The notes beneath the pieces were generated by a model. The model was given only the letters and a program-made list of their open reading frames with translations, was not told the DNA's origin and ran no database searches. The translations under genes were made by a program, and so were the position numbers. From a virus, in the IMG/VR virus record IMGVR_UViG_3300012984_000016, positions 10,306 through 74,305 of that record: 64,000 bases of DNA; one strand, 5' to 3'. Below are positions 1-64,000 of the stretch, in pieces. How positions within the stretch are numbered: position 1 is the stretch's first letter; the number at the start of each line of letters is the position of its first letter.

Positions 1-1284
1 GGCGCGCTCGAACAACACTTCATCGATCACGGCTGCGTTGTTGGGGGTGCTGTAGCAGATGCTGACACCGCCGAACACTCCCGGACCCGTGGCACCGCCT
101 GTGCCGGGTGTCGTGGCCTCCAGCACCTTGGTCCAGGGACCACTGATGGACGTGCCGGTGTACGTCTCGTGCCGCGTGAAGTTCTCGTACGGTGCGAAGT
201 CCAGCGCGGTGGGGAACTGAGCCGCGTCGTACTTCACGTACGTACGGTGCTGGATGTACTGGCCCGAGGTGATCAGAGTCGCGTAGTTCTGACCCCAGAT
301 GAACCCACCCTTGGTGTCCGAGCCTGCGTACGCCACACCGTACTGAGCACCAGGCTCCGAAGAGTTGATGCCGATCTGCAGAGGTCCACCTACGTTGAAC
401 TGGATCTTGAACGTGCCGCTGACGTACTTGAAGGTGAGGATCGAAGCGATCCCGAGGTCACGGTTGTTGTCCGTCGAGTTCGAGTCTGGGCTGATCAACT
501 GAGTCAACACGTTGCTGTTGATGGACAGTTGGTTGCCGACGATGGTCAGGTTGGAGGAAGCACTCACGTTCGACAGCGGAGCCTGCGGAGGGATGTCGGC
601 TGCCGTGCAGTCCCAGTTACCGTTGGCCCGGGCGAAGATGTCGTAGAAGTAGGAGCCGCGAGCGGTCGGGAACCCACGGTTGGCTGCGGCCTTGACTACC
701 AGCCGGTTGCACTTGGCACCAGAGACCGTGGACCAGAACCCTGCGCGGGTGTTGCCACGGGTGGTGGTCACCGGGCTCTGACTGCGGTCCGTGATCAGAA
801 GACGCAGGGTCTGCTTGCCGTTGATGCTGACGAACCAGCCGTTGCTGCGTGCACCAAGAATGACGGTGAACTCGGTGCCAGCCGGGATCCAGCACCGAGC
901 CTCTTGTCCGTTGTCCATGTACGTGCTGCCGAACGGCTTGCCCGTGGACTGCTGGGACTCGGACCAGAGCCGGAACACGAACCCCTCGCCGCCCGGGTCA
1001 GCGAACACACCGAAGTACACTCCGGCTGCACCGTCAGGAGCGGAGCCCGGAACTCCGATGCACACCCCCGCCTGATCCTGAACCGGCAGATCGGCCTCGA
1101 CGATCCCAGCCCAGTTCGGGTTGTTCATCAACATGAACCGCTTGCTGCTGCCACTCATGGTGGTCGACGAGGAGACCGCCTGACCACCCGAGACTGAGTA
1201 CCCGTTGTTGACGGACAGCGGGGTGAGATCTGCAGCGCCGACATTGAAGGGGGACGAGAAGACCTGGGTGAGAAGCGTAGTCAT
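1..1284 (-). CDS. Putative virion/fibre protein, beta-rich (partial, runs off left edge)
   Basis: ATG at 1284 with AAGGA SD upstream; frame open to position 1 (MTTLLTQVFSSPFNVGAADLTPLSVNNG...); rich in Gly/Ser/Thr/Asn/aromatics; missing from the ORF track because it is truncated. Confidence 0.6.
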   Translation of the reverse strand, partial: MTTLLTQVFSSPFNVGAADLTPLSVNNGYSVSGGQAVSSSTTMSGSSKRFMLMNNPNWAGIVEADLPVQDQAGVCIGVPGSAPDGAAGVYFGVFADPGGEGFVFRLWSESQQSTGKPFGSTYMDNGQEARCWIPAGTEFTVILGARSNGWFVSINGKQTLRLLITDRSQSPVTTTRGNTRAGFWSTVSGAKCNRLVVKAAANRGFPTARGSYFYDIFARANGNWDCTAADIPPQAPLSNVSASSNLTIVGNQLSINSNVLTQLISPDSNSTDNNRDLGIASILTFKYVSGTFKIQFNVGGPLQIGINSSEPGAQYGVAYAGSDTKGGFIWGQNYATLITSGQYIQHRTYVKYDAAQFPTALDFAPYENFTRHETYTGTSISGPWTKVLEATTPGTGGATGPGVFGGVSICYSTPNNAAVIDEVLFERA

Positions 1285-1325
1285 CGTCCGTCCTTACTGG
1301 TGTCGGTCAGGTCGCAGCCGGGAGG

Positions 1326-1754
1326 CTACAACTTGAAGATCTTCGTGGCACCGTTGGACCAGGCGATGGTCACGTCACCACCGTTGGGGATGACCGGGAA
1401 GTTGGTGCCCGTGTCGATGTAGCCGATGAGACGCTGCGCGGTCGCAGCCACATCCGCGCCGCCGCCGACCGCCGAGGACTGGAACAGCAGCCCGTAGTGG
1501 TTGGATGCGTTGGTCGGGACCGCTGTGTACACCACGTCGTCAGCGTCGGCGACGCCACCCGTGATGGACTTCGTGGTCAGAGCGCCAGAGGTGACGTGGA
1601 GCACGCCGCCTGCAGTGGTCAGGTCCGACACGAACTTGTGAGCAGCGTTGAACGTGTAGGCCCGAACGAGGGCCAACTTGATGACAGCGGTGTCCCAGTC
1701 GATCTCACCCGCCAGGAACCCCTCGCGGCCTGGATCGAACAGTGAGTTAGCCAT
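1326..1754 (-). CDS. Putative virion structural protein
   Basis: MANSLFDPGREGFLAGEIDWDTAVIKLALV...PNGGDVTIAW pattern recurrent in phage structural regions; GAGGAG SD. Confidence 0.6.
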   Translation of the reverse strand: MANSLFDPGREGFLAGEIDWDTAVIKLALVRAYTFNAAHKFVSDLTTAGGVLHVTSGALTTKSITGGVADADDVVYTAVPTNASNHYGLLFQSSAVGGGADVAATAQRLIGYIDTGTNFPVIPNGGDVTIAWSNGATKIFKL

Positions 1755-1837
1755 GGTCTGTTACTCCTCGCTCGTCTGGTGTGGCACTTGACTGAAGGTG
1801 GGGCAAGCACTGGCCACAGGCACTCGCCCCACCCGTC

Positions 1838-2176
1838 TCAGTTGACCTTGACGACGGCGACCGAGAGGCCGACGACCGACGAGTAGGTCAGGTACGCGCG
1901 ACCGTCGGCCGGGTTGGCGAACGACGAGCCCCGGAGCGGGCCGACGATGCGCTCACCCGTGGCGGGCAGCGTGACCGTGGCGTCCGGGATGGCGACACCC
2001 GTGCCGGGGTCGACATCCGGGTACGAACCGATGGTGACGACCGCGACCGTGCCGGTGGTCTTGAAGTGGAGGTAGGTGCCGTCGCCGCACGGCACCGTGT
2101 CGCCACCCGCGTTGCAGGTGTTGTACGTCGGGTTGGTACCGGCGAGGCTCGGAGCCTGTGCGGTCAGGGCTGCCAT
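1838..2176 (-). CDS. Putative virion structural protein
   Basis: MAALTAQ...GGDT...YLHFK...LPATGERIVGP...YLTYSS pattern typical of small actinophage structural proteins; AAGGAG SD. Confidence 0.55.
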   Translation of the reverse strand: MAALTAQAPSLAGTNPTYNTCNAGGDTVPCGDGTYLHFKTTGTVAVVTIGSYPDVDPGTGVAIPDATVTLPATGERIVGPLRGSSFANPADGRAYLTYSSVVGLSVAVVKVN

Positions 2177-2228
2177 GACATGTACTCCTTGGGGTGGGTC
2201 GGGGTGTGGCAGGTCTGCAACAAGTGTG

Positions 2229-2771
2229 TCACGTGCGGGAGGGCTCTTCCGTACTCGGCAGCGCAGCCAGTTCCCCAGCGAAGGCCGAAACGATGTACGA
2301 CTCGAGAGCGATCCGGTCCTGTGGGCACAGGTGCTCACCCATGAATTCGAGCAACTTGGTCTGCTGTTGGCGGATGGCATCGACGTGCAGGAAGAACTCG
2401 GCCTTGACGCCGAACAGGCCGAACAGTTTCGCTCGCTGATCCTGGCAGGCGGTGACCCGCGCGAGGCAGGAGATCTTCGTCTGCTCGGAGTTGGTCTTGT
2501 TGAACAACTTCCATGCCTCAGCCTTGACGAGGTCGAGTTCCTCCAGGGCCTTGATCGTGTTGCCGAGCACGTCCCGCAGCAGGTCCGGGTTGTTGCGGGC
2601 CTCGTCCCGGATCTTCTCGATGTACTCCTTGCGGTAGCGGCTGACCGTGCCGGGGCTGACCTCGATGTCCTTGGCGATCTCGATGTTCGAGAGGCCCTTC
2701 TTGATCCCCACGAACGCCTTCTGCTTGCGCTCGCCGATCTTGTACTTGGACTTGGTCTTGCCCTTGGACAC
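2229..2771 (-). CDS. HTH DNA-binding protein, possible terminase small subunit
   Basis: N-terminal HTH (SNIEIAKDIEVSPGTVSRY), helical body and QRAKLFGL motif; GTG start with GGAGG SD. Confidence 0.55.
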   Translation of the reverse strand: MSKGKTKSKYKIGERKQKAFVGIKKGLSNIEIAKDIEVSPGTVSRYRKEYIEKIRDEARNNPDLLRDVLGNTIKALEELDLVKAEAWKLFNKTNSEQTKISCLARVTACQDQRAKLFGLFGVKAEFFLHVDAIRQQQTKLLEFMGEHLCPQDRIALESYIVSAFAGELAALPSTEEPSRT

Positions 2772-2930
2772 GACTACCTCCACGCTCAGAACGGCACGAT
2801 GCGTACTAGTTTCGTGCTAGTTCAAGCGTGATGGTGAACTGCCAGGCGAGCAAAGTAGTGCCTGACGTCGATGGTTTCTACTCGTTTCGAGTCAGAAGTA
2901 GTACGTAACTGACGATCGAGTAGGACGGAA

Positions 2931-3146
2931 CTAACGCTCGTCGGCTCGGTGCTGGCCGGGGTAGCGCACGTCGCGGGGGTTGTTGCAGCCGGAGCAGAAG
3001 GCCCCGGGGTTGTACCGGGACAGGACCACGCCGCAGTCCTCGGAGGCGCACACGCGGCGCTCTCCGTAGGATCGGGAAGGGGTTCGGCCCGAGGGCCAGG
3101 GGACGGTGCCGAGCCCCACGCGGGAGGCTGGCTTCCCCTCAGTCAC
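2931..3146 (-). CDS. Small Cys-rich hypothetical protein
   Basis: CxxxxC...CxxC; GTG start overlaps end of upstream ORF. Confidence 0.5.
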   Translation of the reverse strand: MTEGKPASRVGLGTVPWPSGRTPSRSYGERRVCASEDCGVVLSRYNPGAFCSGCNNPRDVRYPGQHRADER

Positions 3147-3402
3147 CCGGAGGCACCGACCAGCCGAGAGCACCTTGGCGCTGGACCGCGAGGCGGTCGG
3201 CTGCCGAACGGAGAAGGATCTCCGCGTGCTCCAGGGCCATGGTGGACGACACCGAACCGCGAACGATCCCGGGCATCTCCAACCAGTTCTCGCCTTGCAA
3301 ACCTGACACCCTCTGCATCACCACCGCCGCCTGGTTGACCTCGGCGAGTGCGGGGTCGACTGCGATGATGTACTCGGGCTGGGGAAGCGGCTGCACAGAC
3401 AC
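3139..3402 (-). CDS. Hypothetical protein
   Basis: GTG start with GGAG SD; packed in operon. Confidence 0.55.
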   Translation of the reverse strand: MSVQPLPQPEYIIAVDPALAEVNQAAVVMQRVSGLQGENWLEMPGIVRGSVSSTMALEHAEILLRSAADRLAVQRQGALGWSVPPGD

Positions 3403-3516
3403 AGCGGACTCCGATTCTGTTGTAACGTCTGGAGTGCGCCCTCGCGGGTCGGAGTCAAGCCCTCTCGCACAGGGTCGAGTCTTTCGCGCTACGGCCACGC
3501 TTGGCGATATGGGGTA

Positions 3517-3525
3517 ATCTTACGC
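3517..3525 (-). promoter_or_regulatory. Extended -10 element GCGTAAGAT
   Basis: Matches recurring GCGTANNNT motif; overlaps the resolvase stop codon. Confidence 0.5.
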
Positions 3526-3984
3526 AGCCTGAGCGTGGTCTGCAGCGAGCCGAGCGACCGCCAGAGCGTCCGCCACGTCGTCACTGGTGGTGTCAATCCA
3601 GGGCTGGGCAGCGGCCACCATCATGGCCTTGTCTGCCTTGCCGGAACCGGTGGCGAACTTCTTCGCTGCGGTACCGATGATCGGGGTCCAGTCCACCCCG
3701 TACCCGGCTTCCCACATGCGCAACTTGACGATGCCCACGACCTCGCCGAGCCGGGACAGGTTGGTCGGGCGAGAGAAGGCGTACTCCTCGATCGCCATGA
3801 TGTCGAACGTGTAGCCCTTGCAGAAGCGGATGAGCCGGTCGGCGATGTAGTCAGCCCGCTGGACGTTGACACCATCCTTGGGTGCGGTCTTGAAGTTGGC
3901 GTGCTTCAGGACCACGTCCTTCTCGGAGTCGTAGATCACTACGCCCGGGGACGTGAGTGAGCAGTCGAGCCCGAGTACGATCAC
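3520..3984 (-). CDS. ruvC: RuvC-like Holliday junction resolvase
   Basis: VLGLD, AIEEY, KKFATGSGKADK and DDVADALA motifs; GTGA coupling with upstream gene. Confidence 0.85.
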   Translation of the reverse strand: MIVLGLDCSLTSPGVVIYDSEKDVVLKHANFKTAPKDGVNVQRADYIADRLIRFCKGYTFDIMAIEEYAFSRPTNLSRLGEVVGIVKLRMWEAGYGVDWTPIIGTAAKKFATGSGKADKAMMVAAAQPWIDTTSDDVADALAVARLAADHAQAA

Positions 3985-4307
3985 GCCTCGACCCACTTGC
4001 CATCTCGGATCCACCCATGCTTACCACAGCAGTCGGAGGCGAGGATCGAAGGCTCGGTGTGCAGCGGGTCTGCGGAGTGGAACTCGTGGGACTGGATGCC
4101 GGAGGCGACCCACGTCGGGAAGTACCCCGGGTCCACGTCGCCCCGCTGGACGTGCGGCCACAGGTGCCCGTCGCACAGGTGCCACCAGAGGATGTGCATG
4201 ATGTCGTAGATCTGCTCAGTCTCGTCGCCACGCTTGTACCAGGTGATCGCGGTGTCGCCGCCGAGGAAGGTGGCTCCGCGCTCCTCAAGTTCTTCCCTGG
4301 TCATCAT
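3981..4307 (-). CDS. Hypothetical protein (DUF6527-like C-terminus)
   Basis: EPSILASDCCGKHGWIRDGKW motif. Confidence 0.5.
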   Translation of the reverse strand: MMTREELEERGATFLGGDTAITWYKRGDETEQIYDIMHILWWHLCDGHLWPHVQRGDVDPGYFPTWVASGIQSHEFHSADPLHTEPSILASDCCGKHGWIRDGKWVEA

Positions 4308-4453
4308 CGGTGTGCCGACTTCACGGTTGCGACATTCGCACAGGTGTGCTTCATCTCCACCCCGTTGACCGTGGTCTTGCGCCAGCCGCACGTGGGGCAA
4401 GGCGCACCCATCCAGACCAACGGAGGGATCGTGGCTGTGCCGACTGCTGTCAT
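4304..4453 (-). CDS. Small zinc-ribbon hypothetical protein (49 aa)
   Basis: CPTC...HTC; start and stop coupled to both neighbours. Confidence 0.45.
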   Translation of the reverse strand: MTAVGTATIPPLVWMGAPCPTCGWRKTTVNGVEMKHTCANVATVKSAHR

Positions 4454-4980
4454 CAGACGCTCACCCCTACCTCGACTGCCTCGCGGAACCTAGTGGACAT
4501 CGTGCCGTCGAGGAAGGCGATCAGGGAGGCGACCAGTTCGAGACCGGTCGGCATCTCTCCGTACCCGTAGCCCTCTTCGAGCAGGTGATCGCGGAAGCAC
4601 CGCTGGTCGATGGGATCCATAGTGTGAACCATGGCTCCGCAGATTGCCGGCGAAGGCTGCTGCCTGTAGAAACCAATGAGTGATGCCACCAGTTCGAGTC
4701 CTGATGGCACCTCGTGACGGTCGTACCCTTCCTCGATCAGGTAGGTCTTGAACTTCCGCCGCTCCCCTTCTGCCATGCCTCCCCACACGCCGTACTCTTC
4801 GCGGTGGACCAGCGCACCCTCCAGACACCGAACCCGCTCGACACACGAGAAGCACAATCGCGTGGCCAGGTCCTCGCGGTCGACCCGCCCGTCTTCCATC
4901 CGACCGTCGTCCACGGATGAGAAGAACAACTCAGGGTTGGTCTCGCAGTGGTGTTGTTGTTCCAGGGTGGTTACTGTCAT
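4453..4980 (-). CDS. whiB: WhiB family transcription factor with duplicated C-terminal extension
   Basis: Four Cys (C...CxxC...C), PELFF, GVWGG, ERR. Confidence 0.9.
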   Translation of the reverse strand: MTVTTLEQQHHCETNPELFFSSVDDGRMEDGRVDREDLATRLCFSCVERVRCLEGALVHREEYGVWGGMAEGERRKFKTYLIEEGYDRHEVPSGLELVASLIGFYRQQPSPAICGAMVHTMDPIDQRCFRDHLLEEGYGYGEMPTGLELVASLIAFLDGTMSTRFREAVEVGVSV

Positions 4981-5086
4981 GAGGCCTGTTCCCTAAAAGA
5001 TCTTCGGGAGTGGTAGCCGCCACCCCTCAGAGGGAACTATGCCTCATGCCCTCACCCAAGCCTGACCGAGGCTCGCGAAATGGGCC

Positions 5087-6346
5087 CTATGGCCTAGTGC
5101 CGCCGTTAATGTTGATCGTGATCGACAGGCTCACGGTCGGCCCACCCTCGACGCTCGCGGGGAGGGTCACGGAGAACGGCTCCAGCGTCGCCTGGGCGGC
5201 TTCTCCCTGCTCGCCAGCCTCGGGGCTAGGCTCCACGGCGGCTTCGGCCTCCTCGTCCGTCTCCAGGTCGCTGAGTGCCTCGGAGGTCTCCTCCGGCGAC
5301 GGAGGCTCGGGCGTGAGGCGCGGGCCGTTGATGAACTCGACCTCGCCCACCACGTCGGACTCGCAGTACAGCGCGGGCTCGAGAACCGACCGGCGTTCGA
5401 AGTCGTACTTCCGCACGCCCACGGTCTTGTGCCCCTGCCAGATGCGCGTGTACTTGAAGAACTCGCACAGCGTGGACTGGATGTTGCACAGCGACAGGTC
5501 CAGCGGCTCCCCGTCATGGTCGAGAGGCCGGACGAAGGGCAGGTCGCGTGCTGCGAACTCCTCCCGTTGGTGCGCGTGCAGCCAGCGCATGACCATGAGC
5601 AGGTTCCGAGGCTTCACGTCGGGTGCGAGCATCGCCCACATACCGCTGCGTGCGCCGGGTCCTGCTTGGGCCCACTGGTTCTGACCGTACGGGAGCACGG
5701 GGTCCGGTCCGGTGAGCAAGTCCACCACGATCTGGTGGGCCAGGAACTCGCCGAGGCCGGGGATGTCCTTGAAGACCTTGAAGATGGTCTGCACGTCCGG
5801 AGACGCCTCGACCCTTCGGTGGTACTCGGGCATCATGTCCGCGATCTTCACGAACAGGCGACCGACGTTCTCGATCTTGTCCTCGCCGCCCTCGTCGTTG
5901 TACCCCGCCACACGGTAGGCGTCACCGAAGACCTTGAACACGTCGGAGTCCTGCTCGCGGAGGACCTTGATGAACACGTCCACGTCGTAGTCGTCCACGG
6001 TGGATGCGACCAGCCGGTGCGTGGGCGGCTGGGATCCCATGAGACGGTACATCACGACGTTGAACATCTTGTCCAGGTCGGAGTAGTCGGCGTTCTCCAC
6101 GATGGATGACACGACGTACTGCGTGCCGGGATCCAACTCGCGGTAGTTGTTGGTGATGAACTCGGCCTGCAGGATCGGGTCCTGAGTCCAGGGCCACTCG
6201 CGCTGCATGCACACACGCCGGAACCACACGGCTTGACGTTCGGCCACGAACCGCCAGTACAGATCGTACTGGGTGGGGTCGAAGCAGGTGATGTCGAAGT
6301 CCTTCTCGGCGACGTACCGCTTGACCGAGTCCGTGGCCTCTGTCAT
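5087..6346 (-). CDS. aGPT-Pplase1-like DNA base-hypermodification enzyme (HhH-glycosylase-related fold)
   Basis: YWRFVAERQAVWFRR...PWTQDPIL...FITNNYRELDPGTQY, IPGLGEFLAHQIVVDL, GPGARSG and IQSTLCEFFKY motifs. Confidence 0.8.
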   Translation of the reverse strand: MTEATDSVKRYVAEKDFDITCFDPTQYDLYWRFVAERQAVWFRRVCMQREWPWTQDPILQAEFITNNYRELDPGTQYVVSSIVENADYSDLDKMFNVVMYRLMGSQPPTHRLVASTVDDYDVDVFIKVLREQDSDVFKVFGDAYRVAGYNDEGGEDKIENVGRLFVKIADMMPEYHRRVEASPDVQTIFKVFKDIPGLGEFLAHQIVVDLLTGPDPVLPYGQNQWAQAGPGARSGMWAMLAPDVKPRNLLMVMRWLHAHQREEFAARDLPFVRPLDHDGEPLDLSLCNIQSTLCEFFKYTRIWQGHKTVGVRKYDFERRSVLEPALYCESDVVGEVEFINGPRLTPEPPSPEETSEALSDLETDEEAEAAVEPSPEAGEQGEAAQATLEPFSVTLPASVEGGPTVSLSITININGGTRP

Positions 6347-6726
6347 TTCTTGCCCTTCTTCTTCTTACGCCCCTTGCTAGCCTTGGGCGGCTTGGGCTTC
6401 GGAGGGGGCGGTGTCTTCGGAGACGGACCGTGGCCCGCCACTGCTCCCTTTGTGTAGTGCGGCTTCCACTTCTTGACAGAAGCCTCCACCTTGTGTTCCT
6501 TCTCAAGCGCGGACACCTTGCGCTCCTCGCGGGCGACATCGAAGTCCGGGTCCATAGTCTTGCGTGTCTTCTTCCAGGCCTCGTAAATCCTCCCCATACC
6601 GGTCTGGCGCTTCTCAGGAGACATGGCGTCGTCCTCGTCGAACACCGCGTCAGCCGTGGAGAAGAACTCCAGCAGGGGACCGGTGGCCGCGATGAGATCG
6701 TCGACCCTGCGGTCAGCCTTGGGCAT
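6343..6726 (-). CDS. Hypothetical protein with Pro/Lys-rich tail
   Basis: Stop coupled to downstream start; phage-like codon usage. Confidence 0.6.
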   Translation of the reverse strand: MPKADRRVDDLIAATGPLLEFFSTADAVFDEDDAMSPEKRQTGMGRIYEAWKKTRKTMDPDFDVAREERKVSALEKEHKVEASVKKWKPHYTKGAVAGHGPSPKTPPPPKPKPPKASKGRKKKKGKK

Positions 6727-7120
6727 CGAGAGTTCCCTTGAACCGCTCCGCTGCCTGAGCCACGCCCTTGAGCGAAGCCACCATCGCCTGCGATGCCTCA
6801 TGCTTGGCAATGTCCTTCCGTGCTGCCTTGCGGATCCGACGCTCCTGCGCCGGAGTCAGCGGACGCCCACCGTTCTGCTCGATGTAGTGAGCGATGCGAT
6901 CCTCAGCGGACAGCGGAGCCGGGGCTGTGCCGCCCGAGCCGTTGATGATGGAACGGAGGTAGCGGTCGTGCGCCTCCTGTCCCTCGAACTCCTTGCGGTC
7001 GAAGCCGACCGGAGTACGGGGCGGGGGTGCGGGCCGGTTCACGGTGGGTCGGGAGTTGCGTGCGTACTCCTCCATGAGCGGCTTGACCTCGTCAGGCGCG
7101 GGCTCGCGGACCTCTGTCAT
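6713..7120 (-). CDS. Hypothetical protein
   Basis: ATGA overlap with upstream gene; GGAGG SD. Confidence 0.6.
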   Translation of the reverse strand: MTEVREPAPDEVKPLMEEYARNSRPTVNRPAPPPRTPVGFDRKEFEGQEAHDRYLRSIINGSGGTAPAPLSAEDRIAHYIEQNGGRPLTPAQERRIRKAARKDIAKHEASQAMVASLKGVAQAAERFKGTLDAQG

Positions 7121-8004
7121 GCTGCCTCCTCGAATGCCTTCATGGCCTCGGCCCACACCTCGTCGATCGAGGTGAAGCCCTTGTACGCCTTGCGCTGCAA
7201 CTTCTCATCGGACAACTTCTGGACGTGGCACACCTTGTAGAACTGGCAAGTGTCCGCCATGCTCGAACCCAACTTGCAGTCGGGGTGCATGGGAGGCATG
7301 CGCCGCTTCTTCAGATGCGCGTGCTGTTCCTTGAGCCAGGCGACCGCTGACTTCCAGTGGCCGGTGTCGAAGCCCACCGCGAAGCACTTGGTACGCTGCG
7401 TGTCCTTGCAGTCGTACAGCAGGATGCCGTCCTCGATCCCCTTGGCCTTCATGTAAGCCAAGAGTTGGCGGACCGCGTCGTCCTTCGGTTCGTCCTCGCG
7501 GTTGATCCAGTCGAAGCCGCGACGGTTGATGCCCTTGATGTCGATGACGTACAACTTGCCGTGGATGAGCAAGGTCACGTCGAGGTTGCCAGCGACATGC
7601 CACTCGTCGAGGTGGACGAAGTACTCGATGTCGATGACCTTGAACTTCTCGGGGTCTCCGAACACCGCCTCCATGTCACGGAACAGTGCCTGCCACTTGT
7701 GGTGTCTCCAGTTGCCGTCGTCGAACAGCAACTCCTTGTCGGGGTTGACCTTGCGCGAGCCCTTGTACCCCAGGAACTTGAGGATCGCCTGGCGGTCGCA
7801 TCGGCCGATGGACGACGGGGAGAAGCGACCACCCGGACGGGCCCGCGCCACCATGGAGATCTCATGCGAGCGCACCCGGCCCTTGGCCTTCGGGGTGTCG
7901 CGGATGATCATGTACTCATCGATCAGTGGGCGCAGCGGATCGAGTTCCTTGCTGTGTAGACGCTTGACCATGTCAGCCAGCATCTTGCTGTCGCCTGGGG
8001 TCAC
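7117..8004 (-). CDS. Cas4-like PD-(D/E)xK exonuclease
   Basis: SPSSIGRC, GNLD, IDIK, QLLAY and C-terminal C...C..C Fe-S pattern. Confidence 0.85.
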   Translation of the reverse strand: MTPGDSKMLADMVKRLHSKELDPLRPLIDEYMIIRDTPKAKGRVRSHEISMVARARPGGRFSPSSIGRCDRQAILKFLGYKGSRKVNPDKELLFDDGNWRHHKWQALFRDMEAVFGDPEKFKVIDIEYFVHLDEWHVAGNLDVTLLIHGKLYVIDIKGINRRGFDWINREDEPKDDAVRQLLAYMKAKGIEDGILLYDCKDTQRTKCFAVGFDTGHWKSAVAWLKEQHAHLKKRRMPPMHPDCKLGSSMADTCQFYKVCHVQKLSDEKLQRKAYKGFTSIDEVWAEAMKAFEEAA

Positions 8005-8498
8005 TCAGGATCACCCTTGTAGTCGCGGAGGTTGATGGGGTGGTTCGCTGCGAGGTAATCCTTGAAGTTGATGAAGCCGTCCTCGGTCCAGTAGCCCCAG
8101 GACTTGGTGCGCTTGCCGACGAACACCAGGGTCCAGGTGTCGGGCTTGATGGAGATGATCCGGTGCGCGTCCTGCTTGCTCATCTTGTGGAACGACAGCC
8201 AGCCGTGAGTCTTCTTCACAGCAGGTCGGAGCGCACCCTCACGGCGCTCGGTGTGCAGGACCTCGTCGTACCCGCCGCGCACCACCAGGGACCAGAAGTT
8301 GAAGGGGTGGTCGTGCGGGTCCGGGTCATGGTCGGGCTGGTGGATGTGGTGAAGGAACAGCGCGAACCAAGGGGTCTGGATGAGACGGTGGCGACGGAGG
8401 TACAGCACGTCCATCTCGTTCTCATCCCAGCACATGATGTCCTGGACCTTCATGAAGGACCAGCGACCACCGGAGGTCGGGTTGAACTTCTTCGTCAT
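8001..8498 (-). CDS. Cupin-fold (cysteine-dioxygenase-like) metalloprotein
   Basis: LHHIHQPD.DPDPHDHP, GGYDE, HRI, TWTLV motifs. Confidence 0.6.
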   Translation of the reverse strand: MTKKFNPTSGGRWSFMKVQDIMCWDENEMDVLYLRRHRLIQTPWFALFLHHIHQPDHDPDPHDHPFNFWSLVVRGGYDEVLHTERREGALRPAVKKTHGWLSFHKMSKQDAHRIISIKPDTWTLVFVGKRTKSWGYWTEDGFINFKDYLAANHPINLRDYKGDPE

Positions 8499-8812
8499 GG
8501 CGTGTACCTCTCGATCACAACCGTCAGGCCGGTGCCCGCGAACTCAATGATCATACGAGGTTCGCGACCGTGCGTCAGCGCGTCCTTCTCGATGGCCAGG
8601 AACTCCTCGGCGCTGATCCGCCAGGACGCCTTCATCGTGGTCTTGAGTTGGTCCAGGTACTCGGGGCCCTTCACGTCCTGTGGGGCCCGCCTGCTGCTCC
8701 CGGACCCCGGCTGGACCCCGCCGCCTACCTCGCGTGCGTGGCGCTGCTCCTGGGCCTTGCTGCGGGCGTTGTTGTCCTTGCCGGGACGATCCCACCACCC
8801 GGGCTTGCTCAT
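8495..8812 (-). CDS. Hjc-type Holliday junction resolvase / PD-(D/E)xK nuclease
   Basis: QEQRHARE.GG..QPGSGS....DV......QLKTT motif. Confidence 0.65.
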   Translation of the reverse strand: MSKPGWWDRPGKDNNARSKAQEQRHAREVGGGVQPGSGSSRRAPQDVKGPEYLDQLKTTMKASWRISAEEFLAIEKDALTHGREPRMIIEFAGTGLTVVIERYTP

Positions 8813-8991
8813 GGTCCCTGCACGCTGATCGTGCCGGAGGGGTTCGTCTGGACCCCGTCGACGACGATGGTTCCCTTGACCAGTCGCCACGGCTTGCGTC
8901 CGCCATGCTTACACGGGCACGACGGAGGCGACTCGCAGTAGTGCTTGCGGTCACCCCGGTCCGCAGCGTCAGCACACTTCTGGCAGATCAC
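8809..8991 (-). CDS. Small Cys-rich hypothetical protein
   Basis: CxxC...HxC...CxCxH; coupled on both sides. Confidence 0.55.
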   Translation of the reverse strand: MICQKCADAADRGDRKHYCESPPSCPCKHGGRKPWRLVKGTIVVDGVQTNPSGTISVQGP

Positions 8992-9389
8992 GCCGTGCCG
9001 CCTGCCGTGTGGTCGTTGACCGCCTGACTCAGGTGGTCAGTCACTGACTTGGTCAGCGAGTCCAGCATCTCCTGCGGGTCCACGCGCGGCTCCGTGGCGT
9101 GGATCGGGCCGACCAGCACACCCAGCGGACCCTGCACCAGCGGCACACCCAGGATGGCAGGGTGCGTGAGTTGGGAGAACGAGAACCCTGGGCGGTCCAT
9201 GAAGTGGTTGTCATCCACGATCTTGATCTTGAGCACGTCCATGACATCCTCTGGCACCGACAGCGCCTGGATGGTCCCGATCATGCCCTCACGGATGCGC
9301 TGCATGATCACGGCGAGTTGACCGATCGCCTGGGCTGCCACCTCCGAGGGGGAGTCCTCGTCACGGTACGGTCGCACGCGGTCAGTCAT
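8988..9389 (-). CDS. Hypothetical protein
   Basis: Operon packing. Confidence 0.6.
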   Translation of the reverse strand: MTDRVRPYRDEDSPSEVAAQAIGQLAVIMQRIREGMIGTIQALSVPEDVMDVLKIKIVDDNHFMDRPGFSFSQLTHPAILGVPLVQGPLGVLVGPIHATEPRVDPQEMLDSLTKSVTDHLSQAVNDHTAGGTA

Positions 9390-10473
9390 CGTCCTCGTCC
9401 TTGTCCTCGATGATGGTGTCCGGCTCGGCGGTGTTGAAGATGTCAGTCCGCAACTCGTCCGACACCGCTACGTTGCGGAGGAGCCACTTGTGGAACTTGT
9501 TGCGGGACGACTGCTTCTCTTCTTCGTAGCCGACGACCCACCACTTGCTACCGGACTTCTTGATCAGGCCGGTGCGTCGGCCGAGGTACATCAGGTCCTC
9601 GGTGGCGTCGATGCCACCGTTGATGTAGTCGTACACGAACGTACCCTCGGCCCCGGCGATGGCCGCGCCGGTCTTGTCCTTCTCCACTCGCATGAGCACG
9701 CGGTGCCCCACGGTGGATGCCTTCTTGATCACGTCCCCGGTGTTCGGGTTGATCAACTTGCGCTGGGCCTTGATGTTCTCGGTGCGGTTCAGTTCGAGCC
9801 GGGTGCCTGCGTAGAAGGCCATGGACCGACCACCTGAGGTGGTGGTCTGCTTGGCGAAGGCGGACGCTCCGACGGCCTGTCGCGTCTGGTTGATGAAGAT
9901 GATCGCGGAGTCGGTGTTGGCCACCGTCAACTTCCGCAGCGCCTTGCTCATCAACTTCGCCTGCTCCATTCCCATGGAGCGGTCACCCATCGACGAGTCC
10001 ACCTCGGAGCGAGGGGACAGGGCTGCGATGGAGTCGATGCCGATCACGTCGTACAGGCCGGAGCGGATCTGGACCTCGGCCATGTCGATGACCTGCTCAG
10101 CATCCTCCTGCTGGATGAGCCGGAGCCGACGCAGGTCGATGCCCGCCTTCTCAGCGAAGCGAGGGTCGAACGTTCCCTCGACATCTGCGAAGCAAGCCCC
10201 GAGCCCGAGCCGCTGGGCGTTGCCCAGGGCGCGGAACGTGAGGTAGGTCTTGCCCACGTTGTAGGAGCCGTACAGTTCGAGGTAGCGGTTGCGCGCGAGC
10301 CCGCCGTCCAGCAGGTAGTCCACTGAGTCGATGCCCGTGGGGATGCGCTGGATCTTGAGGGACGGGTCCGAGCCCAACTTGATTGCACCCGGGAACTTCT
10401 TGTTGACCTCGTCCATGTGCGCGTCGCGCTTCTGGTCCATGGTCAACTCGGCTGTTGCTGAACGACGGGGCAC
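9382..10473 (-). CDS. recA: RecA-like recombinase
   Basis: IPTG..SVD.LL.GG, Walker A GSYNVGKT, IDSIAAL, QAKLMSKALRKL, IFINQ, TTSGG. Confidence 0.95.
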   Translation of the reverse strand: MPRRSATAELTMDQKRDAHMDEVNKKFPGAIKLGSDPSLKIQRIPTGIDSVDYLLDGGLARNRYLELYGSYNVGKTYLTFRALGNAQRLGLGACFADVEGTFDPRFAEKAGIDLRRLRLIQQEDAEQVIDMAEVQIRSGLYDVIGIDSIAALSPRSEVDSSMGDRSMGMEQAKLMSKALRKLTVANTDSAIIFINQTRQAVGASAFAKQTTTSGGRSMAFYAGTRLELNRTENIKAQRKLINPNTGDVIKKASTVGHRVLMRVEKDKTGAAIAGAEGTFVYDYINGGIDATEDLMYLGRRTGLIKKSGSKWWVVGYEEEKQSSRNKFHKWLLRNVAVSDELRTDIFNTAEPDTIIEDKDEDDD

Positions 10474-10476
10474 GGC

Positions 10477-13400
10477 TCAGTCCTCCCTGGGTACGTGCTT
10501 GATGACCTTGATGCTGGACGCCTTCCCACACGAGAGGTTGAGCCAGCGCGGCTCCCACTCACCGCGACACTGGACAAGTGATCCTACGCCTGCCGACCAG
10601 TGCTTGCTGGTCTCCGACCACAGCCGGATGTCGAAGTCCTCGACCGGTGACCACCGGATGTTCCAGGTCAGGTATTTCTTACCGGTCTTGGTCTCGCCCT
10701 CGCGGATCTTGGTGATCACTCCGACCAGGCACACGTCCTCGCCCGTGAGCGACTCCTCGGGCAGGACCACCTCACTCTGGTACTTCTCCCGGTACTTCTT
10801 CATGCGGTCCTTGAACTGCCACTTGAGCAACTCCTCGGTGCGGTGCGGGTCACCAGGCACACCGATGGACTCGAACACTGAGGCTTCAGTCAGGGTCTTC
10901 ATGTAGCCCACGTTGTTGACTTCCAGGGACACGTCCTCGACCGACTGGAACCCCTTCTTCGGGCGGTTGTTCATGAGCCGCTCGCCGACCTTGATGCCGA
11001 TGCCAGCGATGTCGGTGAAGCCGAAGCGGATGATCTTCTTCTTGGCATGAGCCGTGGCCAGCGCGTCCGAGGTGTTGATGTCCGGCGGTGCGATCTTGCC
11101 ACCGAACTCCATGGCCTCGCGCATGTAGATGTCGCGGCGCTCCGCGTTGTCCTTGTTGTTCGGCACGGTGCGCAGCAGGGCGGTGATGTACTCGATGGGG
11201 TACATGCACTTGAGCCGAGCGGTCTGGTAGGTGAGCAGGGTGTAGGCCGCTGCGTGCGAGCGGTTGTAGCCGTACCCGGCGTACCCCTCGATCATCTTCC
11301 AAATCTCCTCGGCGGTCTCCTTCGGGATGCCCGAGGTCTTCTTGCAGCCCTTGATGAACGCGGGGCGCATGGCCTGCATGTCGTCCGACGACTTGTCCTT
11401 GATCGCTTCCTTGATGTCATCCATGCCCGCGTCGTCGAAGCCCGCCAGGGTGCGTCCGAACTCCATGACCTGCTCCTGGTAGAGCACGACGCCCCACGTG
11501 TCCTCCAGGATCGGCTTGAGGGCCGGGTGTGCGTACTGGATGCCCGCCTTGCCCAGCCGTCGGTTCTTGTTGAAGATGTCGGGGAAGCCCGCGCTCATGG
11601 CACCCGTGCGGTAGAGGCTCGTGATCGAGATGAGGTCCTCGAAGTTCTTCGGCTTCACGTCGCGGCACCCGCGTCGGTTGGCCGGTCCCTCCATCTGGAA
11701 CACGCCCGCTGTCTTGCCCTTCGCCAGCATGGCGTAGACCTTGTCATCGCCAGGCTCGTTGTCGGGATCCCAGAAGTCCGGCTCGATGTCCAGCCCGCGA
11801 CGTTCCTTGAGAATCTTCAGGCACTCGTCGATGGTGTCCAGGGTGCGGAGGCCGAGGATGTCTTCCTTGAGGAAGCCCATCGCGTCGACGGCCTTCTTGT
11901 CGTACTGACCGATCATCCGCTTGGACGAAGGGATCCAGGCCTCGGGGATCTGCTTGCGGATGTTGGCCGAAGGGTCGGCGATGATGATGCCCGCAGGGTG
12001 AGCAGCGATCTGCTTCTTCAGCCCGCGCAGTTGCATCAGCATGGCGATGACCTCGGGGTAGTCCGCCATGAGTTGCTCAGGGATGAAGGCCTCGCCGGTC
12101 TCCTTGTCTTCGTAGATGCCCTTGTTCAGGTTGATGGCCTCCTGGCGCGGGATGCCGTTGGCGATGGCCACCGCGTTGAATGCTGACTTTGCACGGAGGT
12201 GACCGAAGGCTGCCACCGACATGGTGTTCTCAACACCGTACTTGTCGATGACGTAGTCGAAGACTTCACCGCGACGGAGTTGCGAGAAGTCCGAGTCGAT
12301 GTCGGGCATCTTCGGGCGGGCCGGGTTGAGGAACCGCTCGAACAGCAGGGTGTACTTGATCGGGTCGCAGCGGTGGATGTCCAGCAGGTATCCCACAAGG
12401 GTGCCAGCCGCCGACCCTCGACCGGGGCCGACCCGGATGCCCACGGACCGTGCGTAGGTGATGATGTCCGCAGTGATCAGCATGAAGTGCGCGATCTTCG
12501 CCTGCTTGTACACCTTGAGTTCTGACTTGAGCCGGGAGGTGTACCGCTCGTCACCGTCCAACCCGAGTTCCTTGAGCCGCGTCTTGCACATGCGCTTCAT
12601 CTCGGCGTCGGCATCTTCCACGCCGGGGAACTTGGGGATCTGGAACGTCTTGGACTCCCACGCCGGGATGCGTGTGTAGGAGTCCTTGGCGATCTGCAGG
12701 TTGGTGGCCACGCCGTTCTTCCAGTGCTTGGCACCGTAGGGCGACATGGTCTGCTTCATCTCGTCGTACGACTTCAGCCAGTAGCCCTCGCCCTCGAACC
12801 GGAACCGGTTGGGGTCCGTCACGTCCGAGGCGGTCTGGATCGCCAGCAGGGTGTCGTGCGCCATGGCGTCGTGCTCGTCCGCGAAGTGCGGGTCGTTCGT
12901 GATGACGTGCTGCAGGTTGTACTTCTTGGCCATGGCGATCAGCGCCGTGTTCAACCGGAGGTCGAAGGGCGTGTCGTGGTGCATGGTCTCGATGTAGTAG
13001 TGGGGGAAGGTCTCGCGCCACCACAGCAACTCGGTGACCGCCCGCTCCTCTGCGTCGTCCTCGTCGCTCAGGAGGGCCTTGGAGAGCGCAGAACCCGCGC
13101 ACCCAGACAGGACGGTCAGATGCTTCGCGTCGTCTCCCAGGGCCTCCAGGATGCCTCGGTCGACCAGCGGCTTGAAGTAGAAGTTGCGGTGGCTCTCGGA
13201 GGACAGTTCCGACAGCACCTCGTACCCTCGTGCCCCACGGGCCAGGATGCTGATGTGCCGCTGGTCCTTCTGGCCCTGCGCCTTGTCCGCCCGGTGGCTC
13301 GCCACGTCCGGGACGAAGTAGAACTCCTCGCCGATGATCGGCTCCACGCCTTCCTTGCGGCACGCCTTGTAGAACTCAGGTGCGCCGGGGAGCCAGCCGT

Positions 13401-13527
13401 GGTCGGTCAGTGCCAGTGCAGAGAACCCCAGAGACCCTGCTTTCGCAGCGTACCCGGCGACTGTAGCCGCACCATCCAGCATGCTGTTGTCGCTGTGGTT
13501 ATGCAAGTGGATGAAGTCGCTAGGCAC
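10477..13527 (-). CDS. dnaE: DNA polymerase III alpha subunit
   Basis: PHP motifs HLHNHS/TDHG/TNDPH, GPGRGSAAG, PDIDSDF, KEDILGL, YQEQVM, YNRSHA, C-terminal OB fold. Confidence 0.97.
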   Translation of the reverse strand: MPSDFIHLHNHSDNSMLDGAATVAGYAAKAGSLGFSALALTDHGWLPGAPEFYKACRKEGVEPIIGEEFYFVPDVASHRADKAQGQKDQRHISILARGARGYEVLSELSSESHRNFYFKPLVDRGILEALGDDAKHLTVLSGCAGSALSKALLSDEDDAEERAVTELLWWRETFPHYYIETMHHDTPFDLRLNTALIAMAKKYNLQHVITNDPHFADEHDAMAHDTLLAIQTASDVTDPNRFRFEGEGYWLKSYDEMKQTMSPYGAKHWKNGVATNLQIAKDSYTRIPAWESKTFQIPKFPGVEDADAEMKRMCKTRLKELGLDGDERYTSRLKSELKVYKQAKIAHFMLITADIITYARSVGIRVGPGRGSAAGTLVGYLLDIHRCDPIKYTLLFERFLNPARPKMPDIDSDFSQLRRGEVFDYVIDKYGVENTMSVAAFGHLRAKSAFNAVAIANGIPRQEAINLNKGIYEDKETGEAFIPEQLMADYPEVIAMLMQLRGLKKQIAAHPAGIIIADPSANIRKQIPEAWIPSSKRMIGQYDKKAVDAMGFLKEDILGLRTLDTIDECLKILKERRGLDIEPDFWDPDNEPGDDKVYAMLAKGKTAGVFQMEGPANRRGCRDVKPKNFEDLISITSLYRTGAMSAGFPDIFNKNRRLGKAGIQYAHPALKPILEDTWGVVLYQEQVMEFGRTLAGFDDAGMDDIKEAIKDKSSDDMQAMRPAFIKGCKKTSGIPKETAEEIWKMIEGYAGYGYNRSHAAAYTLLTYQTARLKCMYPIEYITALLRTVPNNKDNAERRDIYMREAMEFGGKIAPPDINTSDALATAHAKKKIIRFGFTDIAGIGIKVGERLMNNRPKKGFQSVEDVSLEVNNVGYMKTLTEASVFESIGVPGDPHRTEELLKWQFKDRMKKYREKYQSEVVLPEESLTGEDVCLVGVITKIREGETKTGKKYLTWNIRWSPVEDFDIRLWSETSKHWSAGVGSLVQCRGEWEPRWLNLSCGKASSIKVIKHVPRED

Positions 13528-13558
13528 GATTCCTCAATCCTCTCTGGGGTTCTCTGGC

Positions 13559-14749
13559 TTACTCGGACGGGACGTGCGATGCGAACATCCAGTCCAGGAC
13601 TTCGGTGGGAACCTTCTCACCCGTGATCGGGTGCGGGCCACGGAGATGGTCGACCACGTCCTCGTGCCCCTTCTTGTGCCAGCGGTGGTAGTAGTAGAAC
13701 CGGGCCTGAGCGAGGCCGAGCACCGGGTCCATGCAGCCGAGGAGGGTGTGCGCCGCCTTGAGGTCGAACCCCTTCTTGTACAGGGTGTGGGCCGCGAACG
13801 CCTCCAGCAGGCCGATCCAGGACACCGGCACTTCCTGGTGCGCGTTGAACAGCAGGGACTCGACCTGATCCCACTCGCACGTGCGGAGTGCCATCTCGTA
13901 CGAGCGGACCGACGCGAGCACCTCGTCCGTGAGGTCGGCGGTCTCCCACGTCCAGTGACCACCGAAGCCCCAGCCGTCCTGCACCGCCTGGTACAGGTCG
14001 AACTCGGCGATGTCCTCGGCCTCCGCGTGGTGGTACTCGTAGGCGTGCAGGGAGTCGGCGACGTGCGTGTACGTGCCGACGGGGATGCCCAGGCGACCGG
14101 CGATGTACCGCTGCATGGACATCCACTGGATGAAGTTGTAGGGCGTGCCCCACATGACATCGTTGGACCGCAGGATCTGCAGCCAGTCCAGGCGACCGTC
14201 CCGGATCATCAGGTGCGCCATGAGGTTACAGGCGCGGTCCTTGGTCTCGCGGCGGACCTCCTCGAAGGCGTAGTTGTCAGTGTCCGAGGGGACGCGCATC
14301 GGCTGGTACGCCCGGTCGTGCGACGGCAGCGTGATGGTGAGCACGGCCTGGCGGGTCTCGGGGTCCTCGGTAAGCAGGCGGACCACGTCCTCGATCTGGT
14401 CGTGACCGTGGGCGTAGCGCAGGCGGTAGCCGTACGCCGCGTTGAAGGTCTCACCGTCGTCGGAGTAGTCACCGATCTTGGAGTTGTAGTGCTTGAGCAT
14501 CTCCACGTCGTTCTGCCCACCCAGGATCCACAGGACCTCGGCGAAGGCGAAGGTGACGTTGACCGGTCGGCCGAAGGCGGTGACCACCGGGCGCAGCGGG
14601 TCGTCGATGATGATCGTGGCGGGGTGGATCTCAAGGGTGGGTGCCACCCGAGAGGGGACCTGCTTGCCGCCGCCCATGACCGCCGCTACCGCAGCGGGGT
14701 ACACGACGTTGGCGTTCGGCCCCTTGATGATCGCTTCGTTGGTGGTCAC
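13559..14749 (-). CDS. Thymidylate synthase homologue, probable dUMP hydroxymethylase
   Basis: FAEVLWIL.G, AYGYRL, TRQAV, catalytic ACN, RSNDVMWGTPYN, SLHAY; long C-terminal extension. Confidence 0.8.
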   Translation of the reverse strand: MTTNEAIIKGPNANVVYPAAVAAVMGGGKQVPSRVAPTLEIHPATIIIDDPLRPVVTAFGRPVNVTFAFAEVLWILGGQNDVEMLKHYNSKIGDYSDDGETFNAAYGYRLRYAHGHDQIEDVVRLLTEDPETRQAVLTITLPSHDRAYQPMRVPSDTDNYAFEEVRRETKDRACNLMAHLMIRDGRLDWLQILRSNDVMWGTPYNFIQWMSMQRYIAGRLGIPVGTYTHVADSLHAYEYHHAEAEDIAEFDLYQAVQDGWGFGGHWTWETADLTDEVLASVRSYEMALRTCEWDQVESLLFNAHQEVPVSWIGLLEAFAAHTLYKKGFDLKAAHTLLGCMDPVLGLAQARFYYYHRWHKKGHEDVVDHLRGPHPITGEKVPTEVLDWMFASHVPSE

Positions 14750-15393
14750 TTGGAACCCTCCGGGTAGGTGAAGCCGCGCCGCGTGAGGTGCTCAGCGATG
14801 AACGCGGTGGTCTCGCCCCGGGGAAGGTGCGGGACCAGGATGGTGATGTCCTCGTGGCGCTGGGCCAGGTACTCGTAGTTCTCCAGCACCTGCTTGTTGT
14901 TGCTCTTGTCCTTGGCGAACGGCTCCAGGAACATGAACACGATGTCGGGCATGCACCCTTGCGTGGGCAGCCGAGCGAGGTCGATGAACTCGTCCGCTGT
15001 CATCTGGGTTCGCATGTCCTTGACCCACCCGTAGGCGAAGGTCGAGAACCAGTTGCGATCCAGGAACACCGACTCGGCGTCGGAGTGGAGCCGGGGTACG
15101 ATGACGTTCTCGTACATCTCACAGTGTGCCGCAAGGTGCAGGAACTGCCGGGTGAGCGGGAGGTGCTTCTTCCAGTTCACGTCCTCGGTGAGGCCGTAGA
15201 TCTTGGCACCGAGTTCCGAGCCGCCGCTGGGCGAGTGCGTGAACACCGGCTTGCCGGAGTACAGGGGCTCGCCCTGCTCGGGCGCGTACACGGCCCGCTC
15301 GAAGCGGTCCATCTGGGTTGACTTGCCTGTGGCGTCCAGCCCCTCGAACACGATGAAGGAGGAGGGCTTGAGGATCAGCGGCAACTTGAACAC
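14746..15393 (-). CDS. tmk: Thymidylate/dNMP kinase
   Basis: FEGLDATGKSTQ P-loop, LDR, PD motif. Confidence 0.85.
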   Translation of the reverse strand: MFKLPLILKPSSFIVFEGLDATGKSTQMDRFERAVYAPEQGEPLYSGKPVFTHSPSGGSELGAKIYGLTEDVNWKKHLPLTRQFLHLAAHCEMYENVIVPRLHSDAESVFLDRNWFSTFAYGWVKDMRTQMTADEFIDLARLPTQGCMPDIVFMFLEPFAKDKSNNKQVLENYEYLAQRHEDITILVPHLPRGETTAFIAEHLTRRGFTYPEGSK

Positions 15394-15471
15394 GTGGGTG
15401 ACTCCAGGGTGAGGATGGCGTGACCCCCGCGTCCGATGGTTCTGAACACGAGGGTCACGACCGATGGTCCG

Positions 15472-16158
15472 TCAGGCTGCCTTCTTCTTCTTGCCCTTCT
15501 TCTTCTTGGACTTCTCGAGCCCGGTGGCCTGCTCGTCGATGTCGTCCTTGGCGTCGAGCGCCGAGGTGTCGGGCATCTCCGAGCCGAAGTAGCGACGGGC
15601 CTCCTCGTCGACGTACTTCTGCAGGTCGATCGGCTTCTTGTCACCGATGTCCTTGATCGGCTTGAGGTCCGAGGAGGACACGTCGTACGAGACCGGCTGC
15701 GTGGGGTACTTGGCCACGTCGTAGGCCTTCTTGACGAACTTCTCGGGAGCCGCCGAGTAGCGGTAGAACAGGCGCGTGGAGAGGTCCTTCGGACCCTCCA
15801 GGATCATGACCTTCTTCTCCTTGAAGTTCCACACGTTGGCGGCGAACCGGTAGGAGGTCTTGCTGATGTTCTGGTCCTCGTCGAGGCAGAGCGGGCAGTT
15901 GTCACCGAGGCACGGCACGTAGTGCCACTTGGTGTCCTTCCACACGTGCTGCTCGAACTCCAGGAACCCCTGGGGGTTGTCCGGGTTCATCAGGCACTGG
16001 ATCGACACGGAGTCGCCCTGGCGCATGCGGATCGCGAGGCCGAAGTTGGACGAGCCCTTCGACTCCATGCGGTTCTTGTTCAGGCCGCTGAACGTCTTGA
16101 CGGACAGCCCACCCTTGGCCTTGGCCTGGACGGTGGTCCCGCCCTTGTTCTTTGCCAT
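15472..16158 (-). CDS. gp32-like single-stranded DNA-binding protein
   Basis: H...C....CPLC zinc motif, NVW...KVMIL pattern; located in replication operon. Confidence 0.7.
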   Translation of the reverse strand: MAKNKGGTTVQAKAKGGLSVKTFSGLNKNRMESKGSSNFGLAIRMRQGDSVSIQCLMNPDNPQGFLEFEQHVWKDTKWHYVPCLGDNCPLCLDEDQNISKTSYRFAANVWNFKEKKVMILEGPKDLSTRLFYRYSAAPEKFVKKAYDVAKYPTQPVSYDVSSSDLKPIKDIGDKKPIDLQKYVDEEARRYFGSEMPDTSALDAKDDIDEQATGLEKSKKKKGKKKKAA

Positions 16159-16192
16159 GCGTCTCCTCGGTTCCTGGCCCTTGTGTGGCCGG

Positions 16193-16396
16193 TCAGGTCT
16201 TGTTGGCTTGGAGGTCCTTGACCAGGTCCTCGACCGCTTCCATGTCCTCAGCGTCGAGGCCCGCACCGTAGATGCGCAGGTCGCCGTCCTTGAACACGAA
16301 CGCTACGAATGGCGCTTCCTGCATGTCCGTCAGCAACCGCTTCGCACGCTCGATGGAGAGGCGCGACACGGGGGAGACAGTCTCAGTAGTAGCCAC
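16193..16396 (-). CDS. Hypothetical protein (probably leaderless)
   Basis: GTG lies 6 nt after TAACAT. Confidence 0.6.
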   Translation of the reverse strand: MATTETVSPVSRLSIERAKRLLTDMQEAPFVAFVFKDGDLRIYGAGLDAEDMEAVEDLVKDLQANKT

Positions 16397-16402
16397 ACCT
16401 TC

Positions 16403-16411
16403 ATGTTACGC
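16403..16411 (-). promoter_or_regulatory. Extended -10 element GCGTAACAT
   Basis: Recurring motif; 6 nt before start codon. Confidence 0.6.
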
Positions 16412-16415
16412 GAAC

Positions 16416-16844
16416 TCACGCGTAACGGCGGTCGGCCTTCTCCTGCTCTTCCAGGAACCGGGTGCCGTGCTCCGCGACCGCGATGTACCAGTCCTCAGCG
16501 GAGGCCTCGGAGGGGAGGAGGGCGGCGACTGCTGCGGCCACGTCCTCGTTGTCCATGTGGATCAGTCCGTGCTTCGGCTGGCGCATCCCGGTCCGGTAGT
16601 GACGGATGAGGGAGATGACCTTGTTCTTCGCCGAGCCCTGGAACAGGGTGTTGAACGATGCGCCCTTCTCGGGGTCGTACCCCTCGACGCACTTCCACAG
16701 GATGATGTACAACTCCTGCTCGATGTCTTCCTGGTCCATCTGCGGGAGCGCCGAGCGGGCGTTCCTCGCGAAGGTGGAGATCGTGCCCCGGTAGCGCTCG
16801 ATCGCGCGGTCGAGGTTTGTGCATGATTCGAGGGGAGCGTGCAT
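16416..16844 (-). CDS. Sigma70-family region-2 protein (short sigma-like factor)
   Basis: DQEDIEQELYIILWKCVEGYDPEKGASFNT. Confidence 0.75.
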   Translation of the reverse strand: MHAPLESCTNLDRAIERYRGTISTFARNARSALPQMDQEDIEQELYIILWKCVEGYDPEKGASFNTLFQGSAKNKVISLIRHYRTGMRQPKHGLIHMDNEDVAAAVAALLPSEASAEDWYIAVAEHGTRFLEEQEKADRRYA

Positions 16845-16935
16845 CGTGTCGTCCGTTCGCCTGGGTCCGAGGACCGGGGGCCAACCCGATCCGCTCTGAG
16901 GCCATTCTGCCCTACCGGCTCATGACAACCGGGAA

Positions 16936-17985
16936 CTAGGTTGGGTGAACTTGGTCGAGTTCCTTCCGCCACCTGAGGTAGGGGACGCGCCGAGCCATCA
17001 TGACCTCAACGTCTACTGGGAATAGGTCTTCCGGGTCCGAGGCCCTCAGCCGGGTGCCGTCCTTCTCCAGCCGCTTCTTCATCATCCACGGGGAGTACTG
17101 CCCGATGTACACCGGCATGCGAGTGCAAAGGGCATCACCGACCCGGCGCGACCAGATCAGCCCTGCGGCATCCCGGTCGGGGAGCAGGGTCACCGAGTTG
17201 TACTGTCCGAGCCAGCGGACCTTGATGTCACCCATGCGCGAGCCGAGCAGGCCCAGCGCCGGGTAGCCGCACTGGTCGATCCACTGCGTGTCCAGCCCGC
17301 CCTCGACGATGGCGATGTCCCGGGCCGAGCCGTGGAGGTCCACGCCGTACCACAGTTCAGACAACTCGACGCCCGGGGTGTACAGGTACTTCGGCTGCCA
17401 CGACAGGGAGTCCGGGGTGGCCATGTAGCACCACGCCTCGATCTTCCCCTTCGCATTCTTGACCGGCATGGCGATCACGGACTCGAGAGTGAACTCACCC
17501 TTGTTGCCCAGCAGTGTGACCTTGTCCACCCAGCGCAGATCCCACCGCTCGAACGTGGCAGGCGTGAACCACCGCTCCAGTAGCGGAGTCGCTTGCCGTT
17601 TCCGAAGACGGTCGGGGTGGTCGGGCAGGTCCACCTTGCGCTTGCCCTTGGGTGGCTTGGCGTTGGTGGCAGCCCGCGCCAACTTGCGACGGAGCGCCGA
17701 CATCATGGCGTCCGGTGTGCGGGGCTTGAGCATGCGCTCGACCTCGGGCCGAGGCAGGCCCAGCACCAGCGCGCCTAGAGCCACCAGATCGCCGCCAGCG
17801 CCGCAGGAGAAGCAGTTCCAGTAGCCGGTGCCGACGTTGACCGCGCACGACGGGCGGGAGTCGACATGCTTGGGGTCCGGGCACAGCATGTCCAGTTCCG
17901 GACCGCGCTCGGTTACCTCCAGGTGGAAGATGTCCTCCACCACAGCCTTGACATCGTCGACCCCGTAGTCTATTGCGCTAGGCAC
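16936..17985 (-). CDS. DNA primase (CHC2 zinc finger plus TOPRIM)
   Basis: CP...H.D..PS...WNCFSC; VEG.LD; PDRDAAG; SDP. Confidence 0.85.
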   Translation of the reverse strand: MPSAIDYGVDDVKAVVEDIFHLEVTERGPELDMLCPDPKHVDSRPSCAVNVGTGYWNCFSCGAGGDLVALGALVLGLPRPEVERMLKPRTPDAMMSALRRKLARAATNAKPPKGKRKVDLPDHPDRLRKRQATPLLERWFTPATFERWDLRWVDKVTLLGNKGEFTLESVIAMPVKNAKGKIEAWCYMATPDSLSWQPKYLYTPGVELSELWYGVDLHGSARDIAIVEGGLDTQWIDQCGYPALGLLGSRMGDIKVRWLGQYNSVTLLPDRDAAGLIWSRRVGDALCTRMPVYIGQYSPWMMKKRLEKDGTRLRASDPEDLFPVDVEVMMARRVPYLRWRKELDQVHPT

Positions 17986-18277
17986 GACCGAACTGCCCGT
18001 CTCTGTAGTTGGTGCGTGGACCACGAGTGGACCAGCCACCCTTGGGGATCTTGACTCCAGCGCGCTCGCACTCGCCAGGTCCGGGTACGGTGCAGAACGC
18101 ATCGTGGTGGTGGTGCCGCCAGGTCGGGCACTCTTCGGTGCCGGTGCCGTGGTGGCTTCCTGAGTGGCCCCACTGGTCGCGCCCTGCCTTGAGAGCAGCC
18201 TGACGGCACGCGCGGTACTCGTCGATCCTGCCAGCGTTGACAGCCTCGTCGAAGGTCAGCGACTCGATGGGAGTCAT
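17978..18277 (-). CDS. His/Cys-rich hypothetical protein
   Basis: ATGA coupling; GGAG SD. Confidence 0.55.
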   Translation of the reverse strand: MTPIESLTFDEAVNAGRIDEYRACRQAALKAGRDQWGHSGSHHGTGTEECPTWRHHHHDAFCTVPGPGECERAGVKIPKGGWSTRGPRTNYRDGQFGRA

Positions 18278-18738
18278 CGCCACTCCAGGTCGGTGAGTTC
18301 TGCACGGCGGGCCATGAGCAAGGTGCCGAGCCAGTTCAGGCCCTCCCAGCGCATCTTGGTGTTGTTCCAGGTCATGCCCCAGAACTTGTCGCCCCAGGTG
18401 TTGCCTTCGATCAGCCCGTAGTCCAAGGTGTTCAGGACCAACTTGGTGCTGAGGTCGTGAGGCTTCTCCGACATGCCAGGGAACTTGTGGTCCAGCGCAG
18501 TGCGCATCACTTCGAGCCGGTAGTAGTTCCAGTCCCCGCGCATGGTGCACCGGGCCCCGAGACGCTTCGCTTCCTTGGGGGTAGCCGCCTTCCGAATCTC
18601 CTTGGCCTGCTGCTTCTTCTTCGCCTTCATCGACTGGAAGTAGTGCTCGACCGTGGGGTAGTGCAGCCCGTCGATCTTCATCGGGCTCGGGTGGAAGTTG
18701 CTGAGGAAGGCGTACTCCCCGGTGAAGCGCGTGATCAT
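18274..18738 (-). CDS. NADAR (YbiA-like) family protein
   Basis: FLSNF, TVEHYFQ.MK, AKRLG, LIEGNTWGD.FWG, G.NWLG.LLM. Confidence 0.9.
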   Translation of the reverse strand: MITRFTGEYAFLSNFHPSPMKIDGLHYPTVEHYFQSMKAKKKQQAKEIRKAATPKEAKRLGARCTMRGDWNYYRLEVMRTALDHKFPGMSEKPHDLSTKLVLNTLDYGLIEGNTWGDKFWGMTWNNTKMRWEGLNWLGTLLMARRAELTDLEWR

Positions 18739-20024
18739 CCTTCGTCCTCCACGTACTCCTCGCGGACCTCCGTCAGGATGCCGGAGTTGACATCGAAGCG
18801 GACCTTGGTCTTGCCGAACTCGGGACCGCCACGGTTCTTGACCAGGGAGTAGTACATGAGTCCCTCGTCCTTCTTCCGGCCGATGGAGATGACCACGTCG
18901 GAGTCCTGACCGATGGAGTCGCCGTACGCGATGTGCTCCAGCCGAGGGAGGAAGCCCGCGCCTGCCTTGATGGACTCGCGGTTGACCTGAGCGGAGCAGC
19001 CCGCGATGACGTTGTGTCGCTTGCCGATCGACGCGGTGGCCGACGAGAGTTTGCGGATGGACACGTGGTCCGACTCGTTGCGGCCCGCCTCCGGGGGCTT
19101 GACCAGCGTGAGGTAGTCCAGCCAGAACATGTCCGGCTTGTACACCTCGACCTCAGCCTCGACGCGCTCCATAGTGTAGGGGTCCGACAGGTGCTGGATG
19201 TCGGCGACCACCAGCGACCCGGGCAGCCGCTCCTCGCACGCCTGCAGGAACTTGCGCATGTTGCGGTCGGACACGCGCCCCTGGTTCAGGTCGTGGTTCT
19301 TGAGCACCTTGTCCAGCGACCCGCCGCCTCCGTACATCTTCTGTGAGAAGATCGTGTACATGCGCGTGGCGACTTCGAACAGCGACATCTCCAGCGGGTA
19401 CAGGATCACGTTCTGACCCTGCAGGACTGCCGAGGCAACGAAGCACAGGTCCACCCAGGACTTGCCCATGCCCGAGCGCCCGATGATGGTGTACATGCGC
19501 TGCTTCTGCAGTCCGCCGGTCACGGCGTCGAACCGGTCGAACCCGGTGGGGATGCCAGCGATCTGACCGTTGCGTCGCTTGGCTACCTCGCCGCGCATGG
19601 CCTTGCTGACCTCAGGCGCGAACAGGTTGACGAGGTGGCTCTGCTCCTTGGAGGAGAAGGCCAGCGCGTTCAACTTGGACTGCATGGTCTGGATCGCGTC
19701 GTCCACCGACTCGTAGGAGTCCGCCTCGTCCGCAGCCGCGTTCAGGCTCTCCATGAACAGGACGTACTTGCGACGCTGCCGAGCCTGTGACACCAGCAGG
19801 GGCAACTCGGACTTCTTGACCTTCGGCAACTCCAGGTCCGGGAACCGTGCCCGAAGGGTGTCCTCAGAAGGGATGGTGAAGTGTTCCTTGTTGGTCTTGA
19901 CGATGTAGCGCCAGATGGTCTGGTTCTCGTCCAGGAAGTGATCCCGGTCGATGCCGAGGGACTGAAGGTCCCGCAGCCCGTCGTACTTGACCACGTACGA
20001 GAGAAGAGCGGTGTCGATCGACAC
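18735..20024 (-). CDS. dnaB: DnaB-like replicative helicase
   Basis: GIPTGF, GRSGMGKS, LEMS, LDYL, AQVNR, QDSDVV, KNRGG. Confidence 0.92.
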   Translation of the reverse strand: MSIDTALLSYVVKYDGLRDLQSLGIDRDHFLDENQTIWRYIVKTNKEHFTIPSEDTLRARFPDLELPKVKKSELPLLVSQARQRRKYVLFMESLNAAADEADSYESVDDAIQTMQSKLNALAFSSKEQSHLVNLFAPEVSKAMRGEVAKRRNGQIAGIPTGFDRFDAVTGGLQKQRMYTIIGRSGMGKSWVDLCFVASAVLQGQNVILYPLEMSLFEVATRMYTIFSQKMYGGGGSLDKVLKNHDLNQGRVSDRNMRKFLQACEERLPGSLVVADIQHLSDPYTMERVEAEVEVYKPDMFWLDYLTLVKPPEAGRNESDHVSIRKLSSATASIGKRHNVIAGCSAQVNRESIKAGAGFLPRLEHIAYGDSIGQDSDVVISIGRKKDEGLMYYSLVKNRGGPEFGKTKVRFDVNSGILTEVREEYVEDEG

Positions 20025-20124
20025 GGGTGGAGCCTCCCTGGATGCGAGCGTGAATGCTCTATCCTACGTGGCCAAAGTGCGGAGGCCGGATCCGGGCATA
20101 GGACTGGCCGTAGAAAGGTGACAC

Positions 20125-20466
20125 TTGGTTTGCCCAGGAATTCTCATTGGTGTTACACCGTATTTGAATTCCTCGGCAAACCGATAGGTCTGTGACCCTG
20201 CGGCGAGTGCGCCGCCTCGCCCCCGAGGAGTCGAGGGGTATCGTACGCAATCACAATTTCTGCCATGGGTGACGCCCGAATCAGGGCATGCAGAAGCCCG
20301 GGTAGAGGCTCCTGCGAGGGGGCGATCTACCCGGGCTCCTGTGTACTGGACCGAGGCGACGGGGGAGGCACCCCGGCCCAGCGAAAGCATCATACGCGAT
20401 CCAGATGTTTGCACTCGGGAGAGTGGGGTAGAATGCTATCACGACTCTTCACCGGGATGCGGTGGA
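20125..20466 (+). ncRNA. Putative structured RNA or long 5' leader in the divergent intergenic region
   Basis: Series of stems, including perfect 11-bp GCCCGGGTAGA/TCTACCCGGGC; GNRA loops and G-U pairs on the plus strand. Confidence 0.5.
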
Positions 20467-20485
20467 CTCACAAACGGAGCGTGAC

Positions 20486-20725
20486 ATGAAGTTCCTGATG
20501 ATCGACGACCTGATGGTGGAAGGCGAGACCTACACCGATGTCGTCGCGGCGATGGCCCGCTCCAAGATGCGCCGCCCGCGCTCGCTGGAGCAGTACCGCC
20601 AGTCGACCGCCGACCGGATCCTTGAGGTGTACCAACTCAAGATCGATCCGTCCACCGACGAGACCTTCGTGAAGTCGATGATCGTCGCTGGCCTCATGCG
20701 CAAGACCCGCGCCAAGAGCCGATGA
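20486..20725 (+). CDS. Hypothetical protein
   Basis: GGAG SD; ATGA coupling to helicase. Confidence 0.65.
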   Translation: MKFLMIDDLMVEGETYTDVVAAMARSKMRRPRSLEQYRQSTADRILEVYQLKIDPSTDETFVKSMIVAGLMRKTRAKSR

Positions 20726-22554
20726 AACTCGGCATCGCCAAGGCGTCCGACGCCTACCCTCAGACGCACCTTGTGCTCGTGGTGCAGATGAAGGAGGCCT
20801 CGGGCGTCGGGTACACCATCCGTGAGATCCTGCCGAAGGGCATCGAGCCGATCCGGGGTCGCAACCGTACCACGGGCGACTGGATCTACCGCTTCGACAT
20901 CTCCTATCTCGAGATGCTGATGCTGGCGTTCCCCACGGCTGACCTCAGCGAGGGCCTGCACAAGCGGCTCATCAAGTTGACGCAGCGTGAGATCGACAAC
21001 ATGCCGGTGCCGAAGTTGAAGGTCCCCGGCCTGATCAAGGTGTGGCCCGCTGGCACTCCGCTGGCTGGCGAGCCGTTCAGGCTGTTCAACTTCCAGAAGG
21101 TCGCGATCGAGATGATCGTGCGCTACCTCAAGGGTGAGATCTCCTACAAGGACTTCGAGCCCTTCCTGGCCTTTCTGCAGAACGATGAGATGGGTCTTGG
21201 CAAGACGCTCATGGCGCTGTGCGCGCTCCGGCTCGCCGAGGCCTACCCGGCTCTGATCATCGCACCGAAGAACGGCCTCACGGTGTGGGAGCGCGAGGCG
21301 ATGCAGAAGTTGGGCCTGTGCGTGACGGTGGTGTCCGCCGACCGCATGAACATGGCGCAGCGCCGCGCTGCCATCGACGCCCGCGACGACATGACGGTGA
21401 TCATCCCCGAGACCACCCGTGGTCGATTCAACTGGACCTACGAGGACAACGGCAAGCGGGCGGATCGCATCTGGGCTGGCAACATCCCCGAGTTGTACGA
21501 CTACGAGTACGACACCCTGGTCGTGGACGAGTACCACCGCTACGGCAACCTCGACGCTCAGCAAACCCAGGGCTACCTGCAGATCCAGTCCAAGCGGCTG
21601 CTGCCGATGTCGGGCACCCCGTTCATGAACACGCCCCTTGAGTTGTTCCCCACGCTGCACAAGATGGCACCGGACCTGTACCCGGACTACGAGACGTACC
21701 GCCTGTCCATCGGCATCTACGAGCAGGGCAAGCCGCGCCCCGTGGGCTACAAGCCCAAGCAGATGAAGAAGTTGAAGAAGTTCATCGACGCCAACTCCAT
21801 CCGTCGCCGCCGCGACCACGTCATCAAGGATCTGCCGAAGGAACACATCGTCACGGTCCCGATCCAACTGACGAAGGAACAGCGCAAGATCTACAACGTC
21901 GTGCGTGACGAGTTCAAGTTGGTGCTGGAGTCCGGCGAGAAGGTCCCCATGACCTCCGTCCGCTCGCACATCATGCGACTCAAGCAGGCGTGCTTCTCCC
22001 CCGAACTGTTCGGCGGTTCGAAGCACTCCGCCAAGATCGACGAGTTGCAGGAGCGGTTGGACGAACTGGTCGCCTCCGGTGAGAAGGCCCTGCTGGGCTC
22101 CGAGTGGGCCAAGGCGGCTCGCATCATGGAGCGCGAGTTCGCACGGTTCAACCCCGCGTACGTGGACGGCACAATCGCCTCGGTGGACAAGCGCCAGGCT
22201 CAGGCCGACAAGTTCAACACGGACGAGGACTGCAAGTTGTTCATCGGCACCATCAAGGCCAACCGTGAGGCCATCTCACTTCCGGCTGCTTCGTACGTCG
22301 GCTTCTCTGACGAGGAGTGGAGCCCGCAGGTCAACGCTCAGTTCATCGCCCGCTCGGCGGTCGGTGGACTGCGAGGCCTGGACGCCAAGGTGGAGCAGGT
22401 CATCATCCTCAAGTTCCGCGCCGAGGACACGGTGGAGGAGCGGCTCGAAGAGTACCTCCGCGAGAAGGCCAACCTGTTCTCCTCCGTGGTGGACAAGGAC
22501 GGTGGCGGGTTCAAGAACCGGACCGAGGCCAAGTCGCTGCTCGACATCCTGTAG
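20722..22554 (+). CDS. SNF2/SWI2-family helicase
   Basis: DEMGLGKT, VVDEYH, MSGTP, RRRRDHV.KDLP, RLKQ, TVEE. Confidence 0.9.
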   Translation: MKLGIAKASDAYPQTHLVLVVQMKEASGVGYTIREILPKGIEPIRGRNRTTGDWIYRFDISYLEMLMLAFPTADLSEGLHKRLIKLTQREIDNMPVPKLKVPGLIKVWPAGTPLAGEPFRLFNFQKVAIEMIVRYLKGEISYKDFEPFLAFLQNDEMGLGKTLMALCALRLAEAYPALIIAPKNGLTVWEREAMQKLGLCVTVVSADRMNMAQRRAAIDARDDMTVIIPETTRGRFNWTYEDNGKRADRIWAGNIPELYDYEYDTLVVDEYHRYGNLDAQQTQGYLQIQSKRLLPMSGTPFMNTPLELFPTLHKMAPDLYPDYETYRLSIGIYEQGKPRPVGYKPKQMKKLKKFIDANSIRRRRDHVIKDLPKEHIVTVPIQLTKEQRKIYNVVRDEFKLVLESGEKVPMTSVRSHIMRLKQACFSPELFGGSKHSAKIDELQERLDELVASGEKALLGSEWAKAARIMEREFARFNPAYVDGTIASVDKRQAQADKFNTDEDCKLFIGTIKANREAISLPAASYVGFSDEEWSPQVNAQFIARSAVGGLRGLDAKVEQVIILKFRAEDTVEERLEEYLREKANLFSSVVDKDGGGFKNRTEAKSLLDIL

Positions 22555-22558
22555 CAGC

Positions 22559-22567
22559 GCGTACAAT
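22559..22567 (+). promoter_or_regulatory. Extended -10 element GCGTACAAT
   Basis: Recurring motif in intergenic gap upstream of AAGGAG SD. Confidence 0.55.
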
Positions 22568-22590
22568 ACTTGCAACGAGAAGGAGTTGTC

Positions 22591-22962
22591 ATGAAGGACA
22601 AGAAACTGCGCGAACTGATCGACGAGCGCGAGGTCATGAAGAAGAACGAGGACGCGGTCATCGCGGCCCGCAAGGCTGTGGACGCGAAGATCATCAAGGA
22701 ACTCGACGAGCGCAAGACCAAGTCCCTCACGATGGACGACGGTCTCAAGGTGACCCGCGCCACCCAGAAGCGCACCACGTACTCCTTCGAGAAGTTGGTC
22801 GGTCTCATCGGCGCGACCAAGGCGAAGAAGTACCAGGCCCAGGCTGTCGACAAGGAAGCCCTCGCGGCTGGCATCGGCGAGGGCAAGGTGGCCCCCGACG
22901 TGCTGTCCGGCATCGCTGAGGTCACCGAGTCGGCTCCGTGGATCCAGGTCAGCGGCACCTGA
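22591..22962 (+). CDS. Hypothetical coiled-coil protein
   Basis: AAGGAG SD; strong codon bias. Confidence 0.75.
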   Translation: MKDKKLRELIDEREVMKKNEDAVIAARKAVDAKIIKELDERKTKSLTMDDGLKVTRATQKRTTYSFEKLVGLIGATKAKKYQAQAVDKEALAAGIGEGKVAPDVLSGIAEVTESAPWIQVSGT

Positions 22963-23555
22963 TGTACATCCGGAACCTCACCCGGATCACGAGCCGGTCG
23001 ACGGTCAAGCCAGGTGTGACCATCGTCGCCCTGCCGAAGGGTACTGAGGACGGACTGGACCTCGACCTCGAGAAGTACCCGATGGGTGTCCTGGTGAACG
23101 TCGGCTTCTCGTCGTACACCATCCGTGCCGCTGACGGTCATCGCCGGTCGCTGCTGTGGGCCGAGCACGACATGTACCTCGTGCAGGTCACGGAGACCAC
23201 GCCCGACGTGGCTCCGGCGTTCCCGATGCCCGGGGAGGACGAGGCCTTCGATGCCACAGACATGGATCTGGGCGTCAAGGCGGGCCGAGCAGCCGTCATG
23301 GGCATGCCTGGCCACCCCGGCATGCGTTCGCCCGCTGAGATCGCCGACACAGCCGCCAAGGCCGCTGTGGTGATCGAGCGGAAGCGGCTTGCCGAGCGGC
23401 TCCGCGACCGAGCCCTGTGGGTGCAACCGAACGAAGAGAATCTGCCCGCCGAGTTGCAGCCCGCTGCTCAGCGTTGGATGTTCTCCATCGCCACCCAGAT
23501 CGAGCAGGGACTGCCGGTCAAGACCCAACAGGAACTTGACCCTGACGATGCGTAG
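22962..23555 (+). CDS. Hypothetical protein
   Basis: TGATG coupling. Confidence 0.65.
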   Translation: MYIRNLTRITSRSTVKPGVTIVALPKGTEDGLDLDLEKYPMGVLVNVGFSSYTIRAADGHRRSLLWAEHDMYLVQVTETTPDVAPAFPMPGEDEAFDATDMDLGVKAGRAAVMGMPGHPGMRSPAEIADTAAKAAVVIERKRLAERLRDRALWVQPNEENLPAELQPAAQRWMFSIATQIEQGLPVKTQQELDPDDA

Positions 23556-23567
23556 CGAGTGCGTAAC

Positions 23568-23804
23568 ATGACCACTGGAAGATCGTTGAAGCAGTGGATC
23601 GCCGAGGAGAAGGGTCCGTACCAGGACCACATGACCTCCGGGGAACTCTGCATCTACCTCAACATCAACCCGCGCACCCTGCGTGAGTGGAAGAAGAAGC
23701 CGTGGTTCCCACCACCCGAGGTCATCACAGCCAAGGGTTGGGGACTGTGGTCACCCGATCAACAAACGGCTCTGCTGCGCAGGCGGCTCGGAGAGGACAG
23801 GTAG
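23568..23804 (+). CDS. MerR/excisionase-like HTH DNA-binding protein
   Basis: TSGELCIYLNINPRTLREW...FPPP. Confidence 0.65.
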   Translation: MTTGRSLKQWIAEEKGPYQDHMTSGELCIYLNINPRTLREWKKKPWFPPPEVITAKGWGLWSPDQQTALLRRRLGEDR

Positions 23805-24526
23805 TGGCGAAGAAGAAGTACGAAGCCAAGGACATCAGGAAGCCCCTGATCTTCAAGGTCCGCAAGGGCACCTCGGACGAGAAGTCCATCGCCGAGGTCG
23901 TGACCCGCAGGGGTTACGGTCGCTACAACTTCACGCCGCGCCCCGGTGAGCAGTGGATCGACCTCGGTGCGAACATCGGCGCGTTCGCAGTGTGGGCAGC
24001 CGCTCACGGTGCCAACGTCGCTGCGTACGAGCCCGAGCCCGGGTGCTACGAGCGCCTGGTGATCAACGCCGGTCTCAACGGCAAGACGATCCAGGACCGC
24101 ATCACTCCGATCCAGTCCGGCGTTGCTGCTGACGCTCGCAAGAAGAAGATGCACATGTCCGTGAACTCCGCTCGCGGCAACGTGTGGCGGTCGTCCATGT
24201 TCAAGGACTGGCAGGGCGGCGAGTCCATCGACGTTCCGGTCACCACCGTCGAGGGTCTCTGGACCCCTGACAACTGCATCAAGATGGACATCGAGGGCAT
24301 GGAGATGCCGATCCTCGAACGGTTCGCTGACAAGCCCGTCAAGCGGCTGGTGTTCGAGTGGTCGTTCGACATCGACCCGTCGCTCGACCGCTTCCGCCAG
24401 GTCATCAAGACCCTGCAGGAGACCTACCCCAACGTCAAGGGCGGCAACGTCCCGGACGACGCGCCTGAGGACAAGTGGCAGCCCCAGTGGTTCCCGCCGT
24501 GCCGACTGGTGTACTGCTGGTCATGA
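23804..24526 (+). CDS. FkbM-family SAM-dependent methyltransferase
   Basis: IDLGANIGAF, AYEPEP, IKMDIEG.E. Confidence 0.85.
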   Translation: MAKKKYEAKDIRKPLIFKVRKGTSDEKSIAEVVTRRGYGRYNFTPRPGEQWIDLGANIGAFAVWAAAHGANVAAYEPEPGCYERLVINAGLNGKTIQDRITPIQSGVAADARKKKMHMSVNSARGNVWRSSMFKDWQGGESIDVPVTTVEGLWTPDNCIKMDIEGMEMPILERFADKPVKRLVFEWSFDIDPSLDRFRQVIKTLQETYPNVKGGNVPDDAPEDKWQPQWFPPCRLVYCWS

Positions 24527-24813
24527 TGGTCATCGTGTTCGTCCTCATCGCCTGGATCATCGGCATGACAGCCATGGCTTGCCTGCTGTTCCTGTCGTAC
24601 GCCCAGGACACGGGCGAGGACCCCGAGGTGGCGGTCATGGGTGCTGGCATGGTGCTGTTCTGGCCTGCTGTGCTCGCGGTGGCCGGGTACGTTGCCGCTC
24701 GCACACGCTGGATCCAGCACCGTCAGCAAACATCACCCAGGCCCCCGTGTGTAACGTGTGCACTGAACGGGGTAACATGTACTCAGGGAACGCAGCGCGA
24801 CTGCGAGTCTTGA
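24523..24813 (+). CDS. Membrane protein (2 TM)
   Basis: Two hydrophobic stretches; ATGA coupling. Confidence 0.55.
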   Translation: MMVIVFVLIAWIIGMTAMACLLFLSYAQDTGEDPEVAVMGAGMVLFWPAVLAVAGYVAARTRWIQHRQQTSPRPPCVTCALNGVTCTQGTQRDCES

Positions 24814-24839
24814 GTTAAACTTCCACCCGAGAGGTTGCA

Positions 24840-25100
24840 GTGGCCACCAAAGCAAGCACATCAGGCGCGGAGCCCGGTCCCCCGGGACTCGCCCGTGCCT
24901 GGTCCCAGACCACCATCAAGATCGGTCTCGGCAACTTCTCGTCGATCGAGACCTCGTTCGGTGCTACTCGCGACTGCGAGGACGACCCGGACGCGATCAA
25001 GAAGGCTCAGGACGACCTGCACAAGATGAACGAGAAGCAGATCGAACGGGCCATGAAGAAGTACAAGGCGCTGGAAGGCGAGGTGGGTTACGGTGGGTAA
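24840..25100 (+). CDS. Hypothetical protein
   Basis: GAGG SD; codon bias. Confidence 0.65.
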   Translation: MATKASTSGAEPGPPGLARAWSQTTIKIGLGNFSSIETSFGATRDCEDDPDAIKKAQDDLHKMNEKQIERAMKKYKALEGEVGYGG

Positions 25101-25914
25101 GAAGGACAAGAAGGACAAGAAGCCCGCTCCGCTCGAAGGCTCCAAGATCTACTTCAAGCCGAAGGACGGCACGAAGTCCCGACGCGGAGGCATCTTCCTC
25201 CGTGCCATCGACAAGAAGACCTACGAGGTTCAACTCGACGGTGACCCGTTCACCGTATCCGTCAAGGCGGAACAGGTCACCACTTCGAGTAAGAACGAGA
25301 CCCAGGAGGTCCCCGAGATGAGCACCACCACCGCTGACAAGAGCACCACGAAGACCCTCCGCAAGGAGGCCAAGGCGCTCAAGATCGAGGGCTGGGAGGA
25401 GATGTCGCTCGCCGACCTCACCGCCGCAGTCGAGACCGCCCGAGGCAGCAACGGCAAGGCTGACAAGCCCGCCAAGGCCACCAAGGGTGCGGCCAAGAAG
25501 ACCACGGCCAAGAAGGCCGCTCCGGCTGCCAAGAAGGCCGCTGCTCCGGCTGCGAAGAAGGCCGCTGCCAAGAAGACCGCTCCGGCCAAGAAGGCGGCTC
25601 CGGCGAAGAAGGCGGCTGCGGCTCCGGTCGAGCCCGCCGCGAACGGCAACCCGTTCAAGCCGGGTACCAACTTCGCGTACATCGCGGACGAGGTCATCGC
25701 GGGCGGCAAGCGCAGCAAGATGGTCAAGGCGCTCAAGAAGAAGATCGAACTGGCCCCGCGCACGCGAGCCGGTTCGGACTACGACGTGGACGCCGAACTC
25801 GACCGTCGCATCCTGATCGTCGGCCAGACCCTGAAGAACGAGCACAACTTCACGGTCGAGCGCGAGGGTCGCGGCGCGGACGCGACCATCGTCGCCACCC
25901 CTCCGGCTTCCTGA
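25093..25914 (+). CDS. Histone H1-like DNA-binding protein with PAKK/AKKA repeats
   Basis: KKAAPAAKK repeats at about 25455-25625; Rho-N/HeH-like LRKEAKALKIEGWEEMSLADL. Confidence 0.75.
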   Translation: MGKKDKKDKKPAPLEGSKIYFKPKDGTKSRRGGIFLRAIDKKTYEVQLDGDPFTVSVKAEQVTTSSKNETQEVPEMSTTTADKSTTKTLRKEAKALKIEGWEEMSLADLTAAVETARGSNGKADKPAKATKGAAKKTTAKKAAPAAKKAAAPAAKKAAAKKTAPAKKAAPAKKAAAAPVEPAANGNPFKPGTNFAYIADEVIAGGKRSKMVKALKKKIELAPRTRAGSDYDVDAELDRRILIVGQTLKNEHNFTVEREGRGADATIVATPPAS

Positions 25915-25927
25915 GCCGGTCGCGAAC

Positions 25928-26073
25928 GTCCCTGCTCCACCCGTGAGGATCCCCCGGGATCTTCCCAGCAGCGGTGCCGATACAGCGCTGGTGTGTGGTG
26001 GAGCAGGGGCCCTGCAAGAGCCCCAGAGCAAGGCGGTCTAACGTTCCGTCCACAAACCGCTCTGGGGCTCTTG
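25928..26073 (+). ncRNA. Two long-stem putative small RNAs upstream of tRNA
   Basis: Perfect 12-bp and 15-bp closing stems enclosing inner hairpins. Confidence 0.45.
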
Positions 26074-26077
26074 TTCG

Positions 26078-26148
26078 TCCGGGATCGTCTAATGGCAGGA
26101 CACCGGGTTTTGGTCCCGGCTACGCGGGTTCGACCCCTGCTCCCGGAG
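26078..26148 (+). tRNA. tRNA-Gln (anticodon TTG)
   Basis: Cloverleaf: acceptor TCCGGGA/TCCCGGA (U1-A72), D loop AATGGCA, anticodon arm CCGGG-TTTTGGT-CCCGG, T arm GCGGG-TTCGACC-CCTGC; CCA not encoded. Confidence 0.92.
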
Positions 26149-26170
26149 CAAGTGCAGTCATCGGTGAGAG

Positions 26171-26198
26171 TTTGTTACTTGTGACGATCGGGTATAAT
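26171..26198 (+). promoter_or_regulatory. SigA-type promoter (TATAAT)
   Basis: Perfect TATAAT at 26193-26198 with TTTGTT about 16 nt upstream, in an intergenic AT-rich patch. Confidence 0.55.
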
Positions 26199-26228
26199 CA
26201 CAAGTACAGACGACTGAGGGAGAAGGCC

Positions 26229-26816
26229 ATGAGCCTCGCGAAGATCTACACGGTGGCCAAGTGCCAGAAGGACCAGGGCGAGTGTGAGAAGTGCCACACG
26301 CCGCTGCCGAAGGGTTCGGCCTACCGCTGGTTCAAGGTCGGGTTCCGGTCCCGCTACAAGCACAAGCGGTGCATGAAGACGGAGTGCAGCCCGCGCGAGT
26401 CCGAGCGCGAGTCGTCGCTGGTCGCTGGCATCTACGCCGCTCAGGAGGGCTTCAAGCCCGACGACGCCGGGTCCGTGGACGAACTCAAGGACATGCTCAA
26501 CGACGTGGCCGAGCAGGTCCGTGAGGTCGCCTCGGCCTACTCCGAAGCCGCTGACGCCATGGGCGAGGCTGGCGAGGAGCAGCGCGAGCGCGCCGAGCAC
26601 TACGAGTCGCAGGCTGACGACGTGGAGAACACCGACCTCTCGGCCTACGAGGACGACGAGTGCGAGACCTGCAACGCCACCGGCCTGGTGGACGGCAAGA
26701 CGCCTGAGGAGCCCGCTCCCTGCCCCGAGTGCGACGGCACGGGGAAGAACCCCGACGCGCTGGACCTGGCCCGCCAGACCGCCCAGGAGGGCGTCGACGC
26801 GATCGAGATGCTGTGA
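26229..26816 (+). CDS. Zinc-finger protein with acidic helical region
   Basis: CxxC...CxxxC N-terminus; C-terminal DnaJ-like CxxCxxxG / CxxCxGxG. Confidence 0.7.
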   Translation: MSLAKIYTVAKCQKDQGECEKCHTPLPKGSAYRWFKVGFRSRYKHKRCMKTECSPRESERESSLVAGIYAAQEGFKPDDAGSVDELKDMLNDVAEQVREVASAYSEAADAMGEAGEEQRERAEHYESQADDVENTDLSAYEDDECETCNATGLVDGKTPEEPAPCPECDGTGKNPDALDLARQTAQEGVDAIEML

Positions 26817-27838
26817 AGCGCAAGGGTCAGCGTCCGGGCATCGTCAAGGACCTCCTGACGTTCAAAGCGAACCTCGCTGTGGAGTTGAAGGACGACCCCG
26901 GCGACCGCTATGCTCGGTGGTTGAACAACCCCGACAACGCCGGAGCCACCGGCACCATCGTCAACCACTACAAGTCGGGGCCCCTCGGTCTCCCGATGGA
27001 CGATGCCAAGCGCCTCATGGCCAAGTGGGCCCTGTCGCTGGAGGTCAGTGAGAACATCGCGGTCAGCCGCGACCTGTGCGACCTGATCGGCGCGGCGGGT
27101 GAGGACCTGCCGGACGACATGGTCACTCACCACCACCACCTGTTCGCAGAGCATGGGTTCGTGTGGATGGAGAAGCCGATCCAGGACGAGGTCGGCGAGC
27201 ACCCCATCGTCGCGCTGTCATGGCACAACGGGATCGGCTGGAGCAACCGTACCGCTACCCGTGGCAACGGTGGAGGCATGCTGCCGGGGATCGAGATCAA
27301 CCTGTGGACGATGGCTGAGGACATCCCCGTCCTGCTCCCGGGCGGTGCCGACTTCCTTCCGTACGGCCTGCCTTCGTTCGGTTGGATCGTGGACGGAGAG
27401 CACCGCGTTCCCAACCCTGAGTGGGACATGGACCTGCCCGCCTCGTCGCTGTCCAGGGTGTCCCGCTTCGTCATCACTATGCAGGCGTTCCTGAGGGACG
27501 AGTTGCCTGCCGTTGCGCGGTTCCCGGCCCCGAGGTCTAGCGCTGCGCTGATGCGCCGCCTGGACTGGCCTGAGCCGTCTGTGACGGTCATCGACCTCCG
27601 GAAGAGGGCCAAGCGACCGACCTTCGCCAACGACGCGGAGGAAGCCGCCTGGCACCTCCAGAACCGCCACATCGTGCGCGGCCACTGGGCCAAGCGACAC
27701 GTCGGTCCCACGCACCCCTCGCACTCCGGCGACGGGGATCAGAAGGAGACCATCTACGTGTACATCAACCCGTACATCAAGGGACCCGAGGACGCGCCGT
27801 TCATCATGTCCGAGAAGGTCAACGCTCTACGGAGGTAG
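26813..27838 (+). CDS. Hypothetical phage protein
   Basis: GTGA coupling; C-terminal HIVRGHW...INPYIKGP motif. Confidence 0.7.
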   Translation: MKRKGQRPGIVKDLLTFKANLAVELKDDPGDRYARWLNNPDNAGATGTIVNHYKSGPLGLPMDDAKRLMAKWALSLEVSENIAVSRDLCDLIGAAGEDLPDDMVTHHHHLFAEHGFVWMEKPIQDEVGEHPIVALSWHNGIGWSNRTATRGNGGGMLPGIEINLWTMAEDIPVLLPGGADFLPYGLPSFGWIVDGEHRVPNPEWDMDLPASSLSRVSRFVITMQAFLRDELPAVARFPAPRSSAALMRRLDWPEPSVTVIDLRKRAKRPTFANDAEEAAWHLQNRHIVRGHWAKRHVGPTHPSHSGDGDQKETIYVYINPYIKGPEDAPFIMSEKVNALRR

Positions 27839-27840
27839 TC

Positions 27841-28158
27841 ATGGACATCGGGACCCCGCACCCGCTGACCGCTGCACAGACCGGCACCTCGGCTCAGGTG
27901 ATCGCCGAACGGTGGCGCATCCTGGAAGCGATGGACGAGGGCGAACGCATCCGCTTCGAGCCCAACAAGCGAGGCCACGTGTGGGTGAAGAACTTCCCAC
28001 ACCCGCTGTACCCGTGGTCTCAGTACGTCCCCGGCGACACTCCCGGATCGGGCGTGTACACCAAGGTCGGTGACATGTGGACCTCGGCACGCATCGTCGA
28101 GGAGTGCGACAACCGTCAACTCGTCAGTGCGATGGACATGCCCTTCTCGACCTGGTGA
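27841..28158 (+). CDS. Hypothetical protein
   Basis: GGAGG SD. Confidence 0.65.
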   Translation: MDIGTPHPLTAAQTGTSAQVIAERWRILEAMDEGERIRFEPNKRGHVWVKNFPHPLYPWSQYVPGDTPGSGVYTKVGDMWTSARIVEECDNRQLVSAMDMPFSTW

Positions 28159-28162
28159 CAGC

Positions 28163-28210
28163 AGAGAGCCCGCTCCATGTTGCGCTGGCGAGGCGCGGAG
28201 CGGGCTCTCT
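28163..28210. terminator. Putative bidirectional terminator at convergent junction
   Basis: Perfect 14-bp inverted repeat AGAGAGCCCGCTCC/GGAGCGGGCTCTCT between convergent gene blocks. Confidence 0.65.
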
Positions 28211-28270
28211 CATGCTTGGGACCTCCAGGCGATGCTTAGTTTACCTCATCGCCGAAGGGTCACGCAGTAC

Positions 28271-28708
28271 TCAGAAGATCCAGAGGAGCAGCAGGACGAC
28301 GACGATGACGACGACGACCGTGCCGAGGATGCCGAGGTTGACCGCACCCTTGTCCTCGACGTACCACTCGTTCGGGGTCTCCGGGTCCTTGGGGTCAGGC
28401 ACCACGATGACCTGGGTGTCGGACGGCTTGGTACCGACGACAACCTTGGTCTCCTCCTGCTGGTACACGGGAGTCCTGGCGAAGCCGAGAAGGATGCCGA
28501 ACCACGGGCCGACCTTGCGCTCGGCGATCTGAGCGATGAGGTAGTACACCGCCGTCAGCAGCGCGCCGACGAACAGGATCAGGCCGTTGGCGGCGTTCTC
28601 GTCGATGACGATGTTGAAGTGCGCGGCGAGGTACGCGAGGAGCACGCCCACCACTGCGGGGACCGTGGTGCGGATCTGAGCCACCACCGCGTCGTTGAAC
28701 TGGTTCAT
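28271..28708 (-). CDS. Putative holin
   Basis: IRTTVP.VVG..L..L, YY....AE...PWFG.LLG pattern; 3 hydrophobic segments; downstream of endolysin. Confidence 0.7.
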   Translation of the reverse strand: MNQFNDAVVAQIRTTVPAVVGVLLAYLAAHFNIVIDENAANGLILFVGALLTAVYYLIAQIAERKVGPWFGILLGFARTPVYQQEETKVVVGTKPSDTQVIVVPDPKDPETPNEWYVEDKGAVNLGILGTVVVVIVVVLLLLWIF

Positions 28709-28768
28709 GTGCCTCTCCTTCAGATGGGGTTCTGCGTCCCTGTGCGCCGTTTTGGCGGCCGAACAGGC

Positions 28769-29155
28769 TTAGGTTGAGCCCGGAGGCTCGGGAGAGTCCC
28801 CGGGGAGGACCTCGAGATCCTTGGGGACCGTTCCACCCTGGATCTTGATGGCTGCCCGCAGGCGTGCGGCAACAACGATGGCGTTGTTGACAATGTCACG
28901 CAGGCGCTCGTTCTCCGACAGCACCCGGGCGAGTTCCTCGCGGCAGTCTTGGAGCAGGGACTTCTGCCGCTTGATCTCTTCGTCCTGGTCCTCGACGATC
29001 TGACGGTTGATCTCCTGGGCGCGCGTGTAGGCCCCGGCCTCGACCGAGTCCTCGTTCTGCTTGCGCGACTGGTACGCAGTGAAAACCACACCTGCCGTGA
29101 CGACAACAGCCGACACGACAGACGCAGCCCACGGCGTCACATCCCCAGAACTCAT
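28769..29155 (-). CDS. Lysis-cassette membrane-anchored coiled-coil protein
   Basis: N-terminal TM plus coiled coil. Confidence 0.6.
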   Translation of the reverse strand: MSSGDVTPWAASVVSAVVVTAGVVFTAYQSRKQNEDSVEAGAYTRAQEINRQIVEDQDEEIKRQKSLLQDCREELARVLSENERLRDIVNNAIVVAARLRAAIKIQGGTVPKDLEVLPGDSPEPPGST

Positions 29156-29562
29156 TAGCGTCCCTCAGCCTCCGGCCATCCTGCAACGATCGTGAGAAGA
29201 ATCGCACTGAAGAACCACTGCAGCGCCGAAGTCCAGGCGCGGTCGACATCGAACGTGACCCATCCGAAGAAGTACACGCACGACCACCACAGCGACATGC
29301 CCACCATCAGGGCGAAGCCCCAGGTGTCGCGGCCTGGGGGGATTCGAGCAGAGATGATGCCGCACACCCCCACAGCGACGAAGACCACGCCCCAGAAGAC
29401 CAGCGGGGCCCACCCTTCGGCGAGTTGTAGAGCGGGCACCGACTTGGTGGGAGTGAGGATGTTGCCGATGCCGGTGACGATGTACATGATGCCGAGGAGC
29501 AGGAGTACGGTCCCGCGTCGGCCCAGACCCCGTGTAATCCAGTGACTCGCTGCCGTGATCAT
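29155..29562 (-). CDS. Lysis-cassette membrane protein (4 TM)
   Basis: Four hydrophobic segments. Confidence 0.65.
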   Translation of the reverse strand: MITAASHWITRGLGRRGTVLLLLGIMYIVTGIGNILTPTKSVPALQLAEGWAPLVFWGVVFVAVGVCGIISARIPPGRDTWGFALMVGMSLWWSCVYFFGWVTFDVDRAWTSALQWFFSAILLTIVAGWPEAEGR

Positions 29563-30002
29563 GGTCGAGTTCCTCTCGCCAACGACTGAGCCGAAGCGAA
29601 GTGCGACCACGCTACAAAGCAGTAGATCGCCACAGCGGTGGGCGCAGGTGCTGGGGTATGTTGAGCGGAGGATTGGATCCAGGCGAACAAGAACATGAAC
29701 GCCCAGAACAGGTAGAACCCGCTGTTGAGAGCCAGCATGGTTCCGAGGAACATGCGCTTGGCGCGTGAGACCATCAGCCCTGTTCCGAGACAGATGATCA
29801 GAATCCCCCAGTAGCGGATCGGCATCCAGTCCCTCGCGGCGTCGTATGCAGGTGACACGAACCGCGAGGGACTGAACAGTGCGTACGCGAGCCCGATGGC
29901 CCACGACAGTGCGATCAGCCCGTTGATGTTCAACCACAGACCGACCGACACGATCTTGTCATTGTGTCGGTCGTTCTGCCACAGCGTTCTGAGACTGAGC
30001 AC
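29559..30002 (-). CDS. Lysis-cassette membrane protein (4 TM)
   Basis: Four hydrophobic segments; directly after endolysin. Confidence 0.6.
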   Translation of the reverse strand: MLSLRTLWQNDRHNDKIVSVGLWLNINGLIALSWAIGLAYALFSPSRFVSPAYDAARDWMPIRYWGILIICLGTGLMVSRAKRMFLGTMLALNSGFYLFWAFMFLFAWIQSSAQHTPAPAPTAVAIYCFVAWSHFASAQSLARGTRP

Positions 30003-30018
30003 TGGTGTGACCCTTCCG

Positions 30019-30975
30019 TCAGCCGTAGATCCAGGTCATCGGGTTACGGAGACTTCCCCCGTTGTTCCACCCGGGAACCAGGTCACGACGGTCGACGTGG
30101 GCCACGCGGCCCGTGGATCGCATGTAGCCGATGCCGCCGAAGCGGTGCATGGCCGCGACCCGCTGGTGAGAGATCTCCTGCGGGGTGTCGCAAGCCGCGC
30201 CGATCCGGTGGAGCGAACCGCGTGCCCCGCCGATGCGCGCGTTGTACGAGTCGCACCGGTAGCCGGAGACCGGGACGAACCCGCCCACCGTCTTGCGGTA
30301 CACCTCCAGGGAGGAGACCAGGGCGCGACCCACGTGCTTGCCGGAGCCCTTGACGCCCTCGCCAGCGATGCGACGGCACGAGCCGTACACGCCGCCGCAC
30401 TTGCAGCGGAACTCGCTGAACGAGAAGTTGGTGCTGAGGGTGCCGCGACCGGCCTTGCGGTTGCGCTCGGACCACAGGAGGGCCTGAGCGGTGAGCGGGC
30501 CGACGAGGCCGTCCACCTTGAGCGCGGTGCCCAGGGCCCAGAAGCCCTGGAAGTCACGAACGGACTGCTTGTAGCGCGCCGCCGTGTTGGTGCGGAAGCC
30601 CAGCCGGTTGAGGATGGTCTTCGCCTGCGAGGCGTTGATGGCAGGCTTGACACCCTTCATCGGGCCGTCGCCGCGCGGCTCCTCAGCGGCCTCAGCCAGG
30701 AAGGACGCGATGTCCTCCAGGCCCTTGGCAGCCTCGGCCTCGTAGTCGATGTCGTCCGGGGCGTCGGCCTCGTGCTCACCGGCCACCTCGACATCGGCGG
30801 TCAGGTCGTCGACGGAGGTGTCCTCCGGCTCGTCCTCGGGCTCCGACGCGGTGCTGCCGTCCTCGTTGAGAACGACCTCAGGGTCGTCGAACTCGGGCAG
30901 GTCGAGCACCCGATCGTTGTCACCGTTGTCAGGTGCTTCGAGCACCTCGACCTCCGGCTCCGGGGTGTCACTCAT
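30019..30975 (-). CDS. Endolysin: peptidoglycan-binding domain plus M15 zinc peptidase
   Basis: VRDFQ....LKVDGLVGPLT; NFSFSEFRCKC, SGYRC..YN..IGG...SLH..G.ACD, HVD. Confidence 0.85.
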   Translation of the reverse strand: MSDTPEPEVEVLEAPDNGDNDRVLDLPEFDDPEVVLNEDGSTASEPEDEPEDTSVDDLTADVEVAGEHEADAPDDIDYEAEAAKGLEDIASFLAEAAEEPRGDGPMKGVKPAINASQAKTILNRLGFRTNTAARYKQSVRDFQGFWALGTALKVDGLVGPLTAQALLWSERNRKAGRGTLSTNFSFSEFRCKCGGVYGSCRRIAGEGVKGSGKHVGRALVSSLEVYRKTVGGFVPVSGYRCDSYNARIGGARGSLHRIGAACDTPQEISHQRVAAMHRFGGIGYMRSTGRVAHVDRRDLVPGWNNGGSLRNPMTWIYG

Positions 30976-31035
30976 TTGGTACCTCCTGGGGGTTGTGGCC
31001 TTACCTCAAGCATGACTCACGCTTGGGTCAGAACG

Positions 31036-31326
31036 TCACTTCTTCTTAGCAGCAGCCGGTGCGTCGGGCTCAGCAACCAGTTCGAGACCGGGAGCCTCAC
31101 CAGGAGCCTCAGGGGCCGGGACAACGACCGGGGGGACCGCAGCCACGCCCACACCGCCCAACTTCTCCTGCATGTCCTGGATGGTCTGCTGCTGCTGCTT
31201 GATGATGTCGTGCGCTTCTTCCATGTTCGCGTCGGCCTGTGCCTTGTCGATGATGAGTTGCGTTTCCAACTCACCGATCCGGGTCTTGAATCGCTCGACC
31301 AACGAGTTGATGTTCAGTTCAGCCAT
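31036..31326 (-). CDS. Coiled-coil hypothetical protein (tail region)
   Basis: AGGAG SD; heptad-like sequence. Confidence 0.6.
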   Translation of the reverse strand: MAELNINSLVERFKTRIGELETQLIIDKAQADANMEEAHDIIKQQQQTIQDMQEKLGGVGVAAVPPVVVPAPEAPGEAPGLELVAEPDAPAAAKKK

Positions 31327-31339
31327 GGTGCTCGGACTC

Positions 31340-31960
31340 CTAGGTCTCTGGCGTGGTGTCGGCGAGGAACCTCGCAATTTTCTCGTTCAGCATGACGGCC
31401 TCACGAATCTCTCGTGAAGTCTCGTTGATGCTGGCCTTCATCGTGGCGTCCTCTGCAGTGATGCCACCCTGGCGGGTGAAGGCAGCGGCCTGGTGGAGGA
31501 CCTGATTGGACAAGGTGGGATCGGTGTCAGCGCGAGCAGCAGCCGATGCCGCCTTCCTGAACTCGTACTCGTCAGAATTCGCCAGGTGGTTGTTGGCCAC
31601 CTCTTCGGCGAACCCTTCGATGGACTGACCAGGAGCGAACGTGAGCGGCTCCCGGGTCGCGAGCCACTCGGCGTACAGCGCGTTGGCCTCGTCCACCTCG
31701 AAGTCGTACGGGTGGATGTCGTCACCGACGATGCCTCCCGTGGGTCCTCCGACAGTCTCCTCGAACTCATGGAGGACGATCTCGAGGAGGATGGCAATCT
31801 CCTCGACATCGATCCCGTACTCCAGCGCACGCCACTCCAGGGTGCCGTAGGAGATCAGGTATTGGAACTCGAACCCGTCCTCATCCCGGACACATGTGGC
31901 ATGCCAGGCCAGAGGGTTTTCAACGTCATCGACCATTGAGGTCCAAGTGAAGGTTGTCAT
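31340..31960 (-). CDS. Hypothetical tail-region protein
   Basis: TGATG coupling; TLEWRALEYGID...LLEIVLHE motif. Confidence 0.65.
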   Translation of the reverse strand: MTTFTWTSMVDDVENPLAWHATCVRDEDGFEFQYLISYGTLEWRALEYGIDVEEIAILLEIVLHEFEETVGGPTGGIVGDDIHPYDFEVDEANALYAEWLATREPLTFAPGQSIEGFAEEVANNHLANSDEYEFRKAASAAARADTDPTLSNQVLHQAAAFTRQGGITAEDATMKASINETSREIREAVMLNEKIARFLADTTPET

Positions 31961-34900
31961 CAGATCTGCCACATCCAAATGATGCTGGTGGGAGAAGCGG
32001 AACCGGTGTCGATGTTCTTCACGCGATGCTGGATCTGGGTGGTGGAGGTGGCAGGTATCCCGCTGATCACATCCTGACCGGTACGGACCGAGCACACAGC
32101 CTTCGGGACGGCAGGGAGCGTCGGACCGTAGGTGTACAGCACTGCATTGCTAGCACCAGACGACAGGCTGGCGAAGTTGTACTCGAACCACAGGAACAGA
32201 GAACGCTGACCGAAGGAGGAAGGCAGTTGGCCGTAGAAGTACATGATCGGCGAGGAGGCGTAGTACCCGATGTCCATCTGCTTGATGGCGTGGAGGTTGG
32301 TGTACTGGCTCTCGATCTGGATGAAGCCGCCGTTGTTGACGTTGCTCCGCTCCGTGGATGACATCCAGATCTGCGGCTGACCCGTGCCGGAAGTGTTGGT
32401 GCGAGCGGGCTCGATGAGCAGGTCGCCGACGCCCGTGGTGCCCGGGCCGGTGGTGCCGGAGATGTAGCCGTCCAACTGGGCCGCGTTGTAGCCACGGAAC
32501 CAGATGGTGTTGACGTACCCGCCTGTGCCGTCGATGAGCACTGCCGCACCAGACGCTGCGGTGCGGAGCATACCGCCTGTGATGACAGCACCGTCGATGC
32601 TGCCGCCAGTGATGTACGAAGCATCCATGCCGGAGGCTGTGATGGTGCCGCTCAACTGGACGTTACCGTACAGGTCGATGTCAAGGCCAGTGATGCCGCT
32701 GTAGTTGTTGTGAGCGTGGATGCCGTTGGCGTCAATAGTAGTGCCACCGTAAACACCGTCACCGACGAAGATGGAACCGGTAGCACCAACGGTGATGGTG
32801 GCGGCGTTCAGGGTGCCGGTCTTGATTGCTCCGGCGCTGAGGGTGTTGGTGGTGATCCGGTCGCCCGACATCGTGCCGAACTTGATCACGCTGGCGTCGA
32901 TGCCGGTGGCGATGATCTTGGCGGTGGTGACTGCACCGTCGGTGAGCATCAGGGACGTGGTGCGCAACTTCACCAGGCAGTCGTCGAAGTACACGATGGT
33001 GCCCGCTGCGTTGCTGTTCAGCCCCAGGCCGACGCGCAGGTAGCCGACACCCGCAGGGACCGTGGCGTTCCAGTCGACGGACTGGTACGACGTGGTGGGA
33101 GCGAACCAGCCGACCATGCCTGCGTTGATGACCCCGGCGTCTCCCGGATTGAAGTTCGGAGTCGTGCCCCAGTAGGCGAAGATCGCAGCATAGCCGCTCG
33201 CCGCTGAAGCCTTGTGGTAGGTCGAGACTCGCCACTCTTGCCCAGGGGACACCGGGATGGCGTCGGAGTAGATGACCGGGTCGCCAGACGTGCCGCGAGT
33301 GATCTTCAGACAGTTGCCACCACCGTTGCCGTTGGTGGTGTCCAGTGCCCAGGCTCCACCAGTACCGAGGACGATCCAACCAGCAGAGGAGCCCCAGTTG
33401 GCAGGCTTAGTGGGGTCCGCTGCCTGTGCATCTTCGAAGGAGCCGTTAACCAGCGCGCTGTCGGACCAGTTGGCGATGGTCAACTTCTCAGTCGTGATGG
33501 ACTTCGAAGCGATGCGACCGGCTGCCAGGGTGCCGGTGGTGATGACCGCCGCGTCCAGGGAGCCGATGATGCCCGACGCAGCGGTGATGGTGCCGGTGGC
33601 CATCTGCGTGGCGGTGATCGTACCCGCTACGATCTTGGCTGCCGTGATGCTGAGTGCAGCGATCTCGTTCGCAGTGACTGCACCAGCGGCGATCTTCGCA
33701 GTGGTGATGGCCCCGGCGATCAACTTCGGAGTCGTGATCGCGTTGTCAGCGATCTCAGTCACGGTGATCGTGTTCGGGAGGATCTCGTCGGGGCGCGGCG
33801 CGTAGGCCGTGACCATGTCGCCGAGTTCGGCCTGGATGTCCGTGACGTTGAACGTGGTGCCGATCGCCGGGTAGGACAGGGCTCCAGACCGGTTCGTGGT
33901 GAGGATCTGGACACCGACGCGGAAGGGGGAGGCGTGGCCGGTGTAGGTGTACACCAGACGGTCCCAGCCGCCCGTACAGGTGATCTCAGAGGCGTCCACG
34001 GTGGGTTCCGCCACCGAGGTGCCCGTACCCGGCGTGAGGCACCGCAGGCCGATCTTCAGGAGCAGTCCAGCCGTGCCCTTGACGTAGGCCGACACCGTCA
34101 CCTTGCTGGACCCCGGCACAGACTCGTTCAGCGGTGCGTAGGCGATGACGCCCTGAGGCACCGTGTTGCTGTTGGTGGTGACCAGGTACGAGTTGTTGGT
34201 CTGGCGACCGGTGGTAGTGTCGTACGTCACGACGCCACCGAAGTACGGAGAGTACGACAGCAGGCCAGCCTTGACGTTCGAGTTGACGACCATGTTGCCG
34301 CCACCGATGGCGACGTTCAGACCAGACGAGCCGACCAGTTGGGTCACCCATGCGCTACCCGACCAGCGGCTCGCACGGTTACCGTTGGCGGTGTCGTACC
34401 ACATGTCACCGATGTGGAGGTTGTTCGTGGCAGCCGGAGCGGTGGACTGGTAGTACGTACTGACCGTACCGTTGTCCGTGAGGGCTTCGACCACCACGAG
34501 GTCGACCTGACAGGTGCCGTCACCTGAGGCGTTGTTCAGGTACATGACCGGCGAGATGAACTTCGTGGAGGAGTGCATCTTGGCCGGGGTCTGGGCGCTG
34601 TTGCCCGTGGGGGTCGCAGTTCCGTTCGGCGAGCCCAGACCCTTGACGTAGGCGGTGAACGTGGTCCACACACCGGTAACCAGCGGGACTGCCGCCGCTG
34701 CGATGTAGTGCTGCGAGGAGATGGTGTTCGAGCCCGTGGCGTTGACGCGGGTGGTCTGGTCAGACCAGCCAGTGAGACCGAGGTACACGTTCTGCCGAGT
34801 ACCGAGCGAGTCCGCGACCGTCTGGCGCACACGGAACTTGATCCGGTACAACGTCTCCGGGTCATAGGGGACCAGGTCCTTGCGGTCACCGATGAACGAG

Positions 34901-36159
34901 TTCGTTGCACTGTGAACGGTGTTGCCGGACAGAGCGTCGGTGACCGTGACGTTGGTCAGGGTGCCAGAGGCGAAGTTCCACCGAGTCGCGTCCTGACCCG
35001 TGTCGTACAACTTCTGGTTGAGAGAGCCGACGAGGTCAAGCCCGATGTCAGCGAAGGCCGTCTTCGTCATCGAGCCCGACACCTGAGTGGAAGGGGCTGC
35101 AGAGCCGTCCACGTCGCGGGCGATGACCTTGATGTAGTACACCGTGTCGTAGGACAGCGCAGTGGCCGACCCCGGCAGAGTCTTGAGAAGATACGACGTG
35201 CCGTCGGTGACCGTGCCAACCAGGGTGGCACCGCTGGGAGTGAACCCGGAGGTGGTGGACAGGTGCACGTCGTAGGACACGATGTCAGTAGAGACGACCT
35301 CGGCCCACTTGATGTAGATGGCACCGATCAGCGACGTGACCGTGACGCCACCTACAGCCGGAGGAGCAGACCCGTCTGAAGCGAAGGTTCCGACAGCGGT
35401 GGACACCGTCGGCGTCGAGGACACCGAGGCGTTCCCCGAGGAGTCGATCGCCCGCACCCGGAAGTACCACGTCGGACCTGCTGCCAGCCCGGTGATCGAG
35501 GTGATGGTGGCGTTGACCCGCTCGGTGGTCACGCCCGAGGCGAACGTCGACGAGGTGGAGTAGTCGTACTCGTACAGACCCTTGCCGCCGACCACGTCGG
35601 GCTCGGTGTTCTCGTTCCAACTCAGGGTGATGGAGCCGATGCCCTGCGTCACAGCCACACCCGTGGGTGCTGCCGGGATGGTGGTGTCCGTGGTGGTGGT
35701 GAAGTCCTGCCAGCCCGAGGACGGGAGCGGCGCAGACAGCCTGTTCACGTTGTTGAGGGAGAACACGATGACACCGTAGGTGGCCAGCGGGTCCAGGCCC
35801 TCCACCCGGAGCGTCGTGCTCTGCTGACGGTAAATCTTCGGAGGTTGGTACACACCCGAGATCTTCTTCGCCACGCGAATCTCGTACTGCGAGGCGGAAG
35901 CGTCAGCCGGAGCGGTCCAGGTGATGGTGGCCCACAGGTTGTTCAGGTACGCGCCCGTGGTGATGCCCATCCCTGTGGGCGGGGACACCGGGGCAGCCAG
36001 TACCTGGACCGCGCCAGTGCCGGAGTCGATGGTGACAGTGGTGAAGGTGGCGTTGGCAGGAGTAGAACCGATCACTGCAGGGTTGGAGATGGCCTGTTCG
36101 AGCAGAGCGATGCGTCGCCCTTGCTCGGCGATGTCGTCCATGAACGTCGTGGCAGGCAT
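31960..36159 (-). CDS. Large tail-tip / host-specificity protein with FN3 and carbohydrate-binding-like domains
   Basis: FN3 signatures (ITWTAP, WYFRVRAID, YYIKVIARD), ITxAKIxAG repeats, LVNGSFE; position after hub protein. Confidence 0.85.
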   Translation of the reverse strand: MPATTFMDDIAEQGRRIALLEQAISNPAVIGSTPANATFTTVTIDSGTGAVQVLAAPVSPPTGMGITTGAYLNNLWATITWTAPADASASQYEIRVAKKISGVYQPPKIYRQQSTTLRVEGLDPLATYGVIVFSLNNVNRLSAPLPSSGWQDFTTTTDTTIPAAPTGVAVTQGIGSITLSWNENTEPDVVGGKGLYEYDYSTSSTFASGVTTERVNATITSITGLAAGPTWYFRVRAIDSSGNASVSSTPTVSTAVGTFASDGSAPPAVGGVTVTSLIGAIYIKWAEVVSTDIVSYDVHLSTTSGFTPSGATLVGTVTDGTSYLLKTLPGSATALSYDTVYYIKVIARDVDGSAAPSTQVSGSMTKTAFADIGLDLVGSLNQKLYDTGQDATRWNFASGTLTNVTVTDALSGNTVHSATNSFIGDRKDLVPYDPETLYRIKFRVRQTVADSLGTRQNVYLGLTGWSDQTTRVNATGSNTISSQHYIAAAAVPLVTGVWTTFTAYVKGLGSPNGTATPTGNSAQTPAKMHSSTKFISPVMYLNNASGDGTCQVDLVVVEALTDNGTVSTYYQSTAPAATNNLHIGDMWYDTANGNRASRWSGSAWVTQLVGSSGLNVAIGGGNMVVNSNVKAGLLSYSPYFGGVVTYDTTTGRQTNNSYLVTTNSNTVPQGVIAYAPLNESVPGSSKVTVSAYVKGTAGLLLKIGLRCLTPGTGTSVAEPTVDASEITCTGGWDRLVYTYTGHASPFRVGVQILTTNRSGALSYPAIGTTFNVTDIQAELGDMVTAYAPRPDEILPNTITVTEIADNAITTPKLIAGAITTAKIAAGAVTANEIAALSITAAKIVAGTITATQMATGTITAASGIIGSLDAAVITTGTLAAGRIASKSITTEKLTIANWSDSALVNGSFEDAQAADPTKPANWGSSAGWIVLGTGGAWALDTTNGNGGGNCLKITRGTSGDPVIYSDAIPVSPGQEWRVSTYHKASAASGYAAIFAYWGTTPNFNPGDAGVINAGMVGWFAPTTSYQSVDWNATVPAGVGYLRVGLGLNSNAAGTIVYFDDCLVKLRTTSLMLTDGAVTTAKIIATGIDASVIKFGTMSGDRITTNTLSAGAIKTGTLNAATITVGATGSIFVGDGVYGGTTIDANGIHAHNNYSGITGLDIDLYGNVQLSGTITASGMDASYITGGSIDGAVITGGMLRTAASGAAVLIDGTGGYVNTIWFRGYNAAQLDGYISGTTGPGTTGVGDLLIEPARTNTSGTGQPQIWMSSTERSNVNNGGFIQIESQYTNLHAIKQMDIGYYASSPIMYFYGQLPSSFGQRSLFLWFEYNFASLSSGASNAVLYTYGPTLPAVPKAVCSVRTGQDVISGIPATSTTQIQHRVKNIDTGSASPTSIIWMWQI

Positions 36160-37205
36160 TACACGAACTCCAACTTCATGTTGCCGGGACCGGGCAGCCA
36201 CTCCACGGCCTTGATCCGGTAGTTGCCCTCGAACTGGTCACGACCGTTGTGGATGCTCACAGGAAGAGTGTCCCCCGGCTGGACCACCCCGAGCAGAAGA
36301 CGGTCGGGCACCTCGATTGCAGTAAGGGTCACGTCCTTCTTGACAGTGCCGCGCTCCGAGGTCTCCTTCTGAGCCCGCTGGAGCAGCATGTTCACGTCGT
36401 TCTCACCGGAGATGGAGACGATGTCCTCCCACTGTCCGAACTCCGCGACCGATGCCGAGTTGGTGGCGTTGTTCTCGAACTTGATGTCACCGTTCGCGCC
36501 GCCCGTGGCGTACACCCGGTTGGCCATGTCCCCGGCATCCTCGGTGGTGCCGTAGTCCGTGACGTTGACACCGTACTCCATGAGGAGGTTCGAGCGGGTG
36601 GTGCCCCTGCGGGGGTAGTACATCTTGAACTGGCGGAGCCCGGTGCCGTCGAAGATGACATCGATGTCGAAGCCGGTGGGGTTGCCAGCCGCGTCGGCCA
36701 CCGTCTGGAACTCCTGGAGGATCTCGAGCACGTTCTTGTGCTCGTCCCTCTTGTACTCTCGGGAGCGGATGACTCCAGACGGAGTGTAGGACCCCAGGAC
36801 GATGCCCCAGTCCCGCGCCACCGGAGTCTGAGCCGCTTGCACCACGGCTCCGGCGATCTGCATCTGCTCGATTGAGGTGTACGTCTGCGTGGCGTTGAGG
36901 ATGAACCGTGCGTTGAAGTACTCCAGCAGCCCGGGGCACTCGAAGTCCACCGTGCGCGGATTGTTCTTCGTGGAGCGGTGGAAGGCCCAGTGCATGAGCG
37001 AGTTGTTCACCCACAGTTGCACCTCGTTCTTGTGCATCAGCGGGGCGACCACCTGCGGGTCGTTCTGGTTCATGGTGTACGAGATGGACCCAGGGTTGTT
37101 GAGTTCCCACCGGGCCTTCTTCAGTACAGCGTTCTTGAGGGTGTCAGCCTGTGACACTCCAGTCCGACTGACGACCTCAAGCCGGTACTCGATGGGCGTA
37201 GGCAT
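36159..37205 (-). CDS. Minor tail protein (baseplate hub/Tal-like)
   Basis: Position after Dit; LNNPGS, YPRRG, ANRVYATG, PGD motifs. Confidence 0.75.
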   Translation of the reverse strand: MPTPIEYRLEVVSRTGVSQADTLKNAVLKKARWELNNPGSISYTMNQNDPQVVAPLMHKNEVQLWVNNSLMHWAFHRSTKNNPRTVDFECPGLLEYFNARFILNATQTYTSIEQMQIAGAVVQAAQTPVARDWGIVLGSYTPSGVIRSREYKRDEHKNVLEILQEFQTVADAAGNPTGFDIDVIFDGTGLRQFKMYYPRRGTTRSNLLMEYGVNVTDYGTTEDAGDMANRVYATGGANGDIKFENNATNSASVAEFGQWEDIVSISGENDVNMLLQRAQKETSERGTVKKDVTLTAIEVPDRLLLGVVQPGDTLPVSIHNGRDQFEGNYRIKAVEWLPGPGNMKLEFV

Positions 37206-38116
37206 TAGTGGATCCAGGCGGCGCGGTGCGTGATGGAGTAGAGAGCAGCCGAGCCGACCGCTCCGGCGTCACGGGTGAACTGCACCGTGTTCGACCCAGG
37301 GGTCAGCGACCACCACTGGCTGTCAGAGCGGCGGTAGGAGTAGATGGGAGCACCGTTGAGCAGCATGGTGCGCAGGCCGAAGTCGATGACCAGGGTCTGA
37401 GCCGCTGACACGTTGCCGGTCAGACGGATCGCTCGGCCCGCCATGACGGTGTCGTCGAGGTTGGGTGCCGACACCAAGGTGATGATGCCGTTGTTGAACG
37501 GGCCGGTGATGGAGATGAGCGGCTCGGTCAGGAAGTCACCACCGACAGTGAAGGTTGATCCGCCTGTGGTGGCTGAGGTCGCGATGGACCCGTTGGTGAC
37601 CGTCGGGGTGAAGGTGTAGTGGCGGGGGTCCGCAGCGACGAACTGGACCGATGCCTGACCCAGACCGTGAGCCAGTTCGTAGTTCGTCGGCAGGACCAAC
37701 TTGCGCGGGCGGCAGTAGATATACTTCTTGATGGAGCCGCCCGTACGCGGGCGCTGCCACACCATCGGCACCTCGGCCTGACGAGGACGGAACACCGGGG
37801 CGAGGTCGTGGATCGCGGTCTCGGCTGCTGCAAAGCCAGCGGTGTCGATCTTGATGGTGGCGTTCATGACGCGCGGGCCCATCAGGTCGATGCCGGGGAC
37901 GACGCCGTGCCGGTCCTGGCGGTCCAGGTCGTTGGCCCGGATGTCAGGGATGCCGTACAGGCCGTCCCACTGCTCGACGATGTACTTCGTGCCCGAGCCC
38001 AGCAGCAGCGCGCTGTACTCGTACATGTAGTCACCAGTGACGAGATCACCAGCAGCCATGTCAACCACCAACCCTGCTGTTGCGTGTGACAGCCAGCGCC
38101 ACCCTGTGATCGGCAT
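37205..38116 (-). CDS. Distal tail protein (Dit-like)
   Basis: Follows tape measure gene; FVAADP, WWSLTPGSN, RAAW. Confidence 0.75.
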   Translation of the reverse strand: MPITGWRWLSHATAGLVVDMAAGDLVTGDYMYEYSALLLGSGTKYIVEQWDGLYGIPDIRANDLDRQDRHGVVPGIDLMGPRVMNATIKIDTAGFAAAETAIHDLAPVFRPRQAEVPMVWQRPRTGGSIKKYIYCRPRKLVLPTNYELAHGLGQASVQFVAADPRHYTFTPTVTNGSIATSATTGGSTFTVGGDFLTEPLISITGPFNNGIITLVSAPNLDDTVMAGRAIRLTGNVSAAQTLVIDFGLRTMLLNGAPIYSYRRSDSQWWSLTPGSNTVQFTRDAGAVGSAALYSITHRAAWIH

Positions 38117-38119
38117 TCA

Positions 38120-41100
38120 TCAACGCCCCCGTCCGCGCTGGAGGAAGGAGATCTCTGCGATCAACTCGTTCGGATCAGCATCCTGGTGAACGTCGATGTC
38201 GTAGGTGTCACCTTCGTTGGTGATGTACTGGACGCCACCCACGCCGGAGGACTGCGAGGCCAGCGCCGTGAGTGCCGACTGCTGCGCCTGCAGAGACGCA
38301 GCGATGGCGTGCATCGGCTCGAACATGGAGTACAGCCGCTCCAGCGGGATGATCGCCTCAGGACCGGCCTCGCCCGCACCGAAGATCGCCTGACGGGTGA
38401 TGCCACCCTTGGCGTTCCACACGATGGTCGGGATCTCAGGGATGTCAGGGAACCCGATGCTGCCCGGGAACCAGTCCATCCCCGGCAACTTCTTGACCTT
38501 GTCAGCCAGCGGGATGTTGAAGGACTTGCCGTCGACCGTGTCGAACACCGCGTTGATGGCACCGATGAGCCCGTTGATGGGAGCCGTCAGTGCCTTGGCG
38601 ATCGTGGTGCCGATCGAGCCGAAGTTGATGCCACCGAAGAAGTTCTGGATCTTGGTACGCAGCCCCGGGAACAGTTCGTCGATCTTCTCAGTGAGTCCGT
38701 TCCACAGGTTGCGAGCGAGGTTGCCGCCGAAGGTCTTGATGGACTCCAGCGCGCCGGAGGCAGCGCCGGTCACCATGGAGCGGATCGTGCCGAGGAGGTT
38801 CCAGGCCGCATTGGCAGCAGTGGTGAAGCCGGTCCACATCCGGCCAGGCAGCGAGGTCATGAAGGTGACGACCGTGCCGATGATGCCCGGAGCCCTGTTG
38901 GTGATCCAGCGCGAGAACACTCCACCCAGGTCGAACTTGCTGAAGAGGTTGTCCTTGACACCCTCCCACACAGCATCCCACATGCCGCCGAACCAGCCCT
39001 TGACCCGCTCGATGACGCGGTCCTTCTCGTCCATGAGCCAACCCCAGATGGCCCCGGCGATGTCCCAGTCAGGTCCGAACGCCTGGTTCGAACCCGACAC
39101 CCAGGCCCACGCCTGGTCCCACATGTCACCGAACCAAGTGGAGATGCCGTCGATGACGCCCTGCGCCTCGTCGCTCAGCCACTTGCCCATCGGGTCAGCG
39201 ATGTTCCAACCCTCGCCGAAGTGGTCACTGGTGAACCAGTCCCACGCGCCGTTCCACGTGTCTACGAACCAACCACCGATGGAGTCGATGACCTCTCGAG
39301 TCTTCTCACCCAACTTCGCCGCGATGTCACCGCCAGTCAAGGTGCCGAACATGGCCCAGAAGGACGGGACGATGTTGAGGAGATTGCCGAGGGAGTCCAG
39401 CCACCGACCGTCGTTGATGGCGTCCAGCATGCCAGTGACACTGCCGCTGATGCTTCCCCAGGCAGTCTTGATGTGATCGATCCAGGTGTCGATGTGACCG
39501 GGCTTGTCCTCCTTGAGGGAGGCGTTGATCTCACCGGCACCAGCCAGAGCGCCGCGCACGTCCTTGCCCAACTTCTGAGCATCGGCGACAGTCTTCTTCG
39601 TACCAGTCATCCCGGTCTTGGTCTTCGCCTCGGGAGGAATCTCCTCCTTCAACTTGCGACCGTACTCCTTGATCTGGTCCCCGACGGGACCACCCATCTT
39701 GTCGCCCATCTTGATGAGTTCGTCGGCGAGGTGGATCGCCTCATCGCGGGCGGTGACGGTGTGACCGTTGGCCTCCTCCTGCGCCTTCCAGGCGGCGGTG
39801 TTCGCCTTGGCCTGGTCGTAGTAGGCCGACTCCAGATCCAGGGCCGCGTTCCGCAGGTCCTCGGACGCCGTCTTGCCTGACTTGACATCGTTCAGGTTCT
39901 TGCGGGACTCGAGAACGGCATCCTGGGCCTCCACCAGCGCGAGTTGCGCGGCGGTGAGTTCCATCTGCGCTTCCTTGTACGCAGTGTCGTTCTTCAGATC
40001 CGCACGGGCCTGCTTCAGCGCCTCGGTCTTGTCGATGACAGCCTGGGCCGCGTCCACCACGGCCTGCTGGGCGTCAGCGAGTTCGCGCTCTGCAGCGGCA
40101 AGTTCCTCGGCGGTCGGGCCCGCCTTCAACTTGTCGAGTTCCTTCTGAGCATCGCTCTGGTCGGCGGTGGCCTCGGCCACGTCCAACTTCGCATCAGCCA
40201 GGATCGCGTTGGCATCCTGGATGTCGCGGTCGCTGGCACCCTCTTGCATGAGGTAGTTCAGGTACCACTGAGCATCCGAGGCCTTGACGTTGGCCTTGTT
40301 GAGGTTCAGGATCGAGCGAGCCAACTTGTTGGTCGCGTCGCGGAGTTCGTCGGCCGAGGGACCTGCCTGGAGGTCCGACAGTTCCTTCTGCTTGTCCTTC
40401 GCGTTCTGGACCGCGTCCGCGTAGTCCCGCTGCGACGAAGCCAGGTCGGCCTCAGCGTCCTTGACATCCTGCTGGGCCTTCGCGCGGGCGTGCGCGAGGT
40501 TGTACTCAGCCTTGGCCACGTCCAGAGTGGCACGCTTGACATCGTTTCGGGCCTGAGCCAACTCCAACTCGGCCTTGCGGATGGCCTTGGTCCGGTTCTT
40601 GGTGGCCTCCAGAGCCTCTGCGTAGGCCTTCTCGGCCGCTTCGACGCTCTGGTTAGCCCTCTTGACCCCCAGCATGGTGTCGATCAGCGAGAGAGCCGCC
40701 TGCGCCCTCTTCTCCAGGGCGTCAGCGGCCTTGTTCTCGGCGTCAGCCAGGGCGTTGGCCTTGTCGGTGGCTGCCTGGTCGACTCCACCGAGCGCCTTGT
40801 TGGCCGCAGCGGCGTTCCGGGCCTGTGCGACGGAGGCGACGAACCCACCGTTGAGCATGAGCAACTTGTCGAGCAGATCACCAGCAGCAGTGTCACCGGC
40901 TTCCATGCGAGCCTGCAGATCGGCGACCGCCTGCTGGGCTCCTTCGGTGTTCGCGCCGGTCATCAGGTCGAACAGGGTCTGGATGGAGATGCCGTAGTTG
41001 CGAGCGGTGTCGATCGCACCAGACTGTACCAGTTGGTTGATGACGACAGCCCGGGTGTTCTCGCCGAGTGCGTAGTTGTCCTTGCGCAGGGCGTCGACGA

Positions 41101-43480
41101 TCTCCTGCTGAGCCTTGGCGTACTCCTTGGACTTGTCCGCCGCGTCCTTGGCCTGCGTGCCGTAGTGGTGGAACAGGTACGTGAGCACTCCAGCAGCGGC
41201 GATGAGCCAGCCGACCGGGCCCAGCGCTGTCTTGACAGCGAAGCCGAGACCGGTGACCGCACCAGACATGACACCGATGCCACGAGCGGACATGACAGCC
41301 TGAGCCTCGGCTGCCTTGGCACCGACGACGACCTGCTCCTGAGCGATCGCCTGCTGCACCATGGCGGCGATCTCGAGTTCGCGCGCCTGGATCGCTGCTG
41401 CCTCGGACGAGATGATGCCCGCCGCTGCTTCTTGGGCGGCAGCGATGCGCGCCGTCTCCATGACGATCTGCTGCTGGATGACCCGGACTTCGAGTTCACG
41501 AGCAGCGATCTCTTCAGCGGTGGCCCCAGCGATGCCAGCAGCAGCAGCCTCGGCCTCGACCACCCGTGCGGCTTCGAGTTGCATCTGGGCGAGCAGTTGA
41601 CGGATCTGCAGGTCGCGAGCAGCGATCTCAGAGGCCGACGAGCGAGCACCGACCCCGGCTGCCTCCTGTCGAGCAGCAGCCTGCAGAGCCTCCAACTTGA
41701 TAGCGGTCTGCTGGACCTGCAGAGCCGCCAGTCGGGCCTGGGCGTTGGCTGCGATCTGACGACGCTCTTCGGAAGCAGCAGCCGCAGCGATCAGAGCGTT
41801 CTGCTGAGCGATCTTGCCTTCGAGTTCCATGATGCGCAGCGAGCCGGTACGCTGAGCATCCATGGCCGCGCGAGCGGCGTTGATCTTGGCGAGGTTGGCC
41901 TGCTGCAGAGCGGCGTTCGCCTGGTCGATCTGACCGTAGATCTGCTCCAGCCGGATGGTCTGAGTCAGGACCGCGTTGTGGGCTTCCTCGATCAGGACCA
42001 ACTTGGCACGCTCGGCAGCGGCCTGCGCGTTGGCCTTGGCATTGAACCCGGCAGCGAAGGCTCCACGCAGGGTGACCTTCTCACCGACGGTCAGCGAGCC
42101 GTTGAGAGCCTGCTGCATGGCGATGGTCGAACCGATGACCTCGCGCAACTTGCGGAAGGCGTCGGCGGCGAGGACGATGCGCGGGCCGATGAGCAGAGCC
42201 CCGGCTGCCAGGAAGGCGATCGAGGCGGCAGCAGCCGTGCCGTAGGCGATGACCTGCTTCATCGGCTCCGGGAGAGCCTGGAACGCCGCCACGAACTCCT
42301 CGGTGAGGTCGATCGCCTGCTTCGCGACCGGCAGGTAGATCTCACCGAACGAGATTGCCACATCGTTGATGTTGTTCTTGAGGATGGCCAACTGGTTGGT
42401 GAACGTGGCGTACTGCGCTTCGGCTGCGCGGGCCAGAGCCGTACCGTCGTTGTACGCCTTGTTCGACACACCCAGGATCGCGTTGAGGTCGGTCTGCTCG
42501 TTGCCGACCTGCTGCGTGCCCTTGGCCAGCGCCTCCAGGGCCTGCACCTGGCGGACCTCGGTGATGCCGAGGGAGTCCAGGATCTTGGTGGCAGTGAGCG
42601 AGCCGCCGCCCAACTTGCCGAGCCCGGTGACGAAGGCAGCCAGGGCCTGCGCCGGGTCCTCCTTGGCCAGCGCCTGGAACTTCTCTTGCGTGGTGCCCGC
42701 CACCGTGGCAAACAGTTCCAACTTCTGCGGGTCCAGACCAGCAGCGGCACGAGAGATGTCACCGATGGTCTTCTGGACCGAGGACGCTCCTGCCTCAGCA
42801 CGGGAGCCGAGAGACAGGACCGCAGCAGACACACCGAGGACTTGGTCGGCGGTGTAGCCCGCGACCGCCGCAGCACCCGACAGGCGCTTCGACATGTTCA
42901 GGATGTCGGTCTCGGTGGCAGCCGTCGAGCGACCGGTCTCGAGCAGGGCCGAGCCGAGTTGACGGTACTGGTCCGCAGACAGCCCGAACACGTTCGCAAT
43001 GTTGGCGAGTTGCGGAACGCTGGCAGCCGTGAGGTTGGTAGTGGCGATCAGGTCGACCAGGGTGGTGGTGAACGTTGCCACGTCCTCCGAGGCAACACCC
43101 AGAGCACCGGCCTGCTCAGCCAGGTCGGTGATGGTCTTCAGATCCACCGGGCGGGTCTTGGCCACCTCGCGGAGCGCCTTGCCGAGGGTCTCGGCGGCTG
43201 CCGTGTTCTCCTCGATCGACTTGGCATTGTCGTAGGTGGTGCGAGCCACACCAGCCATGCCCTGCTCGAACGAGGCGGCTGCGTTGAGAGCCACCGCCAT
43301 GCCCGCCGCCATGGCAGTACCAGCAGCACCGAAGGCGAGGCCGACGTTCCGGATGCCCCACCAGTTGTCACGGACGACAGAGTAGAGCGAGCCGAGGGAC
43401 TGCTCAGCGTTCCGGACGCCTTGCCGCAGAGCGGAGGCGTCGAGGATTAGCCTAGCAGTAGCAACGGCATCGTCTGCCAC
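38120..43480 (-). CDS. Tape measure protein
   Basis: 1786 aa, Ala-rich helical; TP901-like core; Trp-periodic repeats; C-terminal GEAGPEAIIPL. Confidence 0.95.
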   Translation of the reverse strand: MADDAVATARLILDASALRQGVRNAEQSLGSLYSVVRDNWWGIRNVGLAFGAAGTAMAAGMAVALNAAASFEQGMAGVARTTYDNAKSIEENTAAAETLGKALREVAKTRPVDLKTITDLAEQAGALGVASEDVATFTTTLVDLIATTNLTAASVPQLANIANVFGLSADQYRQLGSALLETGRSTAATETDILNMSKRLSGAAAVAGYTADQVLGVSAAVLSLGSRAEAGASSVQKTIGDISRAAAGLDPQKLELFATVAGTTQEKFQALAKEDPAQALAAFVTGLGKLGGGSLTATKILDSLGITEVRQVQALEALAKGTQQVGNEQTDLNAILGVSNKAYNDGTALARAAEAQYATFTNQLAILKNNINDVAISFGEIYLPVAKQAIDLTEEFVAAFQALPEPMKQVIAYGTAAAASIAFLAAGALLIGPRIVLAADAFRKLREVIGSTIAMQQALNGSLTVGEKVTLRGAFAAGFNAKANAQAAAERAKLVLIEEAHNAVLTQTIRLEQIYGQIDQANAALQQANLAKINAARAAMDAQRTGSLRIMELEGKIAQQNALIAAAAASEERRQIAANAQARLAALQVQQTAIKLEALQAAARQEAAGVGARSSASEIAARDLQIRQLLAQMQLEAARVVEAEAAAAGIAGATAEEIAARELEVRVIQQQIVMETARIAAAQEAAAGIISSEAAAIQARELEIAAMVQQAIAQEQVVVGAKAAEAQAVMSARGIGVMSGAVTGLGFAVKTALGPVGWLIAAAGVLTYLFHHYGTQAKDAADKSKEYAKAQQEIVDALRKDNYALGENTRAVVINQLVQSGAIDTARNYGISIQTLFDLMTGANTEGAQQAVADLQARMEAGDTAAGDLLDKLLMLNGGFVASVAQARNAAAANKALGGVDQAATDKANALADAENKAADALEKRAQAALSLIDTMLGVKRANQSVEAAEKAYAEALEATKNRTKAIRKAELELAQARNDVKRATLDVAKAEYNLAHARAKAQQDVKDAEADLASSQRDYADAVQNAKDKQKELSDLQAGPSADELRDATNKLARSILNLNKANVKASDAQWYLNYLMQEGASDRDIQDANAILADAKLDVAEATADQSDAQKELDKLKAGPTAEELAAAERELADAQQAVVDAAQAVIDKTEALKQARADLKNDTAYKEAQMELTAAQLALVEAQDAVLESRKNLNDVKSGKTASEDLRNAALDLESAYYDQAKANTAAWKAQEEANGHTVTARDEAIHLADELIKMGDKMGGPVGDQIKEYGRKLKEEIPPEAKTKTGMTGTKKTVADAQKLGKDVRGALAGAGEINASLKEDKPGHIDTWIDHIKTAWGSISGSVTGMLDAINDGRWLDSLGNLLNIVPSFWAMFGTLTGGDIAAKLGEKTREVIDSIGGWFVDTWNGAWDWFTSDHFGEGWNIADPMGKWLSDEAQGVIDGISTWFGDMWDQAWAWVSGSNQAFGPDWDIAGAIWGWLMDEKDRVIERVKGWFGGMWDAVWEGVKDNLFSKFDLGGVFSRWITNRAPGIIGTVVTFMTSLPGRMWTGFTTAANAAWNLLGTIRSMVTGAASGALESIKTFGGNLARNLWNGLTEKIDELFPGLRTKIQNFFGGINFGSIGTTIAKALTAPINGLIGAINAVFDTVDGKSFNIPLADKVKKLPGMDWFPGSIGFPDIPEIPTIVWNAKGGITRQAIFGAGEAGPEAIIPLERLYSMFEPMHAIAASLQAQQSALTALASQSSGVGGVQYITNEGDTYDIDVHQDADPNELIAEISFLQRGRGR

Positions 43481-43482
43481 TG

Positions 43483-43842
43483 TCAGCCACCTCCTCCTGC
43501 CGCGACCCTGGAAGCCGGGTCCATGAACTTGCCGGGTGCACTCGTCTTCTTCGTGTCGAACGAGCCGTCAGGCTTCAGTGCCATCATCTGCTCGAAGGCT
43601 CCCTGGCGTGCCCGGTTGATCTGGTCACTGGAAGCCTCCTTCTTCGTCCGCGATGCGCTGGCTCGCACTGCCTGCTCTGCCTGATCCATCTCGTTGTTGA
43701 CTTTCATCTGCCACAGGTACACGGCCTCGTCGAAGCACCACGCGGCGTAGGGGTCATCCACCCCCACCAGGAGTGACGGGCGCGTCTTGTACTGCTGCGC
43801 CATCTGCCCCACCTGCCATGTACGCGGCCCGTTGGTCGCGAA
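43483..43842 (-). CDS. Tail assembly chaperone, second-frame (T) portion
   Basis: Overlaps 3' end of G gene in the +1 frame; RPS.L.GV.D.YAAWCFDEA motif; ends just before tape measure gene. Confidence 0.65.
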   Translation of the reverse strand, partial: FATNGPRTWQVGQMAQQYKTRPSLLVGVDDPYAAWCFDEAVYLWQMKVNNEMDQAEQAVRASASRTKKEASSDQINRARQGAFEQMMALKPDGSFDTKKTSAPGKFMDPASRVAAGGGG

Positions 43843-44341
43843 ACGTGGCGAGGTCAGCACTGGCCCCCTGCGCGAATGCGAAGGCGAACATCTGGTCATC
43901 GAAGTCGATGTCGAGGACGGACAGCGTGGCCTCGTCCTCGGGCTCCCAGGCGTTGGGGTCGTAGTTGGCCTTGTGCTCGTCGGTCCAGTCCGCGCACCGG
44001 GGGTCTTCGTCCAGGTGGTCGATGTCCGGCGGGACCTCCACGGCGGGCTCGACGAAGATCCGAGCGCACTGGGCGTTGATGAACTGGATCATCGAGATGA
44101 GCAGTTCGGGGTCGGAGGTGTCGATCTTGGTGGGCTTGCCACCGGCCTCCAGCATCTTGTTCATGGTCTCGGTGAGGGGGTTGGGGATCTTCCCCTCCTT
44201 GATCATCTCGGCGAGGTCCAGCGTCCGCTTGAGGGACGCCGTGTTACCACTCGGCAAGGTGACGAGGATGCCCTGCTTACGGGCTGATCGCCATTCGGTC
44301 TTCTCGGTCGCTGCACGCACTGCAGGGTTTCCGCTCGGCAT
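43754..44341 (-). CDS. Tail assembly chaperone (G)
   Basis: Between major tail and tape measure genes; VTLPSG, GKIPNPL; AAGGAG SD. Confidence 0.75.
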   Translation of the reverse strand: MPSGNPAVRAATEKTEWRSARKQGILVTLPSGNTASLKRTLDLAEMIKEGKIPNPLTETMNKMLEAGGKPTKIDTSDPELLISMIQFINAQCARIFVEPAVEVPPDIDHLDEDPRCADWTDEHKANYDPNAWEPEDEATLSVLDIDFDDQMFAFAFAQGASADLATFRDQRAAYMAGGADGAAVQDAPVTPGGGG

Positions 44342-44400
44342 CGAGTGCTCCTTAAACGGTATGTCCGGACAACCACAAGTTTGGGGCTTGGATGAGCCCG

Positions 44401-44447
44401 GACATGGAACTGGCCCCCACCCCGAAGGATGAGGACCAGCCCATGTC
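44401..44447 (-). terminator. Stem-loop after major tail gene (cUUCGg loop)
   Basis: Long stem capped by TTCG on the minus strand. Confidence 0.55.
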
Positions 44448-44459
44448 AGGGACTTGCGA

Positions 44460-45002
44460 TCACGGGATCGCGGTCGCCGTCTCGTTCTGGACGAACTTGT
44501 ACAGGAGACCCTGCGAGTTCGTCTTGGGGAGTGCGCGACCGCTGGCACCCGTGAGCCAGAAGTTGCCGTCGCTCATCTCGCCAGCGAGTTCTCCCGTGCA
44601 GCGCGCCTTGAAGAGCACGCAGTGGAAGTCACCGCCGGAGTCGGAGATGGACTGACCCTCGACCTGGAAGTACGGACGGATGTCCGCACCGGTCTTCTGG
44701 AAGGTCTTGATCTGGTTCGGCGTGGTGCCGGTCTCGGTGATGGTGCCACCGAACATGGCGCGCACCGCCTCGTAGGAGATGCCACCACCTTCGAGGGACC
44801 AGTCGACAGCCGGACCCTGGCCGTGGATGGCGACGAGACCGTCGTCACCACGGAGTTCGGCGAAGTCCTCGGCCTCCGAGAACGAGAACGTCCGGGCGTT
44901 GGGCAGGTCCACTGCCGTCCCGAGCGTCTCGCTTCCCGGAATCATCGGGGTGATCCGCACGTCGCGGAGCCCGTAGGGGAGCGGGATGAATGCGATGGGC
45001 AT
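44460..45002 (-). CDS. Major tail protein
   Basis: PYGLRDV, ELRGDD, RPYF motifs; synteny. Confidence 0.8.
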   Translation of the reverse strand: MPIAFIPLPYGLRDVRITPMIPGSETLGTAVDLPNARTFSFSEAEDFAELRGDDGLVAIHGQGPAVDWSLEGGGISYEAVRAMFGGTITETGTTPNQIKTFQKTGADIRPYFQVEGQSISDSGGDFHCVLFKARCTGELAGEMSDGNFWLTGASGRALPKTNSQGLLYKFVQNETATAIP

Positions 45003-45004
45003 GT

Positions 45005-45208
45005 CTACGTGTCCTTCCTCATGAGTCGCTCGGGATCCTGGTACCTCTTAGTATCGACCATCTCACCTGACTGTAGGTCGAAGTAATGCAGTACCACGAT
45101 CCCTTTGGCAGCCCCACAGCGTGGAGACTTGCATTTGATCTCCAACCGCCCGCTCTCTACGACAACGCCGTGGAGTCTGGAACTGCAGCGGAGGAACTTT
45201 GTGGCCAT
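45005..45208 (-). CDS. Small Com-like zinc-finger protein
   Basis: LRC...H...LEIKC...C. Confidence 0.5.
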   Translation of the reverse strand: MATKFLRCSSRLHGVVVESGRLEIKCKSPRCGAAKGIVVLHYFDLQSGEMVDTKRYQDPERLMRKDT

Positions 45209-45218
45209 GGTGTAGTTG

Positions 45219-45731
45219 TCAGGACTTGGAGCCGCGACGACCGCCGCCAGCGTCGTTGCCGGAGCCGCCCGTCGAACCCGACTCGCTGACGGACGAGCCC
45301 GGAGGCGTGGTGGCCGAAGCAGCCGACGAGGTCTCGCCGACAGCAGGGACAGCGCCTTCGGTGGCCGGGGCGTCACCCTCGGGGGCCGGGGCGTTGCGAG
45401 CGATCTGCGCGTTGAGACGCTCCTGCTCGGCTGCCTCGGTGTCGACGGTGCCCGCACGGGACTCGACGCCCTCGGGGTCCGACATGCCGATGAAGTGCTG
45501 GGCCTCGTTGACCGGCACGATGGCCTCCTCCGTCACGTCGACGAAGGACTCGTCGGCGAGCAGAAGAGTGATGACTGCCTCGGGCACCTCGGTGACCTCG
45601 GTGTCCAGGATCCAGTTGGTGGAGCGGTCCCACCGGAGTTCGTTCTCCAGCGGCTCGGCGAGGAGGCCGTTCCAGTTCTCGCCCGCCGAGATGACACGCA
45701 CGTCGGCGCGTCCGTAGTACTTGATCTTCAT
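45219..45731 (-). CDS. Hypothetical virion-region protein
   Basis: GAGGAGGG SD; in neck/tail module. Confidence 0.65.
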   Translation of the reverse strand: MKIKYYGRADVRVISAGENWNGLLAEPLENELRWDRSTNWILDTEVTEVPEAVITLLLADESFVDVTEEAIVPVNEAQHFIGMSDPEGVESRAGTVDTEAAEQERLNAQIARNAPAPEGDAPATEGAVPAVGETSSAASATTPPGSSVSESGSTGGSGNDAGGGRRGSKS

Positions 45732-45740
45732 CTTCCCTCC

Positions 45741-46157
45741 TCAGGGAATGGCCCGAGTGAAGTTCACCCGGTAGGTAGCGGTCTTGACACCTTCTTTGCG
45801 GACGGTGTCAACACCGTCTCGGCTTGAGCGATCGAACAGGACTTCGAGCACTCGGACTCCATCCAAGGTGACTTGCTGGATCGACTCCAGTGCCTCTTGA
45901 ATGATGTCGTGGATCTCCTTGATCCGCACAACACTGCCCGGCTCATCGTAGACGTACACCGTCCACCATGTGCGCTTGGATCCCGGCGAGGTCTCGCGGA
46001 CATCCCGGTTGGGGTAGGCCTCGTCCTCGCCGATCATCACGTAGGGCAGTTCAGGTTGAGCAGGCACGCCGTTGACACCGAGCGTACCTCGCTGGTAGAT
46101 CCGGTCCCCGACGATGTCCGTCAAGGCTGAGGTCTCCACCAGAGTCTTGTTAAGCAC
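45741..46157 (-). CDS. Tail terminator protein (start approximate)
   Basis: LTDIVGDRIY...P.LPYV motif; synteny. Confidence 0.7.
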   Translation of the reverse strand: MLNKTLVETSALTDIVGDRIYQRGTLGVNGVPAQPELPYVMIGEDEAYPNRDVRETSPGSKRTWWTVYVYDEPGSVVRIKEIHDIIQEALESIQQVTLDGVRVLEVLFDRSSRDGVDTVRKEGVKTATYRVNFTRAIP

Positions 46158-46158
46158 C

Positions 46159-46668
46159 TTACCCGACAGCGAACTCACCTCCCGAGATGGGAGCGAGCAG
46201 CGCAGATGAGTACTTGCGCAGGGTCGGCTCGATGATGGCGAAGTTACCGCCGTTGGCATATTCCAGGAACACGCCGTACGCGACGGAGTGTCCCAGGAAG
46301 ATCGTGTAGGTGCCCTCGCGGTCGTTGATGACCAGCGCGGCCTTGAGACCGTTGCGCGCGTCGTGAGAGCGGTCCTCCCACGGGGCGTTGGCCTTCGCAT
46401 CCTCCTCGACCATCTCACGGATGCGTTCCATGTTGGCCTTGAGTTCCTCAGTGAGGTTGTCAGCCAACTTGGAAGGCATGCCGAACACGCCGTCCAGTCC
46501 TGTCCACACGAAGCCGAAGCCGCCCTTGAGGAACTTGCCCTGGGCGTCACGGAGTTGGAACGAGGACGGCGAGCCGAAGTCGCCGAAGGTAGGCATGCGC
46601 CCCGGCGACGGGAGACGACCGCTACCGGGGATCTTGGCACTGACGTGGGGGAAGCCGCCGCTGGCCAT
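46159..46668 (-). CDS. HK97 gp10-like neck/tail completion protein
   Basis: AKANAPWEDR...ARNGL, HSVAYG.FLE, FAII.PT. Confidence 0.75.
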   Translation of the reverse strand: MASGGFPHVSAKIPGSGRLPSPGRMPTFGDFGSPSSFQLRDAQGKFLKGGFGFVWTGLDGVFGMPSKLADNLTEELKANMERIREMVEEDAKANAPWEDRSHDARNGLKAALVINDREGTYTIFLGHSVAYGVFLEYANGGNFAIIEPTLRKYSSALLAPISGGEFAVG

Positions 46669-47042
46669 CAGATCAGCACCGTCCCCTCACCCTTGACTTG
46701 GTAGGACTTGTCCGGGTGGATGAGTTCGACCTTGAACGTTCGCCCCTGGTGCTCGAACGTGTCGCCCTCGGACATGTCGTCCCCCGGCATCCCCACCAGC
46801 ACGAACCGGAGCGGCATGTACTCGCCCTGCTCGATCAGGGACTCGTTCAGGTCGGGCGTCGGGTAGCCCAGGAAGCGCTGAACGGCGTTTTGCGGCGTTG
46901 GGGTGTCGTTCCGGGTGAATCCGCCCGCCCCGTCCGGTTCTGGGGCGCTGGGGCGGCTCAGGGCGACGGGGATGCCCTCTTCCGCGATCATCGACCGCGT
47001 GACGGCGATCCGCTCCCTCAGGGTGACGTGGTCGACGGTCAT
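46668..47042 (-). CDS. Head-to-tail stopper
   Basis: DGAGG, EGDTF..QG..F.V; synteny. Confidence 0.65.
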   Translation of the reverse strand: MTVDHVTLRERIAVTRSMIAEEGIPVALSRPSAPEPDGAGGFTRNDTPTPQNAVQRFLGYPTPDLNESLIEQGEYMPLRFVLVGMPGDDMSEGDTFEHQGRTFKVELIHPDKSYQVKGEGTVLI

Positions 47043-47446
47043 CCGGTGCTCGCATCAGACGGCGGCGTGAACAGCACCCTCGGGAACTCGTCGGTCCACG
47101 GGCGGGCCCACGGCACGGACTTGCCCACCACGCGCGCCGAGGTCATGATCTGAGCGGCGGTGGCGTCGGCCTGCGCCTGGAAGTACTCAGCCTGCTGCTT
47201 CGCGTTGATGTACTTCTGGCGGTACTTGCGGTCGGAGCCGGACTCGTTGACATCGATGAGCCGAGCGAACTCAGCCATCTTCCAAGTCCAGCCCACAGCC
47301 GCTGCGAAGGTCAACCCTCGGCTACCGGCCTCGTCGATCAGGTCGTTGATCTCGGTGTCACTGAAGAACGTGTCCGAGGCGTCGAGCCCGTTGGGGATGC
47401 GCTCGCCGAGGAGAGCACGCAGACGTGTTGCGGCTGTCAGAGCCAT
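47039..47446 (-). CDS. Head-to-tail adaptor
   Basis: LRALLGE...FSDTEI..L; synteny. Confidence 0.65.
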   Translation of the reverse strand: MALTAATRLRALLGERIPNGLDASDTFFSDTEINDLIDEAGSRGLTFAAAVGWTWKMAEFARLIDVNESGSDRKYRQKYINAKQQAEYFQAQADATAAQIMTSARVVGKSVPWARPWTDEFPRVLFTPPSDASTG

Positions 47447-47465
47447 GACGTGCCCTCCTCAACGA

Positions 47466-47699
47466 TCAGAACTTGTCGGTGACCAGTGCGAGCGGGTACT
47501 CCGGCAGGCCCGACGGGTCCGGGGTGCCGGGGATGGTGAGGTTGAAGCGCGAGGCGATCTCAGCGACGACGCGCTGGAGAGCCGCGCTCTCCCAGGCGAG
47601 AGTTGCCTGGTCCTCGCTGACAGCGGCCTGCAGGGCGTCCTTGGCGGACTGCAACTCCTCCAGGGTCATCGCGTCCGGGGTGATGGTGTCCCAAGCCAT
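47466..47699 (-). CDS. Hypothetical protein
   Basis: AAGGAAGG SD. Confidence 0.55.
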   Translation of the reverse strand: MAWDTITPDAMTLEELQSAKDALQAAVSEDQATLAWESAALQRVVAEIASRFNLTIPGTPDPSGLPEYPLALVTDKF

Positions 47700-47719
47700 G
47701 ATCTTCCTTCCTTGACACT

Positions 47720-47754
47720 GAGGAGGGCGAAGGCGATGTGCCCTCGCCCTCCTC
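47720..47754 (-). terminator. Stem-loop downstream of capsid genes
   Basis: 11-bp inverted repeat GAGGAGGGCGA/TCGCCCTCCTC. Confidence 0.55.
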
Positions 47755-47777
47755 GGGGTGTGTGAACCGACCGGTGA

Positions 47778-48311
47778 CTACTTCTTGGCGTCGGCTGCCT
47801 TCGCAGCAGCCTCGGCCTCGGCAGCAGCGTCGTCCGCCGCCTTCTCGGCCTTCTTGGCACCCTTGCCCGTCTCCTCGGCCACCGACGCCTCGTGAGCAGC
47901 GATGTTGGCCTCCTTGCGGGCGCGGTCAGCCTCGTAGTCGAGACGGCCGAGACCGTCACCGATGCCGCGCTGTGCCTCGATGCGAAGGCGGTCGTTCTCG
48001 GCCTCGCCGACCACCGCCTCCTCCGAGTAGTAGCCCTGGACCTTGTTCGGGATGACCTCGACGCCGGTCGCCTCGAACAGGTCGGACGACGCAGCCTGCA
48101 CGGCCTCGTAGTCCTCCTCGGTCGCGGGCTCGAGAACGCCTCGGTTGAGACCGCCACGCACGAAGTTCTGCGAGAGCGGGTAGTCGTCCGAGGGGAACTC
48201 CTTGACATCCAGGCCGCTGATGCTCCAGCCCGTACCACCGTCGATGTCGGCGACGATCTGGCGAACCAGACGGTCGGCCAACTTGACGTACTGCGGGTCG
48301 TTCTTCGCCAT
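47778..48311 (-). CDS. Hypothetical head-region protein
   Basis: Strong codon bias; follows major capsid gene. Confidence 0.7.
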   Translation of the reverse strand: MAKNDPQYVKLADRLVRQIVADIDGGTGWSISGLDVKEFPSDDYPLSQNFVRGGLNRGVLEPATEEDYEAVQAASSDLFEATGVEVIPNKVQGYYSEEAVVGEAENDRLRIEAQRGIGDGLGRLDYEADRARKEANIAAHEASVAEETGKGAKKAEKAADDAAAEAEAAAKAADAKK

Positions 48312-48365
48312 GATGACTGTCCTGCCTTCCTGTGGCCTTGAGACTTCTGCTCAGGAGAGCAGGGG

Positions 48366-49484
48366 TCAGCGGATCGGGACCGTCGGGCCCGGGTTGGTAC
48401 CGATGGTCGTCGAGTAGTCCAGGACGAGGCGACCGTCCTTGAACAGGTTGGCGAACCCGGTGATGATGGAGGCGAACTCGGCCGTCAGTTGACGGCTGAC
48501 GATCTTCTCCGACTCCAGGAGGAGCGGCATGGCCGTGAGTTGCACCATGGCCTTGGCGCGGTCGACGAACAGGATCTTCTTCGCGGGCACGTTGGGGTGC
48601 GTGAAGATGTCCTGGCTGGTCGGCAGCGGGTTGCTGAGGTTCAGCGTGACGCCCGACGGCGTGACACCGTTGGGGATCTGCGTCTTCTGGAACTCCGGCA
48701 TGGCGAGGATCGACATCGCGTCGTTCTCGTTGACCACCATGACGGTCGAGATGCGACCGATCTGGCGGAAGCGGATCCAGGCCCGCACGATGTCCTGGTA
48801 GGTCAGCGTGTTGGCCGTGGTCGCGCCGATGACGGGAGCCGCCTCGGAACCGTCCGCCTGGTCGCCGTTGATCAGGATGTTGATCGCGTCGACATCGAGG
48901 TCCCAGCCGAGTTGCTGGCCCAACTCCTCGAAGTAGATCGCGGCGAGGTCGAGCGGGGTGAACATGATCGACTCGTAGGTCTGCTTGAGACCGCGAGCCT
49001 TCTTCTTGATCGTGACCTGCTTCTCGGCCCAGGTGATGATCTGGCCCTCGGGGATGGTCGCGCCCTCGTTCACGTCGCGAAGTTGGACCTCGCTCTTGAA
49101 CGACGAGACCGTCGAGAAGTCCATCTTCGGCATCGTGAGGCCGGTGGACTCGATGCTCTCCTCCGCAGCGATCAGCGAGCCGTAGAACGGCGCGTAGTCG
49201 AGGCCGCGAAGCACGGCGTCACGGAAGACCTCCGGGAACAGCCACCGGTTGAGTTCGGTGGTGTTGAGCATCTTGTTGACGGTCATGCCGTTCATGTCGA
49301 CGCCGAGTTGGCGGTAGAACGCCTCCGGCGTCATGTCCGCACCGAACGAGTCCGCGAGGTAGGACTTCAGCGTGATGCCTCCGTCGACCTCCTTGCGGAT
49401 GCGCTGCAGTTCGTCGTGCAGAGCCTTGGTGTTGAAGTCGGCGTTGACGCCGACCCCCTTGAACTTACCTGCGATGGCAGTCAT
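48366..49484 (-). CDS. Major capsid protein (HK97 fold)
   Basis: 372 aa; WLFPE, VNEGATIP, IKKKARGL..TYE; GAGGAGG SD; extreme codon bias. Confidence 0.85.
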   Translation of the reverse strand: MTAIAGKFKGVGVNADFNTKALHDELQRIRKEVDGGITLKSYLADSFGADMTPEAFYRQLGVDMNGMTVNKMLNTTELNRWLFPEVFRDAVLRGLDYAPFYGSLIAAEESIESTGLTMPKMDFSTVSSFKSEVQLRDVNEGATIPEGQIITWAEKQVTIKKKARGLKQTYESIMFTPLDLAAIYFEELGQQLGWDLDVDAINILINGDQADGSEAAPVIGATTANTLTYQDIVRAWIRFRQIGRISTVMVVNENDAMSILAMPEFQKTQIPNGVTPSGVTLNLSNPLPTSQDIFTHPNVPAKKILFVDRAKAMVQLTAMPLLLESEKIVSRQLTAEFASIITGFANLFKDGRLVLDYSTTIGTNPGPTVPIR

Positions 49485-49506
49485 GTCTGTGGATCCTCCT
49501 CTCGGA

Positions 49507-49941
49507 TCAGCGGTGGAGCAGGTCGAAGGAGTTGGTCGCGGTGGCACCCGTGAGGGCGATGCCGATGACCTTCTCCGTGGCGGACGGGACGACGCCCGTG
49601 GTGATGGGACGGACGGTGCCCGCCGCGCCGATGACGACGATGTCGCCCGCGACGATGGTGGCGTCCGCAGTCACCTGGTGGACGGCGAAGCCAGGCACCT
49701 CGACGGTGACCTGTCCGCCCGGGTTGCCCACCGGGTAGGTGGTGGAGGTGGCCGAACTGGTCCGCTTGACGTTCTTGACGGACACGCGACCCAGCACCTG
49801 CTTGGTGCCGGTCGCCTGAACCACCGTGTAGTCAGCGGAGAGTTCGACCCAGTCACCGACATTGGCCGAGTAAGCGACACCCGTGTCCAGCGTCAGCGCG
49901 AGAAGGCCGGTGATCTTGCCACCGGGAGTCTTCGTGGTCAC
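49507..49941 (-). CDS. Capsid decoration/cement protein
   Basis: Small beta-rich protein between scaffold and capsid; IVAGD.V, IGIALT. Confidence 0.7.
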   Translation of the reverse strand: MTTKTPGGKITGLLALTLDTGVAYSANVGDWVELSADYTVVQATGTKQVLGRVSVKNVKRTSSATSTTYPVGNPGGQVTVEVPGFAVHQVTADATIVAGDIVVIGAAGTVRPITTGVVPSATEKVIGIALTGATATNSFDLLHR

Positions 49942-49986
49942 TGTGCTTTCACATCCTTTCCTTCTAGCACTTAGGTTGAAACGGGG

Positions 49987-51876
49987 TCAGCCGTGGAGGC
50001 GACGGACGCGAGTGTCCGAGGCCTTGGTGTGCTGCTCGACGCCGTCCGGGATGGTCCCCACGGTCTTCTCGTGCGGGTCCGACTGAGCGGACGACCGACG
50101 GACGGCGCGGGGGAACTTGGCGCGAGCCAGGTTCTTGTTCTCGTCGATCAGGGTCTTGACCAGTTCGACGTTGTCACCGCAGGCTTCGAGGATCTTCTGG
50201 AACGAGTCCACGGGGACACCCTTGTCGGTGCCGTCGGTGTGTGACTTGACGTACCAGTCGATCGCCTCGGCCTGCAGCGACTTGATGTACTCGTCGCCCA
50301 TCTCGGCCTTGGGAGTCAGGTCGGAGACCTGCTTCGCCAGGGTCGAGTTGGACTCGGAGGCGGCGGTCAGGATGGCGAGAAGGCCGTTGTCACCGTCCTC
50401 ACCACCCGCCGCTGCTGCGATCCACTCAGCGGGAACCTTGGCTGCGGTTGCGGCAGCCAGAACGGTCTTGCGACTCACGGTCTTCACTCCCTCCTGTGCA
50501 TCGGGCTTGTCGGTGGTGTCCTCGTCCTCGTCCGAGGGCTCGTCACCCTCGGTTGAAGCGTCCTCAGCCGCGTCAGCGGCGTCGGTCACTTCCGAGTCGG
50601 GGCCACCGTCGACGGCAGGGTCTTCTCCGTCGGAGTCGTCCCCTGCGCCACCGACTGCGTCGTCTTCCGACCCCCCTTGCTCGTCGGCACCGAGTGATTC
50701 GCTGCCCCCGTCTTCTGGGCCCCCACGCTGCGCTTCGCCATCTGCATCCACCTCCTCTGTGGCTTCGAGAGCCTCGTTGTCGAGGTCCTCGTCGTCTTCG
50801 TCACTGGCCTCCTTGCCGAGGCACAGCGGCTCGTTGTCGCCCGGTGCGAACCGCCACACGAGCGAACGGTCGTCGACCCACTTGAGGGCACCGTCCTCCT
50901 CGCGGGTGGCACCCTTGGCGAGGGCTGCACGGACCTCGTCCGGCGTGTGCGGCATCTTGAAGGCCGAGGCCTCCTGGGACGACAGGCCGAGGAGCGGGGC
51001 CTTGGAGGCACTCGCTGCCTTGATCACGCCGTCGATGCCCGCACCCTTGTCGAGCGAGGCGTAGAACTGAGCCCCGAGGAACACCTGGCTCAGTTCGTAG
51101 AAGTCCTTGGCACCTTCCATCTTGCCCATGGCCTTGACGACGCCCTTGTCGGACGGCTGGCGCTCCATGGGGTAGCCGTACGAGTCGGTCTCGTCGGAGT
51201 TGGGGTCGTAGTACGAACCCTTGACGTGGCCCTCGTCGCACACGGACCAGCCCCACATGGTGTGCATGGTCTTCGAGCAGATGGAGCAGTTCATCGCGTC
51301 GAGCATGACGCCGACCGACACGGCCCAGTTGATGCCGAAGTCGATCGAGTTGATGAGCGCCTCGTTCTCCGGCGTGCGAGGGATGTACACCTCGTTCGTC
51401 AGGAAGGTGGCGTCGATCGCCTTGCCCTCGGCGTCGGTCACGTCGTCGCGGACCCCGGTGCCGAAGATGCGAGCGACCGGCATGCCCGAGTAGTCGTGGC
51501 CGGTCATGTACGACTTGCCGGTGGGACCGTAGGGCTCGGGCAGCGCCGCGAACTCCCTGATGGTCTCCTCGGTGAAGAAGTCGTCGTCACGGTCGGGGAG
51601 GGTGTTCGCCGACAGGGTCTCGAACACCGCGACCTGGTCCGCCGTCTTCGGCGAGAGGGTGAAGGTGTTGATGCGAGCGAGTTGCTCGTCCGTGGGGGTC
51701 TTGAGACCGCCGATCGCTCCGACCGACGAACCCGACCCGCCGCCCTCGGCGTCCTTCGCGTGGAACAGCGTGACGCGCTTGTCGACGGCCTTCTGGCCAG
51801 CGGTGACGGCGCGGGCTTCTGCGAGGGTGTCAGCAAGGGGCTGCGACTTGGCCTGCTTGAGAGTCTTGTGCTTCAC
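49987..51876 (-). CDS. Capsid maturation protease / scaffold fusion
   Basis: DRDDD.F, GHD, VSVG, YELSQV..GAQ; acidic linker and helical C-terminus. Confidence 0.75.
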   Translation of the reverse strand: MKHKTLKQAKSQPLADTLAEARAVTAGQKAVDKRVTLFHAKDAEGGGSGSSVGAIGGLKTPTDEQLARINTFTLSPKTADQVAVFETLSANTLPDRDDDFFTEETIREFAALPEPYGPTGKSYMTGHDYSGMPVARIFGTGVRDDVTDAEGKAIDATFLTNEVYIPRTPENEALINSIDFGINWAVSVGVMLDAMNCSICSKTMHTMWGWSVCDEGHVKGSYYDPNSDETDSYGYPMERQPSDKGVVKAMGKMEGAKDFYELSQVFLGAQFYASLDKGAGIDGVIKAASASKAPLLGLSSQEASAFKMPHTPDEVRAALAKGATREEDGALKWVDDRSLVWRFAPGDNEPLCLGKEASDEDDEDLDNEALEATEEVDADGEAQRGGPEDGGSESLGADEQGGSEDDAVGGAGDDSDGEDPAVDGGPDSEVTDAADAAEDASTEGDEPSDEDEDTTDKPDAQEGVKTVSRKTVLAAATAAKVPAEWIAAAAGGEDGDNGLLAILTAASESNSTLAKQVSDLTPKAEMGDEYIKSLQAEAIDWYVKSHTDGTDKGVPVDSFQKILEACGDNVELVKTLIDENKNLARAKFPRAVRRSSAQSDPHEKTVGTIPDGVEQHTKASDTRVRRLHG

Positions 51877-51881
51877 CTCGA

Positions 51882-52010
51882 TCAGCCCTTCTTCTCGACG
51901 CCGCGTCCGCCGAACTGCTTACCGGGCGGTGCGGGCTTGACAGCGGTGGACCCCGAGTCGTCACTCTTGGGTGACTGCTCCTCGGGGGTGTCCTTCTTGT
52001 CCTCAGCCAT
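51882..52010 (-). CDS. Small hypothetical protein
   Basis: AGGAG SD; 42 aa. Confidence 0.45.
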   Translation of the reverse strand: MAEDKKDTPEEQSPKSDDSGSTAVKPAPPGKQFGGRGVEKKG

Positions 52011-52056
52011 GTTCACTGCTCCTATCATGAGACACAACGCCGCGCTAACAGTGAAC

Positions 52057-53562
52057 CTAGGAGTTGTCGGGCGGGTCTTCGAGGTCTGTGATTGTACGGT
52101 CGAGGCTGGCACTGCGGTTGTTCTGGTTGTCCGCCTTGCCTCCACCGTCGTCGCCCAGGGCGTCGTTGGTGTTGGAGTTGCCACCGTTCTCGAGCAGCGG
52201 TGACTCGGGAGGCTCGGTGTACTCGGTCTTCACGTCCGCGAAGCCGAGACGCTGAGCCATGTCCTGCTGGTTCGTGATGCCCGAGGCCCACAGCGTGAGT
52301 TCGTTCTTGATTTCCATCGCCAGGGACTGAGCCATCTGCAGGCGGTTCAGGGTCTTGTTCTCGTTGAACTGGATCTTGACCGAGTCCACTCGCAGGCCCT
52401 GCAGATCCAGCGCCAGGCGGTAGCCCGCCTCGATCATGCGCTTGACCGCCTGCTGGTACTTCTTCGTGTTGCGGATGATGATGTCGTACGCCACCCCGGC
52501 GTAGGTCTCAGTCGTGGAGTACGACCGGCCCTGCACCGACGGCATGGACTTCAGGCCCGAGAAGATCAACTCCTCGTTCTGCTTGAAGATGTTGGTGGCT
52601 CCGGCAGCGTTGCCAGCCATGGACTGCGTCTTGACTTCCACGTCGTTGTAGTGGACCAGACCGCCGTCCCGCACCATGTCCTCGGTCGCGTCGACGTAGG
52701 ACTCCAGGAAGGCGCTCGCACGCGCTGCGAAGTCCTCGTCGGACTCGCCGGGGAGGGGCTGGAGTTGCTCGACCGACACGTCGATCATGGCCAACAGGCC
52801 GATCTTCTTGACGATCTGGGACATGTTGGCGATCATGTCCTTCTGGATGCCGATGTTCATCAGGGCCGCGACGAACGGCGGGGTGCCGTACGGTGACTCC
52901 GGCTCGGCGTCGAATGCGAAGTAGTGGAAGGTGATCGGGTTCAGCCGGATGCAGCCGTTGCGGACCTCCTGGCCCGCGCGCTTCCTGGCGTCCGCGACCG
53001 ACAGCGCGACCTTCTGGTACGGCGCGTACTGCTGGATGTCCTCGTCCCAGAAGAACCGGATCGTCTTCGGGTTGATGTCTGCGAAGTCCAGCACCGTGGT
53101 CAGGTCGTCGTCCAGGACCCACTCGCCACACATGGCTCCGTACGTGGCTGCCTGGTCGAGCAACTTGTTGATCAGACCGTCGATGCCGCCGTGCGAGGCC
53201 TGCACTGTCTGGGCCAGGGTTTCGAGGTACTCCTTGGCCTTGCGCTTCTGCAGGTCCGAGCCCGCGTCCACCATGAGTTCGTGGCCGGAGTTGGCCAGGG
53301 TCCGCACGTTGTCCACGGCCTGGCTGTAGTCCGGGTTGTACGTGGCGAGCAACTCGATGTAGTCGAGGATGTCCCACGGCATGAAGTAGCCGAGCGGAGC
53401 GTACGAGTCGAACAGGCCCTTGACCTGGCCGTAAGCGCCGGTCTGGGGACCCAGGACCGCCGAGGTGATGGGCGACTTGGCCCCGCGAGCGCCGCTCTGG
53501 GCACGCTTGCCGGTGGGCGCTTCCCCGGGGTGAATCGGGTGCACCTGCCCATTACCAGCCAT
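52057..53562 (-). CDS. Portal protein
   Basis: 501 aa directly after terminase; INPKTI, SPYG.PP. Confidence 0.8.
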   Translation of the reverse strand: MAGNGQVHPIHPGEAPTGKRAQSGARGAKSPITSAVLGPQTGAYGQVKGLFDSYAPLGYFMPWDILDYIELLATYNPDYSQAVDNVRTLANSGHELMVDAGSDLQKRKAKEYLETLAQTVQASHGGIDGLINKLLDQAATYGAMCGEWVLDDDLTTVLDFADINPKTIRFFWDEDIQQYAPYQKVALSVADARKRAGQEVRNGCIRLNPITFHYFAFDAEPESPYGTPPFVAALMNIGIQKDMIANMSQIVKKIGLLAMIDVSVEQLQPLPGESDEDFAARASAFLESYVDATEDMVRDGGLVHYNDVEVKTQSMAGNAAGATNIFKQNEELIFSGLKSMPSVQGRSYSTTETYAGVAYDIIIRNTKKYQQAVKRMIEAGYRLALDLQGLRVDSVKIQFNENKTLNRLQMAQSLAMEIKNELTLWASGITNQQDMAQRLGFADVKTEYTEPPESPLLENGGNSNTNDALGDDGGGKADNQNNRSASLDRTITDLEDPPDNS

Positions 53563-53599
53563 GCGGCGCGCTCCTCAGGATTTGACGGGTGTCATGCCA

Positions 53600-55318
53600 T
53601 TATCTCTTGCGCTTGGACCCAAGAGTCCGAATGACTGCAACTCGGGCTCCGGCGATGGCTGCGACGCCCGCAACTTTACCGGCTCCCAGTTGAGTCGGGG
53701 AAGTAGACACAGCCCTGGGTGCCACTCGCACATTGTTGAGACCGAGGCGCTCGACGAACTGCGAGAAGTAGCAGATGCCCGCGTCCATGAGGTGGTCGTT
53801 GCCCTTCTGGATGCGCTGGCCCTGGTCCCGCTTCCAGGTCTTCCGCTGCTCGTGGAAGGTGGTGAACTCCTTCGGCATGATCAGCGAGTTGGCCTCGTTG
53901 TAGATGTTCCAGGCCGCGACCGCGCTCTCCTTCTCGGTTCCGAAGTTCACATCCCGCACGGGCAGCCGGTGCTCGTCCCGCAACTTCGGGTTCAGGTAGT
54001 TGCCGCCGCCACCGATGTCTGCAGCGATCTCCTTGAAGTCCGCCGCGTAGTTGACTCGGAGGCCGAGGAGGATACCGACGATCTGGGACAGGCCCGCCTC
54101 CTCCACCTGCTCGGCGTGGATGAGCGCGTGGCGGTCTCCAGGCTGCTCCTGCCACACCTCGACGCCACAGGCGACGGTGCCCCAGTCAACGCAAATGGTG
54201 ACGGGCCAGCCGGGGATGTACACTTCGGTGCCGGTCTTGTCGACCGTGTTCTGCTCCCACTTGAACGGGTCGCGGATGACGAAGCCCTTGGACGAGGGCC
54301 GCGAGCCCATCGCCTCGACTTCCCAGTTCGCGTGGTTGCGCTTGCCACGCTTCCACAACTTGATGATCTCAGACATGGGGATCCAGCCGTCGGCGTACAT
54401 CGCTCGACCGCCGCAGTAGGCCTTGTGCAGAAGGCGCTCGGTGGGTTCGCCCGTGTCAGGGTCCATGTAGGTCTCGTAGTGGTCCTCACGGAAGCACGAC
54501 TCCTCGGACTGGCAGCCGTCCCCGGTGCAGTCGCACTTCTTGGCCACGTCGAAGATGTCCCACTTGTACAGTTTGTAGCCCATCTCGACCGCGTTGTCCA
54601 TGACCTCCGCGAACGAGCCCTCTGCGTTGTGGAAGGTGGACGCACGAACGTTGACCGAGGGCTGAGCGGTGTTGATGGTGGGCAGGGCCGCTGCGACGAT
54701 CTCAGGCGCGGCCTCTGCCTCCTCGTCGATGACCAGGAGACCACCAGCGATGCGCCCGCCCTTCTTGACTCCTCCGGCGTGCGGGGAGCGGACGGACTTC
54801 TGGGACGCGGTCAGAACTCGAATCCAGGCCCCGACCTTGGTGGTGGTCTTCGAAGCGAGCGCGTCGCCGTCCACCATGTCTTGCCACTGCTTGTCCGAGT
54901 CGATGTAGCCGACGATGTACTGATACACCTGGTCGGCCTGGAGTTCGGATCCACCGAGGTTCAGCGCGTCGTAGTCCTTCAGGAACACCAGGAAGAACTC
55001 GATGAACGACACGCCCTGGCTCTTGCCTCCACCACGGTTGGCCACGGCGGCTGCTGACTCGATGTGGCCGAGACACACATCCTCGATCAGGTCGCGCAGG
55101 CCAGGAGTGATGGGGCCGTGAACCTCGGGGTCGTACTTGCCAAGTTCCTGCATGACCTGCAGGGGCTTCTTGGGGAACTTGAGCCCGAACTTGGCAGCGA
55201 GGCCTACGGGGTCAGTCTTGTACCGCTCGCGCAGCGAGGCGGCTTGGTTACGTACCGCTCCGAGCAGAGCGTCGACTCCGACGATTTCGCTCTGTCGTGT
55301 CTGCCGGTCCAACGGCAC
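53600..55318 (-). CDS. terL: Terminase large subunit
   Basis: Walker A ANRGGGKS, Walker B LVIDE, ASTF, nuclease VDWG and DHLMDA; GTG with GGAGG SD. Confidence 0.9.
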   Translation of the reverse strand: MPLDRQTRQSEIVGVDALLGAVRNQAASLRERYKTDPVGLAAKFGLKFPKKPLQVMQELGKYDPEVHGPITPGLRDLIEDVCLGHIESAAAVANRGGGKSQGVSFIEFFLVFLKDYDALNLGGSELQADQVYQYIVGYIDSDKQWQDMVDGDALASKTTTKVGAWIRVLTASQKSVRSPHAGGVKKGGRIAGGLLVIDEEAEAAPEIVAAALPTINTAQPSVNVRASTFHNAEGSFAEVMDNAVEMGYKLYKWDIFDVAKKCDCTGDGCQSEESCFREDHYETYMDPDTGEPTERLLHKAYCGGRAMYADGWIPMSEIIKLWKRGKRNHANWEVEAMGSRPSSKGFVIRDPFKWEQNTVDKTGTEVYIPGWPVTICVDWGTVACGVEVWQEQPGDRHALIHAEQVEEAGLSQIVGILLGLRVNYAADFKEIAADIGGGGNYLNPKLRDEHRLPVRDVNFGTEKESAVAAWNIYNEANSLIMPKEFTTFHEQRKTWKRDQGQRIQKGNDHLMDAGICYFSQFVERLGLNNVRVAPRAVSTSPTQLGAGKVAGVAAIAGARVAVIRTLGSKRKR

Positions 55319-55619
55319 TGTGACCTCCAGGGGTTCCGGAGGCCATTCTGTCCTTGTTGCGGTTCTCAGGCAGCAACCGCGAGTTGGGAGACACGATCGA
55401 GTGCTTCTGCTGCGAGGGCTTGCCCCACAGTTCACGAGGGACCTTGACGGCGTTCGGGCCGGTGACCTGAGCGATGTAGTGACCCTTGGTGGGGAACCCG
55501 CACCAGGCGTGGACCCACAGCGTCGTCACGGGGTCTCGGGAGTAGCCCGCCGAGTTAGCCCCGCCCTTGCCGTCGCTCAGGCAGGTGCAGAACCTCTGCA
55601 CTATCGTTGTCTCGCTCAC
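55248..55619 (-). CDS. Hypothetical protein
   Basis: ORF in packed block. Confidence 0.5.
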   Translation of the reverse strand: MSETTIVQRFCTCLSDGKGGANSAGYSRDPVTTLWVHAWCGFPTKGHYIAQVTGPNAVKVPRELWGKPSQQKHSIVSPNSRLLPENRNKDRMASGTPGGHSAVGPADTTERNRRSRRSARSGT

Positions 55620-55722
55620 GGGCTTCCCTCTCGATGCACTCGGTCACCAGTGACGGGACCACGTGGTGTCGCCCATGGACCGGGCAGTAGTACGGATCAA
55701 TCCCACCAGTTGGGGATGTCAT
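55555..55722 (-). CDS. Small hypothetical protein
   Basis: CPVH...H...C; fills gap but overlaps neighbours. Confidence 0.35.
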   Translation of the reverse strand: MTSPTGGIDPYYCPVHGRHHVVPSLVTECIEREARERDNDSAEVLHLPERRQGRG

Positions 55723-55912
55723 CTGCGAGGTCGTCCTCTCGGCTGTCTTCTGCGTACAGAGCACCAAGATGCCCCTCGCAGAATTCTTCACCAGGGACGG
55801 CGTCCTCGTCGCAGTACTCAGCAGGGTCACCAGGGTCGCCGTTGCGGAGATACCGGCGCTCAGGATGAATCTGGTAGGAGCACCCAACGGTCTCGACCTC
55901 CGGCTCACTCAC
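55697..55912 (-). CDS. Small acidic Cys/His protein
   Basis: GTGA coupling; C...C...FC..H. Confidence 0.55.
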   Translation of the reverse strand: MSEPEVETVGCSYQIHPERRYLRNGDPGDPAEYCDEDAVPGEEFCEGHLGALYAEDSREDDLADDIPNWWD

Positions 55913-56244
55913 GACAGTACCCATGCGAGACCAACTCCTATCAGCAGGACTGCGACCAGGGCTGCGACGATGTACAGCACCACCGCCGCGCTGTTGTCAG
56001 TGTCCTCGAAGTCTCGACGCTGTCGCTCGATCTGCACAGCGACCTGGGGCCAGGAGGCGAACGACGAGCCTCCAGCAAGGCTCATCTTGCCCTGGTCCTC
56101 ACCAGTGAGTCCAGCCGTCCAGATGCCGTCGTGGGGGATGCGTCGGGGGCGAACGAACGCCCCCGACACACCATCCTTGAACACCGAGACGAAACTGCAC
56201 CCGTGCTCAGCACAAGTGAAGGTGACGTACGGCTCGTTGCTCAT
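55909..56244 (-). CDS. Hypothetical protein with C-terminal TM
   Basis: ATGA coupling. Confidence 0.55.
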   Translation of the reverse strand: MSNEPYVTFTCAEHGCSFVSVFKDGVSGAFVRPRRIPHDGIWTAGLTGEDQGKMSLAGGSSFASWPQVAVQIERQRRDFEDTDNSAAVVLYIVAALVAVLLIGVGLAWVLS

Positions 56245-57098
56245 GAGATCCAGCCCTTGGCCTTCCACGCGGCGTTGGCCACGTCGATCAGGTCCTGCGG
56301 GGTGGGGAGCGCCGGAACCTCAGGGACCGGCACCGGAGCAGGCACAGGAGCCGCCAGAGGCAGCGGCACGGTCACGTCGCCCTTCTCGCCGAGCAGCCGG
56401 TCCATCGTGGCGAGGGTCAGGTAGAAGTACCCACCCAGGCCGAAGCCAGCGCCCCACGAGTTCCAGCAGCCGAACAGGCCCCGGTCGGCGTCGTACTCGA
56501 CGACCTCGTACTGGTGACCGCCGCTGGCAACGGCGTCCGGGGAGATGGACAGCACACCGTCCGTGTCCCACTTGTACATCGAGTCGTACCAGTTCGTGCC
56601 GATGGTGACCGGCGTGAGTTGCAGGGCCTTGAGCATCGACTCCATGCCGAAGCACCACTGGTAGCCAGCGATGAGCCCCTTCTCCCGCGCCGCCTTGGCC
56701 GAGGCGTTGCCGGTGGAGCCGGTGTCATCCGGCTCGTACGTGCCTTTGAACGGGTCCAGCACCGTGGCCTCGCGGTACAGGTCCAGCGCGACCTCCTGGG
56801 CGAACGCCGGGAGGTTCTGGTCGTGCGTGTCGAACAGCGACGGCAGGGCGTCACGAGCGCCGCCCCACAGCGGGTCAGTGGCGATGGCACCCATCATGGA
56901 GAAGCCGGTGCACGCACCGACCGATCCCTGGTCCAGCGCCGCGAAGGCCCTGGTGTGACGCACCGACTTGATCGCCGTGACCATGGACGAGTCGAACTCG
57001 TAGGAGCGGGAGCGCGAGTCGTGCTCGACGTGACGACCGAGACCGCGAGGCAGTTCGGGTGCCGTCTCGATCTGGGCCAGTTCCAGTGTGTAGTCCAT
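56241..57098 (-). CDS. Papain-like (C1) cysteine peptidase
   Basis: DQGSVGACTGF (Gln/Cys), GGHQ (His), WNSWG..FG.GGYF (Asn). Confidence 0.85.
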   Translation of the reverse strand: MDYTLELAQIETAPELPRGLGRHVEHDSRSRSYEFDSSMVTAIKSVRHTRAFAALDQGSVGACTGFSMMGAIATDPLWGGARDALPSLFDTHDQNLPAFAQEVALDLYREATVLDPFKGTYEPDDTGSTGNASAKAAREKGLIAGYQWCFGMESMLKALQLTPVTIGTNWYDSMYKWDTDGVLSISPDAVASGGHQYEVVEYDADRGLFGCWNSWGAGFGLGGYFYLTLATMDRLLGEKGDVTVPLPLAAPVPAPVPVPEVPALPTPQDLIDVANAAWKAKGWIS

Positions 57099-57104
57099 GT
57101 CTCC

Positions 57105-57500
57105 TCAGTTCTCAACTCGGGCGCGCATGAGCAGGTCTTCGACGGAAGCCAGAGCCTCCAACTCGTCGGCCTCCGGTGCGTACTGCCAGGGGTCACGACC
57201 GTCACCCATGATGCTGAACCCGGTGGGCTCGCTCTGCGGGTCGTCGGACTCCTCGCGGAAGTGCAGGGCCAGCGCGTACCCTCGCGGGTGCAGGCAGGAC
57301 CGGTTGAACAGCCACAGCAGGCCGGTCTTGCGGAACTCGCTCCACGGCAGGCCGTCCGCCTCTGTGCGCTCCTCCGGCGCAGGCAGAGAGTCGGCGACCT
57401 CGACCGCGTCCAGGATCCGACGGAAGGCGGCGCTCTCCTCCTCCGTCAGCATCTGGGTGTCGATCGACCGGACCAGCGCCAGGTCCTCCTGGATGCCCAT
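57105..57500 (-). CDS. Hypothetical phage protein
   Basis: WSEFRKTGLLW..N...LHP.G.AL motif. Confidence 0.65.
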   Translation of the reverse strand: MGIQEDLALVRSIDTQMLTEEESAAFRRILDAVEVADSLPAPEERTEADGLPWSEFRKTGLLWLFNRSCLHPRGYALALHFREESDDPQSEPTGFSIMGDGRDPWQYAPEADELEALASVEDLLMRARVEN

Positions 57501-57679
57501 CAGTCGATGACGCGGGCGACGAGGCCGGTGACGCGCTCGGCCATGAGGACCGCGTAGTCCTCGGACTCGAAGTCCTCGCCGGAGTCAGCCAGGATCCTGC
57601 CGTTGGCCGACTTCATGCGCCAGGCGTGGTCGCCGTCTTCGGTGGTGAAGACCTCGACGAAGTCGCCGTCGTGTGCCAT
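57500..57679 (-). CDS. YegP/DUF1508-like protein
   Basis: WRMKSANGRILADSGE; GAGGAG SD. Confidence 0.7.
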   Translation of the reverse strand: MAHDGDFVEVFTTEDGDHAWRMKSANGRILADSGEDFESEDYAVLMAERVTGLVARVID

Positions 57680-57708
57680 GTGGTTCTCCTCTGGTGGTTG
57701 GTGACTGG

Positions 57709-57717
57709 ATTTTACGC
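57709..57717 (-). promoter_or_regulatory. Extended -10 element GCGTAAAAT
   Basis: Recurring motif in intergenic gap. Confidence 0.55.
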
Positions 57718-57719
57718 AG

Positions 57720-58223
57720 TCACAGGTACTTGCCGCAGATCGGCCACTGCTGCTGCCAGGTGCTCCCTGCCAGGGCGTGCTCGGCGATGCTGATCTGTTC
57801 GGATCGAGAGGCGTCGTAGGCGTGCTGGGCGTACTTGCCGCCGCCGTTGGCCAGCCAGGTGGAGTTGAGGAACTGGAGCCCGCCTTCGAACATGCCCTTG
57901 GTCGAGTCCCAGTCAGCATCAGCGGCGGTGGTGGCCGGGTTCTCGGTCTCGCAGTTGGCGACGGCTTCCCAGTTGTGACCCGGCGACGGTCGGTCGTAGG
58001 ACCGGGACACGTGCTTGGTGACTGTGACCGTGGGACGAGGTGTGGGCTTCGCGGTCTTCGTGATGACCACGGCGGGAGGAGTGACGGTCGCTGTGACCGT
58101 TGGGCCAGGGACCGGGACGGTGGCCGCTGCTGGCTGGACTGTGCGAAGGAGTAGCGCTAGGGGGACGGTGGCGATCGCACCGATTACGAAGATGGCGATG
58201 AGGACTTTCGTGTCACGCTTCAT
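57720..58223 (-). CDS. Resuscitation-promoting factor (Rpf) transglycosylase, secreted or anchored
   Basis: NWEAVANCE, GGLQF..STW.A.GG..YA..A..ASR.EQI.IAE, WPIC; N-terminal signal/TM and Pro/Thr linker. Confidence 0.88.
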   Translation of the reverse strand: MKRDTKVLIAIFVIGAIATVPLALLLRTVQPAAATVPVPGPTVTATVTPPAVVITKTAKPTPRPTVTVTKHVSRSYDRPSPGHNWEAVANCETENPATTAADADWDSTKGMFEGGLQFLNSTWLANGGGKYAQHAYDASRSEQISIAEHALAGSTWQQQWPICGKYL

Positions 58224-58235
58224 GCACCGGCCTTA

Positions 58236-58400
58236 TCACTTGGGGACAGGGGAGTCGCCGAAACGTACTCGGCGGAACCGGTGGCACGTGCGCTTGATGC
58301 ACAGTGCGCAGTCGCTACCGGCTCGAAGGTGCGTGTGGGCTGAACGGTCGTGCCCACAGCGGCACATGTCATGCGGGCTCTTCGCTGGTTTCTTGGCCAT
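58236..58400 (-). CDS. Small Cys/His-rich protein
   Basis: CRCGH...H...C..C...C..F. Confidence 0.5.
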   Translation of the reverse strand: MAKKPAKSPHDMCRCGHDRSAHTHLRAGSDCALCIKRTCHRFRRVRFGDSPVPK

Positions 58401-58419
58401 CCAGAGAGTGTGCCCCTTG

Positions 58420-58863
58420 TTACTGGTATTCCGCCAGAACGTTGACGGCTCGGGCCATGGCCTTGCGGCGCTTCTTGCCGGAGGCGCTGTAGGTCTCGAC
58501 CATGCCCCGCAGGGCCTCGGTGAGGTCCTCGATCTGCATCGTCTTGAGTGTGGAGCCGTGCGGGACGGTGGCCCGGTCCTTGACGTGCTTCGGCAGCACG
58601 TACACGTGACAGCGCCCGCGCTTGAGCGCGAGCCGCTCGATCACGCCTTCCTTGTGCAGTTCGGACAGGGCGGACGAAGCCGACTGATGTGACTTCTCCT
58701 CCATGTCCATGTACTCAGCCATGGTCATGCCGTGCACACCCTGGTCGACCAGCAGCAGCAGGGCCACCGACTTGTTGTCGATGTGCTCACCGGAGGCCTC
58801 CAGCCGCTCGGCGCGCTCGACGGACGCGGGGACCTTGACGTGGGGAACCTTGGGGCCGGTCAT
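58420..58863 (-). CDS. Winged-HTH DNA-binding protein
   Basis: GMT..E....HQSASSALSELHKEG.I. Confidence 0.65.
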   Translation of the reverse strand: MTGPKVPHVKVPASVERAERLEASGEHIDNKSVALLLLVDQGVHGMTMAEYMDMEEKSHQSASSALSELHKEGVIERLALKRGRCHVYVLPKHVKDRATVPHGSTLKTMQIEDLTEALRGMVETYSASGKKRRKAMARAVNVLAEYQ

Positions 58864-59177
58864 GACTGGGTCCTCTCGCTCGCGGGTCGGCGGTTGTTGT
58901 AGGCCATGCGGTCCCAGACCACGTCCAGCGGCTCGACGCCTTCCAGGTGGCACAACTTGAGCCAGGCGATGCCCACGTCCCCGAGTTCGTCCCTCAGGAG
59001 GGCTGTGCGGTCCTTGCCGTCCTGGCGCTGCTCGTCCCGCTTGAGAGCCTCGCCGAGGGCTTCCCCGGCCTCCTCAGCGAGTTTGGCAGCACACCGGAAG
59101 GGGTCGCGGGAGTGGCCGAAGCGATCCGACCATGCCATGATATCTTTGGTCAGTGTGAAAATACCTCTGTTGGTCAT
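58860..59177 (-). CDS. MazG-like nucleotide pyrophosphohydrolase
   Basis: KLAEEAGE...DELGDV. Confidence 0.8.
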   Translation of the reverse strand: MTNRGIFTLTKDIMAWSDRFGHSRDPFRCAAKLAEEAGEALGEALKRDEQRQDGKDRTALLRDELGDVGIAWLKLCHLEGVEPLDVVWDRMAYNNRRPASERTQS

Positions 59178-59338
59178 GTCTTGATGTTACGCAGGTCGCG
59201 GAGGTAAGACACCTCGCCGCAGTCGCACACGGCCCTGATCACCTGGTGATTTCCGTTCTTGATCAACAGGGAAGGTTCGTGCCCGCTGTTGGCGCACTGC
59301 TCGCGGCGCTCCAGCACCCGCCACTCCGCACGAGTCAT
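59174..59338 (-). CDS. Small hypothetical protein
   Basis: GAGGAG SD; C...GH...CDC. Confidence 0.5.
   Translation of the reverse strand: MTRAEWRVLERREQCANSGHEPSLLIKNGNHQVIRAVCDCGEVSYLRDLRNIKT
59184..59192 (-). promoter_or_regulatory. Extended -10 element GCGTAACAT
   Basis: 6 nt before MazG ATG. Confidence 0.55.
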
Positions 59339-59345
59339 GCGCTCC

Positions 59346-59690
59346 TCAGCCACGGTTGAACGCCTCCTCGAGAATCTCGATCCCCCGGATCAGGTGAGGC
59401 TTGTCCTCGGCGAGGGTGCGCAGGGCGGCGAAGTAGTGCGTGTGAGGATCGCCGTCCTGAACGGTGTACCGGCCCAGCACGTCACGGTAAGCCTTGAGCC
59501 GGAATGTGACATCCATGTACGTCTCGGAGGGGGCCGAGACCAGCATGCCGTACTGGATGTCCTCGGCGAAGTCTGTGTGCTGCTCGTACACGACCTTGTT
59601 CGTCATCACCGGCTGACCGTTGATGTACACGATGGTGTCCATGTCACCGGGGACGGCGAAGCCTTCCATCTGCACGGTGTGAATCTTCAT
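59346..59690 (-). CDS. Hypothetical protein
   Basis: ATGA coupling. Confidence 0.6.
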   Translation of the reverse strand: MKIHTVQMEGFAVPGDMDTIVYINGQPVMTNKVVYEQHTDFAEDIQYGMLVSAPSETYMDVTFRLKAYRDVLGRYTVQDGDPHTHYFAALRTLAEDKPHLIRGIEILEEAFNRG

Positions 59691-60037
59691 CGCCGGTTCT
59701 CCAGGTCGATCGGTTCGGGCTTGAAGCACACCTCGGCACCACGGAGCGCGTTCGGGTCCGCCACCTCGCGCCACACGTAGTGCCAGGTCCCGGGCCGAGA
59801 GAACGACAGGTAGCGCGTGAGATACAGGTGCGCGTACGCACGACCGTTCATCCGGGCCACCGGCATGCCGCAGTTCTGGCACTTGTGGAAGCCGAGGTGC
59901 GGGGTGGAGGTGCTCATCGTGCCGCACGCCTTGAGCGCGGTGATGATGGTGTCTCGGTTGATGACCGCGAAGTCGACGGACTTGTGGGTCCAGCCCTCAG
60001 GCTTGTACCACACCAGCCCTGCGTCGTCGGGCATCAT
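59687..60037 (-). CDS. Hypothetical protein
   Basis: ATGA coupling. Confidence 0.55.
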   Translation of the reverse strand: MMPDDAGLVWYKPEGWTHKSVDFAVINRDTIITALKACGTMSTSTPHLGFHKCQNCGMPVARMNGRAYAHLYLTRYLSFSRPGTWHYVWREVADPNALRGAEVCFKPEPIDLENRR

Positions 60038-60327
60038 CCGTGCAACCTGCAGTGACTGGTGTACTGCACACGCAGTCCCACCTTCGGATGCACCTTGAGG
60101 AAGCACTCGTCGCAGGACTCGTTGCACACCGAGCACCACGACGGGCAGATGTCGACGGGGGCGATGTCAGCGAGGCCATCCAGCACCACGTGACGAGCCT
60201 GGTCCCGCACCATCGCGATCGCCACGTCGAACATGCGCCGCTGGTGCTCTTGGTAACGCCACCGCTCGAAGTGGGCTTCCAGGGCGTCGTCACTCATGGT
60301 GATGAGCCCGTCCAGGTCACCGCTCAT
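60034..60327 (-). CDS. Hypothetical Cys-rich protein
   Basis: Packed operon. Confidence 0.55.
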   Translation of the reverse strand: MSGDLDGLITMSDDALEAHFERWRYQEHQRRMFDVAIAMVRDQARHVVLDGLADIAPVDICPSWCSVCNESCDECFLKVHPKVGLRVQYTSHCRLHG

Positions 60328-60586
60328 CGTCCACCGCCTTGGCCATGGCCCTCTGGAGACGGCGCATCACCGTGGCGCACTTGGCGCACTCAGGGAGCGC
60401 CTCAGCCCGCTCGCGCTCGTCCTGGGTGCCTGTGCCGAACCAACCCTGGGCGGTCGGCAGCGCGCGGCACAGCGCGTCCTCGTGCTGGCTGTTGCCGTTG
60501 GCCAGGATGATGTGGCTCATCCGACCTCGGGACGACGTGTAGCGCCGCTCGTAGCCCTCCGGCAGCGGCAGTACGATCTTGGTCAC
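60317..60586 (-). CDS. Hypothetical zinc-binding protein
   Basis: H...ALC...LPECAKC; GTGA coupling. Confidence 0.55.
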   Translation of the reverse strand: MTKIVLPLPEGYERRYTSSRGRMSHIILANGNSQHEDALCRALPTAQGWFGTGTQDERERAEALPECAKCATVMRRLQRAMAKAVDDER

Positions 60587-60777
60587 GAGCCCTCCAGCAT
60601 GAGTTCGATGCAGGTCTTGACGATCAGCGCGGTGAACGCGAAGGTTGAGATGGTGATGCCGCACAGGATGAGTTCGACGTACGTCATCACCCGCACCTTG
60701 TGCCGAGCGATCTGCTTCGGCATCGGCAGCGCGTCCCGCGTCTCCTTGCGGGTTGGGAACTCGGTCATCCTCGCCAC
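60583..60777 (-). CDS. Small membrane protein
   Basis: One TM segment. Confidence 0.5.
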   Translation of the reverse strand: MARMTEFPTRKETRDALPMPKQIARHKVRVMTYVELILCGITISTFAFTALIVKTCIELMLEGS

Positions 60778-60992
60778 TCCGAGGGTGCGTCGTCCTCCAT
60801 GCCCTTGCCGCCGTACTGGCTCTTGAGAAGGTCCATGATCTGGTCCTCCGCGAACCGCAGCCCCGTGCGAGTGACCCCGGCGTAGAACCGAGTGTTGTCA
60901 CCCGTGTGGGACACCAGGGTTCGCTTGACCTCGGTGGCAGCACCCGAGGGCGACTTGATGACCACCTTGACCTCGACCTGGATGTCAGTCAT
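60765..60992 (-). CDS. Hypothetical protein
   Basis: ATGA coupling. Confidence 0.55.
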   Translation of the reverse strand: MTDIQVEVKVVIKSPSGAATEVKRTLVSHTGDNTRFYAGVTRTGLRFAEDQIMDLLKSQYGGKGMEDDAPSEWRG

Positions 60993-61267
60993 GTCCGGGG
61001 CATCCCGTCGCTCACGCCGTTGCGCACCGCCTCGTGCAGGCACGACACGCACATGCCCGTGGACCCGTGCGGGCAGATCCTGCGGTCCACGTCCTCGGCT
61101 CCCTGCAGCACCTCGGCGAACCGCAAGTGCAGCATGATCCGGTTGGCCTGGTTCGCCTCCAGCGGGGACTCACCGTACGGGTACTTGGCCATCTCTTCGA
61201 AGATGACCTGTGCCGTGTACACGTGGTCAGCGGAGGTCATCTCGGTGACCTTGGGGTTCTCGCTCAT
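60989..61267 (-). CDS. Hypothetical protein
   Basis: ATGA coupling; CPHG...C..C. Confidence 0.55.
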   Translation of the reverse strand: MSENPKVTEMTSADHVYTAQVIFEEMAKYPYGESPLEANQANRIMLHLRFAEVLQGAEDVDRRICPHGSTGMCVSCLHEAVRNGVSDGMPRT

Positions 61268-61842
61268 GCGAAGTCCGATCCGGTGCTGTCGAGGGCCTGG
61301 ATGCCGTTGATCGCGTCCACGCACTGCTGCTGACCGCCGGACAGGACCGACAGGGCCGCGAGCGAGCCGCCGAGGGAGTCGTCAGACAAGCCCGACACTG
61401 CCGACGTGAGAGTCTTCATACACGTCAGGCCTTCCTTGGCAGCAGCGGTGGCGGCGTCGCGATCCTGTTCGAGTGCGGACACCTTGCCTTGCAGGGCGGC
61501 GATGGTCTCCCGCTGCTCGGCCACCAGCGCCTTGGACTTGGTCAGGTCGTCGTTGGTCGTCTTGTACAGCACGGCCATGCCAGCGGCGACGAGTGCAACG
61601 AACACCAGCGCGCCGAGGACGACCCACGTGATCGCCGGGATCGAGTTCGACTTGGCAGCCGAGTGACGAGACACGGCGGGATCCAGCGACTGGTCGATGG
61701 GCGGGACGTACTGAGGCACGGGCGCACCCGGCGCGTACTCACGGAAGTCACCAGGGGATGCCACGGTGGGCGGGGTGTAGATGGGAGGGGCGGGCACGGG
61801 CTGCTCGCCAGCGGGGTTAGAAGCGGGTTCCTGTGATGTCAT
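61264..61842 (-). CDS. Membrane-anchored coiled-coil protein (probably leaderless)
   Basis: Pro-rich N-terminus, TM, coiled coil. Confidence 0.65.
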   Translation of the reverse strand: MTSQEPASNPAGEQPVPAPPIYTPPTVASPGDFREYAPGAPVPQYVPPIDQSLDPAVSRHSAAKSNSIPAITWVVLGALVFVALVAAGMAVLYKTTNDDLTKSKALVAEQRETIAALQGKVSALEQDRDAATAAAKEGLTCMKTLTSAVSGLSDDSLGGSLAALSVLSGGQQQCVDAINGIQALDSTGSDFA

Positions 61843-61848
61843 GACAAC

Positions 61849-61857
61849 ATGTTACGC
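61849..61857 (-). promoter_or_regulatory. Extended -10 element GCGTAACAT
   Basis: 6 nt before ATG. Confidence 0.6.
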
Positions 61858-61858
61858 A

Positions 61859-62044
61859 TCACGAGTGCATGTTGAACGAGATGTAGGAGAACTCCTCCCA
61901 TGGGGGACAGGTGGCGTTCGCCAACTTGACATACTTCTTGGCCTTCTTCTCCCGGCGATGCACGGCCACCACCTCGGTCTCCTGGGACTGGACCGAGTTG
62001 CAGTGATGACACATGGTGGTGCGCACGATCACGTGAACCAGCAT
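61859..62044 (-). CDS. Small hypothetical protein
   Basis: TGATG coupling. Confidence 0.5.
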   Translation of the reverse strand: MLVHVIVRTTMCHHCNSVQSQETEVVAVHRREKKAKKYVKLANATCPPWEEFSYISFNMHS

Positions 62045-62340
62045 CAGTGCTCCAGGAAGATCGAAAGCATGATCGCCAGCGCACCCAGGGCGGTCGCTGT
62101 GATCAGGGCCCAGTCACGGCGGTACGCAGGACGATGCGTCGGGGGTGTCACGGCGACCGACTCGATCACGTGCCACGGGATCATGGACTTGTGATCAGGG
62201 AAGTACAGGATCACGCCCCACGAGCGCACCTCGTAGGACTCGCCCTCTTCGTAGTCCACGTCCGTCACGGTGCCATCGGTGTAGATGACCCGGGCGGTGC
62301 GGGAGGCCAGGTCCCGCTTCTTCGCAGATTTCATGTTCAT
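62044..62340 (-). CDS. Hypothetical protein with C-terminal TM (probably leaderless)
   Basis: First gene of long minus-strand block. Confidence 0.6.
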   Translation of the reverse strand: MNMKSAKKRDLASRTARVIYTDGTVTDVDYEEGESYEVRSWGVILYFPDHKSMIPWHVIESVAVTPPTHRPAYRRDWALITATALGALAIMLSIFLEH

Positions 62341-62346
62341 GTGGGT

Positions 62347-62355
62347 ATCTTACGC
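62347..62355 (-). promoter_or_regulatory. Extended -10 element GCGTAAGAT
   Basis: 6 nt before ATG at the head of the block. Confidence 0.6.
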
Positions 62356-62567
62356 ACTTTACACTCGGATGGCGGTCCGCGCAGCCCAGAACGCGCAACG
62401 TAGCAGCCCCCACCCATGCAGTAGCCGCCGAGGCAGGCGAAGCGCAGACACACATCGCGAAAACGAACAGGATCCCCGCTCGAAGGCCGTTCCGAAGGCC
62501 CCAAAGCCCCCGCCCATCGCGAAGAGCCCCTGGCTCGGCCCCACGAAGCCCTTCTGGTGCGTTATTT

Positions 62568-62669
62568 GCACTTTTGGAGCACTTTCAGCACTTTTCAAGA
62601 ACCATTGAGGCAGGGAGGCCGCGTCCCAGGGAGGAATGAGGCATTTTCACTGGAAGCAGGAGGCATTTG
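62568..62669 (+). repeat. Short direct repeats GCA(C/T)TTT in AT-rich non-coding patch
   Basis: GCACTTT at 62568, 62579, 62588; GCATTT at 62641, 62663. Confidence 0.55.
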
Positions 62670-63171
62670 TACATGTACCCAGGTGAAAAACTGCAACAAC
62701 GGACGATTCGCCAACGGAGCGGCCCCCTGAGGCATAAGCCCAGGTCAGGGCCCCGGGGGGCCCTCGGGGGGCCCGACAGAAATGACACTTTTGGGTGCTG
62801 GGCAGGGAGGCCCCCGGGCCCCATACTTGACCCATCGGCACCGCACGCGGACCACGGCCCTAGGGCCCCCTCCCCCGGGAGGGCCGCACGCAGCACGCGC
62901 CCCCGCTAGTGAAGGGCCCGGACGATCCCGGGCCACGCCTAGCAGGGAGGGAGCAGAGGGGCCGACGACCATCGGGCTAGGCGACTGCCACGACGGGCCC
63001 ACCAGGGCCCCGAGCAACCCCCGATGACGAGACAGACCACGATCCCAGCGACTAGCGCGGGGCCCCGTCAGGGGCCCGCGTGCGGGCCGCTGGGCCCCTT
63101 CCCTGCCTCCCTGGCAGGGTCGACCATGCGCCACCCACCAGGGCCCACCACGGGCCCGGAGAGGGGCAGAC

Positions 63172-63729
63172 ATGCCCACCACGACCCAGAGCACCACGGC
63201 CCCCGGGACGTTCCCGGCCCTCACCCACGACATGCCCGAGGGGTTCAGCGTGGCAGAGCACGCCGCGTCATGCGGTGACCTCTACTGCGGGCACCTCTAC
63301 CGGGGCCCCTCGGCTACGGTCCGTAGGGCCGTGCTCGTCTACGTGGCCCAGAGCAACGGCGTGGTGATCGACCTCGACCGCGAGGCCCCCGCCGTTGCCG
63401 CCGTGGTCGGCACCCTGCGAGCGGCAGGGGCCGAGGCCCCCGTCTACGTGCGGGGCACCACGGAGAACGGGACGCGGGGCTACGTGCGGACCGCAGCGAC
63501 GGCCCCCCTGCCCAACGTCGAGGGGTTCCGCATGACGCCCGAGCGTCGGGCCGTCTACTCGGCTATGTGGCAGGGCTACTCCCTGACCACTATCGCCACC
63601 GTCACCGGTCGCAGCGTGGACACGGTGAAGTCGCACGCGGGCAACCTGCGACGCCTCAACGGGGCGCACGATGCCCCCTCGGCCCTGGTGGCCCTGGTCG
63701 TGGCGGGCATGATCGAGGCCCAGGCGTGA
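63172..63729 (+). CDS. LuxR-type HTH protein
   Basis: MTPERR.V.....GYS...IA...GRS.DTVKSH..NL..L. Confidence 0.7.
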   Translation: MPTTTQSTTAPGTFPALTHDMPEGFSVAEHAASCGDLYCGHLYRGPSATVRRAVLVYVAQSNGVVIDLDREAPAVAAVVGTLRAAGAEAPVYVRGTTENGTRGYVRTAATAPLPNVEGFRMTPERRAVYSAMWQGYSLTTIATVTGRSVDTVKSHAGNLRRLNGAHDAPSALVALVVAGMIEAQA

Positions 63730-63941
63730 CCGCCACCACGGGCACGCGGACGGGGGCCCCTACGGGGGCCCTCGTCACCCCGGCCCCTGTCTGGGCAGCA
63801 CCCACCACGGCCCCGGTTCTGCTCCGGTTCTACTACTCGCCGCTTGACGAGTGGTGCTCCGTGCGCTGGGTCGAGGCGGGCGAGGTTCGCCGCTACTCGG
63901 GCCCGCTCGACGGCCTGCCGCTCAACCTGTCGACGCTCTGA
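63726..63941 (+). CDS. Hypothetical protein
   Basis: GTGA coupling. Confidence 0.45.
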   Translation: MTATTGTRTGAPTGALVTPAPVWAAPTTAPVLLRFYYSPLDEWCSVRWVEAGEVRRYSGPLDGLPLNLSTL

Positions 63942-63951
63942 CGTTGAGGGT

Positions 63952-63971
63952 GGGCCCCCTACGGGGGGCCC
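63952..63971 (+). terminator. GC hairpin with cUACGg loop (near-copy at 63754-63771)
   Basis: GGGCCCCC-TACG-GGGGGCCC just after a stop codon. Confidence 0.5.
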
Positions 63972-64000
63972 GCTCTGAGTGCCAGATCGGCACCCACCTA

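Follow-up and report, generated by a model that had tools for sequence, protein, structure and literature searches.

A predicted 5-hydroxymethyl-dUMP route and a clade-1 PF18723 protein on an uncultured phage contig without detectable PF18748 or PF18724

In the phages M6, PaMx11, ViI, PhiW-14, SP10 and SH-Ab 15599, thymine hypermodification proceeds from a dUMP hydroxymethylase to the 5-hmdU DNA kinase 5-HMUDK (PF18748), an amino-acid/amine:DNA transferase (PF18724) and finally tailoring enzymes (PMC5889632, PMC8989533, PMC13458397). Amino-acid or amine transfer is proven for clade 2 only (PF18724, ADDT), in M6 gp51, ViI gp247, PaMx11 gp46 and PhiW-14 gp109 (PMC8989533, PMC11472151). Glycinylation in vitro proceeded without the clade-1 (PF18723) protein of M6, gp55 (PMC8989533), and in SP10 the clade-1 domain forms the C-terminal half of gp186, which biochemistry has validated as a 5-hmdU DNA kinase (PMC8989533 Table 1). 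No clade-1 protein with demonstrated activity was found in the literature; this and the gp55 result count against the reading preferred below. In the SPO1/SP8-type hmdU phages and in T4 (gp42-gp1), a hydroxymethylase and a dedicated dNMP kinase act on the nucleotide pool prior to polymerisation.

The phage studied here is an uncultured, high-GC soil phage represented by a 74,305-bp contig that is 92% complete and in which no terminal repeats were found; the stretch analysed, termed the window, comprises 64,000 nucleotides of it. An earlier note proposed a thymidine-hypermodification pathway from a thymidylate synthase (TS) homologue, a dNMP kinase coupled to it and a protein with the aGPT-Pplase1 signature, and these three core observations were all borne out by profile searches and coordinates. 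The features concerned are as follows.

5087..6346, minus strand: PF18723 (aGPT-Pplase1 / HMUDK_hel) protein, 419 aa
6343..6810, minus strand: 155-aa ORF, possible accessory, its stop overlapping the PF18723 gene start by 4 nt
10477..13527, minus strand: DnaE-type DNA polymerase III alpha
13559..14749, minus strand: TS-family enzyme P0002, predicted dUMP 5-hydroxymethylase
14746..15393, minus strand: TMK-like P-loop kinase, 215 aa, predicted 5-hmdUMP (dNMP) kinase
58860..59177, minus strand: candidate MazG-like all-alpha NTP pyrophosphohydrolase, 105 aa

The phage has the enzyme set that should swap thymine for 5-hydroxymethyluracil in its own DNA. In the reading that we prefer (probability about 0.55), hmdU is made at the nucleotide level, and the DNA then undergoes a PF18723-dependent step independent of both a PF18748 DNA kinase and a PF18724 amino-acid:DNA transferase. 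For the individual enzymes, we infer that P0002 would convert dUMP to 5-hmdUMP, that the translationally coupled TMK-like kinase would phosphorylate this product, and that host NDP kinase would finish the triphosphate. The 5-hydroxymethyl-dUTP, taking the place of dTTP fully or in part, would then be polymerised by the phage DnaE encoded immediately downstream, and the small MazG-like protein may clear the pool of dTTP or dUTP. Once replication has taken place, the PF18723 protein would flip 5-hmdU out of the duplex via its HhH-glycosylase-like domain, its invariant Cys294 and Glu295 performing chemistry at C5/C6 of the base.

The TS homologue contains LRSNDVMWGTPYN exactly as described earlier, and matches Pfam Thymidylat_synt (PF00303) with E 1.6e-20 and 73.8 bits (cut-off 24.3). 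Its 396 residues comprise a core (about 1-250) and, at the C-terminus, about 145 further aa, an extension that stands where the TS C-terminus would be, as in the SP10 and M6 enzymes. The best PHROG of P0002, phrog_5131 (6.4e-67), is also home to SP10 gp188 (1.5e-128) and M6 gp58 (1.9e-172). Among solved structures, the closest sequence relative is MilA, the CMP 5-hydroxymethylase of mildiomycin biosynthesis (PDB 5b6d, 5jp9; 5.4e-25, over residues 48-274), 15 orders of magnitude ahead of the best true TS (4.8e-10). MilA resembles the predicted P0002 activity in being a hydroxymethylase and not a methylase, but it acts on a ribonucleotide and its specificity residue is Asp (cytosine), where P0002 has Asn (uracil). 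Like the SP10 and M6 enzymes, P0002 is devoid of E. coli ThyA W80 and H147 (PCN/ACN for PCH) and retains RSND and Asn177; Asn at this position indicates uracil specificity (Hardy and Nalivaika 1992, as cited in PMC8670742). The earlier assignment to the hydroxymethylase type with Asn at the pyrimidine-specificity position is thus upheld, and P0002 is best read, from its sequence, as an SP10/M6-type dUMP hydroxymethylase rather than a TS. Given this type and the Asn, the phage is best read as synthesising 5-hmdUMP and then incorporating it with its DnaE. That the phage encodes its own DnaE was confirmed by PHP, DNA_pol3_alpha, finger and HHH_6 domains; the protein is about 34% identical to a Streptomyces phage DnaE, lies directly downstream of the hydroxymethylase and is presumed to incorporate the modified dNTP.

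Pairs of TS and TMK are common phage auxiliary genes. It is conceivable, if very unlikely, that fast replication in a high-GC host is served by dTMP from P0002 and dTDP from the kinase, with virion T canonical and the PF18723 protein a DNA-glycosylase-like protein unconnected with the pair and active in repair or anti-defence. That pairing, the passing of the Pfam TS and thymidylate kinase cut-offs, and the presence in P0002 of all equivalents of the catalytic Cys, Glu58, Tyr94, Asp169 and Asn177 would fit such a role. However, P0002 falls far under every NCBIfam TS equivalog cut-off (64 vs 174 bits, 59 vs 327), groups with the SP10 and M6 enzymes and MilA, and is without W80, H147 and the TS C-terminal tail. 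The kinase, too, scores below the dTMP-kinase equivalog cut-off (TIGR00041, 51 bits against 83), with His replacing the thymine-contacting Phe and Arg of TMKs. Ordinary thymidylate supply would also leave unexplained that a TS-family gene accompanies PF18723 in all 30 of the 30 near-complete PF18723-carrying IMG/VR genomes sampled, most being of the PCN/FSDDG/RSND type like P0002. A rough baseline from a single-query tblastn with P0002 is 1003 of 50,697 phage records with homologues.

Coupling of the TS homologue to the kinase, as previously claimed, was evident from a GTGA tetranucleotide shared by the TGA stop of the kinase gene, which lies upstream, and the GTG start of the hydroxymethylase. 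The kinase, the only P-loop kinase on the contig, matches Thymidylate_kin (PF02223) with E 1.9e-9 and 37.9 bits (cut-off 27) and retains the architecture of TMKs, with the DR phosphate-binding motif in place. Q83, H86, H90 and DRxWWS are invariant in the distinct TMK-like subfamily to which it belongs, and its nearest fused relatives (36% identity, E 3e-21) carry MazG and MazG_C; in the tree it falls in a clade with these MazG-linked kinases (support 0.96). The coupling, the architecture and the MazG-fused relatives point to a predicted action at the nucleotide level. The arrangement thereby resembles that of the SPO1/SP8-type phages and T4 gp42-gp1, although T4 gp1 is unrelated to this TMK derivative with its Q/H/H signature, and the window phage additionally has the PF18723 enzyme.

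The same kinase could instead be one half of a split 5-hmdU DNA kinase, with PF18723 as the other, the two acting jointly on DNA like an unfused version of the kinase-PF18723 fusion proteins and giving 5-phosphomethyl-dU that another enzyme or a small nucleophile would resolve. PF18723 is fused to P-loop kinases in two independent ways, to PF18748 in SP10 gp186 and to TMK-like PF02223 domains in at least five metagenomic clusters (P0072, P0206, P0169, P0201 and P0209), the latter sharing Q/H/H and DRxWWS with the window kinase (30% identity, E 3e-13); the present Pfam name of PF18723 mirrors this kinase-helical-domain view. We nevertheless consider a split kinase unlikely. All of the PF18723-fused kinases fall in a sister clade apart from the window kinase, whose gene is coupled to the hydroxymethylase and lies 8.4 kb from the PF18723 gene, and M6 gp54 phosphorylates hmdU DNA without gp55 (PMC8989533). 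Moreover, none of 30 other near-complete genomes with PF18723 has a kinase of the subfamily, indicating that PF18723 generally needs none, and an invariant Cys-Glu would be superfluous in a mere accessory domain. No similarity was detectable between the window kinase and SP10 gp186N.

The protein at 5087-6346 is, as noted before, a strong member of PF18723 (E 4.4e-54, 184 bits, cut-off 25). Pfam formerly named this family aGPT-Pplase1 and now HMUDK_hel, '5-hmdU DNA kinase, helical domain'; GenBank phage homologues carry both labels (alpha-glutamyl/putrescinyl thymine pyrophosphorylase clade 1, and 5-hmdU DNA kinase helical domain-containing protein), and the two names hence denote one family. 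A helical HhH-glycosylase-like domain (residues about 20-320) is followed by an acidic disordered linker and a conserved short ITINI-type C-terminal tail (320-419). Invariant residues are R69, D72, G197/G199 (hairpin), D209, C294, E295 and K298, and C-E-x-x-K-Y is common to the window protein, M6 gp55, SP10 gp186C and Microbacterium phage Chepli gp53. The PF18723 domain of SP10 gp186 is 28% identical over 231 residues (E 1e-18), but the window protein lacks a kinase domain. The motif is comparable to the clade-2 E-x-x-L-C-K-W-K, which contains an essential Cys (PMC8989533), Cys247 in gp46 (PMC11472151).

An AF2 model (pLDDT 76, core mostly >85) found its best PDB match in PaMx11 gp46, also PUGT (8z2m, 8z2n), the clade-2 5-PmdU glycinyltransferase (8z2n: Z 10.7, rmsd 4.3 over 225 residues); DUF2419 and HhH glycosylases ranked next. 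Both have a two-lobed helical HhH-type fold and the conserved Cys of an [EQ]-x-x-[LF]-C motif on the C-terminal helix. They differ in sequence (8-13% identity, no Pfam cross-hit), in the residue directly after the Cys (Glu in clade 1, Lys in clade 2) and in substrate, as a phosphorylated one is not expected for the window protein. The match stands little above generic HhH glycosylases (Z 8-9), which counts against the preferred reading, and profile comparison with M6 gp51 aligned the HhH hairpin alone. The invariant Cys-Glu, the motif likeness and the nearest solved fold suggest that PF18723 is probably catalytic.

The earlier note had cited, for aGPT-Pplase enzymes, the attachment of amines or amino acids to phosphorylated 5-hmU. 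In that form this part found no support, the window protein being clade 1 and the activity known from clade 2 only; of the proposed pathway, the hydroxymethylase-type TS with Asn and 5-hmdU DNA made via the phage's own DnaE were retained. Neither PF18724 nor, at E<=10 in a profile search, PF18748 was found across the 74,305-bp contig, and nor was a dCMP deaminase (PF00383) or dUTPase-type supply enzyme, the lack of such supply enzymes counting against the preferred reading. The missing 5-hmU DNA kinase and dCMP deaminase, reported before for the window, therefore hold for the whole contig; given its 92% completeness and lack of terminal repeats, a kinase or transferase could sit in the missing part, a further point against the preferred reading. 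Every characterised thymine-hypermodifying phage uses a DNA kinase and an amino-acid transferase, both missing here, so hypermodification would be without characterised precedent and the final base is not predictable. The window shares with those phages the hydroxymethylase PHROG, a clade-1 paralogue (cf. M6 gp55, SP10 gp186C) and a replication-module location beside the DNA polymerase. It differs in having DnaE rather than a family A or B polymerase, a TMK-like kinase coupled to the hydroxymethylase, and a core without adjacent PLP, radical-SAM, FAD or acetyltransferase tailoring genes. Furthermore, the core genes do not form one operon, PF18723 being on the same strand as the hydroxymethylase but 7.2 kb downstream, which also counts against the preferred reading.

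AGCT is wholly avoided (0 observed vs about 214 expected), which shows long-standing selection by an endonuclease cutting a T-containing site. Full protective T modification might remove the need for such avoidance, and this counts against the preferred reading; unprotected T-containing sites would suit ordinary thymidylate supply. Total avoidance could also be reconciled with hmdU synthesis if PF18723 turned hmdU back into thymine, or a T/hmdU mix, via a C6-thiol adduct and exocyclic methylene, leaving mature DNA largely canonical. SP10 and PhiW-14 generate the thymine of their mature DNA at the polymer level, out of 5-hmdU derivatives (references 19-22, as cited in PMC8989533), clade-2 enzymes supplied with a hydride donor yield thymidine (PMC8989533), and the four classic hypermodifying phages, in which part of T is unmodified, all encode a clade-1 paralogue in addition to clade 2 (PMC5889632 Table 3). 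This proposal is nonetheless purely inferential; PF18723 has no visible reductant-binding domain or cofactor motif and the hydroxyl would have no DNA kinase to activate it, and of the readings considered we give it the least credence.

Possible tailoring or pool-cleansing enzymes had been named as well. The FkbM methyltransferase (23804-24526, start possibly 23687) is correctly identified (PF05050 1.7e-11, TIGR01444 1.5e-16), but a tailoring role has little support, FkbM occurring in 3/30 PF18723 genomes; the same applies to amidoligase tailoring (Amidoligase_2 in 0/50). The 'cupin' (8001-8498) matched only phrog_4786 'cysteine dioxygenase' (1e-30) and nothing in Pfam, and no support emerged for a role of it in tailoring. 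For the MazG candidate, the EExxE...ExxD pattern and likeness to ESM Atlas MazG clusters (0.93, 201 features; TM 0.79) favour the identification, against which no match was obtained in Pfam, PHROG or NCBIfam; clearance of dTTP/dUTP by this protein is a possible lead only.

The clade-1-only layout is the commonest arrangement, as PF18748 was present in 2 and PF18724 in 3 of the 30 near-complete PF18723 genomes. On an unrelated 62%-GC contig (G051), a kinase of the window subfamily, PF18723 and a divergent TS-like gene lie together within 5.5 kb. The 155-aa ORF at 6343-6810 had no match in Pfam or PHROG; on a related contig (L085), the PF18723 gene is immediately preceded by a homologue (48% identity over 52 aa).

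The source contig in IMG/VR is 74,305 bp long, the window being its bases 10306-74305; it is rated 92% complete by CheckV and is without terminal repeats. The G+C content of the window is about 63-64%, and its minus strand carries, from 4 to 20 kb, genes for a WhiB protein, a sigma-70-like factor, DnaB, a DnaG-type primase, RecA, DnaE and a Cas4-like exonuclease. Given the WhiB gene, the G+C content and the affinities of DnaE, which is ~34% identical to that of Streptomyces phages, an actinobacterial host is plausible. The stretch is present as assembled contigs in three 2018 soil metagenomes, and no relative at the DNA level was found among 50,697 phage records by megablast with the 10.3-kb region. 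The genes at the core of the proposed thymidine-hypermodification pathway are as follows.

5087-6346 (-), PF18723 protein, 419 aa (P0001)
13559-14749 (-), thymidylate synthase (TS) homologue, 396 aa (P0002)
14746-15393 (-), thymidylate kinase (TMK)-like protein, 215 aa (P0003)

The assignment of the second gene to the TS family holds, as its product matches PF00303 at E 1.6e-20 (73.8 bits against a cut-off of 24.3). The motif described for it is present and reads LRSNDVMWGTPYN. The catalytic residues align with those of E. coli ThyA (Cys of ACN, C146; Glu58 of AEVLW; Tyr94 of AYGYR), and the R166-S-x-D169 motif of ThyA is RSND in the window protein. RSND, which the earlier note took as typical of hydroxymethylases, is common to all of those aligned, but it is consistent with that class rather than diagnostic of it. 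Alignment with E. coli ThyA, T4 gp42, SP10 gp188, M6 gp58 and gp50 of the Microbacterium phage Chepli revealed a gap at E. coli W80, Asn in place of His147 (xCN), and a long helical extension of ~145 aa replacing the short C-terminal tail with which ThyA closes its active site. SP10 gp188 and M6 gp58 likewise lack Trp80, have Asn for His147 and carry the long C-terminal extension. In TS, Trp80 keeps the methylene intermediate from solvent.

The TS homologue scores far under every NCBIfam TS equivalog cut-off (64.1 against 174.55 for TIGR03283, 59.5 against 327, and 35.6 against 108.35), and SP10 gp188 also falls far under these cut-offs. Its best PHROG is phrog_5131 (6.4e-67, core only, profile positions 2-234 of 357), the home family of SP10 gp188 (1.5e-128) and M6 gp58 (1.9e-172), and the thymidine derivatives of both SP10 and M6 come from 5-hmdU (PMC5889632, PMC8989533). 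The closest solved relative is the CMP 5-hydroxymethylase MilA (5.4e-25), with the best true TS at 4.8e-10. At the pyrimidine-specificity position (E. coli 177), the Asn noted earlier was found within GTPYN, the equivalent residue being Asp in T4 gp42, MilA and Chepli gp50. Asn177 specifies uracil, and hence dUMP and not dCMP, according to Hardy and Nalivaika (1992) as cited in PMC8670742. As judged by sequence, the protein is a hydroxymethylase-type enzyme and not a bona fide ThyA, and 5-hmdUMP, made with no oxidation of the folate, is its predicted product.

The coupling of this gene to a dNMP kinase was also upheld, its GTG start overlapping the TGA stop of the kinase gene (GTGA). The kinase matches PF02223 at 1.9e-9 (37.9 bits against a cut-off of 27) and reaches 51.2 bits against the cut-off of 83.25 bits for the dTMP-kinase equivalog TIGR00041. 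A rival, in which the TS homologue and the kinase serve ordinary dTMP supply, has the broad Pfam matches of both proteins on its side and their sub-threshold equivalog scores against it, and is quite unlikely.

An exhaustive search with the kinase sequence retrieved 686 relatives, of which 77 had E<=1e-10. The motifs Q-x-L-H-x-[AS]-x-H and D-R-x-W-W-S (DRxWWS..AYG) occur in the window kinase and in 124 of its best 150 relatives; at the equivalent positions, the canonical TMKs among the hits retain L-F-x-A-A-R and DRY…AYQ. An alignment of 28 sequences shows no variation at Q83, H86, H90, D112, R113 and S117. The aromatic residue and Arg of L-F-x-A-x-R in TMK helix 3 contact thymine. The Q/H/H exchange alongside an invariant DR thus indicates that the thymine-contacting helix has been remodelled with the phosphate-binding DR motif retained. 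Fusions of Q/H/H kinases were found to MazG plus MazG_C (P0119 and P0127) and to PF18723 (P0072, P0206, P0169, P0201 and P0209). In a FastTree phylogeny, the window kinase groups in one clade with the kinase of G051 and the MazG-fused kinases (support 0.96), and all of the PF18723-fused kinases are in the other clade. G051, a contig otherwise unrelated to the window, has, within 5.5 kb, genes for a Q/H/H kinase (40% identical) and a PF18723 protein (7.5e-118) as well as a divergent TS-like ORF. A similar set occurs in Chepli, where PF18723 is found together with a TS homologue, MazG and a member of the 'thymidylate kinase' PHROG.

The GTGA coupling and the affinity to MazG-fused kinases favour a role at the nucleotide level, and the window kinase is probably a 5-hmdUMP kinase. 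A role at the DNA level is kept alive by the PF18723 fusions, though it is rather improbable. The corresponding rival, in which the TMK-like kinase and the PF18723 protein together make up a split DNA kinase, is likewise unlikely; it draws on the same fusions, and the placement of the window kinase outside the PF18723-fused clade weighs on the other side. Complex prediction for the PF18723 protein and the kinase gave a score of 0.00, which is no verdict either way. The Q/H/H DRxWWS subfamily is a concrete candidate for an hmdUMP kinase or an alternative hmdU DNA kinase. The TS-fold ORF of G051 (L145:9408-10418(+), 336 aa) matches PF00303 at only 1.7e-4, has the motifs FPCL and YRSQS, and is convergent to the strong PF18723 gene and 3 kb from the Q/H/H kinase gene; this ORF may represent another TS relative that modifies pyrimidines.

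The aGPT-Pplase1 signature reported for the product of 5087-6346 was recovered as a PF18723 match (E 4.4e-54, 184.2 bits against a cut-off of 25), residues 27-302 covering profile positions 4-274 of 281. The library name of PF18723 is 'HMUDK_hel, 5-hmdU DNA kinase, helical domain'. As its GenBank phage homologues are labelled both HMUDK_hel and 'aGPT-Pplase1 / alpha-glutamyl/putrescinyl thymine pyrophosphorylase clade 1', the two names refer to one family. The closest homologues (P0004-P0036) are 40-52% identical to the window protein. It has WT.DP, N.YR.LD, a G-x-G hairpin plus Asp, GPGA and C-E-x-x-K-Y, and these family motifs are conserved in M6 gp55, SP10 gp186C, Chepli gp53 and the kinase-fused proteins. 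Across 28 homologues, R69, D72, A143, F201, D209, G231, G235, C294, E295 and K298 are invariant. Clade 2 transferases have an essential Cys with an essential Glu close by on a C-terminal helix. The clade 1 sequence resembling this helix reads [EQ]-x-x-[LF]-C-E (Q290, C294 and E295 in the window protein), and that of the clade 2 protein M6 gp51 reads E-T-V-L-C-K-W-K. The Cys of the latter is essential by mutagenesis (PMC8989533) and corresponds to Cys247 in gp46, the clade 2 transferase of PaMx11 (PMC11472151). The invariant Cys-Glu argues that clade 1 would be an enzyme and not a mere DNA-binding accessory.

A search of PDB sequences with the PF18723 profile gave no match, and hhalign of clade 1 against the single clade 2 sequence M6 gp51 aligned an 18-column HhH hairpin and nothing beyond it. 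The AlphaFold2 model of the window protein is all-helical, with a mean pLDDT of 76 and a core mostly above 85. Its best VIA-align match was gp46 (8z2n; Z 10.7, rmsd 4.3 over 225 residues), followed by the queuine-salvage hydrolase DUF2419 (Z 9.7) and by MjOgg, NTHL1 and MutY (Z 8-9), and Foldseek matched it to 8z2m with a probability of 0.97 (E 0.057). The gp46 match thus exceeds generic HhH folds by a small margin, and the model points only to a fold class common with HhH proteins, with clade 2 as the apparent nearest relative.

Residues 320-419 (window 5087-5390) form an acidic, Pro/Glu-rich disordered linker with pLDDT below 50, ended by a tail, ...φ-x-φ-x-I-T-I-N-φ (V-x-φ-x-I-T-I-N-φ), that is conserved in the closest subfamily and missing from the M6, SP10 and Chepli homologues. 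This tail might be a docking peptide. A search for fused forms of the protein of greater length (735 aa or more) had no match. A 155-aa ORF without a family match (window 6343-6810(-)) has a stop codon overlapping the PF18723 start by 4 nt, and a homologue is found at the equivalent position of the related contig L085. The search of IMG/VR for related loci with the window PF18723 protein alone found nothing; with an alignment as query, the metagenome search found a single close relative with flanking genes, L085 (8.6 kb). It shows synteny with the window over the Cas4-like gene, the small ORF, PF18723, WhiB and RuvC, and ends short of the TS region.

To our knowledge, all characterised thymidine hypermodifications begin with a PF18748 DNA kinase and a PF18724 transferase. 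The earlier note had extended the transfer of amines or amino acids by aGPT-Pplase enzymes to the PF18723 protein. This was not borne out, as the transferases studied all belong to clade 2 (PF18724), namely M6 gp51, ViI gp247, PaMx11 gp46, PhiW-14 gp109, and the SH-Ab 15599 and YuA Pplase2 proteins (PMC8989533, PMC11472151, PMC13458397). In M6, clade 1 is represented by gp55 (PF18723 at 8e-56), and glycinyl-thymidine is still formed in reactions without it (PMC8989533). In SP10 gp186, the C-terminal half is clade 1 and the N-terminal half a PF18748 kinase, and the protein is listed as a validated 5-hmdU DNA kinase (PMC8989533 Table 1).

PF18724, which detected M6 gp51 at 1.4e-46, had no match at E<=1 in the whole contig and none in the window PF18723 protein at E<=0.01, and clade 3 (PF18746) had no match in the contig. 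Extending to the entire contig what had been said of the window, no 5-hmdU DNA kinase was found, as PF18748 gave no match at E<=10 (positive controls M6 gp54, 7.7e-18, and SP10 gp186N, 2.8e-23). The search of the remaining genome for a P-loop DNA kinase, a Walker-A scan of all coding-like ORFs of the contig, likewise found none besides the TMK-like kinase, whose similarity to M6 gp54 is confined to the P-loop; the carriers were RecA, DnaB, a terminase-like ORF, the TMK-like kinase and DnaE (one incidental motif). The Pfam model for dCMP deaminase had no match in the contig, in agreement with the earlier reading, nor had those for ThyX and MazG. Hence, of the proposal of 5-hmdU DNA that is then hypermodified, the hydroxymethylase part is supported, but the characterised transferase and kinase chemistry is absent from the contig.

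The partners of PF18723 were surveyed in 50 IMG/VR genomes of at least 36 kb encoding a homologue, 30 of which were rated at least 90% complete. Every one of these near-complete genomes carries a TS-family gene (30/30). PF18748 was found in 2/30, PF18724 in 3/30 and neither in 27/30, and both PF02223 and the kinase subfamily of the window in 0/30. For scale, 1003 of 50,697 phage records contain a tblastn match to the TS homologue of the window. PF18723 thus usually occurs without the canonical kinase and transferase, and clade 1 alone is the commonest configuration. The motifs read in 40 TS homologues from the surveyed genomes are mostly of the window type (PCN, [FY]SDDG and RSND…N). About a quarter (~9/40) are T4 gp42-like, with Asn-Asp at the specificity site (cytosine type), as is Chepli gp50. 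The loci with a T4 gp42-like homologue beside PF18723 are:

L003 (Chepli gp50)
L125
L127-L129
L131
L133
L134
L138
L144

Together, the survey and the motifs tie PF18723 to pyrimidine hydroxymethylases in general, and the family may, judging from these partners, also serve 5-hydroxymethylcytosine DNA. As the predicted clade 1 enzyme is usually accompanied by a hydroxymethylase alone, the current pathway model fails to explain the commonest configuration. Synthesis of thymine at the polymer level, a further rival, is very unlikely.

In the most likely mechanism, to which we assign a probability of roughly 0.55, the SP10/M6-type hydroxymethylase and the dedicated TMK-like kinase would supply 5-hmdUTP at the nucleotide level, DnaE would incorporate it into phage DNA, and the PF18723 protein would then perform an uncharacterised Cys-dependent step on the DNA. 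More tentatively, PF18723 could be a stand-alone, kinase-independent enzyme acting on 5-hydroxymethylpyrimidines in DNA. Cys294 would add to C6, Glu295 would protonate the hydroxyl and let it depart with no need of phosphorylation first, and a cellular nucleophile would capture the resulting exocyclic methylene. If this were so, the soil phage and the majority of PF18723 phages, in which a hydroxymethylase is the sole partner, would carry an undescribed DNA base, and the dedicated 5-hmdUMP kinases that have long been sought would be the TMK-like Q/H/H enzymes.

For the single phage the claim is modest, namely that it adds an uncultured member, with predicted chemistry, to a kinase-less class that recurs. 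The main value lies in the clade-1-only configuration, the commonest and without known chemistry. Once worked out, the role of PF18723 would give chemistry to hundreds of phage genomes. It could turn out to lie in forming a new base, in making thymine at the polymer level or in presenting the substrate to a kinase, and could also yield a new labelling enzyme for 5-hmU or 5-hmC.

Restriction sites in the whole contig bear on how far the DNA would be modified. AGCT was observed 0 times, where a second-order Markov model predicts ~214 occurrences and base composition 246. Also avoided are CCGCGG (0 observed against 43 expected), GGCGCC (0 against 24) and CTAG (30 against 57); GATC, TCGA and GTAC are not avoided. 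The complete avoidance of AGCT indicates that restriction at this T-containing site has mattered to the lineage, and it suits modification that is partial, context-dependent or non-protective better than a complete replacement giving protection.

The tailoring and pool-cleansing enzymes proposed earlier fared unevenly. The MazG-like candidate at 58860-59177 had no Pfam, PHROG or NCBIfam match, and draws its support only from an EExxE...ExxD pattern and from language-model and structural look-alikes in ESM Atlas (MazG clusters, 0.93, TM 0.79). The FkbM methyltransferase was not retained as a tailoring enzyme, being present in 3/30 complete PF18723 genomes and beside the transferase only in one contig (G008). 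The cupin was set aside, since it has a PHROG name only and no link to the system, as was a 264-aa ORF upstream of the kinase that is gp32-like at best. No glycosyltransferase was detected among ~60 contig proteins scanned against Pfam. The part of the contig outside the window (L002) encodes Amidoligase_2 paired with a class-II glutamine amidotransferase, and also an ANL adenylating enzyme, at contig 290-2512(+) and 6999-9270(-), the ANL enzyme lying in a chain of overlapping ORFs. In viromes, genes of these kinds have turned up close to those for hypermodification (PMC8989533). They were left out of the system because they lie ~13 kb or more from the core and are absent from other PF18723 genomes, Amidoligase_2 being found in 0/50.

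A 611-aa ORF with a Walker A motif (window 53600-55435(-)) occupies the position of the large terminase. It had no tblastn match at E<=1e-5 in the 50,697 phage records, and the virion module is thus apparently very distant from cultured phages. A NADAR-domain protein (PF08719 at 2.1e-26) is encoded at window 18274-18738(-), between the primase and DnaB helicase genes and overlapping the end of the latter. NADAR proteins reverse the ADP-ribosylation of DNA bases, and given this activity, the gene may serve in counter-defence.
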